Origin: Staphylothermus marinus F1
Lineage (GTDB): Archaea > Thermoproteota > Thermoprotei_A > Sulfolobales > Desulfurococcaceae
DNA length: 32,000 nt
Assembly (NCBI RefSeq): GCF_000015945.1
Contig: NC_009033.1
Location: 690,001-722,000 of the forward strand
Direction: 5' to 3'
The notes beneath the pieces were generated by a model. It searched no databases. It was not told the DNA's origin and was given only the letters and a program-made list of their open reading frames with translations. Position numbers and translations under genes: made by a program. Of this stretch, positions 1 through 32,000 are shown piece after piece (positions within the stretch are counted from its first letter, which is position 1; the number at the start of each line of letters is the position of its first letter).

Positions 1-487
1 TTCCTTCACTATAAAGACCTCATTATTTCCTCTCAGCTCCTTTCTCCTCCCATCTAGTGGCAGGACTATCTCCCCTGCTTATCCACCTTTTTAACCTCTA
101 TACCATAATTCATAGAGGCTCACCATTATATTCTATACAAATGGAGAATCATAAATAATCTATGGAAGGTTCTTTATATGAGAACCTGTTTCTTCTACAT
201 TATGGCTTTATTAAACATATGCATTCCAGAAGAGAGTAAGATCGGCTGAAACAGGCTAAATGGAGATCGAATATTTAAGTGTAGTGTTGTGGATAAAAGA
301 AATACTTCTTTCAAAGATTTTTCAATTATATATTATATATTAAGGATTATCCATGTATGTTTTGAAGGGAAAGATTTAGTGGTATATGATACTATTTTGC
401 TTAATATTCTTTAGTGTACTAATTATGTATTCTAGCTAGTTCAAATTATTTATTGGGGATAAAGATTTAAGAATGCTGTTGCTATAA

Positions 488-500
488 ATAACAGTGTTAT
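488..500 (+). promoter_or_regulatory. Candidate operator box 1, ATAACAGTGTTAT (5-bp inverted arms ATAAC/GTTAT, 3-bp spacer), between a TATA-like element and the GTG start at 511
   Basis: Read directly from the sequence: ctataaATAACAGTGTTATaaataagcggGTG. The same 13-mer recurs in gene orientation at 1881-1893, and with one central mismatch at 3485-3497. All three copies are promoter-proximal. Confidence 0.45.
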
Positions 501-510
501 AAATAAGCGG

Positions 511-1467
511 GTGGATGTTTTGAGTGAGAAAAGGTTTATACTAAAAGTGTTCCGTAACCCTATGGAAATGCTACCTCATATATGGCCTACTCCTCTAGTA
601 TTCCTTCCTAGCTTATCTGACAAAGATAGGGAAGTTTATGGAAAACTAGAGTACTTCAATCCTTTCAGCCATAGTATTAAAGATCGTGCTGTATGGAATA
701 TGGTAGTAAAGGCTTACCAAGAGTGTATTGAATGCAAGAAATTGTATGAGGCAACATCAGGTAATGTCGGAATAGCTCTTGCTTGTATATCAAATTTATT
801 AGGTATAAAGTTTAGAGCATATATCCCAAAGAATACACCTAGGATAACTGAAATTCTTCTTAAAATGCTTGGAGCGGAAGTTATTCGCACAGAGTATGAA
901 ACTATAAACCAGGAGTTTATCGAATATGTAAGAAACGCCGCAGAGAAGGATAATGCGTTAAATCTTAACCAATTTACAAATGACAACAATTTTGAAGTAC
1001 ATTATAAGTATACTGCAAGAGAATTGGAGGAGCAATTAAAAGTTATAAATAAAGTACCTCCTACTGCTATAATAGCTTCAATCGGGACATCTGGCCATAT
1101 AGGCGGAATATCAACTTACTTTAAGGAAAAATATGGGAATAGTGTTAAGATAATAGGTGTAGTGCCAGCAAAAGGAAGTGTTATACCCGGTATAAAGAGG
1201 CTAGAAACAAATCCCAAATGGTATTCCAAAGACAAAGTAGATAGAGTTATTGAAATTACAAAGGAGGAAGCAGTTAAACAAGTACTAAAAATAGCTAGAA
1301 AAGATGGATTACTTCTTGGATTAAGTAGTGGAGCCGTAGCTGCAGCCTATGAACATATAAGACAAGAATATGATAGAGGAGTATTTATACTGGTGTTTCC
1401 CGATGATTCCTTTAAATACCTTGAGATCTTTGGAGACTACCTAAGGATGCATCCAAATAATGTTTAA
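511..1467 (+). CDS. PLP-dependent cysteine synthase family enzyme (CysK/CysM/O-phosphoserine sulfhydrylase-like)
   Basis: 318-aa ORF with a GTG start. It has the PLP-lysine motif SIKDRAV, SGNVGIALA, the glycine loop GTSGHIGG and SSGA, all typical of fold-type II beta-replacement enzymes. The exact substrate cannot be assigned from sequence. Confidence 0.8.
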   Translation: MDVLSEKRFILKVFRNPMEMLPHIWPTPLVFLPSLSDKDREVYGKLEYFNPFSHSIKDRAVWNMVVKAYQECIECKKLYEATSGNVGIALACISNLLGIKFRAYIPKNTPRITEILLKMLGAEVIRTEYETINQEFIEYVRNAAEKDNALNLNQFTNDNNFEVHYKYTARELEEQLKVINKVPPTAIIASIGTSGHIGGISTYFKEKYGNSVKIIGVVPAKGSVIPGIKRLETNPKWYSKDKVDRVIEITKEEAVKQVLKIARKDGLLLGLSSGAVAAAYEHIRQEYDRGVFILVFPDDSFKYLEIFGDYLRMHPNNV

Positions 1468-1477
1468 TAAACTATCA

Positions 1478-1855
1478 TCATCCCTGGAAAATACATTCTG
1501 GATAAATAATGTCCTTAGGATTTATCCCTAGTAAGTTGAGTATGCTTTCAATCCCCTTCATCCTTAGTTCTGTACATAAATCACAGGGAGTAATATTAGT
1601 ACATTTCCTCTTTACTAAGCAATCAACCTCTTTTTTTACAATATCTCTAATTAAGGGATCCCTCTCAAGAACAACAATATATTTTGGCCTCCTTCTCCCA
1701 CTGATATAATAATTTAAAAAAGGCTGGCTAACACCAAGAAGCTTAGAGATCCCCAGTTGCGTATACCCATATTTCTCAAGAAGTTCCTTAGCAATTAATA
1801 TTCTAATAGCTGGGAGAATTCTCTTAACATAGACTTCGCAATAAGAATACTTCAA
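1478..1855 (-). CDS. Small HTH transcriptional regulator (COG2522-like) with a Cys-rich C-terminal half
   Basis: 125-aa ORF with a TTG start. The N-terminal region ILPAIRILIAKELLEKYGYTQLGISKLLGVSQPFLNYYISGRR looks like an XRE/COG2522-type helix-turn-helix. The C-terminal part has C79-x5-C85-x5-C91-x2-C94 plus C121. Confidence 0.65.
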   Translation of the reverse strand: MKYSYCEVYVKRILPAIRILIAKELLEKYGYTQLGISKLLGVSQPFLNYYISGRRRPKYIVVLERDPLIRDIVKKEVDCLVKRKCTNITPCDLCTELRMKGIESILNLLGINPKDIIYPECIFQG

Positions 1856-1880
1856 AATATCACCAAATAAATTGTAGTAG

Positions 1881-1893
1881 ATAACACTGTTAT
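1881..1893 (-). promoter_or_regulatory. Candidate operator box 2 (ATAACAGTGTTAT when read on the minus strand) upstream of the HTH regulator gene
   Basis: The plus strand reads ATAACACTGTTAT, the exact reverse complement of box 1. It lies 26-38 nt upstream of the TTG start at 1855 and overlaps a TTTATAA TATA-like element. Confidence 0.45.
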
Positions 1894-2002
1894 AAACATC
1901 ATGGTTTATACGAACTATTGCTTTATCAACAAAGATCTTGTATAAAGTAGTTTTTATTCAGTGTCTCTAGTTATGTTTAATAAAAATGATGACAGTTTGT
2001 TC

Positions 2003-2233
2003 CTATGTATTTTTTGTGACATAGACTTCATAGTATTCTCCATGATCTTCATAATCCTTTATAGAATATCCAAGCTTTCTCAATAAAATCTCTAGAACTA
2101 CTCTAGGGGCATCACTATGTTTTACAATAATTTTTAATTCACTATATCCTTCCCTTAACTTCTTATTTATAATAACTAGAGGTCGTTCTGTACACCCAGG
2201 TCCCCGATCCCTTAGATCAAGTACTTCAACCAT
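2003..2233 (-). CDS. TusA/SirA-like sulfur-carrier (sulfurtransferase) domain protein
   Basis: 76-aa ORF overlapping the sufS stop by 8 nt, which suggests an operon. The N-terminal LDLRDRGPGCTERP resembles the LD-x-RG-x-x-CP-x-P active-site Cys loop of the TusA family. It has the usual two-layer alpha/beta size. Confidence 0.6.
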   Translation of the reverse strand: MVEVLDLRDRGPGCTERPLVIINKKLREGYSELKIIVKHSDAPRVVLEILLRKLGYSIKDYEDHGEYYEVYVTKNT

Positions 2234-3482
2234 ATATCTTCACCATAAGCTCCTTTAATGAAGTAACTAGTTTTTCTATATCCTCCATGGTATTGTATAT
2301 GTAATAGCTTGCTCTAACACTACCATCTAGCAAACCAAGGTATTCATGGAGAGGTTCGGCGCAATGGAATCCTGCTCTAACACAAATATTCTTCGACGCC
2401 AACCATGTTGCTACTACTTCAGGTTTTACATTATCTCTGAAAGTAAATGCTACAAGCCCTGTTCTTTTGGTAGGGTCAAGTGGGCCAATAATCCTGATGC
2501 GATCTCCAAAGGCTTCCTGTAATTCCTTAATAAGAGTCCTAGATAATATGATCTCATGACTTCTTATGTTATTATATCCTATTTTATTAACGTATTCAAG
2601 AGCGGCTTTTAATCCTACGGCTCCAGCTACATTGGGGGTGCCTGCTTCAAATTTCCATGGTAGGTCATTGTATTTTACTTTAGTTTCCATGGTATCCCTG
2701 TTGATCAAAGTAACATTCTTTACCATATCCCCGCCCAGCATTACTGGGATCATGTTTTCGAGTAAATCTCTTCTACCCCATATTACACCAATACCCATTG
2801 GCCCAAGGATCTTGTGGGCACTAAATACTGTAAAATCAATTCCTAGGTCCCGAACATCTAGTCTTAAGTGTGGTATGCTTTGGGCAGCATCCAATACTGT
2901 TATTATATTATTCTTTCTTGCTAGACTAGTTATTTTCTTTACACTGTTTATTACTCCTGTAACATTTGATGCATGGGTAAATGCAATAACCTTTGTTCTT
3001 TCAGTTATTAAGTTTTCTATATGCTTTACTAGAACACCTTCTCTCTCACTAACTTTAGCTATCTTAACTTTTATCCCATAGGTCTTGCTCAACCTAAGCC
3101 ATGGAAGAAGATTACTATGGTGCTCCATAATAGTTGTTATTACTTCATCACCTGGTTTAAGAAAACTAAATGCTAGAGAATATGCTATTATGTTTAATGC
3201 CTCACTAGCATTTCTTGTATATATTACTTCATCCCAGGAACTAGCATTAAGGAATTTGGCAACATACTCCTTGGTGTCCTCATATAATTCTGTACTTTTC
3301 TCACTTAATTCGTACAGTCCCCTGTGTATGTTAGCATTATATTCTCTATAATAATCGGTAATGGCGTTTATGACATAATAGGGTTTCTGTGTAGTAGCAG
3401 CATTATCTAGGTATACTATATTATATCTATGTAACAAAGGAAAATCATTCCTTATTAGATAGGGGTCAAGCGATGTAGTCAC
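2226..3482 (-). CDS. sufS: Cysteine desulfurase, class V aminotransferase, SufS/CsdA (group II) type
   Basis: 418-aa ORF with a GTG start. It has the PLP-lysine motif FSAHKILGPMGIG, HHSNLLPW, and the active-site Cys loop RAGFHCAEP typical of group II desulfurases. Confidence 0.9.
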   Translation of the reverse strand: MTTSLDPYLIRNDFPLLHRYNIVYLDNAATTQKPYYVINAITDYYREYNANIHRGLYELSEKSTELYEDTKEYVAKFLNASSWDEVIYTRNASEALNIIAYSLAFSFLKPGDEVITTIMEHHSNLLPWLRLSKTYGIKVKIAKVSEREGVLVKHIENLITERTKVIAFTHASNVTGVINSVKKITSLARKNNIITVLDAAQSIPHLRLDVRDLGIDFTVFSAHKILGPMGIGVIWGRRDLLENMIPVMLGGDMVKNVTLINRDTMETKVKYNDLPWKFEAGTPNVAGAVGLKAALEYVNKIGYNNIRSHEIILSRTLIKELQEAFGDRIRIIGPLDPTKRTGLVAFTFRDNVKPEVVATWLASKNICVRAGFHCAEPLHEYLGLLDGSVRASYYIYNTMEDIEKLVTSLKELMVKIYG

Positions 3483-3484
3483 CT

Positions 3485-3497
3485 ATAACACCGTTAT
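3485..3497 (-). promoter_or_regulatory. Candidate operator box 3 (ATAACGGTGTTAT on the minus strand) immediately upstream of sufS
   Basis: The plus strand reads ATAACACCGTTAT. The box ends 3 nt from the GTG start at 3482, and a TATA-like aatatagtatta lies just upstream on the minus strand. Confidence 0.45.
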
Positions 3498-3665
3498 AGA
3501 TAATACTATATTAGCCTAAATTAAATTTTATGTCGATGCCGTTCCTTCAGCCCTCCTCAAATGTGAGCATATAGTGTTCTCGCTAACGAATAATTGAACC
3601 AAGCCCTCCACCATCTAATCGGTTTTTATATAAATAAAGAGGAGGGCCCCCAAACTAATTTTAAG

Positions 3666-3776
3666 GGCCCGGGCCGGGATTTGAACCCGGGACCTCCGGG
3701 TTTCTGTCTTTTCCCCTCTTTTATCATTGGGGGTTTGTCCACAGCCCGGCGCTCTACCGGCTGAGCTACCCGGGCC
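3666..3776 (-). tRNA. tRNA-His(GUG): tRNA-His (anticodon GUG) with encoded G-1 and a 37-nt intron at the canonical 37/38 position (about 3702-3738)
   Basis: Manual cloverleaf: G-1, acceptor GCCCGGG/CCCGGGC, D arm GCTC-AGCCGGTA-GAGC, anticodon stem CCGGG/CCCGG with loop CT-GTG-G|intron|A, variable loop AGGTC, T arm CCGGG-TTCAAAT-CCCGG, discriminator C pairing with G-1. CCA is not encoded. Confidence 0.9.
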
Positions 3777-3906
3777 ACTTATAATGGTTGCCGGGCTGTG
3801 GTTTTGTGGCCTGGGTTCTTCATCGCGTTTTTGCTCTTAGTCCGGGCCCTTTGCTGTATTCTATTATTTGTTTAGGGGTGTTTTTATAGTTTAGTATGTT
3901 TTTGAC

Positions 3907-4566
3907 TTGTTTATGTGGTGGGGGGTGGTGTTTGGTTTGGGTGGTTGTTGGTTTATTGTTTCTGGTTTTGATTGGTATCGTGGGAGGGGTGGTTGGGTTT
4001 TGTATTATCCTAATCCTTCTGGTGTTGTTGCTTCTCTGCTTGATGGAGTGGTTGTTGGGGATTGTAGTGTTCGTGGTGTTGTTTTGGATGTTGATTATTC
4101 TAGTATAGTGAGGCTTAACAGGGTCTTAGAGGAGCTTAGGCCTGTTGGTGTTGTTGGGCTTGGTCTTCACCCTCTTGCTAGTGTTCCGTTGTTGGAGGCT
4201 TCTGCTGTTAATATTTGTTTCGAAAACCATGATGGTGAGAAAACTGTTTCTAAGCTATATAGTGATTCGCCTCTGAGTATTAGTGTTCAAATAGAATTGT
4301 TTGATTTATTAAAGTATTTGTGGAGTAGGGGATACGATGTTGCACCATCAAATACTACTGGGCTTTATTTATGTAATGCTGTAGCATATACAATCTATAG
4401 GTATGCTTCTAGGAATAATTCTAAAGCATTATTCATACATATACCACCAGTTGGTATATTAAAGCATAGACTTAGTAGAACATATGTGAATATGTGGAGT
4501 ATTGATTTGTTGAAGCAACTAGTAGTTGATGTTTTAAAGTATATGGTTAAAATAAGTGATAAGTGA
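3907..4566 (+). CDS. pcp: Pyroglutamyl-peptidase I (pyrrolidone-carboxylate peptidase, peptidase C15)
   Basis: 219-aa ORF. FIVSGFDWY aligns to the N-terminal VLVTGFEPF motif, LLEASAVN carries the catalytic Glu, GLYLCNAVAY the catalytic Cys and ALFIHIPP the catalytic His. The start is uncertain (3907 or 3913) because the 5' half lies in an A-poor tract with no stop codons. Confidence 0.75.
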   Translation: MFMWWGVVFGLGGCWFIVSGFDWYRGRGGWVLYYPNPSGVVASLLDGVVVGDCSVRGVVLDVDYSSIVRLNRVLEELRPVGVVGLGLHPLASVPLLEASAVNICFENHDGEKTVSKLYSDSPLSISVQIELFDLLKYLWSRGYDVAPSNTTGLYLCNAVAYTIYRYASRNNSKALFIHIPPVGILKHRLSRTYVNMWSIDLLKQLVVDVLKYMVKISDK

Positions 4567-4570
4567 ATAG

Positions 4571-5290
4571 TTAGCTAGATAGTTTCTTCCTAATATTTAT
4601 TAAGAGGTCTGGGTAATCACTAGCAATACCATCCACTTCTCTCCTAATCATTTCATAAACTAGTTTCTCATTATTAACTGTCCAAACAACTACTTTGAGC
4701 TTAAGCTTATGTGCTAGCTGATTAGCTTTTAATGATGCTATATTATAGCGTGGAAGCACAATATTTGCTCTGAGTTTTTTAGCATCAAATAATCTACCGG
4801 GAGGCTTAAAATATATTAGTCCAGTAACAATGTTTGGAATCAATTGTTTAGCTTTTACAAGTGCTTCATCATGAAAGCTAATGATTGCTACATTATTTAC
4901 CATGTTATATTTATTGATGAGCTCCACTACTCTACGAGTAATATTTGGCTCCTTTATCTCAACAAATAAGCCAACACGATCCTTAACAAGCTCTAAAACT
5001 TCGCTCAGTAAAGGTATGTGTTCACTATCAAGCCTCAAATTATTTCTTATCCATGAATAATCCAGTTCATTAATAGATTTATTTATTCCAAATAATCTCT
5101 TAAGATCGGGGTCGTGGAAAACAATTATTTCCCCATCCCTCGTAGCCCTAACATCTACCTCAACTATTTCAACACCCAAACCAATAACATACTCTATTGA
5201 TTTCAAAGTATTCTCAGGATACCTACCAGCAGCTCCTCTATGACCAATAACTGCGAAAGGCTTAATATTTAAGAGATCAATTATACTCAA
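4571..5290 (-). CDS. Glycerophosphodiester phosphodiesterase (GDPD family)
   Basis: 239-aa ORF with the motifs IGHRGAAGRYPENT, EVDVRATRDGEIIVFHD and VVVWTVN, characteristic of the GDPD/UgpQ family. Confidence 0.85.
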   Translation of the reverse strand: MSIIDLLNIKPFAVIGHRGAAGRYPENTLKSIEYVIGLGVEIVEVDVRATRDGEIIVFHDPDLKRLFGINKSINELDYSWIRNNLRLDSEHIPLLSEVLELVKDRVGLFVEIKEPNITRRVVELINKYNMVNNVAIISFHDEALVKAKQLIPNIVTGLIYFKPPGRLFDAKKLRANIVLPRYNIASLKANQLAHKLKLKVVVWTVNNEKLVYEMIRREVDGIASDYPDLLINIRKKLSS

Positions 5291-5403
5291 AACAAGTTCC
5301 TCGAAAAAGTTTTATCTACGATATAATCTGTACTTGCTGAGTAAAATATCTTCACATAAATAAAACATAGGATAAGCTAGCTAGAAGGATTTATAGAATG
5401 ATT

Positions 5404-5565
5404 CTACTTTAGTTTAAAGCCTTTCTTAGGCCTCAAATTCTTACTCTTACATCTCCTACACTTTGTGGCTGTGGGCGGGTTTAATGCTCCACATTTACGG
5501 CAAACCTTCTTGTTTAGAACTCTATTATATACTATTTGTAGTTTTACCGGGTCCGTTATAGGCAT
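5404..5565 (-). CDS. rpl40e: Ribosomal protein L40e (eL40), 53 aa, absent from the supplied ORF track
   Basis: Manual translation gives [53 protein letters not shown], then TAG. This is the C4 zinc-ribbon CRKCG...CRRC signature of archaeal L40e. A GGGGAGGAGA Shine-Dalgarno-like sequence lies just upstream (plus-strand tctcctcccc at 5571-5580). Confidence 0.85.
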
Positions 5566-5635
5566 TATTATCTCCTCCCCAAACTATTCCCTATTATTAC
5601 TTTCCCAATTATGTTGTGGCTCGTTTATTGCTTTA

Positions 5636-7089
5636 TTATTGTTTACCCTTTATAAGTTTCTTGATTAAAAGCATTATGCTCAATACTAGTAGGTTTGCAA
5701 GTAATCCCCAGAGTCCCTCATATATGTTCCATATTCTCCCATAATAATATTTCACATATCCAACCACTATCATTCCAGCAGACATTGCTGTTACAGCAGT
5801 ATATTTATCTATTAATCCAGGCTTCTTCAACGCTATAATGTATTCTGGGAAAAACTGTACTATTCCAGCATATCCTACAAGTAATAAATAAATTAATGCT
5901 CCGGGAGCATATATTGCTAGTATAAGGCTTATCAACGCGATCAAGCATGTGAATAATCTAGCATATATTAGTAGTTGTTTCTCGTTTTTGGCGAATACAA
6001 TATTCTTTGAAAACAACGCACCAGATACGTGGAGAATTGCTGCAGCAGTAGATATTGAAGCAGCCAATGCTCCAGCACCAATTAATCCAACTATGAATGG
6101 GTTAAAGAGGGTTCTAGCTACAAGCATGAAGCTTTGATCAGCATATTCCTTTACATGTATAGGAACATTTAGTAATCCCTTAGCAACTAAGCCCACAGCA
6201 GTTAAGCCAACAAGAATAGCTGGTATTTGGCTCAACTGGTAGATCCCAACTAAAACCATGTTTCTCTTAACAGTTTCCTCATCTCTAGCGCCGAAAATGT
6301 TTTGAACACGGTTAGGCCAAAGCCAGAAAGCCATTGGTGCAATAAGGATTATCGAGTATAGAAAGTATAGATCACTAGTTGTAGGATATAAGTGAAACTT
6401 AGCACTTGGAGGTGGATTATAGCTTGTTAAGGTATTGAATAACTTGTCTATTCCGCCGAAAGCAACTATTGGCGAAACAATTCCTATAAACCATATTGCT
6501 ATAAGCATTATTGCTCCTTGCAACGCATTAATGCTTGCAACACTGACTAGTCCACCTATGATCACAAATATTGCTAGTAATGTGAAAGCCACTACTTTAG
6601 CTGTTAAAGGATCTATGTATCCATAACCTGAAACCTCAATAATATAACCCATCCCCTGGATTTGGAGCTGAACATATGGTATACTCCACAAAGCACCCGT
6701 TAAAGCAACAAATCCAGCAACAAAACGTGAATTATAGAGGTCTCTGAAGGCATCAGCAAGAGTTAACCAACCCCTCTCCTTAGCATCGCGCCAAAGCCGT
6801 GGTATTAGCCAGAACCCTATGAGATAACTAATCATACCATACAATGTTATAGCCCAAACACTAAAACCCTCACGCCAGCTAGTCCTGGAAGACCTAGGAA
6901 AGTATATGAACTATAAATATTTGCTCCAAGACTAAGCCATAATATTATTAATCCAAGTCTTCTCCCAGCAACAAACCATTCAGACGCTTTTCCCCTAACT
7001 CTTCTCCTAGTAGCTATGTAGCCGTATCCAAAAGTTATCGCTAACCATCCAGAAATTATTGATAAAGAAATTATTTCCTCAACCCCCAA
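5636..7089 (-). pseudogene. Sodium:solute symporter family (SSF) transporter split by a 1-nt frameshift near 6875-6880 (80-aa N-terminal ORF plus 402-aa ORF)
   Basis: The 80-aa ORF carries the SSF N-terminus (WFVAGRRLG...LGANIYSSYTFLGLPGLA). The other frame reads on as WREGFSVWAITLYGMISYLIGFWLIPRLWR into the 402-aa ORF. The two frames overlap at a single T (6877), so one missing base explains the split. Confidence 0.7.
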
Positions 7090-7090
7090 G

Positions 7091-7366
7091 CTAGGCTCGC
7101 CTCTCTCGACTTATAAGATACGCTGTGATCAAAAGTATGAATACGAAGATCACCCAGAACAACATATATAACCATGCAATAACAGGGTTGCCTGAAACAC
7201 TAGAATACTCCATTATCAAAGGTAATAATAAGCCGGGAATGTAAGCGAGTATTAGTAGAATAACTGGGTTCTTATGAGAACTCATTGTTTCACCAATGAT
7301 AAAATTAGAAAAACCCATGGATAATAAATATATGTATTGATGAGGTTTTCCGGCGGAACTGAGCAT
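7091..7366 (-). CDS. Small two-TM membrane protein, DUF3311-like accessory subunit of SSF transporters (likely true start ATG at 7285, 64 aa)
   Basis: Two hydrophobic helices (PVILLILAYIPGLLLPLI and VIAWLYMLFWVIFVFILLITAYLI). The stop abuts the symporter start. GGTGA lies 4 nt upstream of the internal ATG. The position matches the known pairing of small DUF3311 proteins with SSF genes. Confidence 0.55.
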   Translation of the reverse strand: MLSSAGKPHQYIYLLSMGFSNFIIGETMSSHKNPVILLILAYIPGLLLPLIMEYSSVSGNPVIAWLYMLFWVIFVFILLITAYLISRERRA

Positions 7367-7399
7367 TCCGAAGCGATGATGTACTCTTCGCTGACCCGA

Positions 7400-8014
7400 T
7401 CAGAAACTTATTCCGATCGATGATAATCTTTCGCGAATCAACGATTGTTCCTCTTCAGGGAATGCCTCAATAGATTTCTCGAGAAGCCTCTTATCAAGAC
7501 TGCCCAGTTTCTTATAGTATTCTGAAAGCTTATCAAGATCAACACCTTGCCGTGCTTTCAGAACAAAGTAGTGCTCGGGTCTAAGAACCCTCACTTTTAC
7601 ACCTTTAACATTAATTGTTCTAGCTTGGCCAAGTATTTCCTCAGGTATCTCTATATCCATGAAGTTCTCGTATAGCTCCACAATAATTTCTTTCTCACCG
7701 ACACGAGCAATGATCCTAGGTGTTCCTAGCTCAGTTGTCGAAATACCCCAGTTCTCCTTCTCAACTATTTCACGGTAGAAATCCTCCTCCACCAAGGGGC
7801 TAGGCTCATAAACAAATAGATCAACATCTCCCGTGAACAATTTAATTCTAAGAGCAAGCTGTACAACAGTATCACCTATAACAACAAACTTCACCCCATA
7901 ACTACTAAGTTTGCCGAGAACAACTGCTAGATCCTCAAGAGTATAAGTCAACCATACCACCTCCGCTCCTATTTTTATAAATGCACATAATACTATTTTT
8001 GATGAACTACTCAT
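7400..8014 (-). CDS. Nucleotidyltransferase-fold protein of unknown function (DUF2204/minimal NTase-like)
   Basis: 204-aa ORF. FVVIGDTVVQLALRIKLFTGDVDLFV resembles the G-x-A...T-x-D-x-D-L catalytic strand pair of minimal nucleotidyltransferases. The start is uncertain, and no HEPN-like partner ORF is visible nearby. Confidence 0.45.
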   Translation of the reverse strand: MSSSSKIVLCAFIKIGAEVVWLTYTLEDLAVVLGKLSSYGVKFVVIGDTVVQLALRIKLFTGDVDLFVYEPSPLVEEDFYREIVEKENWGISTTELGTPRIIARVGEKEIIVELYENFMDIEIPEEILGQARTINVKGVKVRVLRPEHYFVLKARQGVDLDKLSEYYKKLGSLDKRLLEKSIEAFPEEEQSLIRERLSSIGISF

Positions 8015-8290
8015 TTGTTAGTATATTTTAACTATTTTGAATCTTTGGAAACCCTCGTTGTCTAAATATATTTTGGCTACTAAGCTCACATTACGCTGTC
8101 TACGAATATTCTATTGTTGAGCATTCTGTGTGATTTTAAATAGTTGATATAAGGTCTCGATTGCTTCCTTAGTATAAAGAGGTTAAAAATTCCTAGTTTA
8201 AGAATGGGTAGTTGCTTAAAATAATATTTACAATTATAAATCAAAATATATTGGTTGTGGGGAAAACTAGAGGATTAGAAATGTGATAAT

Positions 8291-9337
8291 ATGGTTTATG
8301 AGAAAGAATATGTTAAGCCTAGCCCGTTTTATGAAGTATATGATGAGAAAAAGAAGATTATTAGGTGCACGGTATGTGAGAGAAGATGCGTATTAGCGCC
8401 TGGATTAACGGGTATTTGTTGGAATCATAAAAATATTGGTGGTAAACTATATAATATAGCGTATGGATTGCTCAGTGCTGTTGAGCCTAGACCTATAGAG
8501 ATCAAGCCATTATTTCACTACTACCCTAATAGTATAGCATTAACGTTTTCTGGTTGGGGATGCAATTTTCGTTGCCCATGGTGTCAGAATTACCACATTA
8601 GTTGGAGTAAGCCAGACCCAGATAAATCAATCTATATGGAGCCGAGAAAACTAGTTGAGCTAGCTAAGAAACTAAAAAATCACGGGTTATGTGCAAGTTT
8701 TAATGAACCAACTATTCATTTAGAATATCTCCTCGACGTAGGCGAATATGCTGTTAAACAAGGATTATATTTGACCATGGTAACAAATGGGTATATGACT
8801 CTTAAAACAATTAAATACTTGTTAAGACACGGCTACACAGGGTTCAGCATTGATATCAAAGGTTGCCCCTATACATATAAAAAGTATCTATCAGCTAACC
8901 CGCTCATAATATATAGGAATACAAAAACAATACTGGATCACGGCGGTCATGCGGAAATGGTTTACCTAGTTGTTCCGAAAGCTAATGATTGGAGAGAATG
9001 TTATGAATGGATAATTGATAATCACCTTAAATATCTAGGGGAAAATGTTCCATTACATATTAACAGGTATTATCCAGCAAACAAATACTATGAACCCCCG
9101 ACGAATATATCCAAACTAGTAGAGATCAAGCGTGAAGCGGAGAAAGCTGGAATAGATTACGTGTATATAGGGAATACTCCATACGAAGAATACGAGTATA
9201 CACGATGTCCTAGATGTGGTAAAGTATTAATTGTTAGAAGAAACTATAGAGTTATCAAGTGGAATCTGACAAAAGATCATCGTTGTCCCAGATGCGGATA
9301 CAAGATCAATATCTATGGAGAATATATACATAAGTAA
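8291..9337 (+). CDS. amrS: Radical SAM enzyme, AmmeMemoRadiSam-system type (PflA-like activase family)
   Basis: 348-aa ORF. It has an N-terminal auxiliary Cys cluster CTVCERRCVLAPGLTGIC, the radical SAM motif CNFRCPWCQN and a C-terminal CPRCG...CPRCG zinc ribbon. Confidence 0.8.
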   Translation: MVYEKEYVKPSPFYEVYDEKKKIIRCTVCERRCVLAPGLTGICWNHKNIGGKLYNIAYGLLSAVEPRPIEIKPLFHYYPNSIALTFSGWGCNFRCPWCQNYHISWSKPDPDKSIYMEPRKLVELAKKLKNHGLCASFNEPTIHLEYLLDVGEYAVKQGLYLTMVTNGYMTLKTIKYLLRHGYTGFSIDIKGCPYTYKKYLSANPLIIYRNTKTILDHGGHAEMVYLVVPKANDWRECYEWIIDNHLKYLGENVPLHINRYYPANKYYEPPTNISKLVEIKREAEKAGIDYVYIGNTPYEEYEYTRCPRCGKVLIVRRNYRVIKWNLTKDHRCPRCGYKINIYGEYIHK

Positions 9338-9369
9338 AATAAATACATGTAAACCAAATCGATAGATTT

Positions 9370-10722
9370 ATGTGTTCTAGGTACATATATGTAAAAGTAT
9401 ACAAAGCCGTAGAAGAGGGTTATGGTTTGAAAGCTATAACACGTATGGGTATGGCTATTTTAATAGTAGTTATAATTGCTATAGCATTAGCTGGAGTATA
9501 CTATTATACCACACAAACGGCTCCGCAAACTACCAAAACAACAACCACACAATCAACAACGCCTACTACAACTACAGCTACAACTACAACTACTCAACAA
9601 GCTAAAAAGATCAAGGTTGCAGTGGTATTTGATGTTGGTGGAAGAGGAGATCTAAGCTTTAATGATATGGCATATCTTGGAGCAGAGAGAGCTAAGCAGG
9701 AGCTCGGTGTTGATGTAGAATATTTAACTCCTAAATCACTAAATGATATGCAGCCACTCCTAGAACAACTAAGTAAGAGCCACGAATACGACGTTATAAT
9801 TCTCATAGGCTTCCTATGGACCGATCCATTAAATAAGACCGCCGACAAGTATCCTGATCAAAAATATGCATTAATAGATTCCACAACAGGTGTTGTGAGA
9901 AACAATGAGGTAGACATGCTTTTCCGCGAACAAGAATGTGCAAGCCTTATAGGAATACTAGCATCTGCGATGGCATATCAATTAAACGGATCAACAGTTG
10001 GTGCTGTTGCTGGAATGGATATTCCTCCATTATGGAAGTTCCATATAGGATACCTATTCGGAGTAAAATATTTTGAGATGAAGACGGGTAAGAAAGTAAA
10101 CTTTCTCTGGCAATACACAGGCACATTTACTGATCCACAAAAAGGATACCAGACCGCGATGCAGATGCTGCAACAAGGAGCAAAAGTCCTATATGGAGTA
10201 GCCGGTCTCACACATCTAGGAATGTTTGACGCAGTTATTGATTGGAACGAGAAAGGATATGGTAAAGCCTTTGCTATAGGACAAGATGCTAGCCAGGAAT
10301 GGTATAATCCAAACTATATACCATTAAGCGGTGCTAAAAGAGTAGATGTCGCAGTATATACTGTTATAAAAATGGTTGTTGATGGAACATGGAAAGGAGG
10401 AATACATACACTAGGACTTAAAGAGGGCGGTGTAGGAATCTGGGATCTGGACGGTGTTAAATATTTTGCTAAAATAGCATACAATGAGGGCAAGCTACCA
10501 AAGGGACTAACTCCTGATGACGTTGTTAGAATAGTTAACCAGACGAGACACAAGTACATACCCCAGTATGCATGGAATCTAGTCAATGACTTAGAACAGA
10601 AGATTAAGAATGGCGAAATAGTGTTTAAGACCCCGCAGACACATGAGGAATATGATCATATTATCCAAGAGCTCTTGCAAGGAAACTTAAATGCAGCACT
10701 GGAGAAGGGAAGTGTTAGCTAA
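9370..10722 (+). CDS. BMP-family (PnrA/Med-like) ABC transporter substrate-binding protein, membrane-anchored through an N-terminal TM helix and a Thr-rich linker
   Basis: 450-aa ORF, with a likely true start at ATG 9444 (MGMAILIVVIIAIALAG). The linker is TTKTTTTQSTTPTTTTATTTTTQQ. The core has VAVVFDVGGRGDLSFND, FGVKY and IGQD, typical of basic membrane protein family binding proteins. Confidence 0.85.
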   Translation: MCSRYIYVKVYKAVEEGYGLKAITRMGMAILIVVIIAIALAGVYYYTTQTAPQTTKTTTTQSTTPTTTTATTTTTQQAKKIKVAVVFDVGGRGDLSFNDMAYLGAERAKQELGVDVEYLTPKSLNDMQPLLEQLSKSHEYDVIILIGFLWTDPLNKTADKYPDQKYALIDSTTGVVRNNEVDMLFREQECASLIGILASAMAYQLNGSTVGAVAGMDIPPLWKFHIGYLFGVKYFEMKTGKKVNFLWQYTGTFTDPQKGYQTAMQMLQQGAKVLYGVAGLTHLGMFDAVIDWNEKGYGKAFAIGQDASQEWYNPNYIPLSGAKRVDVAVYTVIKMVVDGTWKGGIHTLGLKEGGVGIWDLDGVKYFAKIAYNEGKLPKGLTPDDVVRIVNQTRHKYIPQYAWNLVNDLEQKIKNGEIVFKTPQTHEEYDHIIQELLQGNLNAALEKGSVS

Positions 10723-10861
10723 GAAGTCTTCTCATCCAATTAAAATACTCAATAAAATATTTTTATTCTCACTTCATTAAATACTTATACCTTGTAATTT
10801 AAGTGATTACCCGGTTAAATTATTGTTTAAATTTCGATCTAAGGAGGTTTGATGCATAGAT

Positions 10862-12373
10862 ATGTCTGAAAAATATGCTGTGGAGATGGAGGATATTCAT
10901 AAAGTATATCCTGATGGAGTAGTTGCTTTAAAAGGAGTTGATTTTAGAGTTAAAAAAGGAGAAATACATGGTTTGCTCGGCGAAAATGGTGCCGGGAAAA
11001 CCACTCTTATGAGAATATTATATGGTGAAATAAAGCCTACTAGAGGAAAGATAAAGGTTTTCGGTGAAGAAGTAAGTTTCCATGGTCCATGGGATGCTAT
11101 AGCGAAAGGTATAGGAATGGTTTATCAACACTTTACACTTGTCCCCACATTTACTGTCGAAGAAAACCTGTATCTGAGCCTACTTAGTATAAATCCGAAA
11201 GCAACTATAAATGAAGCAATTGAAAAAGCTAAAAAAGCTATAGAAGCTACAGGTTTAAAGATACCGTTTAATGAAGTCATAGAAGATCTGCCTATAGGTG
11301 TTCAACAAAGAGTAGAAATAATAAAAGCATTGATTCGAGACGCTAAAATACTTATTCTCGACGAACCCACTAGTGTATTGACGCCTATAGAGGTACGCGA
11401 ATTATTCAAAGCATTGAAAAAGATGAAATCTATGGGCATAACAATTATTTTTATTACTCATAAACTCAAAGAAGTATTGGAGATTACTGATCGAATAACT
11501 GTTCTTAGAAGAGGAAAAGTTGTTGGAACAGTAGAAACAAGTAAGGTTGATGAAAAAACACTTGCTAGAATGATGGTTCAGAGAGAAGTAGTGTTTAAAA
11601 TTGAGAAGAAACCAGGCAAGTATGGTAGGGAGACTCTAGTAATCAACGATCTATATGTTAATGATGATAGAGGATTACCTGCTGTAAAAGGTGTTTCGTT
11701 AGCGATTAGAGAGGGAGAAATACTTGGGTTAGCCGGCGTTCAAGGTAATGGGCAGAGAGAACTTGCTGAAGCTGTTGCTGGTATAAGGCCTGTTGTTCGT
11801 GGAAAAATAGTTTTCGATGGGAAAGATGTCACGAATCTAGATGCATATAATAGATATAAGATCGGTATCGCATATGTTCCTGATTCTAGAAAAATTGGCC
11901 TTATAGGAGAAATGAGCATTGTTGAAAACGTTGTTCTCACAAATCTGTATAGAGTACTAAGTAGAAAGTTTAGAATGATAAGTTGGGGAAAGGCTTCAAG
12001 TATTGCAGATGAAGTGGTTAGGAAGCTTGAAGTAGTTGCGCCAAGTATTAATGCTCCGATTAAGTACTTGAGCGGCGGTAATCAACAGAAAGTAATGGTT
12101 GGCAGAGAGATTGTTCGTGAACCTAAGGTTTTCATTGTTGCAGAGCCTACGCAGGGATTAGATGTTGCAGCAACAGAGTTTATTAGGAAAACTCTTCTCT
12201 CGCTACGAGACCGTGGTAAAGCAGTTTTATTGATATCGACTGATCTAGATGAGATTCTTCAGTTAAGTGATCGGATAGCTGTTATATATGAAGGTAAAAT
12301 CATGGCTGTAGGTAAGCCTGAAGAGTTTACACTTGAGAGACTGGGCTTGTTAATGGGTGGTGTTCATGGCTAA
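10862..12373 (+). CDS. ABC transporter ATP-binding protein with duplicated ATPase domains (sugar/nucleoside uptake type)
   Basis: 503-aa ORF. Walker A is GENGAGKTT, the signatures are LPIGVQQRVEI and LSGGNQQKV, and Walker B is ILILDEPT/VFIVAEPT. An AGGAGG sequence lies upstream. Confidence 0.9.
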   Translation: MSEKYAVEMEDIHKVYPDGVVALKGVDFRVKKGEIHGLLGENGAGKTTLMRILYGEIKPTRGKIKVFGEEVSFHGPWDAIAKGIGMVYQHFTLVPTFTVEENLYLSLLSINPKATINEAIEKAKKAIEATGLKIPFNEVIEDLPIGVQQRVEIIKALIRDAKILILDEPTSVLTPIEVRELFKALKKMKSMGITIIFITHKLKEVLEITDRITVLRRGKVVGTVETSKVDEKTLARMMVQREVVFKIEKKPGKYGRETLVINDLYVNDDRGLPAVKGVSLAIREGEILGLAGVQGNGQRELAEAVAGIRPVVRGKIVFDGKDVTNLDAYNRYKIGIAYVPDSRKIGLIGEMSIVENVVLTNLYRVLSRKFRMISWGKASSIADEVVRKLEVVAPSINAPIKYLSGGNQQKVMVGREIVREPKVFIVAEPTQGLDVAATEFIRKTLLSLRDRGKAVLLISTDLDEILQLSDRIAVIYEGKIMAVGKPEEFTLERLGLLMGGVHG

Positions 12374-13403
12374 TCTACTAAGTCGTTTCATCGAGAAAAT
12401 ACGTATTAAATGGGCAGATTACATAATTGGAGCGTTGGAAATAATTTTATCGGCTCTAATAGGCTTCTTAGTCGCTGGATTAGTATTGTGGGGTCTAGGA
12501 TATGATCCTTCGAGAGCGTTCTCGATAATGATAAGTTATGGATACTCTGACCCAGTATATTTGATTGCTAAGGCAACACCTTTGATAATGACTGGTCTAG
12601 CATTTTCCATTCCATTATTAGCGGGTGTATTTAATATTGGTGGTGAAAGCCAACTATATCTTGGAGCATTAGCTGGTTTATTGACTGCATACTATACTGG
12701 TAACTGGTTCTTAGCTATTATAGCTGGGTTCATAGCTGGTGCTTTATGGGGCGGGTTAATAGCTGTGCTTAGAATATATAGGGGAATAAATGAGGTAATC
12801 ACAGCTATAATGCTTAACTGGATAGCATACTATACAATTATTTACCTAGTCATAAAGTATTTTGCAAATCCTGTACTGCCTCAACAAAGCGTCGAAGTTC
12901 CTCCCTCGGCACAGTTATCGCCGTGGATAGGGTTTTTACTTGGAATAATAGGTGTTGTGATAATTTATTATCTATTATACTATACTGATATAGGATATAA
13001 GATGAGAGTATCAGGTTTATCTCCTAGATCAGCTAAGTATGCTGGTTTCAACCCTATAACATCTATTCTATACTCAATGCTTATAGGAGGAGGAATGGCA
13101 GGGTATGGTGGAGCATTACTAGTATTAGCTGTTAGCCGCAGCATAGATGTAACAATGTCGACTCTATATGGATTAGGATTCACCGGTATCGGTGTTGGTT
13201 TGCTCGGCAGGAATCATCCAATAGGCATAGTGTTTTCTGCTCTATTCTTCGCCGGACTAATAATTGGTGGGCAATTCGTTGAATTAAAAACAGGTGCTCC
13301 ACCCATGTTATCTGATGCAATTACCGGTACAATTGTGATTGCCTTATCAGCTCCATACGCTTATAGGGTTCTCATAAGGTATTTTGGGGGGAGAGGAAAA
13401 TGA
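12357..13403 (+). CDS. ABC transporter permease (BMP-system, first permease)
   Basis: 348-aa polytopic membrane ORF that overlaps the ATPase stop and abuts the second permease, in typical operon order. Confidence 0.85.
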   Translation: MVFMANLLSRFIEKIRIKWADYIIGALEIILSALIGFLVAGLVLWGLGYDPSRAFSIMISYGYSDPVYLIAKATPLIMTGLAFSIPLLAGVFNIGGESQLYLGALAGLLTAYYTGNWFLAIIAGFIAGALWGGLIAVLRIYRGINEVITAIMLNWIAYYTIIYLVIKYFANPVLPQQSVEVPPSAQLSPWIGFLLGIIGVVIIYYLLYYTDIGYKMRVSGLSPRSAKYAGFNPITSILYSMLIGGGMAGYGGALLVLAVSRSIDVTMSTLYGLGFTGIGVGLLGRNHPIGIVFSALFFAGLIIGGQFVELKTGAPPMLSDAITGTIVIALSAPYAYRVLIRYFGGRGK

Positions 13404-14326
13404 TTGAGGACGTTATTAATCTTTTATCAGCTACATTATTCTCTATGACACCTATACTATTAGCTGCAACAGGAGAGATAATTACTGAGAAGGCTGGAGT
13501 TGTTAATATCGGGTTAGAAGGAATATTTATTGTATCAAGTTTCTCAGCAGCTGTTGCAACTCTAGTGTTAGGTAATAATCCATTGCTTGGATTATCGATT
13601 GGAGCATTTATTGGTTTATTAGCAGGGGTTCTCCACGGGATCATAAGTGTTTATCTGCGTGGTGACCAAATAATTGCTGGTGTTGGATTCAATAGTTTTG
13701 CTTATGGTATAAGTGTTCTTGGAATGATAGGGTTATGGGGAAGCTATTCTAGCAGTCCTACTGTGAATAAGATGCAAAACATACAGTTATCTATGGCTAA
13801 AAATACTGTATTAACAATTCCGCCTTTAGCGTTACTAGCTATACTCGTAGGTATTATTGCTTGGTGGTTTCTAGAGAAGACTAAGTGGGGATTAAGGCTT
13901 AGAGCATGTGGTGAGGAGCCTAGAGCAGCTGAAGCTATGGGTGTAAATGTTTTCAGGACAAGATTCTATGCTACAGTAATTGGCGGTACACTTACAGGTA
14001 TAGGTGGTGCATTCCTAGTTGTAGGATGGCTTGGATCATTTATTAAAACAATATCTGCTGGCAGAGGCTTTATAGCTTTAGCAATAGTTGCATTCTCTAA
14101 CTGGAACCCGTTAATGGCTATTCTAGGTGCTTTCATATTCGGGTTCTTCGATGCCTTATCAACGTATTTACCATTAAAAATACAAAGTATAACAGGACAA
14201 CAATTTACTGCTGAAGCAAACCTGTTCCTAACAATACCATATATTGCAACACTAGTTATAGTGGCAGCAATAATGAAGCGTGTCAAAATGCCTAGAGCAC
14301 TTGGAAAACCATATATTAAAGAATAG
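13400..14326 (+). CDS. ABC transporter permease (BMP-system, second permease)
   Basis: 308-aa polytopic membrane ORF. Its ATGA overlap with the preceding permease suggests translational coupling. Confidence 0.85.
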   Translation: MIEDVINLLSATLFSMTPILLAATGEIITEKAGVVNIGLEGIFIVSSFSAAVATLVLGNNPLLGLSIGAFIGLLAGVLHGIISVYLRGDQIIAGVGFNSFAYGISVLGMIGLWGSYSSSPTVNKMQNIQLSMAKNTVLTIPPLALLAILVGIIAWWFLEKTKWGLRLRACGEEPRAAEAMGVNVFRTRFYATVIGGTLTGIGGAFLVVGWLGSFIKTISAGRGFIALAIVAFSNWNPLMAILGAFIFGFFDALSTYLPLKIQSITGQQFTAEANLFLTIPYIATLVIVAAIMKRVKMPRALGKPYIKE

Positions 14327-14336
14327 AGCGGTAAAA

Positions 14337-15338
14337 CTATATTTCTAATTGAACCTTCACATTTTCTCTTCTAAAACCAGCTTCAAAGGCTTCTATCCCC
14401 TTCTCCAAGGGATAGACAGCTGTTATAAGTTCTCTAACCTTAACAAGTCTTTTACGTAGAAGCATAATTGCTTTATCGAAGGGGCCGCATCTACTACCAA
14501 CTATTCTGACTTCTTTAACAACCATTAATGTATAATTAAATGATACATTGGATCCATGGGTTGATTTAGCAGCTATTACGCCTCTAGGTCTGGTTAGTTT
14601 TAAAGCCATATCTAATCCTTTATAACTACCTGTAGCTTCAACAACATAATCGAATCCCTGTCCCTCGGGAGTGTGTTGCTTCATGTATTCTAGTGCTTCT
14701 TCATACGTTAATACTTCATCTGCTCCAACCATGTATGCATATTTTATCTTTGGAGAATCTCTACGAGCAATAGCGACTATTTTGTCTGGATGAAACAATT
14801 TCAAGACCTGAATAGATAATAGGCCTATAGGCCCTATACCGAGTACTGCAATGTTTGATAACGGCTCCACCCTCTGCATCTCGATCATTTCAACAACTGC
14901 TGCTAAGGGCTCAATAAAAGCTATGATGTCAAAATCTAAATCATCAACTACATGTATGAGATCTTTCCTAGTCAATACATATTCTGCCATGCCCCCGTCA
15001 CGAGTGATCCCTATTGTTTCTCTGTAGGGGCAATGAGTATACATTCCATGGCGGCAATACCAGCATTTTCCACAATAAACATTGATTTCTGTAGTTACCT
15101 TATGTCCTATGAGTGAATCGGGAGCATTTTCACCGACCATATCGATTATACCAGCAATTTCATGGCCTGGAATCAATGGTTTCTTCATTAATTTATATGT
15201 GCCCTTGTAGAATGCTTTATCTGTTCCACAAATACCTATTCGTTTAACTCTTATACGGACCCAATCATTTTTAGGTATGGGATCATCTACTTCTTCAAGC
15301 CTTAGATCATAGGGGCCATGTAAGACTAGTGCTTTCAA
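14337..15338 (-). CDS. Zn-dependent medium-chain alcohol/polyol dehydrogenase (threonine/sorbitol dehydrogenase-like)
   Basis: 333-aa ORF with GICGTDKAFYKG, GHEIAG, the structural-zinc motif CGKCWYCRHGMYTHC and the NAD-binding motif GIGPIGLL. Confidence 0.85.
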   Translation of the reverse strand: MKALVLHGPYDLRLEEVDDPIPKNDWVRIRVKRIGICGTDKAFYKGTYKLMKKPLIPGHEIAGIIDMVGENAPDSLIGHKVTTEINVYCGKCWYCRHGMYTHCPYRETIGITRDGGMAEYVLTRKDLIHVVDDLDFDIIAFIEPLAAVVEMIEMQRVEPLSNIAVLGIGPIGLLSIQVLKLFHPDKIVAIARRDSPKIKYAYMVGADEVLTYEEALEYMKQHTPEGQGFDYVVEATGSYKGLDMALKLTRPRGVIAAKSTHGSNVSFNYTLMVVKEVRIVGSRCGPFDKAIMLLRKRLVKVRELITAVYPLEKGIEAFEAGFRRENVKVQLEI

Positions 15339-15422
15339 AACTATTCTCCCACCATATTCTTATTATGGCTACTACATTATTACTTCCCGGTTTAAAGTTA
15401 TTATTTGTGGTGAATAGATGAT

Positions 15423-16139
15423 ATGAAGCCTGCTCTTCTAAAAGATGTTGCAGGGGTTAGTGATCTAGTTATTGTAATGGGTGATCCTGATAGAGTATAC
15501 TTATTATCAACATTGCTGGAAAACCCCAAGATCATATATGATAGGAGAGGAATAGTTGTTGTTAATGGAGAATATAAGGGTAGAAAAATAACACTTGCCA
15601 GCCACGGTATTGGTTGTCCAATGGCATCAATTATATTGGAGGAACTGGGTATGCTTGGTGCTAAAACAATTATTAGAATAGGCACAGCTGGCTCACTTGT
15701 TGAAAACATTGGTTTAGGCGATATTGTGTTAGTAGCGGGGGCTGGGTACATGCTTAATGGGTGTGGAAACAATATGTATTCTCCCGAAATAAATGGAGGA
15801 ACAAGCCCAGATCCTCTACTGCTCAGCGAAATCTATCATTATTTATCACATTATAATATTAAGCCACATATTGGACTAGTATTTACAAGCGATGCATTCT
15901 ATGCGGAAGAAAATATAATTGATAAACTAACCAATAAAGGATTCATCGCTGTTGATATGGAGACAGCAATTCTATACATGCTTGGATGGATGAGGAAGTG
16001 GAGGACACTATCAATACTGGTAGTAAGCAACAGCCTCGTGAAGAAAACACCGTTGCTTACAACATATGAGCTCGCAGAGAAGTTTGTTGAACTAGCAAAA
16101 CTAGTATTAGAATATCTTGCAAGAAACACTCAGCACTAA
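15423..16139 (+). CDS. Nucleoside phosphorylase, PNP/UDP family 1 (uridine or purine nucleoside phosphorylase)
   Basis: 238-aa ORF with GDPDRV, SHGIGCPMASIILEEL, RIGTAGS and AVDMETA, the hallmarks of the DeoD/Udp family. Confidence 0.8.
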   Translation: MKPALLKDVAGVSDLVIVMGDPDRVYLLSTLLENPKIIYDRRGIVVVNGEYKGRKITLASHGIGCPMASIILEELGMLGAKTIIRIGTAGSLVENIGLGDIVLVAGAGYMLNGCGNNMYSPEINGGTSPDPLLLSEIYHYLSHYNIKPHIGLVFTSDAFYAEENIIDKLTNKGFIAVDMETAILYMLGWMRKWRTLSILVVSNSLVKKTPLLTTYELAEKFVELAKLVLEYLARNTQH

Positions 16140-16302
16140 ATACTGTGTTCACAAACACACAGACATACCTGATCCAGCAATGCTTTGGCTTAGATGATGC
16201 TTCAAAAAACTATCCAAGCCATTATTCTTCCCGAAACAATATTTTAGCTTTATATAAATAATACATGATTTATTAAAGATGATTAGTAATGGGTGAGGAT
16301 AT

Positions 16303-17541
16303 ATGAATTCACGTCATTGGCTCATGGTCGTGCTTGATACATTGCTTATAGCTGTTGGTCTAGGAACTCTTACTATGATGAGTGTTGCTAAGCCCGAGAT
16401 CATGTCTTTTTTCGGTGTTGATGAGAAACTATATGATCTACAATACATATCATATGCAGCCGGGCTCTTCGTAGCTTTTTTCCTCGGCCATACAAGACTG
16501 TATGAGGGGGGCTTTAAGAAGGATGTATTATTAGCTGTGAGCTTTGCCGCAATCCCACAGTTCCTGATCCCATTGATCAGATGGTGGAGCGTTGTTGTTA
16601 TTCTAAGATTCATACAAGGATTCATTCTCAGCCTCATACCATTATTCAGCGTGCAAGTGGGTAAGTATTTTCTGGCTGAGAGACCCTTTGCTAAAGGAAT
16701 AATATTATCAGGCATTTTCTGGGGAGGATTTCTAGGAGCATTTACTGCTGGATCCCTTATGCAACTAGTTGATTGGAGAACAACATTTATTTTAACAGCT
16801 GTTCTAATGTATGTGATGCTTATAATATGGTGGATTCCAGCAGAGGACTTCACATTAATACGTGAAAGCAGAGGAGAGAAAAGAACAAATAATGTTTGGA
16901 AAATAAAGTTTACATGGATTATGGGGTTCACGTTCTTTCCGGCTATATGGGTTATATTCACAATAGCGGGGTTCTCAGCATCTCTGGGATATAGTATTGG
17001 TTGGTCGAAGAGCCAAGTATCCATGATCAGTAGTCACCTCAACATTGCTTTAGCTATATGGTCAATAGTGTTCGGCTACATAGGATATCAGTTGTCAAAG
17101 AAAAACACTAGTCCACGAGGACTATTTAGGGCAATAATAATAGTTATGCTTATATCTTACACTTTGTCATTCATAGGCTTGCTCCTATACAGCTACGCCA
17201 TGCTCACTGGAAACTATGTATTAGCACTAATAACAGTCTGGATTGTTGGAACAATACAGGGTACAGGCCCAGCATTCTGGACAACAGCACCAGCGACTTA
17301 TCCGAAGGAAATATTTCCCAAAGCATCTTTCGCACTAGGCGTAATATCCAATGCACCAAACCTCATAGCTCCAACAATAACAGAGCTTCTAGCTCAGATA
17401 TCAAATATTCTAGCATTAAGCGAGTTAACAGCTATGCCAGTTATAGGAATAATAATACTAGTAATAACACTACATACTACGCTACCAATAGAAGAATTGA
17501 GAAAACAACTTCTACATCAACAAACCAATAAACAAGATTGA
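16303..17541 (+). CDS. Major facilitator superfamily transporter
   Basis: 412-aa ORF with about 12 predicted hydrophobic segments and a central hydrophilic loop (RESRGEKRTNN). The substrate is unknown. Confidence 0.7.
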   Translation: MNSRHWLMVVLDTLLIAVGLGTLTMMSVAKPEIMSFFGVDEKLYDLQYISYAAGLFVAFFLGHTRLYEGGFKKDVLLAVSFAAIPQFLIPLIRWWSVVVILRFIQGFILSLIPLFSVQVGKYFLAERPFAKGIILSGIFWGGFLGAFTAGSLMQLVDWRTTFILTAVLMYVMLIIWWIPAEDFTLIRESRGEKRTNNVWKIKFTWIMGFTFFPAIWVIFTIAGFSASLGYSIGWSKSQVSMISSHLNIALAIWSIVFGYIGYQLSKKNTSPRGLFRAIIIVMLISYTLSFIGLLLYSYAMLTGNYVLALITVWIVGTIQGTGPAFWTTAPATYPKEIFPKASFALGVISNAPNLIAPTITELLAQISNILALSELTAMPVIGIIILVITLHTTLPIEELRKQLLHQQTNKQD

Positions 17542-17625
17542 TAAGAAAAACAAAAACACTACTAGATCCTCTACAAGACTGAAAAATGTATTGATAAGGT
17601 TTTCATGGTTTTTAGGCGATAATCC

Positions 17626-18786
17626 TTGGATCCGGTTAGAATAGCTAGAGAGTTGGTTAGGACTAGGAGTTTGTCTGGTATGGAGAGAGATATTGCTTAT
17701 TTAATAAAGGATCTTTTGAGTAGTAGTGGTGTTGATAACGTATTTATTGATAAGTATGGAAATATTATTGGGTATTTGAGAGGTGAAGGTAGGGGTATTC
17801 TCGTTTTTGAGGGTCACATGGATCATGTTCCTGAAGGAGATGCTAGGTATTGGAGCTATGATCCTTATGAGGCTGTAATTGTTGATGATAAATTATTTGG
17901 GCGTGGAAGTGTTGATATGAAATCTGCTATTGCAGCAATGATTTCTTCAATAAATAATATTAGGGGAAAAGATCTCCCAGACATATACTATGTCTTTGTA
18001 CCTTTCGAAGAAATATCTGAGGGAACATTGTTTAGGTTAGCATTAGAGGATACATTAAAGATTAGACCAGACCTAGTAGTTCTTGGTGAAGCAACTAAGC
18101 TGAATGTTCATAGAGGTCATAGGGGTAGGAGTGTTTGGAGAATAGTTTTAAAGGGTAGATCCTCGCATGCAGCAATGCCTGATGAAGCTGTGAACCCTAT
18201 ACATGCGCTATCATCGTTCATTATTGAGCTAGGTAAGAAACAATTACCTAGACATGAAGTACTGGGTAAAAGCACTCTTACTCCAACAATAATAGATTGC
18301 AACCCTAAATCAACACCATTAATACCTGATACATGTGAGGTATACATAGATTATAGAATGATTATCGGGGAAAAAGAGGAATTGATCAAGAAGAACATTG
18401 TAGATGTATTGGAGAAGCTGAGAAACAATAAGCTACTAATCGACTACATTGTTAACATAAATAAGGGTGTTGCCAAGATGTGGACAGGAGTTTCGATAAC
18501 GTATAGAGATTATTATCCCGCATGGCTCAACAATGATGAGAAAACATTAATGAGTACATTGAGAATTATTAGAAAACATAATCCCAAAGCATCTATTAGT
18601 ATTTGGAGATTCAGCACCGATGGAGTCTACTCAGCTGGACAAGCAGGCATCAACACCATAGGCATTGGTCCAGGAGATGAAATACTAGCACATAAACCAA
18701 ATGAGCATGTTTCTATAAAGGAAATTATACAAGCATCAAAGATCTATAGCGACATAGTTTTAGAGTTTAGAAGTATAGTCCGATGA
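17626..18786 (+). CDS. M20 family metallopeptidase/deacylase (ArgE/DapE/LysK-like)
   Basis: 386-aa ORF with a TTG start. The motifs FEGHMDHVP, GRGSVDMKS and GEATK are metal ligands and catalytic residues of the M20 family. Confidence 0.8.
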   Translation: MDPVRIARELVRTRSLSGMERDIAYLIKDLLSSSGVDNVFIDKYGNIIGYLRGEGRGILVFEGHMDHVPEGDARYWSYDPYEAVIVDDKLFGRGSVDMKSAIAAMISSINNIRGKDLPDIYYVFVPFEEISEGTLFRLALEDTLKIRPDLVVLGEATKLNVHRGHRGRSVWRIVLKGRSSHAAMPDEAVNPIHALSSFIIELGKKQLPRHEVLGKSTLTPTIIDCNPKSTPLIPDTCEVYIDYRMIIGEKEELIKKNIVDVLEKLRNNKLLIDYIVNINKGVAKMWTGVSITYRDYYPAWLNNDEKTLMSTLRIIRKHNPKASISIWRFSTDGVYSAGQAGINTIGIGPGDEILAHKPNEHVSIKEIIQASKIYSDIVLEFRSIVR

Positions 18787-19630
18787 ATATTCCTGTTGAA
18801 GTTATTATTGTTCCTAGGTATGTTTTTGGTGATGGTTTTTCTCCTGCTATGTATTTGGCTAGTATTCTTCCTAGGACTGGTGTTAGGCTTGTGGCTAGTA
18901 CTGTTGCTGAGACTCCTATTGTGTTGATTGCTGTTAGGAAAAGCGTCATTCCGATGCCGAATCCTATTCCTCCGGTGATAAATGCTGTTATTTGAACTTC
19001 TTTGTCGAGAAATACTTTTTTTACAGAATTATATGTTATTGGGAGGAGTGATATTGTTGTAGATAAGTTTCTTAGTAGAGCAATTGTTACTGGATCACCA
19101 TAGTTTAATGCGAGCTTGCTGAGAGTAGCACCCATACCCCAAGATAACGCTGCTCCAAGAGCTGCTAGGAAACCTATGATTTTTATATCGTTTCTCTGCC
19201 CACTATATACGAGGTAGACTCCTATAATGGCAATAAATGATCCTAGAATCAACTGTATCCTTAATTGTTCACCATATAGTAAATAAGAGTAGAGCTGTGC
19301 AAAGAAAATGTAAGTATAAGATATTGATACAGCGTTTCCCCCACCAATATGTTTAATGCTGTGAATATATAGTGTATCGCCTAGTAAGGGACCGAAGAAA
19401 GCACTTATATAAACTATGAGAATTCCTTCAGGAACAAACCATCTATCATTAATTGTTAGGAGAAAAATAAAGAATAAAACAAATACTGCATGAAGACTCC
19501 TCAACATATTCAATGTTATAGCATCTACTCCCTTACCATATCTACTTATCAATCCTGGAGATAAGCTCCATATAGAACTAGCTGTTAAAGCAGATAAAAC
19601 ACCAATTACTTCCATCTGCATAACCATCAC
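18767..19630 (-). CDS. EamA/DMT superfamily transporter
   Basis: 287-aa ORF with 10 hydrophobic segments in two EamA-like halves. Its 3' end overlaps the M20 gene convergently by 20 nt. Confidence 0.75.
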   Translation of the reverse strand: MMVMQMEVIGVLSALTASSIWSLSPGLISRYGKGVDAITLNMLRSLHAVFVLFFIFLLTINDRWFVPEGILIVYISAFFGPLLGDTLYIHSIKHIGGGNAVSISYTYIFFAQLYSYLLYGEQLRIQLILGSFIAIIGVYLVYSGQRNDIKIIGFLAALGAALSWGMGATLSKLALNYGDPVTIALLRNLSTTISLLPITYNSVKKVFLDKEVQITAFITGGIGFGIGMTLFLTAINTIGVSATVLATSLTPVLGRILAKYIAGEKPSPKTYLGTIITSTGIFIGLYF

Positions 19631-19631
19631 A

Positions 19632-20282
19632 TCAACATCTTCGATACAAGATTATTTTTGGATTATCTGAGATTACTGCATCAACACTTAGGTTCTCAAG
19701 TTTACATGCTGTAGCTGTGTCGTTAACTGTCCAAGCATAAACAATATAGTTATTACTATGCAGTGTATCTATAAGCCAATCCTCTATAAAAGCATAGTTT
19801 ATTGAGACTCCATCAGCGAGGGAATCACTTATTATATCAATAATGCTTATTGGTAAGGAATCAATGCTTACTAGTGCTTTATAATTTGTAGTTTCCTTCA
19901 CGTATCTAATGGCGAAATGGTCTTTGGAGGTGAAAATAATGCTGCGCGGAAGATTATTTAATTCTAAAATCCTAACTATGGTATTGATATCTTTTACGTC
20001 TAGAATCAGTTCTAAACCTCTCTTCCGTATAATTCCAAAAATATCTTCCAGCGATATGCTAAGTGATCTAATATATGGATCTCTATAGAAGAAACGGTAA
20101 TCAATCCAGCCCATAATCTTACCTAGCAAACTAGGCCTCACTATCGGGCTAGGACCATGCATAATCATTACTCTATTATTTTTAACTGAAACATCCACTT
20201 CTAAGCCATCAATATTCTTAAGTGTCAAATACTTTTTCAATACTAGCTTATTATTAGCTCTATGGCCGTAAATCTTCATCAA
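19632..20282 (-). CDS. Divergent glycerophosphodiester phosphodiesterase-like (GDPD fold) protein
   Basis: 216-aa ORF with IYGHRANNK, GLEVDV and YAWTVND, which align to GDPD motifs. The PEN(T/S) metal motif is absent and the FHD motif reads MHG. Confidence 0.55.
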   Translation of the reverse strand: MMKIYGHRANNKLVLKKYLTLKNIDGLEVDVSVKNNRVMIMHGPSPIVRPSLLGKIMGWIDYRFFYRDPYIRSLSISLEDIFGIIRKRGLELILDVKDINTIVRILELNNLPRSIIFTSKDHFAIRYVKETTNYKALVSIDSLPISIIDIISDSLADGVSINYAFIEDWLIDTLHSNNYIVYAWTVNDTATACKLENLSVDAVISDNPKIILYRRC

Positions 20283-20412
20283 TATCTCCCAAACAAATAT
20301 TCTCTCTTAAAGCGTCTTCGTAGACGCTACTGTGTTTTATCACTAGGTTTAAACCTCATTATTCCAATATTAATTATGCTGTATAATATGGCATTGTTAG
20401 GGAAACCTAACG

Positions 20413-20823
20413 GTGAAGCCTATGATCGGGTTGGAGAAAATAATAGAATATATATTATCGGAAACAGGATGCATACACCCATTCAAACTAAGCAGGATAA
20501 TAGCGTTGGCAGAACTAGAATACTATGAAGAATACGGTGAGAGACTAACAAATGCTGAATACAAGGGTTTCGACAAGGTATTCTATATAGAAGGAGTTAA
20601 GGAGTTATTTGAAAACAATAAATGCTTTAATAGACGAGAAGGAGATCCGGAAAAAGGTATTAAAGGATGCGTCGAATACACCTGTCAAAAACCAGTTATT
20701 CCAGAAAAGTATAGGCAGTTCATTGATAAAGCAATAGCGCAGGCAAAGAATCTTAGAGATGAAGAACTTAATGAACTAGTATTTAGAAACTCATTATTCA
20801 ATAAATTCTTACAATCAATGTAA
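20413..20823 (+). CDS. Hypothetical protein with 4 Cys residues, immediately upstream of the MinD-like genes (weak resemblance to the Panacea/DUF4065 antitoxin-type domain)
   Basis: 136-aa ORF, with a likely start at ATG 20422. The KLSRIIALAELEYYEEYGERLTNAEYKGF segment loosely resembles the KLxKLLY...G-x-plt-x-x-Y core of DUF4065. This is pattern memory only, with no alignment run. Confidence 0.4.
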   Translation: MKPMIGLEKIIEYILSETGCIHPFKLSRIIALAELEYYEEYGERLTNAEYKGFDKVFYIEGVKELFENNKCFNRREGDPEKGIKGCVEYTCQKPVIPEKYRQFIDKAIAQAKNLRDEELNELVFRNSLFNKFLQSM

Positions 20824-20861
20824 GTCTTGAACGACAATCACATGCGAATGGTGGAAGAGAT

Positions 20862-21748
20862 ATGCGAAAACAAATAACTGTTACTGGGGGTAAGGGGGGA
20901 CAGGTAAGAGCTTTGTAGCAACTAATTTAGCAGTCTTATTATCAGATAGATACCCCACTGTACTAGCCGATCTCGATCTAGAGGCCCCAAATGATCATAT
21001 ACTACTTGGAGTAGAGAAACTAGAGAACGAAGAACCTATCAAGGCATTCCTACCCTTCATAGATACGAAGAAATGTACAAGATGCGGTGTATGCGCGAAA
21101 ATATGTGATACTGGAGCAATACTTATGCCACCAAATAGTCTCCCAGTAATATTTCCTAGATTATGTGGTGGATGCAAAGCATGCTACTATGCATGTCCCT
21201 ACAATGCTATATTGAAGGGATACCATGTACTAGGCTATAGCTATGTGACAAAAGTCACCATAGATAATCATAGTTTCATACTTGTCACCGGCATATTGAG
21301 GGAAGGAGAAGAACATACCCCGCCAGCAGTGGTTGCTACTAAGAATAGAGCTAAAAAGATTGATCATGAATTAATGATTGTAGATACTGGGGCGGGAACA
21401 GGTAACCAGATATCAATAGCGCTTCAAGGATCAGATCTAGTCATAGCTGTAACTGAAGCAACCCCGCTGGGACTACATGATCTCGAATCAATATTGAAGG
21501 TTACAAGCGATATGGACTTAGAAACAATAGTTGTAATCAACAGGTATGGTTTAGGCAGAATCGACAAACACGTGGAGACTATGAAGAAATATAGTGTGAG
21601 AACGTATTTTAAAATACCATACCATGTCGATGCTGTTGAATCATATATTAAAGGAAAACCAATTGTTATATACAAGCCTGACTCAATTGTTTCTAAGAGC
21701 ATTCATCAAATACATGAATACATTGTTAAGGAGTTGCTTGGGAAATGA
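20862..21748 (+). pseudogene. MinD/ParA-superfamily P-loop ATPase with an inserted 2x[4Fe-4S] ferredoxin domain (COG1149-like), frameshifted inside the Walker A codons
   Basis: From ATG 20862 the frame reads MRKQITVTGGKGGQVRAL and then a stop. The +2 frame opens at 20894 as GGTGKSFVATNLAVLLSDRYPTVLADLDLEAPNDH...CTRCGVCAKICDTGAI and runs into the 207-aa ORF (CGGCKACYYACPYNAI, DTGAGTG). One extra G in the G6 run at 20894-20899 would restore GKGGTGKS. Confidence 0.75.
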
Positions 21749-22734
21749 GTAGTGGAGGACTCGAAATAGTTGTGGCAAGTGGTAAGGGAGGAGTTGGAAA
21801 ATCAACAATAACATCTTCATTAGCACTAGTCTTAGCTGAGAAAAAACTTGATTTCATAGCCGTAGACGCTGATGCTGAAGCTCCAAACCTAAACATTGTT
21901 CTAGGAATAACTAATTGGGACGAGATAGAACCATATTATGAAGGCAGATACGCTGAGATCGTACAGGAGAAATGCATTAATTGTGGAGAATGTATGAATG
22001 CATGTCCATTTAACGCTGTTGAGCTTATCAATAATAAATATGTTATTAACAAATGGATATGTGAAGGCTGCTATACATGCAGCTTTGTATGCCCTACAAA
22101 AGCTATAAGAATAATCAGGGATATTGTAGCTGGCTATGTTAGAATAAAATATAGAACACCCTACGGATTCCCCCTCGTATCAGGCGAACTAGTGCCTGGT
22201 AGGCCTAACTCGGGTAAACTAGTGACCGAGGTAAAGAATAGAGCAAGGAAGATTGGTGGAAAAGATGCTATTCTACTAGTAGATGCTGCTGCAGGTATTG
22301 GTTGCCAAGTAATATCTAGTCTTGCCGGAGCACATATGGCGATCCTTGTAGCAGAGCCTACACCAGCTAGTCTAAGCGATCTCAAGAGAATACATAAATT
22401 AACAAAACACTTCATGATACCCTCCGCACTAATAATTAACAAATACGATATGAATCCAGAGTATTACGGGATCATTAAGGATTATGCTTTAAAAGAAAAC
22501 ATTGATTACCTAGGAGAAATACCCTTCGATGATCACATTGCTGAATCAATTGCAAACATGGAGCCACTACTAATAAAATATCCTGATTCACCAGCTGCAA
22601 CAGCTATAAGAAAGATAAGTTTGAAAATTATAGATATACTTGAGAACTATAGGGAATGGAGAATAAAGCATCTACCTCCAAAAATGGAGCCATTCATACC
22701 CATAGTTATAAAACCTAGAGAAACACATACATAG
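21745..22734 (+). CDS. MinD/ParA-superfamily P-loop ATPase with an inserted 2x[4Fe-4S] ferredoxin domain (COG1149-like), intact paralog
   Basis: 329-aa ORF. Walker A is ASGKGGVGKST and the ferredoxin motifs are CINCGECMNACP and CEGCYTCSFVCP. It also has DAAAGIG. Its ATGA overlap with the upstream paralog suggests translational coupling. Confidence 0.85.
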   Translation: MSSGGLEIVVASGKGGVGKSTITSSLALVLAEKKLDFIAVDADAEAPNLNIVLGITNWDEIEPYYEGRYAEIVQEKCINCGECMNACPFNAVELINNKYVINKWICEGCYTCSFVCPTKAIRIIRDIVAGYVRIKYRTPYGFPLVSGELVPGRPNSGKLVTEVKNRARKIGGKDAILLVDAAAGIGCQVISSLAGAHMAILVAEPTPASLSDLKRIHKLTKHFMIPSALIINKYDMNPEYYGIIKDYALKENIDYLGEIPFDDHIAESIANMEPLLIKYPDSPAATAIRKISLKIIDILENYREWRIKHLPPKMEPFIPIVIKPRETHT

Positions 22735-22742
22735 ATGAAAAG

Positions 22743-23081
22743 GTGGTCAACATGGTTAGAATAGCGTTTCCAACAGATAAGGGTGGATTAGATGATTACA
22801 TATATGATAGGTTCGGTAGAGCACCAACATTTACAATTATAGAAGTAGAAGATGGTGAAATTAAGAATGTTAAAATAATTGAAAACCTAGGACATCGAGC
22901 AGTTAGTGGTGCGGGAATAAAAGCTGTTCAGAAACTTATTGAGGAAAAAATAGATGTTGTTGCAGGACCCAATCCAGGCCCCAATGCATATATGGCTTTA
23001 CAACAAGCAAATATCAAGGTTATATCAATGCTTGGATTAAAAGTTAAGGATGCTATCGAACACGTGATTAAACAACTTTAA
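22743..23081 (+). CDS. NifX/NifB-C-terminal-like (dinitrogenase FeMo-cofactor-binding fold, COG1433) small protein
   Basis: 112-aa ORF, with a probable start at ATG 22752. RIAFPTDKGGLDDYIYDRFGRAPTFTIIEV...GAGIKAVQKLIEEKIDVVA matches the NifX/NafY-like domain pattern (hFG.a..f.i.d). Confidence 0.75.
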   Translation: MVNMVRIAFPTDKGGLDDYIYDRFGRAPTFTIIEVEDGEIKNVKIIENLGHRAVSGAGIKAVQKLIEEKIDVVAGPNPGPNAYMALQQANIKVISMLGLKVKDAIEHVIKQL

Positions 23082-23204
23082 AGAAACCTGTATCGACGCA
23101 AATATTTTTCGTAAGCATATAATTCTTAATATATACTTTATTTTTATAACTGAACAAGCCAATATAATTTCTCGAATAAATACATATTCAAGGTTGAATA
23201 AGCT

Positions 23205-24587
23205 TTGCCTGAATCATCCAAGATCAAAATAAGTATTATAGGTGCTGGTTCTGCTGTATGGTCTATTCCTGTATTAATAGATATAATGTTGAAGAAGAGC
23301 TTAGCTAATGCAGATGTGTATCTCATGGATATTGATCTTGACCGGTTAAAGCTTGTATATGGATTTGCTAAGAGATATGCTGAAGAAATACATTCAACAG
23401 TAAAATTTCACATGACCACTGATAGAGTAGAAGCGATTAGGGATGCTGATTTCGTAATAAATAGTGCTATGGCTATGGGTCATTCATACTATGAGAGAAT
23501 GAGGGAGATCAGTGAGAAACACGGATACTATAGGGGAATAAATAGTGTTGAATGGAACATGGTGAGCGATTATCATACTATTTGGGGATACTACCAGTTC
23601 AAACTCGCTATGAGTATTGCAAGGAATATAGAGGAGTATGCTCCAGACGCGTGGCTGTTAAATGTTGCTAATCCAGTATTTGAATTAACAACTCTAATTA
23701 GTAGAAAGACAAAAGTGAAAATGATCGGTTTATGTCATGGACATATGGGGTTCGAGAATGTTATACGAGAACTAAAACTTCCCAAAGATAAAGTAGAAGC
23801 TGAAATAATCGGTTTCAACCATGTGATTTGGCTAACAAAATTCAAAGTAGACGGTGAAGACGGCTATAAGTTCTTGGATAAATGGATAGTGACAGAAGCT
23901 GATAAGTACTGGAAGAAATGGAGAGAAACAACAGCTAACCCCTTCGACATAGACTTATCCCCCGCAGCCATAGACATGTATAAAAACTACGGCTTACTCC
24001 CAATAGGAGATACTGTTAGAGGAGGAACATGGAAATACCACTGGAACCTAGAAACAAAGAAGAAATGGTATGGACCATATGGAGGGCCGGATTCAGAAAT
24101 AGGTTGGGCAATGTATGTTGCTTTTCTGAAAATGAGACTATACGAAATCTACAAAGCTATAACCGATACATCAAGGCCTCTAACACTATTATTCCCGCCT
24201 AAACCCAGTGGTGAACAAGTTATTGAACTAATTGATTCCATGGTGACAGGTACACCTAGAACTTTTCAAGTCAATATATTAAATAATGGATCAATACCTG
24301 GTATACCAGATAATGTAGCTGTTGAAATGCCAGCTGTAATTGATGATAAAGGTGTTCATAGAAAAACATTCCCTCCATTACCATCGAAGATACAGAAATA
24401 TGTCATATATCCCAGAATGATGAGAATGGAATGGGCTCTCGAAGCCTTCCTAGAAGGTGGTAGAGATAAATTATTTGAGTGGCTAATCTATGATCCAAGA
24501 ACAAAATCTACTAGACAAGTAGAGGAAACAATAGATGATCTATTAAAAATGCCTGGAAACGAAGAAATGGCTAAACACTATTCATAA
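23205..24587 (+). CDS. Glycoside hydrolase family 4 (NAD+/Mn2+-dependent alpha-glucosidase/galactosidase-like)
   Basis: 460-aa ORF with a TTG start. It has the Rossmann motif KISIIGAGSAVWS, DADFVIN, LNVANPVFELT, GLCHG and GFNH, all typical of GH4. Confidence 0.85.
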   Translation: MPESSKIKISIIGAGSAVWSIPVLIDIMLKKSLANADVYLMDIDLDRLKLVYGFAKRYAEEIHSTVKFHMTTDRVEAIRDADFVINSAMAMGHSYYERMREISEKHGYYRGINSVEWNMVSDYHTIWGYYQFKLAMSIARNIEEYAPDAWLLNVANPVFELTTLISRKTKVKMIGLCHGHMGFENVIRELKLPKDKVEAEIIGFNHVIWLTKFKVDGEDGYKFLDKWIVTEADKYWKKWRETTANPFDIDLSPAAIDMYKNYGLLPIGDTVRGGTWKYHWNLETKKKWYGPYGGPDSEIGWAMYVAFLKMRLYEIYKAITDTSRPLTLLFPPKPSGEQVIELIDSMVTGTPRTFQVNILNNGSIPGIPDNVAVEMPAVIDDKGVHRKTFPPLPSKIQKYVIYPRMMRMEWALEAFLEGGRDKLFEWLIYDPRTKSTRQVEETIDDLLKMPGNEEMAKHYS

Positions 24588-24603
24588 AACATTAGGTGAT
24601 TTT

Positions 24604-25548
24604 TTGGGGCTGGAAATCTATACATTAGATGAGATAAGTTTAAGCAATAAAGAAGTATTGGAGATTCTAAACAAGATATTCGTTTATGACCATATAGATA
24701 TAGAGCTTTATAGGAGAACTATAGAATTAGATCCTAATCATTCAAATAATGAATTCTTCTTCTTCACTGAAAACAATGAAGTTATCGGAGTAGCTTACCT
24801 AGTATATTTAAAAGAAAAAACCAAATCTATCCTAGGCGGATTAAACAAGTATACTGATCATATATGGTTAAAATTGTTAGGTGTTGTTCCAGGAAAGGAA
24901 GAACTCCTAGAAAATATAATAGATTACATCGAAGATTATGCTGGAAGAAACAATAAAAAAATAATACACATATATGGGTATGCACCATTCTACTTTGCTC
25001 CAGGAATAGATCGTAGATACGAGATAATAAATAGGAAACTATTTGAGAAAGGCTATGAGTTGGAGAGCAAGGTTGTAAACTATTATGTTGACATGGATGA
25101 ATACTATGTTCCATTAGAAGCATTATGGCTACAAGAAAGAATTAGTAGGGAAGGATATGTTGTTAGGGAAACAGGGATTGATGAATATGATAGAGTGACT
25201 ACATGGATAAAAGAAAAATTCGGGATTATCTGGGGACTAGAATCGTTAATCACTAAAAACTATGAGTGCTCAGGGATCATTATAGTTGAGAATAAAGAGG
25301 AGGAAATAATAGGTTTTAATACTTATGGGGCATCTGCGCCTTACAGATATGGTCCTGTGGGTGTTTGGGAAAAGTATAGGGGTAGAGGGTTTGGAAAAAT
25401 ACTTCTCCACTATACACTAAATAAGATGAAGAAGCTTGGACTGCGCATAGTTGAGATTCCATGGACTACTCATTTATTCTACTATGCAGGAGTGCCTGGA
25501 CTATATAGGATTAGGTTGTTTAATATATATGTTAAAAAAATTAATTAA
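24604..25548 (+). CDS. GNAT-family N-acetyltransferase domain protein
   Basis: 314-aa ORF with a TTG start. The C-terminal half has the acetyl-CoA motif VGVWEKYRGRGFGKILLHYTLNKMKKLG (R-x-x-G-x-G). The N-terminal half is possibly a second degenerate GNAT-like domain. Confidence 0.7.
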   Translation: MGLEIYTLDEISLSNKEVLEILNKIFVYDHIDIELYRRTIELDPNHSNNEFFFFTENNEVIGVAYLVYLKEKTKSILGGLNKYTDHIWLKLLGVVPGKEELLENIIDYIEDYAGRNNKKIIHIYGYAPFYFAPGIDRRYEIINRKLFEKGYELESKVVNYYVDMDEYYVPLEALWLQERISREGYVVRETGIDEYDRVTTWIKEKFGIIWGLESLITKNYECSGIIIVENKEEEIIGFNTYGASAPYRYGPVGVWEKYRGRGFGKILLHYTLNKMKKLGLRIVEIPWTTHLFYYAGVPGLYRIRLFNIYVKKIN

Positions 25549-26735
25549 ATCCAAATTCTTCTTTTTTCAATTACTTCGCCGAAGAAAAACTTCATTTCTT
25601 CATCATTCATCAATGGATCATAATCTCCCGCAGTTTGTATTCTCGGCTCTACCCTTATTCTCTGCCCTTCTAATAATGCAGTTATTGCTTGGAGCTTGGA
25701 AATTATCCATGAGGTTTCCTCTAATAATTTCTTATTATTTATATTATTTATTTCATTTAGCATCTTCTTTAAGCGGGCAACATCGTTTTTACTTGGTACA
25801 TAGTCTCCTAATGGGTTGAAAGGTGACGCCTTATTTAATTCTATAAATAAACGCATTGTTTCATAGTATTCTTCTGGGTATAGGTGTTTGATTGCATTAG
25901 TAATTGATTCTTCAGGATCATAGTTTTGTTTTCTCCTATACATTTCAGCTAATGTATATAATGGGATTTTGGAGGCTTCAGCTTCTATCATTGGGTTAGC
26001 AACGTATCCTGATACATAGTTCCATATTTCTGGTTCTCTATTAGTGAAGGGGCCTAAGTGTAGTCTTGCAATACCTTTTAATAAGAAATAATCATTTACT
26101 GGGTAATTGTCCCAAATAAATGGTTTCCTCCCAGTGATCTCATGGAATCTCTTAACATCTTCTAATCTTATTTTTCTAGATACTATTGCTGGACCGGTCC
26201 ACATTATATATACGTTGTTCTCAAGCAGTGATCTGAGTTCTCTAAGATAGTCTTCTCTGAACCCCCAATAATATGTGGGGCAGAAAAACATGTTTTTAGG
26301 AGATAATTCATGGATAACATAGTTTACTAGATCAGCTTGTGCTTCGCCCAGTGTTTTATAGCCTTTGCCTCTAAGAACTGGAGGAATATCATCTAGGAAA
26401 ATAGCTATGTTGGTGAAACCTATCTCCATTAATCCCTCGAGTTTTAATATGATTTGTCTACGATCGTTTTTGTCCGAGTAATTAATTGTAAGACCTGGTG
26501 ATAATGCATATACTATTTCAACCCCCTTCCTATTACCAGCATCAATTAACTCCGTGAACATGTCTGTGTAGCTTCTAGGATAAGGTGTTCTCCAACGAGA
26601 TCGATGATAAGGATCCCATTTTGGACCATAAATATATATGTTCAATCCTATTTGTTGCATAAACTCGATCATTAATAACCTATCTATTTTATCCCATAAT
26701 GGACCATAGAAGCCTTCAACTACTCCAACATACAT
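25545..26735 (-). CDS. Glycoside hydrolase family 84 beta-N-acetylglucosaminidase (O-GlcNAcase/NagJ-like catalytic domain)
   Basis: 396-aa ORF with GVVEGFYGPLW, IYIYGPKWDPYHR, YALSPGL, the catalytic Asp pair in IAIFLDDI, FCPTYY, MWTGPAIVS, FIWDNYPVNDY and ANPMIEAE. These are collinear with the conserved blocks of human OGA and bacterial GH84 enzymes. Confidence 0.85.
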   Translation of the reverse strand: MYVGVVEGFYGPLWDKIDRLLMIEFMQQIGLNIYIYGPKWDPYHRSRWRTPYPRSYTDMFTELIDAGNRKGVEIVYALSPGLTINYSDKNDRRQIILKLEGLMEIGFTNIAIFLDDIPPVLRGKGYKTLGEAQADLVNYVIHELSPKNMFFCPTYYWGFREDYLRELRSLLENNVYIMWTGPAIVSRKIRLEDVKRFHEITGRKPFIWDNYPVNDYFLLKGIARLHLGPFTNREPEIWNYVSGYVANPMIEAEASKIPLYTLAEMYRRKQNYDPEESITNAIKHLYPEEYYETMRLFIELNKASPFNPLGDYVPSKNDVARLKKMLNEINNINNKKLLEETSWIISKLQAITALLEGQRIRVEPRIQTAGDYDPLMNDEEMKFFFGEVIEKRRIWI

Positions 26736-26743
26736 GTTATCGC

Positions 26744-27562
26744 CTAAATATACTCGGTAAAGGGTACAGCATGTAATAGTATTGTCGGAACAAGCTTGAC
26801 TGCGTCAGCGTATTCAACATTTATTTTTCTCCCATAGATTGCTCCTAATATACGTATGAGGGCTTCAATAAGCATCCATGATTCTTTAAATTGTGATTCA
26901 TGTTTCCTTAATGCTTCCAGTTTTTTCTCAATAACATCTGTTATATCTATATACATGTTTGGTCTCGAAGTATAATAGTAGGCTATATATCTTATGCTAT
27001 GTGGAGATAAACCCGTCTCTAAGTCTACACGATTATATAGGGGCATCCCCGAGAATATTGCGGCTGTTGATGCTGCTCTCCCAGTATTTAAATGATCAGG
27101 ATGGGCTTCATAGGGTAGAGAAGGATCAGGAGCTAACACTATATCTGGTTTGAGAAGCCTATATAGTGTTACAAGCTTGTTTATTACCTCATAACTATAT
27201 GGTAGTTCTCCATCAGGATAATTTAGCCAATAAATATTCTTAACGCCTAAGACCTTAGCAGCTTCTTCCTGCTCTCTTTTCCTAATTAATGCTACCCTAC
27301 CCCTCGTCATTCTTGGATCACGTGTTCCTCTGGAACCATCAGTCATTACTACTAAGTATACATCCTTGCCTTTTCCAGCATATTTAGCGATTAACCCACC
27401 CACTCCTACTTCGCAATCATCTGGATGTGGTGAAATACATAGTATTTTACGAGCATTATCGAATGCTTGATCAAAGTCCTTTGCAATATATTGCTTCACA
27501 ATAGTCCTGTATACTTCTTGTTCCGGTAATTGCTTTATTAGCTGGAGAATTTCAGACATCAC
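26744..27562 (-). CDS. PIG-L/LmbE-family N-acetylglucosaminyl deacetylase
   Basis: 272-aa ORF with the zinc-binding signatures ISPHPDDCEVGVGG and HPDH typical of the PIG-L family. The family includes the diacetylchitobiose deacetylases of Thermococcales. Confidence 0.85.
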   Translation of the reverse strand: MMSEILQLIKQLPEQEVYRTIVKQYIAKDFDQAFDNARKILCISPHPDDCEVGVGGLIAKYAGKGKDVYLVVMTDGSRGTRDPRMTRGRVALIRKREQEEAAKVLGVKNIYWLNYPDGELPYSYEVINKLVTLYRLLKPDIVLAPDPSLPYEAHPDHLNTGRAASTAAIFSGMPLYNRVDLETGLSPHSIRYIAYYYTSRPNMYIDITDVIEKKLEALRKHESQFKESWMLIEALIRILGAIYGRKINVEYADAVKLVPTILLHAVPFTEYI

Positions 27563-27587
27563 ATTAATTCACCTATACACTATACAA

Positions 27588-28877
27588 TTATTTTTCTATG
27601 GGGTACTTAGTAAATATTAGTGCTGCAGGTATTAGTAGTAGTGCTCCAACAACATATACGAGGCGAATGCCTAGATCATTGCCTGGAGCATAACCGAATA
27701 CTCCTAGTAGAAACGATACTGTTACACCAGCTATTCCAGCCATTGTCTTAGTTATTAGTCCTTGTGTTCCAAAATAAATTGCTTCTCTACGATAACCAGT
27801 TATTTGTTCATCAACATCGGTTATGTCAGCGATGATTGCGTTTGGAAGCATTAGTAGTGGAGTAACAAATGCTCCTGCTATAACGCCTGTTATTAGCAAG
27901 TATATTTGGGGATCAATTGGTACATAGCCTATGAAGGCAATCATTAGTGTTGGTATGAGAAATAATAGCATACCTAACAAGTATACTTTCTTCTTACCAA
28001 TTGTTGATGCTAAATGTTTGTATATTGGTAGTGTTATTATTGAAACAATTATGAGTGGTAGATAGAATAGTGAAACATGTTCTTTTTCTAACCCAGCTGA
28101 AACAGTTACGGCATATGATAATGCCGTTTGCAACATTGTTGTTGAGAGTACTAGTAGTGCTGTTGGTACGAGGTATAGGAGAAATGTTTTATTAGTAGCT
28201 GTTATTTTTACTGCTTCCCACAAATTCATCTTAGTAGCTATTTTTTCAACAGACCTTATTCTCTCCTTAACACCTAGAACAATTGAAAACATAGCTGTTA
28301 TTCCTATCAGTGTAAGAACAATTGCAGTATTGAGGAAACCAAGTATTCCTAGGAGGATAGGTACTATTACACCACTAATAATTAGTGATACTTGGCTGAA
28401 GAATGCTTGGAAAGTTGATAATTTCACTCTATCCTCCTTAGTAGTAGCTATTTCAGGTAATAATGCGAGATATGGCGCAATAGCCGCTGTAAAGCCAAAC
28501 CAGAACACGCCGAGAAGTATAGCTGCATATAATACGTTTATTATAGATACCCCGTGAACAATCGGTATCCATATAAGGATCTGGCTAAGAGCCATCAATA
28601 TGAAGCCCATAACAATAAAGGGTTTACGCCTCCCCCACTTTGAAATTGTTTTATCGCTCCAATAGCCAATCAATGGATCAGAGACTGCATCTACAATTCT
28701 ACCAAACAATATAACGGCGCCCATAGCAATGATCGGTGCTAAAGGCATTAATCCACTATTCTCTGGAGGAGAATAATAGTATAGTAACCACTGAACAATA
28801 AGTGCCGAACCAACACCCATAAGATTACCATAACCATAAAGCAGAGCTTTAAGAGAAGAAATCCTCTCCTCAGACAA
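27588..28877 (-). CDS. Glycoside-pentoside-hexuronide (GPH):cation symporter family transporter (MelB-like MFS)
   Basis: 429-aa polytopic ORF with the GPH loop motif DPLIGYWSDKTISKWGRRKPFIV (D-x-x-G-x-x-S-D-x-t-x-x-x-G-R-R-x-P). Confidence 0.8.
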   Translation of the reverse strand: MSEERISSLKALLYGYGNLMGVGSALIVQWLLYYYSPPENSGLMPLAPIIAMGAVILFGRIVDAVSDPLIGYWSDKTISKWGRRKPFIVMGFILMALSQILIWIPIVHGVSIINVLYAAILLGVFWFGFTAAIAPYLALLPEIATTKEDRVKLSTFQAFFSQVSLIISGVIVPILLGILGFLNTAIVLTLIGITAMFSIVLGVKERIRSVEKIATKMNLWEAVKITATNKTFLLYLVPTALLVLSTTMLQTALSYAVTVSAGLEKEHVSLFYLPLIIVSIITLPIYKHLASTIGKKKVYLLGMLLFLIPTLMIAFIGYVPIDPQIYLLITGVIAGAFVTPLLMLPNAIIADITDVDEQITGYRREAIYFGTQGLITKTMAGIAGVTVSFLLGVFGYAPGNDLGIRLVYVVGALLLIPAALIFTKYPIEK

Positions 28878-29034
28878 CTAAACCCCCCAACAGTCCCACA
28901 AAAGTTAAATAAATATAAAAAATAAAATTAAAATATTGCCATAAAACCCCACAGCCTCACCAAGTATTCTCCGCAAGAATTCAACGTAAAAATATAATAT
29001 CCTGGGAAAAATAGAACATAAAAGACATAAAGTT

Positions 29035-29112
29035 GGGCCCGTGGTCTAGCCTGGTTAGGACGCCGCCCTCACACGGCGGAGGTCCGGGGTTCAAATCCCC
29101 GCGGGCCCACCA
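29035..29112 (+). tRNA. tRNA-Val(CAC): tRNA-Val (anticodon CAC), intron-less, with encoded 3' CCA
   Basis: Manual cloverleaf: acceptor GGGCCCG/CGGGCCC, D arm GTCT-AGCCTGGTTA-GGAC, anticodon stem CCGCC/GGCGG with loop CT-CAC-AC, variable loop AGGTC, T arm CGGGG-TTCAAAT-CCCCG, discriminator A, then CCA. Confidence 0.92.
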
Positions 29113-29388
29113 TGCAATCCTACATTAACAAACCATATGTTAGCATAACCTAGTTTTCCTCCTTTAGAATTAGATCTATATTTTATTTAAGAAAAGAAGC
29201 TTGTAATAATGATTCTTGCCTTAATACACTGAATACACTGTAGAGGTTTAATAAAAATGATTAAGAAAAGCTACTATATGAATGTATTGCTAAAAACTAT
29301 TTTTCTTTTGCTCTCCTAGCCTATATGGTTTCTAGTATGATTAATATTGATCTCATCTTGTATTGATGTTATTCTTTCTATTTATACA

Positions 29389-30372
29389 CTAATACGTTCC
29401 TGGTTGTATTTGTATTACTAGTTCTACTGCTCCATTGTCTTCTATTACTATTGTTAGTAGTCCCATGAACATTGCGGGTGCGCCGTTTATGGTTGTATTA
29501 TAGTATCCTGCAATGTGTATTTCACCGCCTGATGATACTAGTGTGGTTGTTACCCATCCATTATTTGCTAATGTTGTGTTTAATTCTTGTAAATAGTTAG
29601 ATGCTTCCTGCGGATTATAGTTTTGTATATGGAATGATGCCGCATATTGTTGGTTAACTACTCCCTGGAAATAGCATTGTAGATTTGATTCTCCGAAAAC
29701 TGTGGCTGCTGCTTGATACATAGACTGATACGCTGCTTGATACTGTGTGGGCGGATTAGGTATGCATCCGGGGGCTTGTGTGGTTGTCGTAGTACCTGTT
29801 ACACTTTGAGTGGTTGTTGTAGTTGTTGTAGTTGTTTCTGATGGTATCTGTGTCGAGGAAGATACTTTTCTACCGCTCCACTGTCCATTATCCATATTAT
29901 TTGTGAAATGCCATGTTCCAGATGCTTGTGTACCATCACCTGATACTGTACCGCTAAATACTACGGCTGCCATACCGCCATAGTTTCCTACAGTACCAAC
30001 AGTTATTTGGTTACCATCAACTGTTACCTCGATATTTATCCATCCACCGGTAGGGTATACATCTGATGTTTTTAAAACACCAGCATACTTGTTAGAGCTT
30101 ACTCGGTGAATAATCCATGTCCAATGACCAGTACTACTCGGACCCTGCCATGCATGAGCAGTAAATGTGCCTTCCCATGTACCAGATAGGTCCGCGCCAG
30201 AGTATCCACTGGTTGTAGTAGTTGTCTGTGTTGATTGTTTTGTTGTAGTTGTTGTTTCACTTAGTGTACTAGTTGTGCCAATGTTTATTGAGGAGGCGTT
30301 ATAGTATATTATAGCTGCTCCAACGCCCACTAGGAGAGCAACTACTACTCCTACAATTAATAATGTATTCAA
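29389..30372 (-). CDS. Membrane-anchored or secreted protein of unknown function with two Thr-rich linkers
   Basis: 327-aa ORF with a TTG start, preceded by GGAGG 7 nt upstream. It has an N-terminal TM/signal helix LLIVGVVVALLVGVGAAII and the linkers TTTTTKQSTQTTTTT and TTTTTTTTTQSVTGTTTTT. The central roughly 120-aa domain has a repeated SGTW motif. I recognise no family. Confidence 0.6.
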   Translation of the reverse strand: MNTLLIVGVVVALLVGVGAAIIYYNASSINIGTTSTLSETTTTTKQSTQTTTTTSGYSGADLSGTWEGTFTAHAWQGPSSTGHWTWIIHRVSSNKYAGVLKTSDVYPTGGWINIEVTVDGNQITVGTVGNYGGMAAVVFSGTVSGDGTQASGTWHFTNNMDNGQWSGRKVSSSTQIPSETTTTTTTTTQSVTGTTTTTQAPGCIPNPPTQYQAAYQSMYQAAATVFGESNLQCYFQGVVNQQYAASFHIQNYNPQEASNYLQELNTTLANNGWVTTTLVSSGGEIHIAGYYNTTINGAPAMFMGLLTIVIEDNGAVELVIQIQPGTY

Positions 30373-30629
30373 ACACTTTCCTCCGGCCGATAATGTATGT
30401 ATTGACCTAAACGCTGTTATCCTTATAGAGGTTTATAAGGGTTTTACAACATCGTTACTTTCATTAAAAACCCATCTACACCGATGAAACCATAAAATGG
30501 GTAGAGACAATATAAATAAGCTAAGCCCCTCAGAAAAATAGCATAAAAAGTCACGATAAACAAGATAGTGCTTCCACTATATAGGCCAGATAGTAAAGCA
30601 TATATTTCTAGAAAGCAAAGTTTTTCAAT

Positions 30630-30695
30630 GTCCCCCGCTCCCCGGCAACAGAGCCGTATAGGCTTAGGATGAGCCGTGGGGTTCCCGGCCTTCAA
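30630..30695. ncRNA. GC-rich structured island, unclassified ncRNA candidate
   Basis: By hand count, 41 of 60 bases are G or C in 30631-30690, against an AT-rich background. The nested pairing CCCCGG (30640-45) with CC..GGGG (30674-81) encloses the hairpin AGCC-gtata-GGCT (30652-64). The strand is undetermined, and I see no tRNA, SRP or RNase P signature. Confidence 0.25.
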
Positions 30696-30758
30696 AACAC
30701 TTCAATTTGACTGTTACTGGGATAAGGAATATAATGGATACTATATTCTTCATATTTA

Positions 30759-30829
30759 TTGAGTGATGAATCCTCCTCTCACATAGACCGCGTAGTAGCG
30801 GAGTGAAGATCCTCACGGTAACTGATCAT
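30759..30829 (+). ncRNA. Candidate C/D box sRNA (atypical internal region)
   Basis: C box GTGATGA at 30763-69, C'-like GTGAAGA at 30803-09, an exact 12-nt spacer, then D box CTGA at 30822-25. The flanking TGA/TCA can form a 3-bp terminal stem. D' is weak (cata/taga), and the D'-C' interval holds a CCGC-gtagta-GCGG hairpin. The D-guide also pairs with 30833-45, so an alternative fold exists. Confidence 0.3.
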
Positions 30830-30978
30830 TGCTTACCGATGAGGAGCCTATACCCCTCAATGATAGATGATTAATGCACCGGTTGCCGAGGGAGGAATAT
30901 ATAATATATTTATTTAAACCTTTTAATCATAAGGTATTCAAAGACTAGTAAGAACATAGATGCGGTGATGAGAAGGAG

Positions 30979-31476
30979 TTGAAGTATCCCCTAGATAAGA
31001 TATGTGTTAAAAGCGGCATACTCTGTCCTAACTGCCAGAGAAAAGTAGATACTGGAATCGTGGGTAAATACGAAATCTCAATTATGAAGGCAATGATGGA
31101 ACTTGAAGATGAAATGAAAGAATTACGTAGAGGAGAATATATTAAAGCATATGAAGTAAATGGCTTGGTTATAGTGATAGTAAAAGATCACTGGGAAAAA
31201 GAAGAAATCGAGAAGATCTCGAAATCATTATCGGCTAAGTTACGTAGAAAAGCAAAAGTAGTAGTTGATACAGGAGATAAGAAGCTATTAGTTGAACAAA
31301 TACTTTATCCAGCCACACTATTGGGCTTAAACACTCTATGGCTCCCTGATGGAAGCGAGCAAATGATAATTAGAATCTCTAGGAGAGACCATAGATTCAT
31401 TGGGGGACGAAAACACGCATATGAATCACTACTATCAAAGCTGTTGGGTAGAAAAGTTAGGATCAGGTTTGAGTAA
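30979..31476 (+). CDS. RNA-binding protein with an N-terminal zinc ribbon and a C-terminal NusA-like KH domain
   Basis: 165-aa ORF with a TTG start after AAGGAG. CPNCQ lies near the N-terminus. The C-terminal LYPATLLGLNTLWLPDGSEQMIIRISRRDHRFIGGRKHAYESLLSKLLGRKVRI follows the NusA-type KH pattern (sPA.v..v.....g....V.V......aIG..G.n...l..l.g..i.i). Confidence 0.5.
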   Translation: MKYPLDKICVKSGILCPNCQRKVDTGIVGKYEISIMKAMMELEDEMKELRRGEYIKAYEVNGLVIVIVKDHWEKEEIEKISKSLSAKLRRKAKVVVDTGDKKLLVEQILYPATLLGLNTLWLPDGSEQMIIRISRRDHRFIGGRKHAYESLLSKLLGRKVRIRFE

Positions 31477-32000
31477 ATAATAAATTATCTTTAAACAGCT
31501 CCCGCATAATAATTGAAGCATACATTCCAGACTCCAGTAAAAAAGATATTTTTAAAGCATCACCAATTAGAACAAGACTAATATTGCTAGGTCTAAATAT
31601 TCCCCTTCTATACCAGCAACCCATACGTTTCATAACATTTTGATCCAAACTTTCAACACTAAATATGTCCTTATAAAAATTTATTCCATCAAAACAACCA
31701 GGCAAAGGCAATACTTTATCCAGACCAATCCAGCCCTTCTCCTCTATTATCTTATTTAACAAAAGATTATAGAGATAAGCAGCATAAGCATCAACGAGTA
31801 TGTTTCTAATCATCCGGTTAACCTTGTTTACTGCTTTGAAAATATCCTCAGTATCAACAAGTATTTTCTCATACAATAACTTCTCAAATCCGAGAAATAT
31901 TCTGTTATATATTGATTCATTGCTTTCACTAGGATATATACCTTTTAGAAACTCTCTTATAAAGAGATCGATCCTGTCGATGAGAAGGTATTTTCCTAAT
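31463..32000 (-). CDS. truD: tRNA pseudouridine synthase TruD/Pus7 family, C-terminal part (gene continues beyond the window end)
   Basis: I translated the frame manually and it stays open upstream of the listed 137-aa ORF through position 32000 (…LGKYLLIDRIDLFIREFLKGIYPSESNESIYNRIFLGFEKLLYEKILVD…). The C-terminal WYRRGIFRPSN...ISFLLESGMYASIIMRELFK matches the TruD motif RR...P.....F.L..GsYAT..lRE. Confidence 0.65.
   Translation of the reverse strand, partial: LGKYLLIDRIDLFIREFLKGIYPSESNESIYNRIFLGFEKLLYEKILVDTEDIFKAVNKVNRMIRNILVDAYAAYLYNLLLNKIIEEKGWIGLDKVLPLPGCFDGINFYKDIFSVESLDQNVMKRMGCWYRRGIFRPSNISLVLIGDALKISFLLESGMYASIIMRELFKDNLLFTQT

Follow-up and report, generated by a model that had tools for sequence, protein, structure and literature searches.

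The HTH regulator encoded in a 32,000-nucleotide stretch of the Staphylothermus marinus F1 genome (the window) very likely shuts off its own gene, a CysK-like gene and a cysteine-desulfurase operon via one palindrome of 13 to 15 bp. Comparative data underpin the predicted pairing of regulator and operator, the autoregulation and a regulon made up of sulfur/Fe-S genes. In many archaeal phyla, this type of protein and the palindrome occur together beside iron-sulfur and sulfur-transfer genes. It is highly probable that the box is the operator of the local regulator, which would bind it and thereby autoregulate; the position of the box makes it probable that the regulator acts as a repressor. An Fe-S cluster as the sensed signal is a more tentative proposal. 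Our best overall reading, which we hold with moderate confidence, is an autoregulated dimeric XRE-type repressor with a labile Fe-S cluster that follows an IscR/SufR-like logic.

The pattern ATAAC-N3-GTTAT (scanned as ATAACNNNGTTAT; also written tATAACAnTGTTATa) occurs exactly three times in the window, at 488 to 500, 1881 to 1893 and 3485 to 3497, versus a chance expectation of 0.08 from 100 dinucleotide shuffles, none of which reached three copies. All three boxes lie in core promoters, namely, those of the CysK-like gene, the HTH regulator gene and the sufS-tusA-like operon. Their number, positions and sequences in gene orientation are as the original prediction gave them for this sulfur block, and the scan confirmed its claim that the window holds no further exact copy. 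Six more sites match with one mismatch, all outside promoters: five lie within coding regions and one comes after tRNA-Val. No other promoter of the window carries the box, and no box was found at the Fe-S-related gene cluster at 21125 to 23081.

Box 1 (488 to 500, plus strand; ATAACAGTGTTAT, a perfect 6-1-6 palindrome) ends 10 nt before the GTG start codon of the CysK-like gene at 511 and is also present at the orthologous promoter in locus L069. The TATA-like element TATAAATA (483 to 490, plus strand) overlaps its 5' edge. Because an archaeal TATA box is centered ~26 nt upstream of the transcription start site, transcription of the CysK-like gene would start near 511 to 513, giving a leaderless or near-leaderless mRNA. 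Box 2 (1881 to 1893, minus strand; again ATAACAGTGTTAT), the putative autoregulatory site, lies in the promoter of the regulator gene itself; 25 nt further downstream is the TTG start codon at 1855, which is preceded by a GGTGAT Shine-Dalgarno-like motif. The stretch at 1890 to 1910 (minus strand) holds two candidate TATA-like elements, TTTATAA at 1890 to 1896, which overlaps the box, and TATAAA at 1905 to 1910. Box 3 (3485 to 3497, minus strand; ATAACGGTGTTAT), in the sufS promoter, deviates from the dyad at one base of the inner arm and ends 2 nt from the GTG start codon at 3482. The geometry of the upstream TATA-like AATATAG (3506 to 3512, minus strand) predicts a start site near 3483, and hence box 3 would span about −15 to −3. 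Reading these elements directly bore out the earlier view that each box overlaps a TATA-like element or follows it closely, a position that fits repression.

The gene behind box 1 (511 to 1467, plus strand; alternative start TTG520) encodes a PALP/CysKM-like pyridoxal phosphate (PLP) enzyme of 318 amino acids (Pfam PALP, 191.6 bits) with the SIKDR lysine and the TSGNVG loop, a putative cysteine synthase or enzyme of the O-phosphoserine sulfhydrylase type. It scored below the cutoffs of the NCBIfam equivalogs (cysKM, 187/344 bits; cysM, 185/394; cysK, 160/351), and we therefore name it only CysK-like. The 418-amino-acid product of sufS (2226 to 3482, minus strand) is a SufS-type (group II) cysteine desulfurase that passes the curated TIGR01979 cutoff (480.3 versus 475.1 bits; Aminotran_5, 439.8 bits). 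The gene for a divergent TusA-like sulfur-carrier candidate of 76 amino acids (2003 to 2233, minus strand) overlaps sufS by 8 nt, an arrangement that we read as translational coupling. This protein scored 19.3 bits against Pfam TusA (PF01206; cutoff, 28.6), and its GCTxxP motif contains Cys14; both Cys14 and Pro18 are conserved without exception in 7 homologues, true TusA proteins included, and align with the Cys-Pro-x-Pro cysteine of bona fide TusA proteins (L001:5231-5461, 56.8 bits). In L001, L005, L006 and L074, this small gene comes after NifU-like genes.

The original prediction described an oriented box with an asymmetric xGT center. However, the box is a 6-1-6 palindrome in which ATAACA and TGTTAT are mutually reverse-complementary, so that the asymmetric center shrinks to one base. 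The box is hence a dyad, tATAACA-S-TGTTATa, with the central base as its sole asymmetry; a central base shared by all three sites would arise by chance in 1 case of 4, and the opposite orientation is found in related genomes. The positions left unconstrained by the pattern continue the dyad (position 6, A in 73%; position 8, T in 73%; flanks, T/A in 68%), which would be compatible with binding by a symmetric dimer.

In loci with regulator homologues, 650 kb contain 27 exact boxes versus 1.35 expected from block shuffles (maximum, 5), a ~20-fold enrichment. All 27 are at the starts of regulator, CysK-like, NifU/IscU-like and other genes, and none lies deep within a gene; the enrichment and promoter bias looked for in related genomes are thus present in these loci. 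Regulator genes are preceded by an exact box at a distance of 9 to 50 nt in L001/L002/L074, L013/15/17-20, L027/36/37/51/60, L050/67 and L069/73, which cover Desulfurococcales, Nanohaloarchaea-like genomes, Aenigmatarchaeota and Micrarchaeota, and of 136 nonredundant regions upstream of regulators, 21 carry the core TAAC-N3-GTTA versus ~1 expected. The box also precedes CysK-like genes (L001, L005 [two], L010, L069, L070 and L074) and NifU_N genes (L001, L006 and L074), twin boxes with one mismatch separate ThiF from SufS in L001 and L074, and in the Micrarchaeota locus L050 the box heads a regulator-sufB-sufD-sufC-sufS operon. The box tracks the regulator gene across phyla despite otherwise unrelated flanks, and the expected co-occurrence of the two holds at orthologous and very distant archaeal loci. 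Conservation in orthologous promoters, as predicted, is seen at regulator, CysK-like, NifU-like and suf genes, in support of the proposed operator and autoregulated regulon, but does not extend to the closest relatives L003, L004 and L007 (41 to 45% identity), which have neither box nor sulfur genes nearby. The intergenic regions of the nearest relatives are 86 to 92% identical overall and therefore provide no footprint resolution.

A sister branch of the family, mainly from Bathyarchaeia, has a different palindrome, TTACAATTGTAA, around which the regulator gene is divergently paired with genes for a flavodiiron protein and a DUF438-hemerythrin-PAS protein. Loci with ATAAC-N3-GTTAT contain sulfur genes in 12 cases and flavodiiron protein genes in none, whereas those with TTAC-N4-GTAA contain flavodiiron/hemerythrin genes in 58 cases and sulfur genes in none. 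Operator sequence and gene context switch together between the subfamilies. The neighbors across the family comprise Fe-S assembly and sulfur relay proteins (TusA, ThiF and TtuA), a radical-SAM enzyme and the O2/NO-detoxifying flavodiiron protein with hemerythrin; the bacterial Fe-S-sensing Rrf2 regulators have a corresponding set of neighbors. In Thermoprotei loci, the CysK-like gene is the most constant neighbor.

What kind of protein is the regulator? It has 125 amino acids (1478 to 1855, minus strand; ABN69786.1 of S. marinus F1, 100% identity) and combines an XRE-type HTH at the N terminus with a helical C-terminal domain. Residues 23 to 59 match HTH_3 (Pfam PF01381; 26.7 bits versus a cutoff of 23), as do 125 of 137 family members, and Pfam comparison of the family yielded only generic HTH families. 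The AlphaFold2 (AF2) model has a pLDDT of 92.7; its best Foldseek neighbors are XRE cores (SinR, DdrO and HipB), only at E values above 0.6, and neither fold nor PDB sequence comparison matched a solved fold beyond the HTH core. The family, with 762 clusters at an E value of <1e−10, is apparently specific to archaea. Comparison with the literature and databases found no characterized member, in agreement with the original statement. We rejected membership in the Rrf2 family (IscR/NsrR/CymR), because PF02082 gave no match to the regulator at an E value of ≤0.01, Rrf2 is absent among the top 25 families matched by the 137 members, and no Rrf2 structure is among the regulator's PDB sequence or fold matches. 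Membership in SufR (COG2345) by domain was likewise rejected, as the C-x12-C-x13-C-x14-C spacing is absent and no match to a domain related to SufR's DeoR/ArsR-type N terminus was obtained, and so was identity with SurR, as the regulator has its CxxC at 91 to 94 in the C-terminal domain and its site is AAC-N3-GTT.

The regulator has cysteines at positions 6, 79, 85, 91, 94 and 121. The pattern C79-x5-C85-x5-C91-x2-C94 plus C121 was described correctly for S. marinus, and the presumed conservation of this cluster in homologues is true for C91 and C94 (each in 96% of 137 diverse members) but not for C79 and C85, which occur only in the closest relatives, or C121, which is confined to the Desulfurococcales-type branch. 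C-x5-C-x5-C-x2-C is hence not a family feature: it is present in S. marinus and L069 (with a spacing of x6 in L074 and L001 and x7 in P0010), and its first two cysteines are missing from most members. C6, overlooked earlier, is the most conserved cysteine of the family (99%), and the acidic E7 next to it is nearly invariant. Many members carry exactly three cysteines, C6, C91 and C94, and some have 6 to 8 arranged as CxxC...C...CxxC; the Micrarchaeota regulators that head suf operons lack C6, and Aenigmatarchaeota regulators (L027/L036) lack the CxxC. A site of three or four cysteines would fit zinc or a thiol switch equally well.

We hypothesize that the regulator is a homodimeric XRE-type repressor that binds the dyad tATAACA-S-TGTTATa, with one operator per core promoter; each operator either shares bases with the TATA-like element or separates it from the start site. 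The DNA-bound regulator would block recruitment of TBP/TFB or RNA polymerase and therefore silence three units at once: the CysK-like gene for cysteine supply, sufS-tusA-like for sulfur mobilization and its first acceptor, and, as negative feedback, the regulator gene itself. The triad of C6 and C91-x2-C94, here together with C79, C85 and C121, may hold a labile Fe-S cluster. The DNA-binding form would report sufficient Fe-S/sulfur supply, and the repressor would come off the DNA once demand, oxidant or metal stress had removed or damaged the cluster. Such a scheme would be that of IscR and SufR, realized with an unrelated protein scaffold.

Alternatively, another factor could bind the box, or the box could serve as a promoter element, and it would then accompany the HTH gene only incidentally. 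Binding of the box by the regulator is deduced from sequence comparison, the box itself is rich in A and T and shares bases with TATA-like sequence, and the intergenic regions of the nearest relatives are too alike to resolve a footprint. We nevertheless regard this explanation as highly improbable, given how the box accompanies the regulator between unrelated flanks, its excess upstream of regulator genes (21 of 136), its lack at the other promoters of the window, and a sister palindrome that changes in step with protein and neighbors. The remaining alternatives share our regulator and operator and differ in the signal. Unlikely, in our estimate, is a metal-free thiol switch with the same regulon that senses persulfide, polysulfide or oxidant, in which a di- or polysulfide bridge between C6 and the CxxC would release the repressor, resembling SurR, CstR and SqrR. 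The universal set of only three thiols, CxxC included, speaks for it, as do the persulfide-generating or -carrying proteins of the regulon (SufS, the TusA-like protein and, in relatives, ThiF), the O2/NO defense genes adjoining the sister subfamily and the sulfur-dependent lifestyle of S. marinus. The evidence does not separate such a switch from a cluster-based sensor; the arrangement in members with 6 to 8 cysteines looks more like a metal or cluster site, and regulation of suf/isc-type genes is classically tied to cluster occupancy (PMC8593673).

Quite unlikely, too, is that the cysteines form a structural zinc site or an Fe/Cu/Zn sensor, or that the signal is a small molecule of cysteine metabolism or a complex with the CysK-like protein, as in Bacillus CymR-CysK. 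The CysK-like gene is indeed the tightest partner, adjacent or co-operonic in the window, L005, L006, L010, L069 and L070, and in L070, L001 and L010 the pair lies amid genes for an FTR1 iron permease, P-type ATPases, NikR, CbiMNQO, a cation-efflux protein and CutA1. However, in known CysK complexes a C-terminal Ile of the partner docks into the CysK active site, whereas the C termini of the regulators are unconserved and do not end in Ile; most members, including those of DPANN and Bathyarchaeia, have no CysK-like neighbor, and structural zinc alone leaves the family-wide link to Fe-S, sulfur and O2 stress genes unexplained.

Several known systems resemble the proposed regulator in part. SurR of Thermococcales is also an archaeal regulator with a CxxC; it responds to sulfur and recognizes a short palindrome whose half-sites are 3 nt apart. 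However, SurR has a double winged-helix fold and carries the CxxC in the N-terminal, DNA-binding part, its motif GTT-N3-AAC is the inverse arrangement of AAC-N3-GTT, and it targets hydrogenase/sulfur reduction genes rather than a cysteine desulfurase. CymR-CysK of the Bacillus/Staphylococcus cysteine regulon couples a cysteine regulator to CysK, which has its counterpart here in the CysK-like gene as constant neighbor and box target; however, CymR belongs to the Rrf2 family and carries no cluster, and our regulator lacks a conserved C-terminal docking residue. Flavodiiron/hemerythrin-type genes are the kind of target found under cluster-based NO/O2 sensors, and the Bathyarchaeia subfamily in this respect resembles NsrR/RsrR-type Rrf2 regulators, as do the three cysteines and the near-invariant N-terminal acidic residue (C6-E7) of the family. 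The folds are unrelated. One might speculate that E7 serves as a ligand.

IscR, the [2Fe-2S] Rrf2 regulator of E. coli and other bacteria, is a small HTH protein that represses its own and desulfurase/scaffold genes via inverted repeats and senses through three C-terminal cysteines and one further ligand, which we liken to the regulator. The IscR ligands are C92, C98, C104 and H107, spaced C-x5-C-x5-C-x2-H (PMC8593673); C79 to C94 of S. marinus have the same spacing, a lead only; among the homologues, this spacing is confined to the closest relatives. IscR has the Rrf2 winged helix instead of an XRE-type HTH, and our regulator would work at an archaeal TATA/TFB promoter. SufR (COG2345, [4Fe-4S]) of cyanobacteria and actinobacteria is an autoregulated holo-repressor for sulfur mobilization that uses a perfect palindrome in suf promoters (PMC8593673). 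It has no sequence or domain relationship to the regulator, which lacks its cysteine motif, and its operator is CAAC-N6-GTTG versus ATAACA-N-TGTTAT. The likeness to SufR, seen at the sequence level, is that the box precedes the regulator gene and sufS in the window and regulator-sufBDCS in L050, the latter layout being that of the actinobacterial sufR-sufBDCS operons (PMC6034842).

The motif ATAACNNNGTTAT occurs at three places in the window, 488-500 (box 1), 1881-1893 (box 2) and 3485-3497 (box 3), and has no further match there. By chance 0.08 exact copies are expected, and a count of three was not reached in any of 100 shuffles. Because three exact copies in three promoters within 3 kb stand against this expectation, the trio is a real, non-random feature; the original prediction had placed the same three sites and no other exact copy in the 32 kb. 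Allowing one mismatch adds six matches in the window, five within coding regions and one after the tRNA-Val gene; with five of six inside genes, we ruled these copies out as additional regulon members.

Box 1 precedes a gene for a PALP enzyme of the CysK/CysM type (511-1467, + strand), whose domain is clear and whose score lies below the equivalog cutoffs. Box 2 precedes the regulator gene (1478-1855, − strand), which encodes a 125-aa protein assigned to HTH_3 by Pfam and 100% identical to ABN69786.1 of Staphylothermus marinus F1. Box 3 precedes sufS (2226-3482, − strand), scoring above the TIGR01979 cutoff, and a gene for a TusA-like protein of 76 aa (2003-2233, − strand), which overlaps sufS by 8 nt. 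The TusA score of the latter is weak; its Cys14 and Pro18 are invariant among homologues and fall in the same alignment columns as the catalytic Cys-Pro in TusA proteins proper.

Archaeal TATA elements are centered about 26 nt upstream of the transcription start site, and archaeal repressors block recruitment of the pre-initiation complex or polymerase from the TATA-to-start interval. We read TATA-like elements directly from the sequence and inferred start sites from this spacing rule. The element TATAAATA (483-490, + strand) abuts box 1, which ends 10 nt before GTG511. Box 2 overlaps TTTATAA (1890-1896, − strand), lies downstream of TATAAA (1905-1910, − strand) and leaves 25 nt to the regulator's TTG start, itself preceded by the ribosome-binding motif GGTGAT. 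Box 3 lies between AATATAG (3506-3512, − strand) and GTG3482, ending 2 nt before the latter. The placement at or near TATA-like elements close to starts, as originally predicted, was thus read at all three sites, and a protein bound at any of them would fill the TATA-to-start interval.

The box was originally described as oriented, with an xGT center. ATAACA and TGTTAT are reverse complements, and therefore the oriented center shrinks to the central base alone; the 6-1-6 palindrome is perfect in boxes 1 and 2 and broken by a single arm mismatch in box 3. In gene orientation the central base is C at many related sites, for example in L005 and L013-L020 (L numbers denote contig loci around regulator homologues). 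We rejected the oriented box, as the motif is a dyad with a central base that is flipped in other genomes. Together, 30 non-redundant sites of the window and of related loci give the consensus tATAACA-S-TGTTATa; the inner arm positions, on which the search placed no constraint, are A and T at 73% each, and the flanks are T/A at 68%. The natural reading of this symmetry is a site for a symmetric dimer. Two family proteins, P0035 (226 aa) and P0050 (247 aa), contain two tandem regulator copies within one polypeptide, and such "fused dimers" would fit two HTH units on one dyad.

A search with the regulator profile against 185,579 species genomes gave 68 loci, a metagenome scan added 80, and exact look-ups added L069-L072. 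Gene calls in these loci are longest open reading frames and crude, and distances to starts are approximate. In the orthologous loci L069/L073 (83% protein identity), boxes are retained upstream of both the regulator gene and the CysK-like gene. Phylogenetic footprinting with these two loci was uninformative: their whole intergenic regions are 86 to 92% identical, and for this reason the distant loci carry the argument. We checked for enrichment of the motif in related loci and for co-occurrence of box and regulator across phyla, and found both. There are 27 exact boxes in 650 kb compared with 1.35 in block shuffles (maximum, 5); none lies deep within a gene, and nearly all are at most 150 nt from a start. 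The core TAAC-N3-GTTA is present in 21 of 136 non-redundant windows upstream of regulators, where about 1 is expected.

Within the Desulfurococcales, three loci (L001, L002 and L074) have regulators about 48% identical to that of the window and encode regulator-TusA, ThiF, SufS, CysK-like, NifU_N and TusA-like proteins. Each contains five boxes, located before the regulator, CysK-like and NifU_N genes and, as two one-mismatch copies (ATAACAC[AG]TTTAT) spaced by about 74 bp, in the region from which the ThiF and SufS genes diverge (L001:6643-6655 and 6717-6729; L074:4142 and 4216). The twin copies are kept in all three independent contigs; they may serve as operators that have lower affinity or act cooperatively. 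Elsewhere (L005/L079, L006, L010 and L070), the regulator gene is part of an operon whose first gene is preceded by one or more boxes, with the order CysK-like-regulator-SufS-classV-NifU-TusA-like in L005 and CysK-like-regulator-FTR1 in L070. Neither a box nor sulfur neighbors were found at the close homologue loci L003, L004 and L007. The surroundings of CysK-like-regulator-FTR1 iron permease in L070 (Thermoprotei; L070:2964-12026) encode two P-type ATPases, NikR, CbiMNQO, a cation-efflux protein and TusA-ThiF; this setting may point to a tie between the regulator and metal homeostasis.

In distant phyla, the distance from an exact box to the regulator gene downstream of it is 9 to 50 nt. The box reads ATAACACTGTTAT in Nanohaloarchaea-like contigs, where it lies at −19, adjoining genes for TtuA-type tRNA thiolases; in Aenigmatarchaeota the box lies between the regulator gene and a radical-SAM Taw1-like gene, with SufS nearby; and in a micrarchaeotal locus (L050:5944-10965) the box is followed by the regulator gene, sufB, sufD, sufC and sufS, all in one direction. 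The variant TTAAC-N3-GTTAA precedes regulator genes in L062, L064 and L065, the last of which has the regulator gene divergent from sufC-sufB. Three short contigs binned as Campylobacterales or "Acidoferrum" (L013, L020 and L046) encode typical archaeal family members and carry an archaeal-type box or Bathyarchaeia-type neighbors; their bacterial labels are probably due to mis-binning.

Most metagenomic members belong to Bathyarchaeia, form a sister subfamily and are divergent from a flavodiiron protein gene, which is followed by a DUF438-hemerythrin-PAS gene. The divergent intergenic region contains another palindrome, TTACAATTGTAA, in L023 (L023:5928-5939) and some 60 other loci; its distance upstream from the regulator start is about 60 nt. 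Boxes of the ATAAC-N3-GTTAT class (A-type) have a sulfur context in 12 cases, another context in 6 and a flavodiiron context in none; boxes of the TTAC-N4-GTAA class (B-type) are found in 58 flavodiiron, 4 other and no sulfur contexts. Operator type and gene context thus segregate completely. Protein branch, operator and target change jointly, as expected if the regulator itself reads the palindrome, and it is very unlikely that some other factor reads the box. Residue 32 of the recognition helix is T or S with the A-type and K with the B-type box; this covariation is confounded by phylogeny, and we set it aside as evidence.

An exhaustive profile search placed 1,923 clusters (50% identity) in the family at E ≤ 0.001 and 762 at E ≤ 1e−10, named at source only "predicted transcriptional regulator" or "hypothetical." Their sources are Thermoprotei, Caldarchaeales, Bathyarchaeia, Aenigmat-, Micr-, Nano- and Nanohaloarchaeota and Asgard MAGs; the few contigs of "bacterial" MAGs among them are of short length and appear to be mis-binned. 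Pfam returned generic HTH models only and NCBIfam no match, and PDB sequence and Foldseek searches recovered only XRE cores, the whole fold being without significant match. The AF2 model of the regulator (pLDDT 92.7) is all-helical, with a short N-terminal strand (residues 3-4) paired with residues 116-117; in the model, therefore, the N-terminus bearing C6 packs against the C-terminal segment.

Part of the predicted Cys cluster, C91 and C94, holds across the family, joined by C6, which the original prediction had overlooked: among 137 diverse members, these three are conserved at 96 to 99%, beside E7, P15, R18, Q33, Q44, Y50 and R55. The other predicted residues are local, C79 and C85 being confined to the nearest relatives with variable spacing (x5-x7) and C121 being an addition of the Desulfurococcales type. 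Roughly one member in two also has C~104 and a second CxxC, and several have exactly three Cys residues. C6 is missing in Micrarchaeota members and the CxxC in two Aenigmatarchaeota members; the L050 regulator, which has no C6, has a C-terminal C-x-C-x2-C-x9-C.

In our reading, the regulator is probably a dimeric repressor that acts on its own gene and on cysteine supply and sulfur mobilization, and its DNA-binding state would be set by a labile Cys-ligated cofactor. Judged from gene content and conserved residues, this cofactor would most likely be an Fe-S cluster, because the regulon comprises cysteine desulfurases, IscU-like and SufBCD scaffolds, sulfur carriers and Fe-S enzymes, because the O2/NO-defense targets of the sister branch cover the same range of functions as those of bacterial Rrf2 cluster sensors, and because a three-Cys core is typical of labile sensor clusters. 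The same cysteines could instead form a metal-free thiol or persulfide switch, or they could bind a metal in a structural or sensory role, in which case cysteine metabolites or the CysK-like partner would provide the signal; we regard both as less likely than the cluster. A partnership through CymR-like docking of the regulator C-terminus into CysK was rejected, since a conserved terminal Ile is absent. More broadly, and with somewhat less than even confidence, we propose an archaea-wide family of factors sensing Fe-S clusters (or persulfide), of which this regulator would be the founding example. Such factors would join an XRE HTH to a Cys-ligand domain not described before and be the archaeal functional counterpart of Rrf2 (IscR/NsrR/RsrR), one branch controlling genes for Fe-S assembly, cysteine/sulfur relay and tRNA thiolation via the operator tATAACAnTGTTATa and the other O2/NO defense (flavodiiron protein, hemerythrin) via the Bathyarchaeia-type palindrome.

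The likeness to IscR and SufR is functional, namely feedback control of Fe-S and sulfur homeostasis. By domain, the regulator falls within the XRE HTH superfamily. It stands outside Rrf2, SufR and SurR, because it has no domain match to them and its Cys motif and operator differ. The ligand spacing of IscR coincides with C-x5-C-x5-C-x2-C of the S. marinus regulator (PMC8593673), which is a lead and not evidence of homology, as this spacing is not a family trait. In agreement with the original claim of a family without a characterized member, our full-text literature search brought up no paper that describes this family or its motif, none on an archaeal regulator of suf, isc or tusA genes, and no transcription factor assigned to archaeal Fe-S assembly or sulfur trafficking (SUF, minimal IscS/IscU, TusA, ThiF, TtuA), although papers outside the searched literature may exist. 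What would be new is the scaffold on which this Fe-S/sulfur homeostasis repressor is built, and its presence in archaea, for which the search turned up no assigned regulator of this kind.

Our work supplies a candidate regulator family with an operator in two specificity classes and a predicted regulon in many phyla, including unculturable DPANN, Bathyarchaeia and Asgard-related MAGs. The operator motifs can be used at once for regulon annotation in archaeal metagenomes, and the small (125 aa), thermostable protein is apt for EMSA, spectroscopy and crystallography. Should the Cys triad hold a cluster, the regulator would represent a new cluster-binding fold, and the feedback logic of IscR/SufR would have been invented independently on a different DNA-binding scaffold.

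Some other features of the window deserve mention. An Fe-S-related cluster at 21125-23081 comprises genes for a Fer4 protein, a NUBPL/MinD-like P-loop ATPase that bears a ferredoxin insert, and a small Nitro_FeMo-Co (NifX/NifB-like) protein; no box was found in their promoters when the window was searched with up to one mismatch. About 170 nt upstream of the sufS promoter is an intron-containing tRNA gene (3666-3775, − strand; Rfam, 61 bits), which ARAGORN missed, reporting only tRNA-Val at 29035-29112; this tRNA gene has no relation to the regulator-box finding. It is followed by a strongly G+T-rich stretch (3780-4110). The open reading frame at 3907-4566 encodes a pyroglutamyl peptidase (Peptidase_C15) with an implausible Gly/Val/Trp-rich N-terminal extension, and its true start is probably near residue 36 or later.

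What the first reader, a model, noticed from the sequence alone, without database searches (positions are those of the whole stretch)
20413..23081. Co-directional module of two MinD-like ATPases with inserted di-cluster ferredoxin domains and a NifX-like protein, preceded by a small Cys-bearing protein
Four tightly packed same-strand genes form the module. There is a 38-bp gap after the first gene, an ATGA overlap between the two ATPases and an 8-bp gap before the last gene. Both ATPases combine a deviant Walker A (GKGGxGKS) with two CxxCxxCxxxC(P) motifs inserted after the P-loop. The last gene has the NifX/NifB-C-terminal cofactor-binding fold.

This organism shows no sign of nitrogenase in this window. 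The pairing of COG1149-type ATPases with COG1433-type proteins is known from comparative genomics of anaerobes and archaea, but to my knowledge it has no experimentally defined function. The domain logic is a nucleotide-driven dimeric switch, electron-transfer clusters and a metallocluster-binding carrier. That suggests an ATP-dependent metallocluster (Fe-S or more complex) assembly, insertion or repair machine. The upstream 136-aa protein with four Cys residues may be a client, a scaffold or an unrelated neighbour.
Basis: partly seen in the sequence, partly recalled or inferred. Interest (0 to 1): 0.7.

Follow-up and report, generated by a model that had tools for sequence, protein, structure and literature searches.

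The report
Archaeal orange-protein (ORP) cluster, one gene frameshifted

Summary
The four co-directional genes exist as described, with one exception. The window is Staphylothermus marinus F1 (Smar_0702 onwards).

- **Frameshift.** ATPase1 is not an intact ORF. After 18 codons, frame 0 stops at 20916-18, and the rest of the gene lies in the -1 frame. A single A is deleted inside the Walker A codons. The lesion is in the finished Sanger genome and in an independent read-set assembly. It is absent from S. hellenicus (92% identical protein) and from every other relative examined.
- **Identity.** The ATPase pair plus the NifX-like protein matches the Orp3-Orp4-Orp8 core of the Desulfovibrio ORP complex. 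In the literature these three co-purify, carry Fe-S clusters and have a "still unclear" role.
  - Across 36 bacterial and archaeal loci, 31 keep the order ATPase1-like then ATPase2-like, and 30 have a NifX-like gene within 3 kb.
  - Two loci carry bona fide MrpORP.
  - Natural fusions of the two ATPases are common.
- **Upstream protein.** It has a Panacea (DUF4065) fold with four invariant Cys. It is confined to the Staphylothermus clade and, wherever it occurs, lies immediately upstream of ATPase1.

Verdict: a new member of a known kind, of modest interest.

The parts
20422..20823 (+). Small protein Smar_0702 (133 aa from ATG 20422; an alternative GTG start at 20413 gives 136 aa). Panacea/DUF4065 fold with four invariant Cys and one invariant His.
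   Evidence: - The ORF is listed.
- Pfam SocA_Panacea scores E 0.0025, below the gathering cutoff.
- Only 6 homologues were found, all in the Staphylothermus clade.
- C17, C68, C83, C88 and H19 are invariant in 7 sequences.
- The AF2 model has pLDDT 92.9. Its best BFVD hit is a Panacea-domain protein (E 6.5e-4, TM 0.66/0.69, rmsd 2.5 A).
- The gene lies 22-50 nt upstream of ATPase1 in the window, L085, L003, L089, L090 and L091.
20862..20918 (+). 5' fragment of ATPase1 in frame 0: 18 codons (MRKQITVTGGKGGQVRAL) followed by TAG.
20894..20900 (+). Frameshift site inside the Walker A codons. The sequence is G GGG GGA followed by CAG. Relative to S. hellenicus (GGGGGGAACAGG), one A is missing.
   Evidence: - The alignments are.
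- Frame 0 and the -1 frame are both open only between 20894 and 20915.
20900..21748 (+). Remainder of ATPase1 (Orp3/Orp4-type paralogue 1) in the -1 frame: 282 codons plus stop. The ferredoxin motifs are at 21074-21106 and 21164-21196. The repaired protein is 295 aa.
   Evidence: -.
- The repaired protein matches Pfam CbiA (E 1e-16) and Fer4 (E 8e-13).
- It is 92% identical to the intact S. hellenicus ATPase1.
- About 120 relatives are 290-313 aa and full length.
21745..22734 (+). ATPase2 (paralogue 2, 329 aa; ABN69807 / WP_011838998). Walker A is at 21781-21804, the ferredoxin motifs at 21973-22005 and 22060-22092, and the switch-II Cys187 at 22303-22305.
   Evidence: -.
- The AF2 model has pLDDT 94.6.
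- The best PDB folds are MinD, FleN and FlhG, followed by NifH.
- Cys187 is invariant in 101 of 101 orthologues.
22752..23081 (+). NifX/NifB-C-fold single-domain protein (109 aa from ATG 22752, or 112 aa from GTG 22743; ABN69808). It is of the orange-protein/MTH1175 type, with no Cys and no Gly-rich tail.
   Evidence: - PF02579 scores E 6e-20.
- PDB sequence hits are MTH1175 1eo1 (1.5e-13), TM1290 1rdu (4e-11) and D. gigas ORP 2wfb (5e-10).
- The pI is 6.7 and there are 0 Cys.

Best explanation
**What it is (shown)**
- This is the Staphylothermus marinus F1 copy of the core of the ORP ('orange protein') gene cluster of strict anaerobes.
- The core has two paralogous MinD/ParA-fold ATPases with a deviant Walker A. 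Each carries a 2x[4Fe-4S] ferredoxin domain inserted after strand 2. They are of the Orp3/Orp4 type.
- The core also has a single-domain IPR003731/PF02579 protein of the Orp8 / orange protein / MTH1175 type.
- A Panacea-fold Cys4 protein specific to the Staphylothermus clade lies directly upstream. Spacings of 38 nt, a 4-nt overlap and 8-17 nt, with GGTGG motifs before the internal starts, suggest co-transcription. The SD role of those motifs and co-transcription itself are inferences from the sequence.

**How it most likely works (inferred)**
- The two ATPases form an ATP-dependent heterodimer, as in MinD or NifH.
- Nucleotide binding and hydrolysis gate electron transfer through the four [4Fe-4S] clusters. 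They may also gate docking of the Cys-less carrier, which holds an inorganic metal-sulfide species non-covalently.
- The result would be reduction, assembly or hand-over of that species.

**State in this genome**
- In S. marinus F1 a recent 1-nt deletion in the Walker A codons disrupts ATPase1.
- The module is probably crippled. Otherwise it runs on ATPase2 alone, or on trace full-length ATPase1 made by spontaneous -1 slippage on G GGG GGA.
For: **Identity**
- The NifX-like protein hits the D. gigas ORP structure 2wfb (5e-10) and MTH1175 (1.5e-13).
- NCBIfam MrpORP partially matches both the ATPases and the carrier.
- The literature describes Orp3 and Orp4 as two paralogues with two [4Fe-4S] ferredoxin motifs each. 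They co-purify with Orp8 and receive Fe-S clusters from MrpORP (PMC6345978).

**Conservation**
- Of 36 loci from Bacteria and Archaea, 31 have the order ATP1-like then ATP2-like. A NifX-like ORF lies within 3 kb in 30 and is adjacent in 17.
- MrpORP equivalogues above the curated cutoff sit next to the pair in L024 (557 bits) and L025 (510 bits), against a cutoff of 450.
- Frequent neighbours are DUF5320 (12), DUF134 (10), further PF02579 proteins (9), NifU_N (6) and FeoB (4).

**Heterodimer**
- L030 is a natural fusion with the ATP1-like half first and the ATP2-like half second.
- About 33 of the best 150 cluster representatives are proteins of 550-710 aa with two matched stretches. I read them as fusions of the same kind, with ATP2-like in the C-terminal half.
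- Each paralogue has its own invariant motifs.

**Fold**
- The ATPase2 model (pLDDT 94.6) is closest to MinD, FleN and FlhG, and next to NifH, Soj, Cfd1 and HypB.

**Frameshift is real, recent and lineage-specific**
- The Logan SRR4046664 contig is identical over 17,360 nt.
- The reference genome is finished Sanger sequence at Q50 (PMC2678158).
- ATPase1 is intact in S. hellenicus, L002, L003, L087, L089 and L090.
- dN between the window and L002 is 0.107 for ATPase1 and 0.110 for ATPase2. The 282-codon -1 frame carries no second lesion.
Against: - No direct sequence comparison with DVU2103, DVU2104 or DVU2108 was possible. The sequences were not obtainable and Fievet 2011 is not held. Orthology to Orp3 and Orp4 therefore rests on architecture, the ORP structure hit and co-occurrence with MrpORP.
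- The window lacks MrpORP, DUF134 and DUF5320.
- The mechanism is inference. No structure or activity of any ATPase of this family is known. The published hypothesis for ORP is a role in cell division.
- In the Staphylothermus lineage, ATPase1 has lost the switch-II Cys that both paralogues carry elsewhere. An interfacial metal site, if there is one, cannot be the same as in other lineages.
- Both DNA data sets may derive from the same culture-collection strain. The deletion could be a laboratory-stock mutation and not the wild-type state.
Confidence: 0.7

Rival explanations
1. ATPase1 is kept functional by programmed -1 ribosomal frameshifting, or by transcriptional slippage, at G GGG GGA (20894-20900). 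That would be a recoding event inside the P-loop.
For: - In frame 0 the heptamer fits X XXY YYZ.
- A -1 slip allows perfect or wobble re-pairing of both tRNA-Gly. It yields exactly the ancestral GKGGTGKS.
- The downstream frame is intact and shows no excess dN.
Against: - The shift is not conserved. S. hellenicus and all other relatives are in frame, and S. hellenicus carries the same heptamer in frame.
- There is no stimulatory RNA structure downstream (z = +0.9; 163 of 200 shuffles fold at least as well).
- Rfam finds nothing there.
- From general knowledge, heptamers with Y = G are poor shifters.
- The lesion is the loss of an A. The G-run length is unchanged.
Confidence: 0.07
2. The frameshift is a sequencing or assembly error, and the gene is intact.
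For: The site follows a G6 homopolymer, which is an error-prone context.
Against: - The reference is finished Sanger sequence with 13.3x coverage at Q50.
- An independent SRA-derived assembly (SRR4046664) is 100% identical over 17.4 kb, including the site.
- The original GenBank annotation gave the gene no protein id. ABN69806, ABN69807 and ABN69808 are consecutive and skip it.
Confidence: 0.03
3. The module is a MinD-like positioning or cell-division system with redox-sensing ferredoxin domains. On this view it does not handle metalloclusters.
For: - The closest solved folds and the best NCBIfam models are MinD, FleN and FlhG.
- The ORP literature proposes a cell-division role, based on morphological defects when the orp genes are off and on polar localisation of MrpORP (PMC8359166, PMC6345978).
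Against: - The obligatory partner is a cluster-carrier fold protein. Recurrent neighbours are Mrp, NifU, FeoB and IssA-like proteins.
- The minD_arch model scores 96 and 53 bits against a cutoff of 201.75.
- No MinC, MinE or Cdv genes are adjacent.
- The authors themselves call the role unclear, 'directly or indirectly' in division.
Confidence: 0.15
4. The upstream Panacea-fold protein is an independent antitoxin-like gene (PanA type), or a neighbour without a functional link to the ATPase trio.
For: - It has a Panacea fold and a weak Pfam hit.
- PanA proteins are promiscuous antitoxins in two-gene loci (PMC8832971).
- The gene has decayed to a 38-aa remnant in L002 and is absent in L087, while the trio stays intact in both.
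- It is absent from all 36 distant loci.
Against: - Wherever it was found with flanking sequence (six distinct loci), it lies 22-50 nt upstream of ATPase1 on the same strand. At least three different upstream contexts are represented: GDPD, glycine-cleavage genes and MazE/PIN.
- Four Cys and one His are invariant, which is unusual for an antitoxin.
- There is no candidate toxin other than the ATPase.
Confidence: 0.35
5. The last gene is a true NifX/NafY nitrogenase-cofactor chaperone, or an IssA thioferrate store.
For: It has the PF02579 domain. MTH1175, its best structural homologue, was used to model IssA (PMC5524996).
Against: - No NCBIfam NifX, NifB or NafY model is reached.
- There are no nif genes in the window.
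- The protein has no cationic Gly-rich C-terminal tail, a pI of 6.7 and 0 Cys.
Confidence: 0.03

Closest known systems
[quoted passage not shown]
   Same: - It has two paralogous MinD-like ATPases, each with two [4Fe-4S] ferredoxin motifs, plus a single-domain IPR003731 protein.
- It is restricted to anaerobes.
- The gene clustering is the same. In bacterial loci carrying the same ATPase pair, MrpORP equivalogues are adjacent.
   Different: - The host is an archaeon, so there is no sigma54/OrpR control.
- No MrpORP, DUF134 or DUF5320 gene lies in the 32-kb window.
- There is an extra clade-specific Panacea-fold Cys4 gene.
- ATPase1 is frameshifted.
- ATPase1 of this lineage lacks the switch-II Cys.
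- ATPase2 has a Pro-rich C-terminal extension in place of an evident MinD-type amphipathic helix.
- Direct orthology to the DVU proteins was not tested.
MinD / FleN / FlhG ATPases (e.g. A. fulgidus MinD, PDB 1hyq)
   Same: - They are the best structural matches (E 1e-14).
- They share the deviant Walker A with the signature Lys, and dimerise on ATP binding.
   Different: - Identity is 16-22%.
- A ferredoxin domain of roughly 70-80 residues is inserted.
- The proteins score below the minD_arch cutoff (96 against 201.75 bits).
- There are no Min partners.
NifH / BchL / CfbC-type ATP-dependent reductases
   Same: - They share the SIMIBI fold.
- A Cys lies 7 residues after the Walker B Asp, the same spacing as NifH D125 to C132 (the NifH numbering is from memory).
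- Electron-transfer clusters are combined with ATP hydrolysis.
   Different: - There is no counterpart of the second ligand, Cys97.
- The clusters sit in an inserted ferredoxin domain, so they are not bridged between subunits.
- PF00142 scores below its cutoff (23.3 against 25).
- There is no NifD/K-like partner.
Mrp/NBP35/ApbC Fe-S carriers, including MrpORP
   Same: They have the ParA/NUBPL P-loop (PF10609) and are linked to Fe-S trafficking. In MrpORP the P-loop domain is fused to a PF02579 domain.
   Different: - The CxxC bridging motif is absent.
- ApbC scores 33-35 bits against a cutoff of 348.
- MrpORP scores 48-65 bits against a cutoff of 450.
IssA of Pyrococcus furiosus (thioferrate storage) and MTH1175/TM1290 single-domain proteins
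   Same: They share the IPR003731 globular domain. MTH1175 is the top PDB sequence hit (1.5e-13).
   Different: - The window protein has no Gly/Arg-rich cationic tail.
- Its pI is near neutral.
- IssA-like tails do occur on NifX-like neighbours of the ATPase pair in 7 of 36 other loci.
PanA (Panacea/DUF4065) antitoxins
   Same: The predicted fold of the upstream protein matches (TM 0.66-0.69) and there is a weak Pfam hit.
   Different: - It scores below the Pfam cutoff.
- It has an invariant Cys4 and His.
- The adjacent gene is a conserved housekeeping-type ATPase, not a toxin.

Membership tests
ORP complex / orp gene cluster | Two adjacent paralogous MinD-like ATPases, each with two CxxCxxCxxxC [4Fe-4S] ferredoxin motifs (Orp3 and Orp4) | tested here: met
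   ATPase1 meets this only after repair of the frameshift.
ORP complex / orp gene cluster | Single-domain IPR003731/PF02579 protein homologous to the orange protein (Orp8) | tested here: met
   PF02579 scores E 6e-20. D. gigas ORP 2wfb scores E 5e-10 over residues 3-108.
ORP complex / orp gene cluster | MrpORP (Orp9) and Orp5/Orp7-type genes in the same cluster | tested here: not met
   - There is no further P-loop, DUF134 or DUF5320 gene in the window.
- MrpORP is present next to the homologous pair in L024 and L025.
- DUF134 and DUF5320 are frequent neighbours elsewhere.
ORP complex / orp gene cluster | Direct orthology to DVU2103, DVU2104 and DVU2108 (reciprocal best hits) | not testable with these tools
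   The DVU sequences were not obtainable. Fievet 2011 is not held.
ORP complex / orp gene cluster | Physical Orp3-Orp4-Orp8 complex carrying Fe-S clusters | not testable with these tools
   There is only indirect support from natural ATP1-ATP2 fusions.
MinD (cell division) | Score above the minD_arch/minD_bact cutoffs, no inserted domain, Min partners | tested here: not met
   TIGR01969 scores 96.2 and 53 bits against a cutoff of 201.75. A ferredoxin domain is inserted.
Mrp/NBP35/ApbC | C-terminal CxxC motif that bridges a [4Fe-4S] cluster, and a score above the model cutoff | tested here: not met
   - Outside the ferredoxin domain, ATPase2 has only Cys187 and ATPase1 has no Cys.
- ApbC scores 33-35 bits against 348.
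NifH-type reductase | Two conserved Cys per subunit (equivalents of C97 and C132) ligating an inter-subunit [4Fe-4S] cluster | tested here: not met
   Only a C132-like Cys is present, and in this lineage only in ATPase2. PF00142 scores 23.3 against a cutoff of 25.
NifX/NafY (nitrogenase cofactor chaperones) | Match to NifX/NafY/NifB equivalogue models and a nif gene context | tested here: not met
   The only NCBIfam hit is a partial match to MrpORP. There are no nif genes in the window.
IssA | IPR003731 domain plus a cationic Gly-rich C-terminal tail and a high pI | tested here: not met
   The protein is 109-112 aa, its maximal Gly fraction is 0.16, and its pI is 6.7.
Programmed -1 ribosomal frameshift | Slippery heptamer X XXY YYZ in frame 0 | tested here: met
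   G GGG GGA lies at 20894-20900.
Programmed -1 ribosomal frameshift | Downstream stimulatory RNA structure | tested here: not met
   z = +0.9 against shuffles. There is no Rfam hit.
Programmed -1 ribosomal frameshift | Frameshift conserved in related genomes | tested here: not met
   The gene is in frame in S. hellenicus, L002, L003, L087, L089 and L090.
PanA (Panacea antitoxin) | PF13274 match above the gathering score | tested here: not met
   The score is 19.1 bits against a cutoff of 25.7. The fold-level match is positive.
PanA (Panacea antitoxin) | Two-gene locus with a cognate toxin | tested here: inconclusive
   The conserved neighbour is the ATPase, and no known toxin domain is present.

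The most novel reading that the evidence does not exclude
The Orp3/Orp4-type pair may be an ATP-gated electron-injection module. It would resemble a NifH- or activase-type reductase, but with the redox clusters held in inserted ferredoxin domains.
- It would reduce or mobilise an inorganic metal-sulfide species, such as thioferrate, a thiometallate or an Fe-S precursor. That species would be held non-covalently by Cys-less IPR003731 carriers.
- In the Staphylothermus clade, a Panacea-fold Cys4 protein has been recruited as a fourth, metal-binding or regulatory subunit.
- S. marinus F1 would then be a natural orp3-type knock-down, to be compared with the intact S. hellenicus.
Probability: 0.15. 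Interest if true: 0.65.

Novelty: new member of a known kind. Interest (0 to 1): 0.33.

Why it matters
- **Open question.** The ORP system is widespread in strict anaerobes. A search with ATPase2 finds 467 clusters at 50% identity with E <= 1e-30. Its physiological role has been unresolved since 2011.
- **A minimal version.** The Staphylothermus-lineage version is a stripped-down, thermostable three-gene core plus one clade-specific partner. That could make it a convenient target for structural and biochemical work.
- **A natural contrast.** S. marinus has ATPase1 broken, while S. hellenicus has it intact at 92-93% identity. This pair gives a natural experiment.
- **Annotation.** The RefSeq '4Fe-4S binding protein' of 207 aa is a fragment of a frameshifted gene. 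The names 'cobyrinic acid a,c-diamide synthase' and 'dinitrogenase iron-molybdenum cofactor biosynthesis' are misleading.
- **Limit.** Nothing here changes current understanding of the system.

Tried and rejected
It returned no Thermoprotei and many plain MinD genes (L041-L084). Only L005-L040 were informative.
2. The metagenome scan for the exact P-loop DNA, with or without the extra base, found nothing. No strain variants were obtained.
3. Three assemblies of S. marinus-like strains at 99.4-99.6% identity (L092-L094) all start downstream of the site. They are uninformative for the frameshift.
4. The search for a frameshift-stimulating RNA was negative, both by folding and against Rfam.
5. 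Fievet et al. 2011 (PMC3133258) is not held. The description of ORP was taken from later papers by the same group.
6. A literature search for COG1149 and COG1433 found nothing useful.
7. The afdb50 fold library was unavailable.
8. The PDB fold search for the small protein found nothing significant.
9. Phase variation by G-tract length was rejected, because both species have G6 and the difference is A versus AA.
10. A nitrogenase-related role was rejected.
11. dS is saturated between the available relatives. dN/dS could not date the lesion and only dN was compared.

Full report
**Source and layout**

The window is Staphylothermus marinus F1.
- The 207-aa ORF at 21125-21748, ATPase2, the NifX-like protein and the small protein are exact matches to NCBI proteins of S. 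marinus on a 1,570,485-bp record. The accessions are WP_244372484, ABN69807, ABN69808 and ABN69806 (Smar_0702).
- A Logan assembly of SRR4046664 is 100% identical to window 11745-29104.

Four + strand genes lie between a divergent GDPD gene (19632-20282, - strand) and a GH4 glycosidase gene (23205-24587).
- a 38-bp gap,
- an ATGA overlap,
- an 8-bp gap before GTG 22743.

ATG 20422 and ATG 22752 are the more likely starts of the first and last genes.

ATPase1 is frameshifted.
- From ATG 20862, frame 0 reads MRKQITVTGGKGGQVRAL and stops at 20916-18.
- The -1 frame is open from 20894 to 21748. It encodes the rest of a 295-aa protein, including ...TGKSF..., both ferredoxin motifs and the ATPase core.
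- There is no in-frame start codon between 20894 and 21125. Without recoding, the only possible products are an 18-residue peptide and a 207-aa fragment without a P-loop, which is what RefSeq annotates.

The lesion is the loss of one A.
- S. hellenicus reads GGT AAG GGG GGA ACA GGT AAG AGC.
- S. marinus reads GGT AAG GGG GG-A CAG GTA AGA GC. The G-run is six bases long in both.
- L002 and L003 read GGA GGA ACT and GGA GGT ACT.

ATPase1 is intact in all relatives examined.
- It is intact in S. hellenicus (L085 and L086, 295 aa, 92% identical to the repaired S. marinus protein), L002, L003, L087, L088, L089 and L090.
- All other hits listed in the ATPase1 homology search are 289-313 aa.

The lesion is real at the DNA level.
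- The reference genome is finished Sanger sequence at Q50 (PMC2678158).
- An independent read set assembles to the same sequence.

The lesion is recent.
- The 282-codon -1 frame has no second defect.
- dN to the 80%-identical relative L002 is 0.107 for ATPase1, 0.110 for ATPase2 and 0.18-0.22 for the flanking genes.

Programmed recoding is unlikely.
- A -1 slip on the ancestral in-frame heptamer G GGG GGA would regenerate exactly GKGGTGKS.
- However, the shift is not conserved.
- No downstream RNA structure exceeds shuffled controls (z = +0.9).
- Rfam finds nothing there.
- I therefore treat this as a recent inactivating mutation that may be slightly leaky.

**What the genes are**

*The two ATPases*
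- Both combine CbiA/ParA (NUBPL) P-loop domains with two Fer4 motifs.
- In a 150-sequence alignment, all eight ferredoxin Cys, both Walker A lysines and D41, D43 and D180 are invariant.
- The two paralogues have different invariant motifs. ATPase2 has PGRPNSGK and Cys187 in AGIGCQV. ATPase1 has EGEEHTPP and N or S at the Cys187 position.
- In the wider family both paralogues carry that Cys, in DxPPGxxCPV. It is present in 32 of 32 ATP2-like and 26 of 29 ATP1-like sequences. It lies seven residues after the Walker B Asp. From memory, that is the spacing of NifH D125 to C132.
- The ATPase2 model is confident (pLDDT 94.6). Its best solved matches are MinD, FleN and FlhG (E about 1e-14), followed by NifH, Soj, Cfd1 and HypB.
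- No solved structure contains the ferredoxin insertion.

*The carrier*
- The last gene is a PF02579 domain (E 6e-20).
- Its closest solved homologues are MTH1175, TM1290 and the Desulfovibrio gigas orange protein 2wfb (5e-10).
- It has no Cys, no Gly-rich tail and a pI of 6.7. It is therefore of the ORP/MTH1175 type, not the IssA or NifX/NafY type.

**Conservation**

I examined 36 loci that carry a ferredoxin-inserted ATPase. They come from Thermoproteota, Methanobacteriota, Thermoplasmatota, Asgard archaea, Micrarchaeota, Chloroflexota, Bacteroidota, Desulfobacterota, Planctomycetota, Clostridia and other groups.
- 31 have the tandem order ATP1-like then ATP2-like.
- 30 have at least one NifX-like ORF within 3 kb, and in 17 it is adjacent.
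- 12 have an additional Mrp-like P-loop gene.
- Two of those Mrp-like genes reach the curated NCBIfam equivalogue cutoff for MrpORP (557 and 510 bits against 450). Three others match the Mrp half of the model.

Other recurrent same-strand neighbours are DUF5320 (12), DUF134 (10), further PF02579 proteins (9), NifU_N (6) and FeoB (4). In 7 loci the NifX-like neighbours carry IssA-like Gly-rich tails.

Fusions of the two ATPases support a heteromer.
- L030 is a clean fusion, with the ATP1-like half followed by the ATP2-like half.
- About 33 of the best 150 cluster representatives from an exhaustive search are proteins of 550-710 aa with two matched stretches. In them ATPase2 matches the C-terminal half.
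- This is Rosetta-stone evidence that the two paralogues work as a heteromer.

**Comparison with what is known**

The architecture is that of the ORP complex of Desulfovibrio vulgaris Hildenborough.
- Orp3 and Orp4 are 41% similar, and each has two [4Fe-4S] ferredoxin motifs.
- They 'systematically co-purify' with Orp8, the orange-protein homologue.
- The purified holo-complex absorbs like an Fe-S protein.
- MrpORP (Orp9) transfers Fe-S clusters to it in vitro (PMC6345978).
- The orp operons are on only at very low redox potential.
- Loss of expression gives morphological defects.
- The A. fulgidus homologues AF2378-AF2380 are constitutively highly expressed (PMC3949148).

I could not compare directly with the DVU sequences. 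Membership rests on architecture, on the hit to the ORP structure and on co-occurrence with MrpORP.

**The upstream protein**

- Smar_0702 has only six detectable homologues, all in the Staphylothermus clade.
- C17, C68, C83, C88 and H19 are invariant.
- Its confident model (pLDDT 92.9) matches a Panacea (DUF4065) domain protein (TM 0.66/0.69). This agrees with a sub-threshold Pfam hit.
- It sits 22-50 nt upstream of ATPase1 in every locus where it occurs. Three different upstream contexts are represented.
- It is reduced to a remnant in L002 and is absent in L087, where the trio is intact.
- It is therefore a dispensable, lineage-specific and tightly linked gene. It may be an accessory or regulatory subunit, or a domesticated antitoxin-like protein.

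**Mechanism**

*Shown*
- the domain composition
- the conservation of the ATPase and cluster-binding residues
- the paralogue-specific motifs
- the conserved gene order and the fusions
- the association with Fe-S trafficking genes

*Inferred*
- an ATP-dependent heterodimer
- ferredoxin domains that pass electrons to, or sense, a metal-sulfide species held non-covalently by the Cys-less carrier
- control of docking or transfer by ATP hydrolysis

In S. marinus F1 the first ATPase lacks its P-loop unless rare slippage occurs. The module is probably impaired.

**Verdict**

- This is a new member of a known kind.
- Interest is modest and comes from three points:
  - the natural lesion,
  - the clade-specific Panacea-fold partner,
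  - the compact thermostable version of an unresolved system.

Noticed in passing
window 3666-3775 (-): Rfam finds a tRNA spanning 110 nt (61 bits) that ARAGORN did not report. It is probably an intron-containing tRNA, which is common in Thermoprotei.
   Followed up: no
L092:1, L093:1, L094:1 (= window 20900, 21005, 21143): Three Logan assemblies of S. marinus-like strains at 99.4-99.6% identity all break within the first 280 nt of ATPase1. L092 starts exactly at the base after the G6 run. This could reflect strain heterogeneity at the site or a drop in coverage. None of the contigs shows the frameshift position.
   Followed up: partly
L030:5029-6897; P0255-P0297 and others: Natural fusions of the two ATPase paralogues, with the ATP1-like half first and the ATP2-like half second, are common. 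About 33 of the best 150 cluster representatives are 550-710 aa with two matched stretches.
   Followed up: partly
window 22303-22305 (ATPase2 Cys187); alignments A6 and the family alignment: Outside the Thermoprotei, a switch-II Cys seven residues after the Walker B Asp is present in nearly all members of both paralogues (motif DxPPGxxCPV). Thermoprotei ATPase1 orthologues, including that of Staphylothermus, have replaced it by N or S. This points to a possible interfacial metal site that has become asymmetric in this lineage.
   Followed up: partly
L015, L017, L019, L023, L024, L025, L032 (NifX-like ORFs near the ATPase pair): Seven of the 36 loci encode PF02579 proteins with Gly/Arg/Met-rich tails like that of the thioferrate-storage protein IssA. 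DUF5320, DUF134, NifU_N and FeoB are also recurrent neighbours. I have not seen a link between the Orp3/4-type ATPases and IssA-like proteins discussed in the papers I read.
   Followed up: partly
window 20862-21748: There is an annotation artefact. GenBank protein ids ABN69806, ABN69807 and ABN69808 skip ATPase1. RefSeq names the 207-aa tail '4Fe-4S binding protein' (WP_244372484.1). That fragment clusters at 90% identity with the intact 295-aa S. hellenicus protein WP_013142436.1.
   Followed up: yes
L089:7081-7987 (-): In one relative (GCA_053989495.1), a second PF02579 gene and an FMN-reductase/flavodoxin-like gene lie just downstream of the module on the opposite strand.
   Followed up: no
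window 22679-22731 (ATPase2 C-terminus): Staphylothermus-clade ATPase2 proteins carry a conserved Pro-rich C-terminal extension (…REWRIKHLPPKMEPFIPIVIKP…). ATPase1 and the distant homologues lack it. Model confidence falls to 68-89 over this stretch.
   Followed up: no
window 2226-3479 (-) and 8291-9334 (+): A class-V aminotransferase of the cysteine-desulfurase family (Aminotran_5, E 1e-131) and a radical SAM protein lie 12-18 kb upstream. There is no evident link to the module.
   Followed up: no

Follow-up and report, generated by a model that had tools for sequence, protein, structure and literature searches.

The locus described here raises the question of why an archaeon would keep an enzyme predicted to remove the acetyl group of N-acetylglucosamine (GlcNAc) beside one predicted to add it, and what the two would do next to a glycosidase of family GH84. 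The locus lies at 23205-28877 of the window, the 32,000-nt stretch of Staphylothermus marinus F1 DNA that was analysed, and consists of five intact genes in two convergent units, in agreement with the initial annotation. According to the ORF list, the plus strand carries a GH4 glycosidase gene (23205-24587, 460 aa) followed after 16 nt by a GNAT acetyltransferase gene (24604-25548, 314 aa), and the minus strand carries, from its first gene onwards, a GPH symporter gene (27588-28877, 429 aa), a PIG-L deacetylase gene of the Dac type (26744-27562, 272 aa) 25 nt away and, 8 nt further on, the GH84 gene (25545-26735, 396 aa). The stop codons of the GNAT and GH84 genes are convergent and overlap by 4 nt. 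All five parts belong to known families, and their combination is so far undescribed. As had been noted earlier, neither a chitinase nor a carbohydrate-binding domain was found among the window ORFs of at least 100 aa, and a hydrophobic N-terminal signal is absent from all four soluble proteins (GH4, GNAT, GH84 and Dac), residues 7-26 of the GH4 protein being hydrophobic as part of the Rossmann GAGS motif. Because there is neither a chitinase nor a secretion signal, we infer that the enzymes are cytoplasmic and that the substrate is small and imported; the GPH gene accords with the proposal of uptake by a symporter instead of an ABC system. A membrane-anchored Thr-rich ORF is indeed present at 29389-30372, but the suggested tie between such surface proteins and the locus finds no support, as a tRNA gene lies in between and this neighbour is not common to the relatives.

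Pfam agrees with the family originally named for each of the five proteins, with scores far above the curated cut-offs except for the GNAT, which passes narrowly; none of the best NCBIfam models for the GH4, GH84, PIG-L and GPH proteins attains its curated cut-off. The product of 25545-26735 is predicted to be a single-domain cytoplasmic GH84 β-N-acetylglucosaminidase, in which a catalytic barrel precedes a C-terminal region of ~100 aa. It covers 294 of the 295 positions of Pfam NAGidase (320 bits), its best NCBIfam model is the GlcNAcase equivalog (below cut-off), and its best PDB match is 5diy (TtOGA; 8.5e-66, 40% identity). The catalytic DD pair reported from the sequence is confirmed: D115-D116 (IFLDDIP) aligns with the TtOGA pair and, together with K39, Y156 and N210-D215 (NYPVND), is unchanged across 24 archaeal homologues, so that by sequence comparison the catalytic apparatus is complete. 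The nearest relatives come from MAGs of Desulfurococcales, Staphylothermus, Sulfolobales and Thermoprotei, which bears out the archaeal nature of the locus, and the archaeal GH84s form a separate clade whose identity to bacterial proteins is at most about 43%. We are aware of no characterised archaeal GH84, and a literature search for one found none. Distant archaeal GH84 genes adjoin NagA, AnmK, NamZ, SIS and GlmS-type genes. The clusters with AnmK, NamZ and NagA look like bacterial cell-wall scavenging, and they may be more surprising than the five-gene locus itself.

The PIG-L protein (Pfam PIG-L, 115 bits) appears to be a zinc deacetylase of family CE14, to which diacetylchitobiose deacetylase (Dac) belongs (PMC6415152), and is a near relative of the Thermococcales enzyme, whose structure is solved. 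Its full-length PDB matches are 3wl4 (Pf-Dac; 1e-80, 46% identity), 8bgo ('Diacetylchitobiose deacetylase'; 2e-79) and 3we7 (PH0499; 2e-75), whereas BshB reaches only 3e-23 in the same search, although BshB1 is the best NCBIfam model (127 bits against a cut-off of 182.5). The motifs HPDD and HPDH stand at residues 46 and 154. For the acetyltransferase, Pfam Acetyltransf_1 covers only residues 198-285 (33 bits, narrowly over the cut-off), and the family profile A4 matches GlmA of Clostridium acetobutylicum (5kf1) at 9.6e-44, with profile positions 10-307 aligned to chain positions 7-315, and RmNag (4zm6) at 9e-26, the next GNAT standing at 2e-10. Foldseek places 4zm6 and 5kf1/5kgh first for its AF2 model (pLDDT 81; TM about 0.7). 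The 314-aa protein is thus, over its whole length, a tandem GNAT from the GlmA family of glucosamine/glucosaminide N-acetyltransferases, which, together with the Dac-type deacetylase, fits the acetylation-state editing that had been suspected. Y294, equivalent to GlmA Y297, is retained in 52 of 53 family members. The position of the catalytic Asp287 of GlmA is occupied by Pro286 in the window protein and by Asp in no family member; because this residue is not conserved in register, N-acetylation of glucosamine (GlcN) by the window GNAT is not certain.

The product of 27588-28877 is presumed to be the substrate importer, a MelB-like cation:glycoside symporter of the GPH (MFS_2) family: it scores 183 bits with Pfam MFS_2, and 142 and 106 bits with NCBIfam gph and MelB (both under cut-off), and has about 12 hydrophobic segments in a crude Kyte-Doolittle scan in which some ranges overlap. 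About 90-110 nt upstream of its start, at 28967-28987 on the minus strand, lies the conserved element ACGTTGAATTCTTGCGGAGAA, which holds ATTCT-N5-AGAAT. It occurs once in the window, with 0 matches expected from 100 shuffles, and among 94 loci it is found only upstream of GPH in L081, L082 and L083, the pattern having been derived from the same sequences on which it was scored; we regard it only as a lead to a candidate operator or promoter footprint. The GH4 protein (Pfam Glyco_hydro_4, 161 bits; 4C, 147 bits; NCBIfam AglA, 549 bits, under the cut-off of 650) is probably an AglA-like NAD+/Mn2+-dependent glycosidase, with the motifs GAGS (residue 13) and CHG (residue 177). It matches T. maritima AglA (PDB 1obb) at 2e-133 with 52% identity, as against only about 1e-23 for the 6-phospho-β-glucosidase subfamily, which we take to include ChbF.

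Comparison with related genomes separates the core of the locus from its accessories. Conservation of the whole five-gene set, as first envisaged, stands for Dac, GH84 and the GlmA-like GNAT, with or without GPH, and fails for GH4, which adjoins the locus only in the window, L003 and L083. The triad recurs in about five Thermoprotei lineages and GPH joins it in four; the loci counted for GNAT and GH84 were the window with L081 and L082, L003, L083, L084, L004/L094, L091 and L092, and as the lineages are related these counts do not represent independent events. GH84 lies at most 4.1 kb from GNAT in every GNAT-family locus with usable flanks, Dac and GH84 are no more than 2.1 kb apart in the window, L003, L083, L084, L091 and L092, and GPH is present in the window, L003, L083 and L092, its orthologues adjoining Dac in the latter three (83%, 75% and 54% identity, respectively). 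All five genes occur together in another order in three further species-level lineages, with subsets elsewhere, and because the set recurs in this way its clustering is beyond chance. At least three different gene orders hold the set together, one of them with a TnpB insertion, and every arrangement keeps GPH, Dac and GH84 on one strand and GNAT and GH4 on the other. In L084, L091 and L092 the triad is complete but has no GH4 beside it, and five sampled GH4 orthologues elsewhere (62-71% identity) lack any locus partner in all five genomes. The co-conserved unit is therefore the triad with GPH as an optional member, and GH4 is a lineage-restricted accessory confined to the subclade of the window. 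In L001/L002, the closest by GH84 (66%), no partners stand beside GH84, the flank reaching only 1.4 kb upstream.

We give about an even chance to the reading that the locus is a cytoplasmic salvage or catabolic module for imported β-linked GlcNAc and GlcN glycosides, the likeliest substrates being chitobiose and partly de-N-acetylated chito-oligomers, with fragments of other GlcNAc-containing glycans as a possibility. The glycoside would enter with a cation through the symporter, and its terminal β-GlcNAc would be removed by GH84. Enzymes of this family use substrate-assisted catalysis and require the 2-acetamido group, and hence do not cleave GlcN ends. The GNAT could use acetyl-CoA to N-acetylate such ends, or free GlcN, and so provide GH84 substrates, and Dac would convert the released GlcNAc, possibly also the disaccharide, into GlcN and acetate. 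GlcN would then pass through GlcN-6-P to fructose-6-P by an archaeal route encoded elsewhere; neither a GlcN kinase nor a deaminase for these steps is present in the window. The GH4 enzyme most likely acts on a bond beyond the reach of GH84, predicted to be that of a GlcN-glycoside after deacetylation or of an α-glucoside. The catabolic company kept by distant members of the GH84 clade (NagA, AnmK, NamZ, SIS and GlmS-type genes) counts for such a pathway. Against it count the missing Asp287 equivalent of the GNAT, the GH84 of L001/L002 with no partners in its short flank, and the lack of the downstream kinase and deaminase in the window. Dac and the GNAT together could, moreover, burn acetyl-CoA in a futile cycle; their genes are always in opposite transcription units in the arrangements compared, which would permit separate control and curb such cycling. 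In addition, Dac should, by homology, prefer the non-reducing GlcNAc of chitobiose and yield GlcN-GlcNAc, which should resist GH84, and therefore the steps may follow another order.

One such order is that Dac trims the non-reducing GlcNAc of chitobiose and GH4 cleaves the resulting GlcN-GlcNAc as the main route, with GH84 and GNAT working in parallel. The four enzymes would then be a toolkit for disaccharides of any acetylation pattern, with GH4 in the place of the GH35 GlmA of Thermococcales or of E. coli ChbF. The PIG-L protein is indeed nearest to the Thermococcales Dac, GH4 adjoins the locus in two gene orders and shares the strand of GNAT in both, and ChbF cleaves glucosamine-6P-glycosides only once ChbG has removed one acetyl group (PMC9402603, PMC12791066). 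The GH4 protein, however, falls in the AglA subfamily of non-phosphorylated α-glucosidases, its orthologues stand alone, and three loci have the triad without an adjacent GH4. As we also know of no AglA-type enzyme that cleaves β-glucosaminides, this order seems rather improbable. The same affiliation allows GH4 and GPH to be read as a module for α-glucosides or α-galactosides that is unrelated to the amino-sugar genes Dac, GH84 and GNAT, their proximity being historical. This we consider unlikely but worth serious thought: E. coli melA and melB have the same GH4 and GPH layout, the best NCBIfam models are AglA or α-galactosidase for GH4 and MelB for GPH, GPH and GH4 (83% and 78% identity between the window and L003) are far more conserved than Dac, GH84 and GNAT (67%, 59% and 44%), and GH4 orthologues elsewhere are unlinked to amino-sugar genes. 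Yet the supposed modules are interleaved, not adjacent, because GPH looks co-transcribed with Dac and GH84 and the GNAT gene follows GH4, at the short distances given above; moreover, L092 has GPH with Dac and GH84 in the absence of GH4, and GPH and GH4 are neighbours in no arrangement seen.

A further role for an α-specific GH4 would be that of an α-glucosaminidase acting on an α-GlcN glycoside made by Dac, while GH84 and GNAT take β-linked residues of the same glycan. BshB and MshB, CE14 enzymes that act on α-GlcNAc glycosides, come next among the matches of the PIG-L protein, and what looked like α-N-acetylglucosaminidase activity in S. solfataricus was reportedly traced to a PIG-L de-N-acetylase working with a glycosidase (Iacono et al. 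2019). We nevertheless hold this route to be very improbable, as the deacetylase is far closer to enzymes of β-linked chitobiose (1e-80) than to BshB (3e-23), half of the triad-carrying lineages lack GH4, and we know of no documented α-glucosaminidase activity in AglA-type GH4. Least credible of all is a regulatory O-GlcNAcase acting on intracellular proteins, with the GNAT as counterpart of the acetyltransferase-like domain of eukaryotic OGA. The best PDB match, the OGA of Thermobaculum terrenum, is itself an intracellular enzyme for which a similar role was proposed (PMC4683255), the GH84 protein lacks a signal peptide, the GNAT gene is always near GH84, and eukaryotic OGA has a GNAT-like C-terminal domain (PMC4680927). 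But neither the window nor the annotated neighbours revealed a GT41 OGT, GH84 seems to share an operon with the genes of a sugar symporter and a sugar deacetylase, and its relatives occur in NagA/AnmK/NamZ catabolic clusters; the match of the GNAT to glucosamine N-acetyltransferases reaches 1e-43, and OGA chains are absent among the best 60 profile matches (E up to about 6e-4) and the best 50 fold matches.

The salvage module that we favour can be set beside several known systems. The chitinolytic pathway of Thermococcales employs ChiA, Dac and the GH35 exo-β-D-glucosaminidase GlmA, followed by a GlcN kinase and GlmD. Like it, the window has a cytoplasmic Dac-type CE14 deacetylase, and a hyperthermophilic archaeon is proposed to process an imported GlcNAc disaccharide to GlcN; unlike it, the window lacks a chitinase, GH35, an ABC importer and GlmD, and has an acetyltransferase, which the Thermococcales pathway does without. 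GH84 does not simply replace the GH35 step, as had been supposed: GH35 GlmA cleaves de-acetylated GlcN-GlcNAc, whereas GH84 needs the very acetyl group that Dac removes, and so the order of steps must differ. GH84 has the catalytic domain, DD pair and sugar-binding residues of the O-GlcNAcases TtOGA, OgOGA (2xsa), CpNagJ, BtGH84 and human OGA, and by its sequence appears intracellular with one catalytic domain, as are TtOGA and OgOGA, but its archaeal clade is separate and its genomic context catabolic rather than signalling. The GH4 and GPH pair recalls E. coli melAB, and the GH4 protein retains the NAD-binding and Cys-His motifs of T. maritima AglA; unlike melA and melB, GH4 and GPH are nowhere direct neighbours and lie in opposite units, where each runs in the same direction as the gene of an amino-sugar enzyme.

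Nor is the joint presence of a deacetylase and an acetyltransferase as unusual as first thought, as both deacetylation followed by GH4 cleavage, in E. coli ChbG/ChbF (PMC9402603, PMC12791066), and acetylation followed by cleavage, in RmNag (PMC4680927), have precedents. The chb operon, too, encodes a deacetylase, a GH4 enzyme and a (disaccharide) transporter, and is a precedent for a GH4 enzyme that cleaves glucosaminides only after de-N-acetylation; however, ChbG is of the YdjC family instead of CE14, ChbF substrates are 6-phosphorylated and delivered by a PTS whereas the window predicts symport without phosphorylation, the window GH4 is of the AglA subfamily, and chb has neither the GH84 nor the GNAT found here. 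In RmNag, a fungal GH3-GNAT fusion, the acetyltransferase is needed for β-N-acetylglucosaminidase action on (GlcN)2 but not on (GlcNAc)2 (PMC4680927). The window GNAT differs from GlmA and RmNag in lacking Asp287 of GlmA, in its archaeal host and in the accompanying deacetylase, and its partner is GH84 instead of GH3, encoded by a separate gene on the opposite strand without fusion. It nonetheless belongs to the same tandem family and is likewise genetically coupled to an exo-β-GlcNAcase. The need of GH84 for an acetyl group is probably the reason why an acetyltransferase accompanies it, and, by analogy with these enzymes, acetylation before cleavage would explain why GNAT and glycosidase travel together.

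The five genes of the locus form two convergent units, with GH4 (23205-24587, 460 aa) followed by a GNAT acetyltransferase (24604-25548, 314 aa) on the plus strand, and a GPH/MFS_2 transporter (27588-28877, 429 aa), a PIG-L protein of the diacetylchitobiose deacetylase (Dac) type (26744-27562, 272 aa) and GH84 (25545-26735, 396 aa) on the minus strand. All five are intact in the ORF listing, at the positions proposed in the initial annotation, and every family assignment is backed by Pfam and NCBIfam. The intergenic gaps inside the units are 16, 8 and 25 nt, which is consistent with two operons, and the stop codons of the two units share 4 nt. The lack of a chitinase and a carbohydrate-binding module, also anticipated earlier, was borne out by the annotation of the 32-kb window, in which sugar kinase, deaminase and NagA genes were likewise absent, and an N-terminal signal was found in none of the four soluble locus proteins.

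The other window genes have unrelated functions, their products including PNP, GDPD, PLP enzymes, MinD/Fer4 proteins, an M20 peptidase and an ABC transporter of the nucleoside type. Because two GDPD genes (4571-5290 and 19632-20282, both on the minus strand, the second a partial domain match) lie in the same stretch as a Bmp-type nucleoside ABC transporter (9370-14326) and a PNP/UDP phosphorylase (15423-16139), the region appears to be rich in scavenging functions. Immediately 5' of GH4 (21125-23081, plus strand) are two MinD/ParA-type P-loop paralogues with 4Fe-4S ferredoxin domains (207 and 329 aa, 31% mutual identity), after which comes a 112-aa Nitro_FeMo-Co (NifB/NifX-like) protein; the synteny of this trio with the locus is kept in the two closest related loci (L081 and L082) and not in remoter relatives. 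At the other end, the locus boundary is marked by a tRNA-Val (CAC) gene (29035-29112, plus strand), which lies in the 511 nt that separate the GPH gene from a Thr-rich ORF. This ORF (29389-30372, minus strand, 327 aa) encodes a membrane protein with an N-terminal TM segment and Thr-rich stretches, so that the surface protein noted in the initial annotation is present, whereas a functional link to the locus could not be shown. In two related loci, proteins of 862-866 aa adjoin GH4 (L083:10727-13327 and L090:11968-14556). They were considered as an extracellular glycanase and proved to be Thr-rich membrane-anchored surface proteins, with a signal/TM segment, a β-rich ectodomain, a poly-Thr stalk and a C-terminal TM anchor; Pfam and PDB searches returned no similarity for them, and tblastn found no match to the window's Thr-rich ORF in either locus.

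The known GH84 enzymes are mucin and O-GlcNAc hydrolases of bacteria and the OGA of eukaryotes, and to our knowledge no archaeal member has been characterized. The window protein scores 320 bits against Pfam PF07555 (cut-off 25), covering 294 of the 295 model positions, and matches 38 GH84 sequences in the PDB (E 8.5e-66 to 1.5e-24). The closest solved structure (5diy; E 8.5e-66, 40% identity) is that of TtOGA, an intracellular OGA of Thermobaculum terrenum (PMC4683255). The catalytic Asp-Asp pair proposed earlier was located at D115-D116, which falls at the catalytic pair of TtOGA and is invariant in 24 archaeal homologues, as are K39, Y156 and the NYPVND motif. In the 5diy entry the pair aligns with DN, and we take this entry to be the D120N mutant of TtOGA. 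With both the family fold and the catalytic Asp-Asp in place, the window GH84 is predicted to hydrolyse β-GlcNAc linkages. It groups with some 50 cluster representatives in an archaeal clade of ~400-aa proteins, whose source MAGs are assigned to Desulfurococcales, Staphylothermus, Sulfolobales, Zestosphaera and Thermoprotei. A neighbour-joining tree, the only type of tree built, recovers this clade as monophyletic, and its members are 41-66% identical to the window protein, compared with at most ~43% for bacterial proteins. A conserved archaeal clade found in catabolic surroundings would provide GH84 with its first function in archaea.

The PIG-L protein (Pfam PIG-L, 115 bits) carries both zinc motifs, HPDD (residue 46) and HPDH (residue 154). 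In the PDB search it matched the diacetylchitobiose deacetylases of Pyrococcus and Thermococcus at full length (3wl4, 8bgo and 3we7; E 1e-80 to 2e-75 over residues 15-272, with 46% identity to 3wl4). The NCBIfam ranking gave no equivalog match, the top model being BshB1 at a score below its cut-off; a bacillithiol or mycothiol deacetylase is nevertheless ruled out by the difference in E value between Dac (1e-80) and BshB (6p2t; 3e-23), that for MshB being 6e-7. The protein is thus nearer to characterized Dac than to the BshB, MshB and Mca subfamilies, and is predicted to be a deacetylase; archaeal Dacs are CE14 enzymes (PMC6415152).

The GNAT protein was more difficult to place, as Pfam covers only residues 198-285 and a word-indexed homologue search returned five proteins; an exhaustive HMMER search was needed to reveal the family, which at E <= 1e-10 comprises 399 cluster representatives, almost all of them ~310 aa long. 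An initial seven-sequence profile picked out 5kf1 (E 5e-10) and 4zm6. The former is GlmA, a tandem-GNAT glucosamine N-acetyltransferase of C. acetobutylicum (PMC10936415), and the latter is RmNag, a fungal GH3 β-N-acetylglucosaminidase with a fused glucosamine N-acetyltransferase region (PMC4680927). With profile A4, built from 53 family sequences, the match to 5kf1 reached E 9.6e-44 (profile positions 10-307 to chain residues 7-315) and that to RmNag E 9e-26, compared with 2e-10 for the next-best GNAT. The AlphaFold model (pLDDT 81) has two α/β halves, and its top Foldseek matches are again 4zm6 and 5kf1 (TM ~0.7), other tandem GNATs following close behind. An MshD or Eis-like enzyme was rejected because GlmA and RmNag are far ahead in the profile and fold searches, and a homologue of the OGA pseudo-HAT domain was rejected as no OGA chain occurs among the best 60 profile matches or the best 50 fold matches. 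We also compared the GlmA residues that had been probed by mutant structures according to the PDB titles. The equivalent of Tyr297 is Y294 in the window protein and is retained in 52 of the 53 family members; the equivalent of Asp287 is P286, a position at which no family member has Asp, and two residues upstream of it lies E284, which is invariant in the window protein's subfamily. Therefore, membership of the GlmA-type glucosamine/glucosaminide N-acetyltransferase family, supported by full-length homology, is secure, whereas identical chemistry is not.

The initial annotation had asked for conservation of all five genes, and this was not what we found when the window proteins were mapped onto 97 fetched loci, most of them MAG contigs with short flanks. 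By tblastn, all five proteins occurred in only one of 80 genome loci (L003), to which further look-ups added L083. The arrangement is the same as in the window in L081 and L082 (GH84 98% identical to that of the window). In L003 and L083 (59-60%) the order is GPH, Dac, GNAT, GH84 and GH4; in L084 and L090, which belong to one contig (59%), Dac, GH84, GNAT and GH4 are spread across ~20 kb and no GPH was found. L091 and L092 (~50%) have GNAT convergent with GH84 and Dac and lack GH4, L092 also having an MFS gene and GPH; L004/L094 (50%) have GH84, a SIS-domain gene and GNAT with no Dac; and in L001/L002 (66%) and L086 (51-52%) GH84 stands alone within the available flanks. When the GNAT family was searched independently in metagenomes, GH84 adjoined it in every locus with usable flanks. 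Since GNAT adjoins GH84 in all of these loci, and the GH4 orthologues discussed below have no partner genes nearby, the conserved core is Dac, GH84 and the GlmA-like GNAT, with GPH as a frequent and GH4 as a subclade-specific extra. In every arrangement GPH, Dac and GH84 share one strand, and GNAT and GH4 the opposite one, which in L004/L094 carries GNAT and SIS. These lineages are related, so counts of co-occurrence are not independent, and the gene set has outlasted at least three rearrangements and one transposon insertion. In the otherwise syntenic L083, a TnpB-like gene (Cas12f1-like_TNB; L083:4867-6096) lies between GPH and Dac, and a second one is found at the edge of L084, consistent with mobile elements reshaping the region.

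The GPH protein scores 183 bits against Pfam MFS_2 (cut-off 27) and 142 bits against TIGR00792, below the cut-off of 231, and has ~12 hydrophobic segments in a crude scan. Upstream of its start codon by ~90-110 nt lies a conserved element (28967-28987, minus strand) with the consensus ACGTTG-N(0-4)-TTCT-N(3-5)-AGAA, which recurs in relatives (L081:87-107, L082:106-126 and L083:3230-3246); the window copy holds the inverted repeat ATTCT-N5-AGAAT. The element is restricted to GPH promoters among 94 loci, with none expected in shuffles, for a pattern defined from the same sequences, and is only a candidate operator. A 10-mer screen allowing one mismatch found no operator motif common to both window promoters and the orthologous promoters.

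The role of GH4 can be read in three ways. The protein has both the N- and C-terminal family domains (PF02056, 161 bits; PF11975, 147 bits) and the motifs GAGS at residue 13, CHG at 177 and NH at 205, aligned with those of T. maritima AglA (1obb), to which it is 52% identical (E 2e-133); the 6-phospho-β-glucosidase branch is distant (~1e-23). Its score on the NCBIfam AglA equivalog NF041089 is 549 bits, under the curated cut-off of 650, which places it in the AglA subfamily without assuring the same specificity. It could be a glucosaminidase downstream of the Dac step, an α-glucos(amin)idase acting on α-linked residues, or simply an AglA-type α-glucosidase that happens to lie next to the other genes. 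For the chemistry we favour the ordinary AglA-type activity, which is backed by subfamily membership and by free-standing orthologues: those with 62-71% identity, from Thermosphaera chiliense, Zestosphaera, Ignisphaera, Methanomethylicia and one further source, had no partner genes in any of the five neighbourhoods examined, and a general tie of this GH4 to archaeal amino-sugar genes is thereby rejected. However, the operons are interleaved and GH4 has a conserved strand partner in GNAT, which argues that it works in this pathway all the same, and we regard participation of GH4 in the pathway as possible rather than probable. According to a 2023 review, no archaeal GH4 α-glucosidase had been characterized so far (PMC9855744). 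A longer subset of archaeal AglA-like GH4 proteins (501-509 aa; P0137, P0140, P0145, P0234 and others), from Ignisphaera, Thermofilum and Desulfurococcaceae, exceeds the 460-aa window form by ~45 residues, which points to a subfamily-specific insertion.

The nucleophile of GH84 enzymes is the 2-acetamido group of the substrate itself, and glycosides of GlcN are therefore not cleaved. A comparable dependence has been described for RmNag, in which the N-acetylglucosaminidase needs the fused acetyltransferase for (GlcN)2 and not for (GlcNAc)2 (PMC4680927). From homology and gene context we infer, for each step, a pathway in which the putative symporter would import the substrate, GNAT would acetylate GlcN ends and GH84 would then cleave them. 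The released GlcNAc would be converted by Dac to GlcN for catabolism, and GlcN for catabolism is also what Dac yields in Thermococcales. Such an acetylate-then-cleave order would best explain the constant pairing of GNAT with archaeal GH84. A futile cycle between Dac and GNAT is an objection to it, and avoidance of this cycle may be why the two genes never share a strand. Because L004/L094 have GNAT and GH84 without Dac, the environment, and not Dac, seems to be the source of the GlcN-containing substrates, which would be taken from chitin or peptidoglycan that is already partly deacetylated.

Other archaeal GH84 genes lie in clusters of a different kind, found in Desulfurococcales and Sulfolobales MAGs (L035:7523-16864, L009:268-5442, L006, L010, L011/L012, L013, L014, L015 and L017). 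Their neighbours include AnmK (NCBIfam NF007148, 430 bits, cut-off 387), NagA (321 bits, cut-off 226) and a GlmS-type protein (516 bits, cut-off 418), together with a SIS-domain protein, a PBP4B-like β-lactamase-fold protein, NamZ, M14 and M20 peptidases and an EIIC-type (EIIC-GAT) permease. The set is similar to that of a bacterial cluster for MurNAc/anhydro-MurNAc recycling, GH84 taking the place of NagZ. As archaea make no murein, the AnmK/NamZ/NagA/GH84 clusters look like systems for scavenging bacterial cell-wall fragments in which GH84 acts as NagZ, and they support a catabolic, scavenging role for the entire archaeal GH84 clade. Our literature search found no paper on an archaeal MurNAc-type GH84 cluster; if confirmed, these clusters would show that hyperthermophilic archaea scavenge bacterial peptidoglycan.

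A broader reading, which we consider unlikely, is that the cytoplasm of these Thermoprotei edits N-acetyl groups in both directions, so that β-linked amino-sugar disaccharides could be degraded whatever their acetylation. GH84 would cut GlcNAc-terminated substrates and a recruited AglA-type GH4 would cut GlcN-terminated ones as a non-phosphorylated glucosaminidase, with Dac and the GlmA-type GNAT interconverting the two under separate transcriptional control; the fragments could derive from chitin, chitosan or de-N-acetylated peptidoglycan. Taken with the clusters of the sister lineages, GH84 would then be the general NagZ-like enzyme with which hyperthermophilic archaea feed on the cell-wall debris of other organisms. 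Chito-oligosaccharides of defined acetylation pattern could be made with the thermostable Dac, GlcN N-acetyltransferase and GH84.

Every component of the locus belongs to a known family, and we found no match to an already characterized pathway, the outcome that the initial annotation had named as refuting its reading, among the Thermococcales, chb, melAB and O-GlcNAc systems. Full-text searches of the literature returned no description of this locus, and no paper that combines GH84 with Dac or assigns GH84 to the amino-sugar catabolism of archaea. The locus is distinct from the chb and melAB operons and probably also from the O-GlcNAc cycling pair; neither the 32-kb window nor the annotated neighbours showed a GT41 O-GlcNAc transferase. 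With the Thermococcales chitin cluster it shares only Dac; because GH18 and GH19 chitinases, GH35, a sugar ABC transporter and GlmD are all absent from the window and the related loci, it is not a version of that cluster. Comparison of these systems suggests a testable rule, in which the acetamido-requiring GH84 pairs with an acetyltransferase, whereas the free-amine-requiring GH35 and GH4 ChbF pair with a deacetylase. The pathway proposed here would give archaea a second way of handling GlcNAc disaccharides, different from the Dac/GH35 route of Thermococcales.
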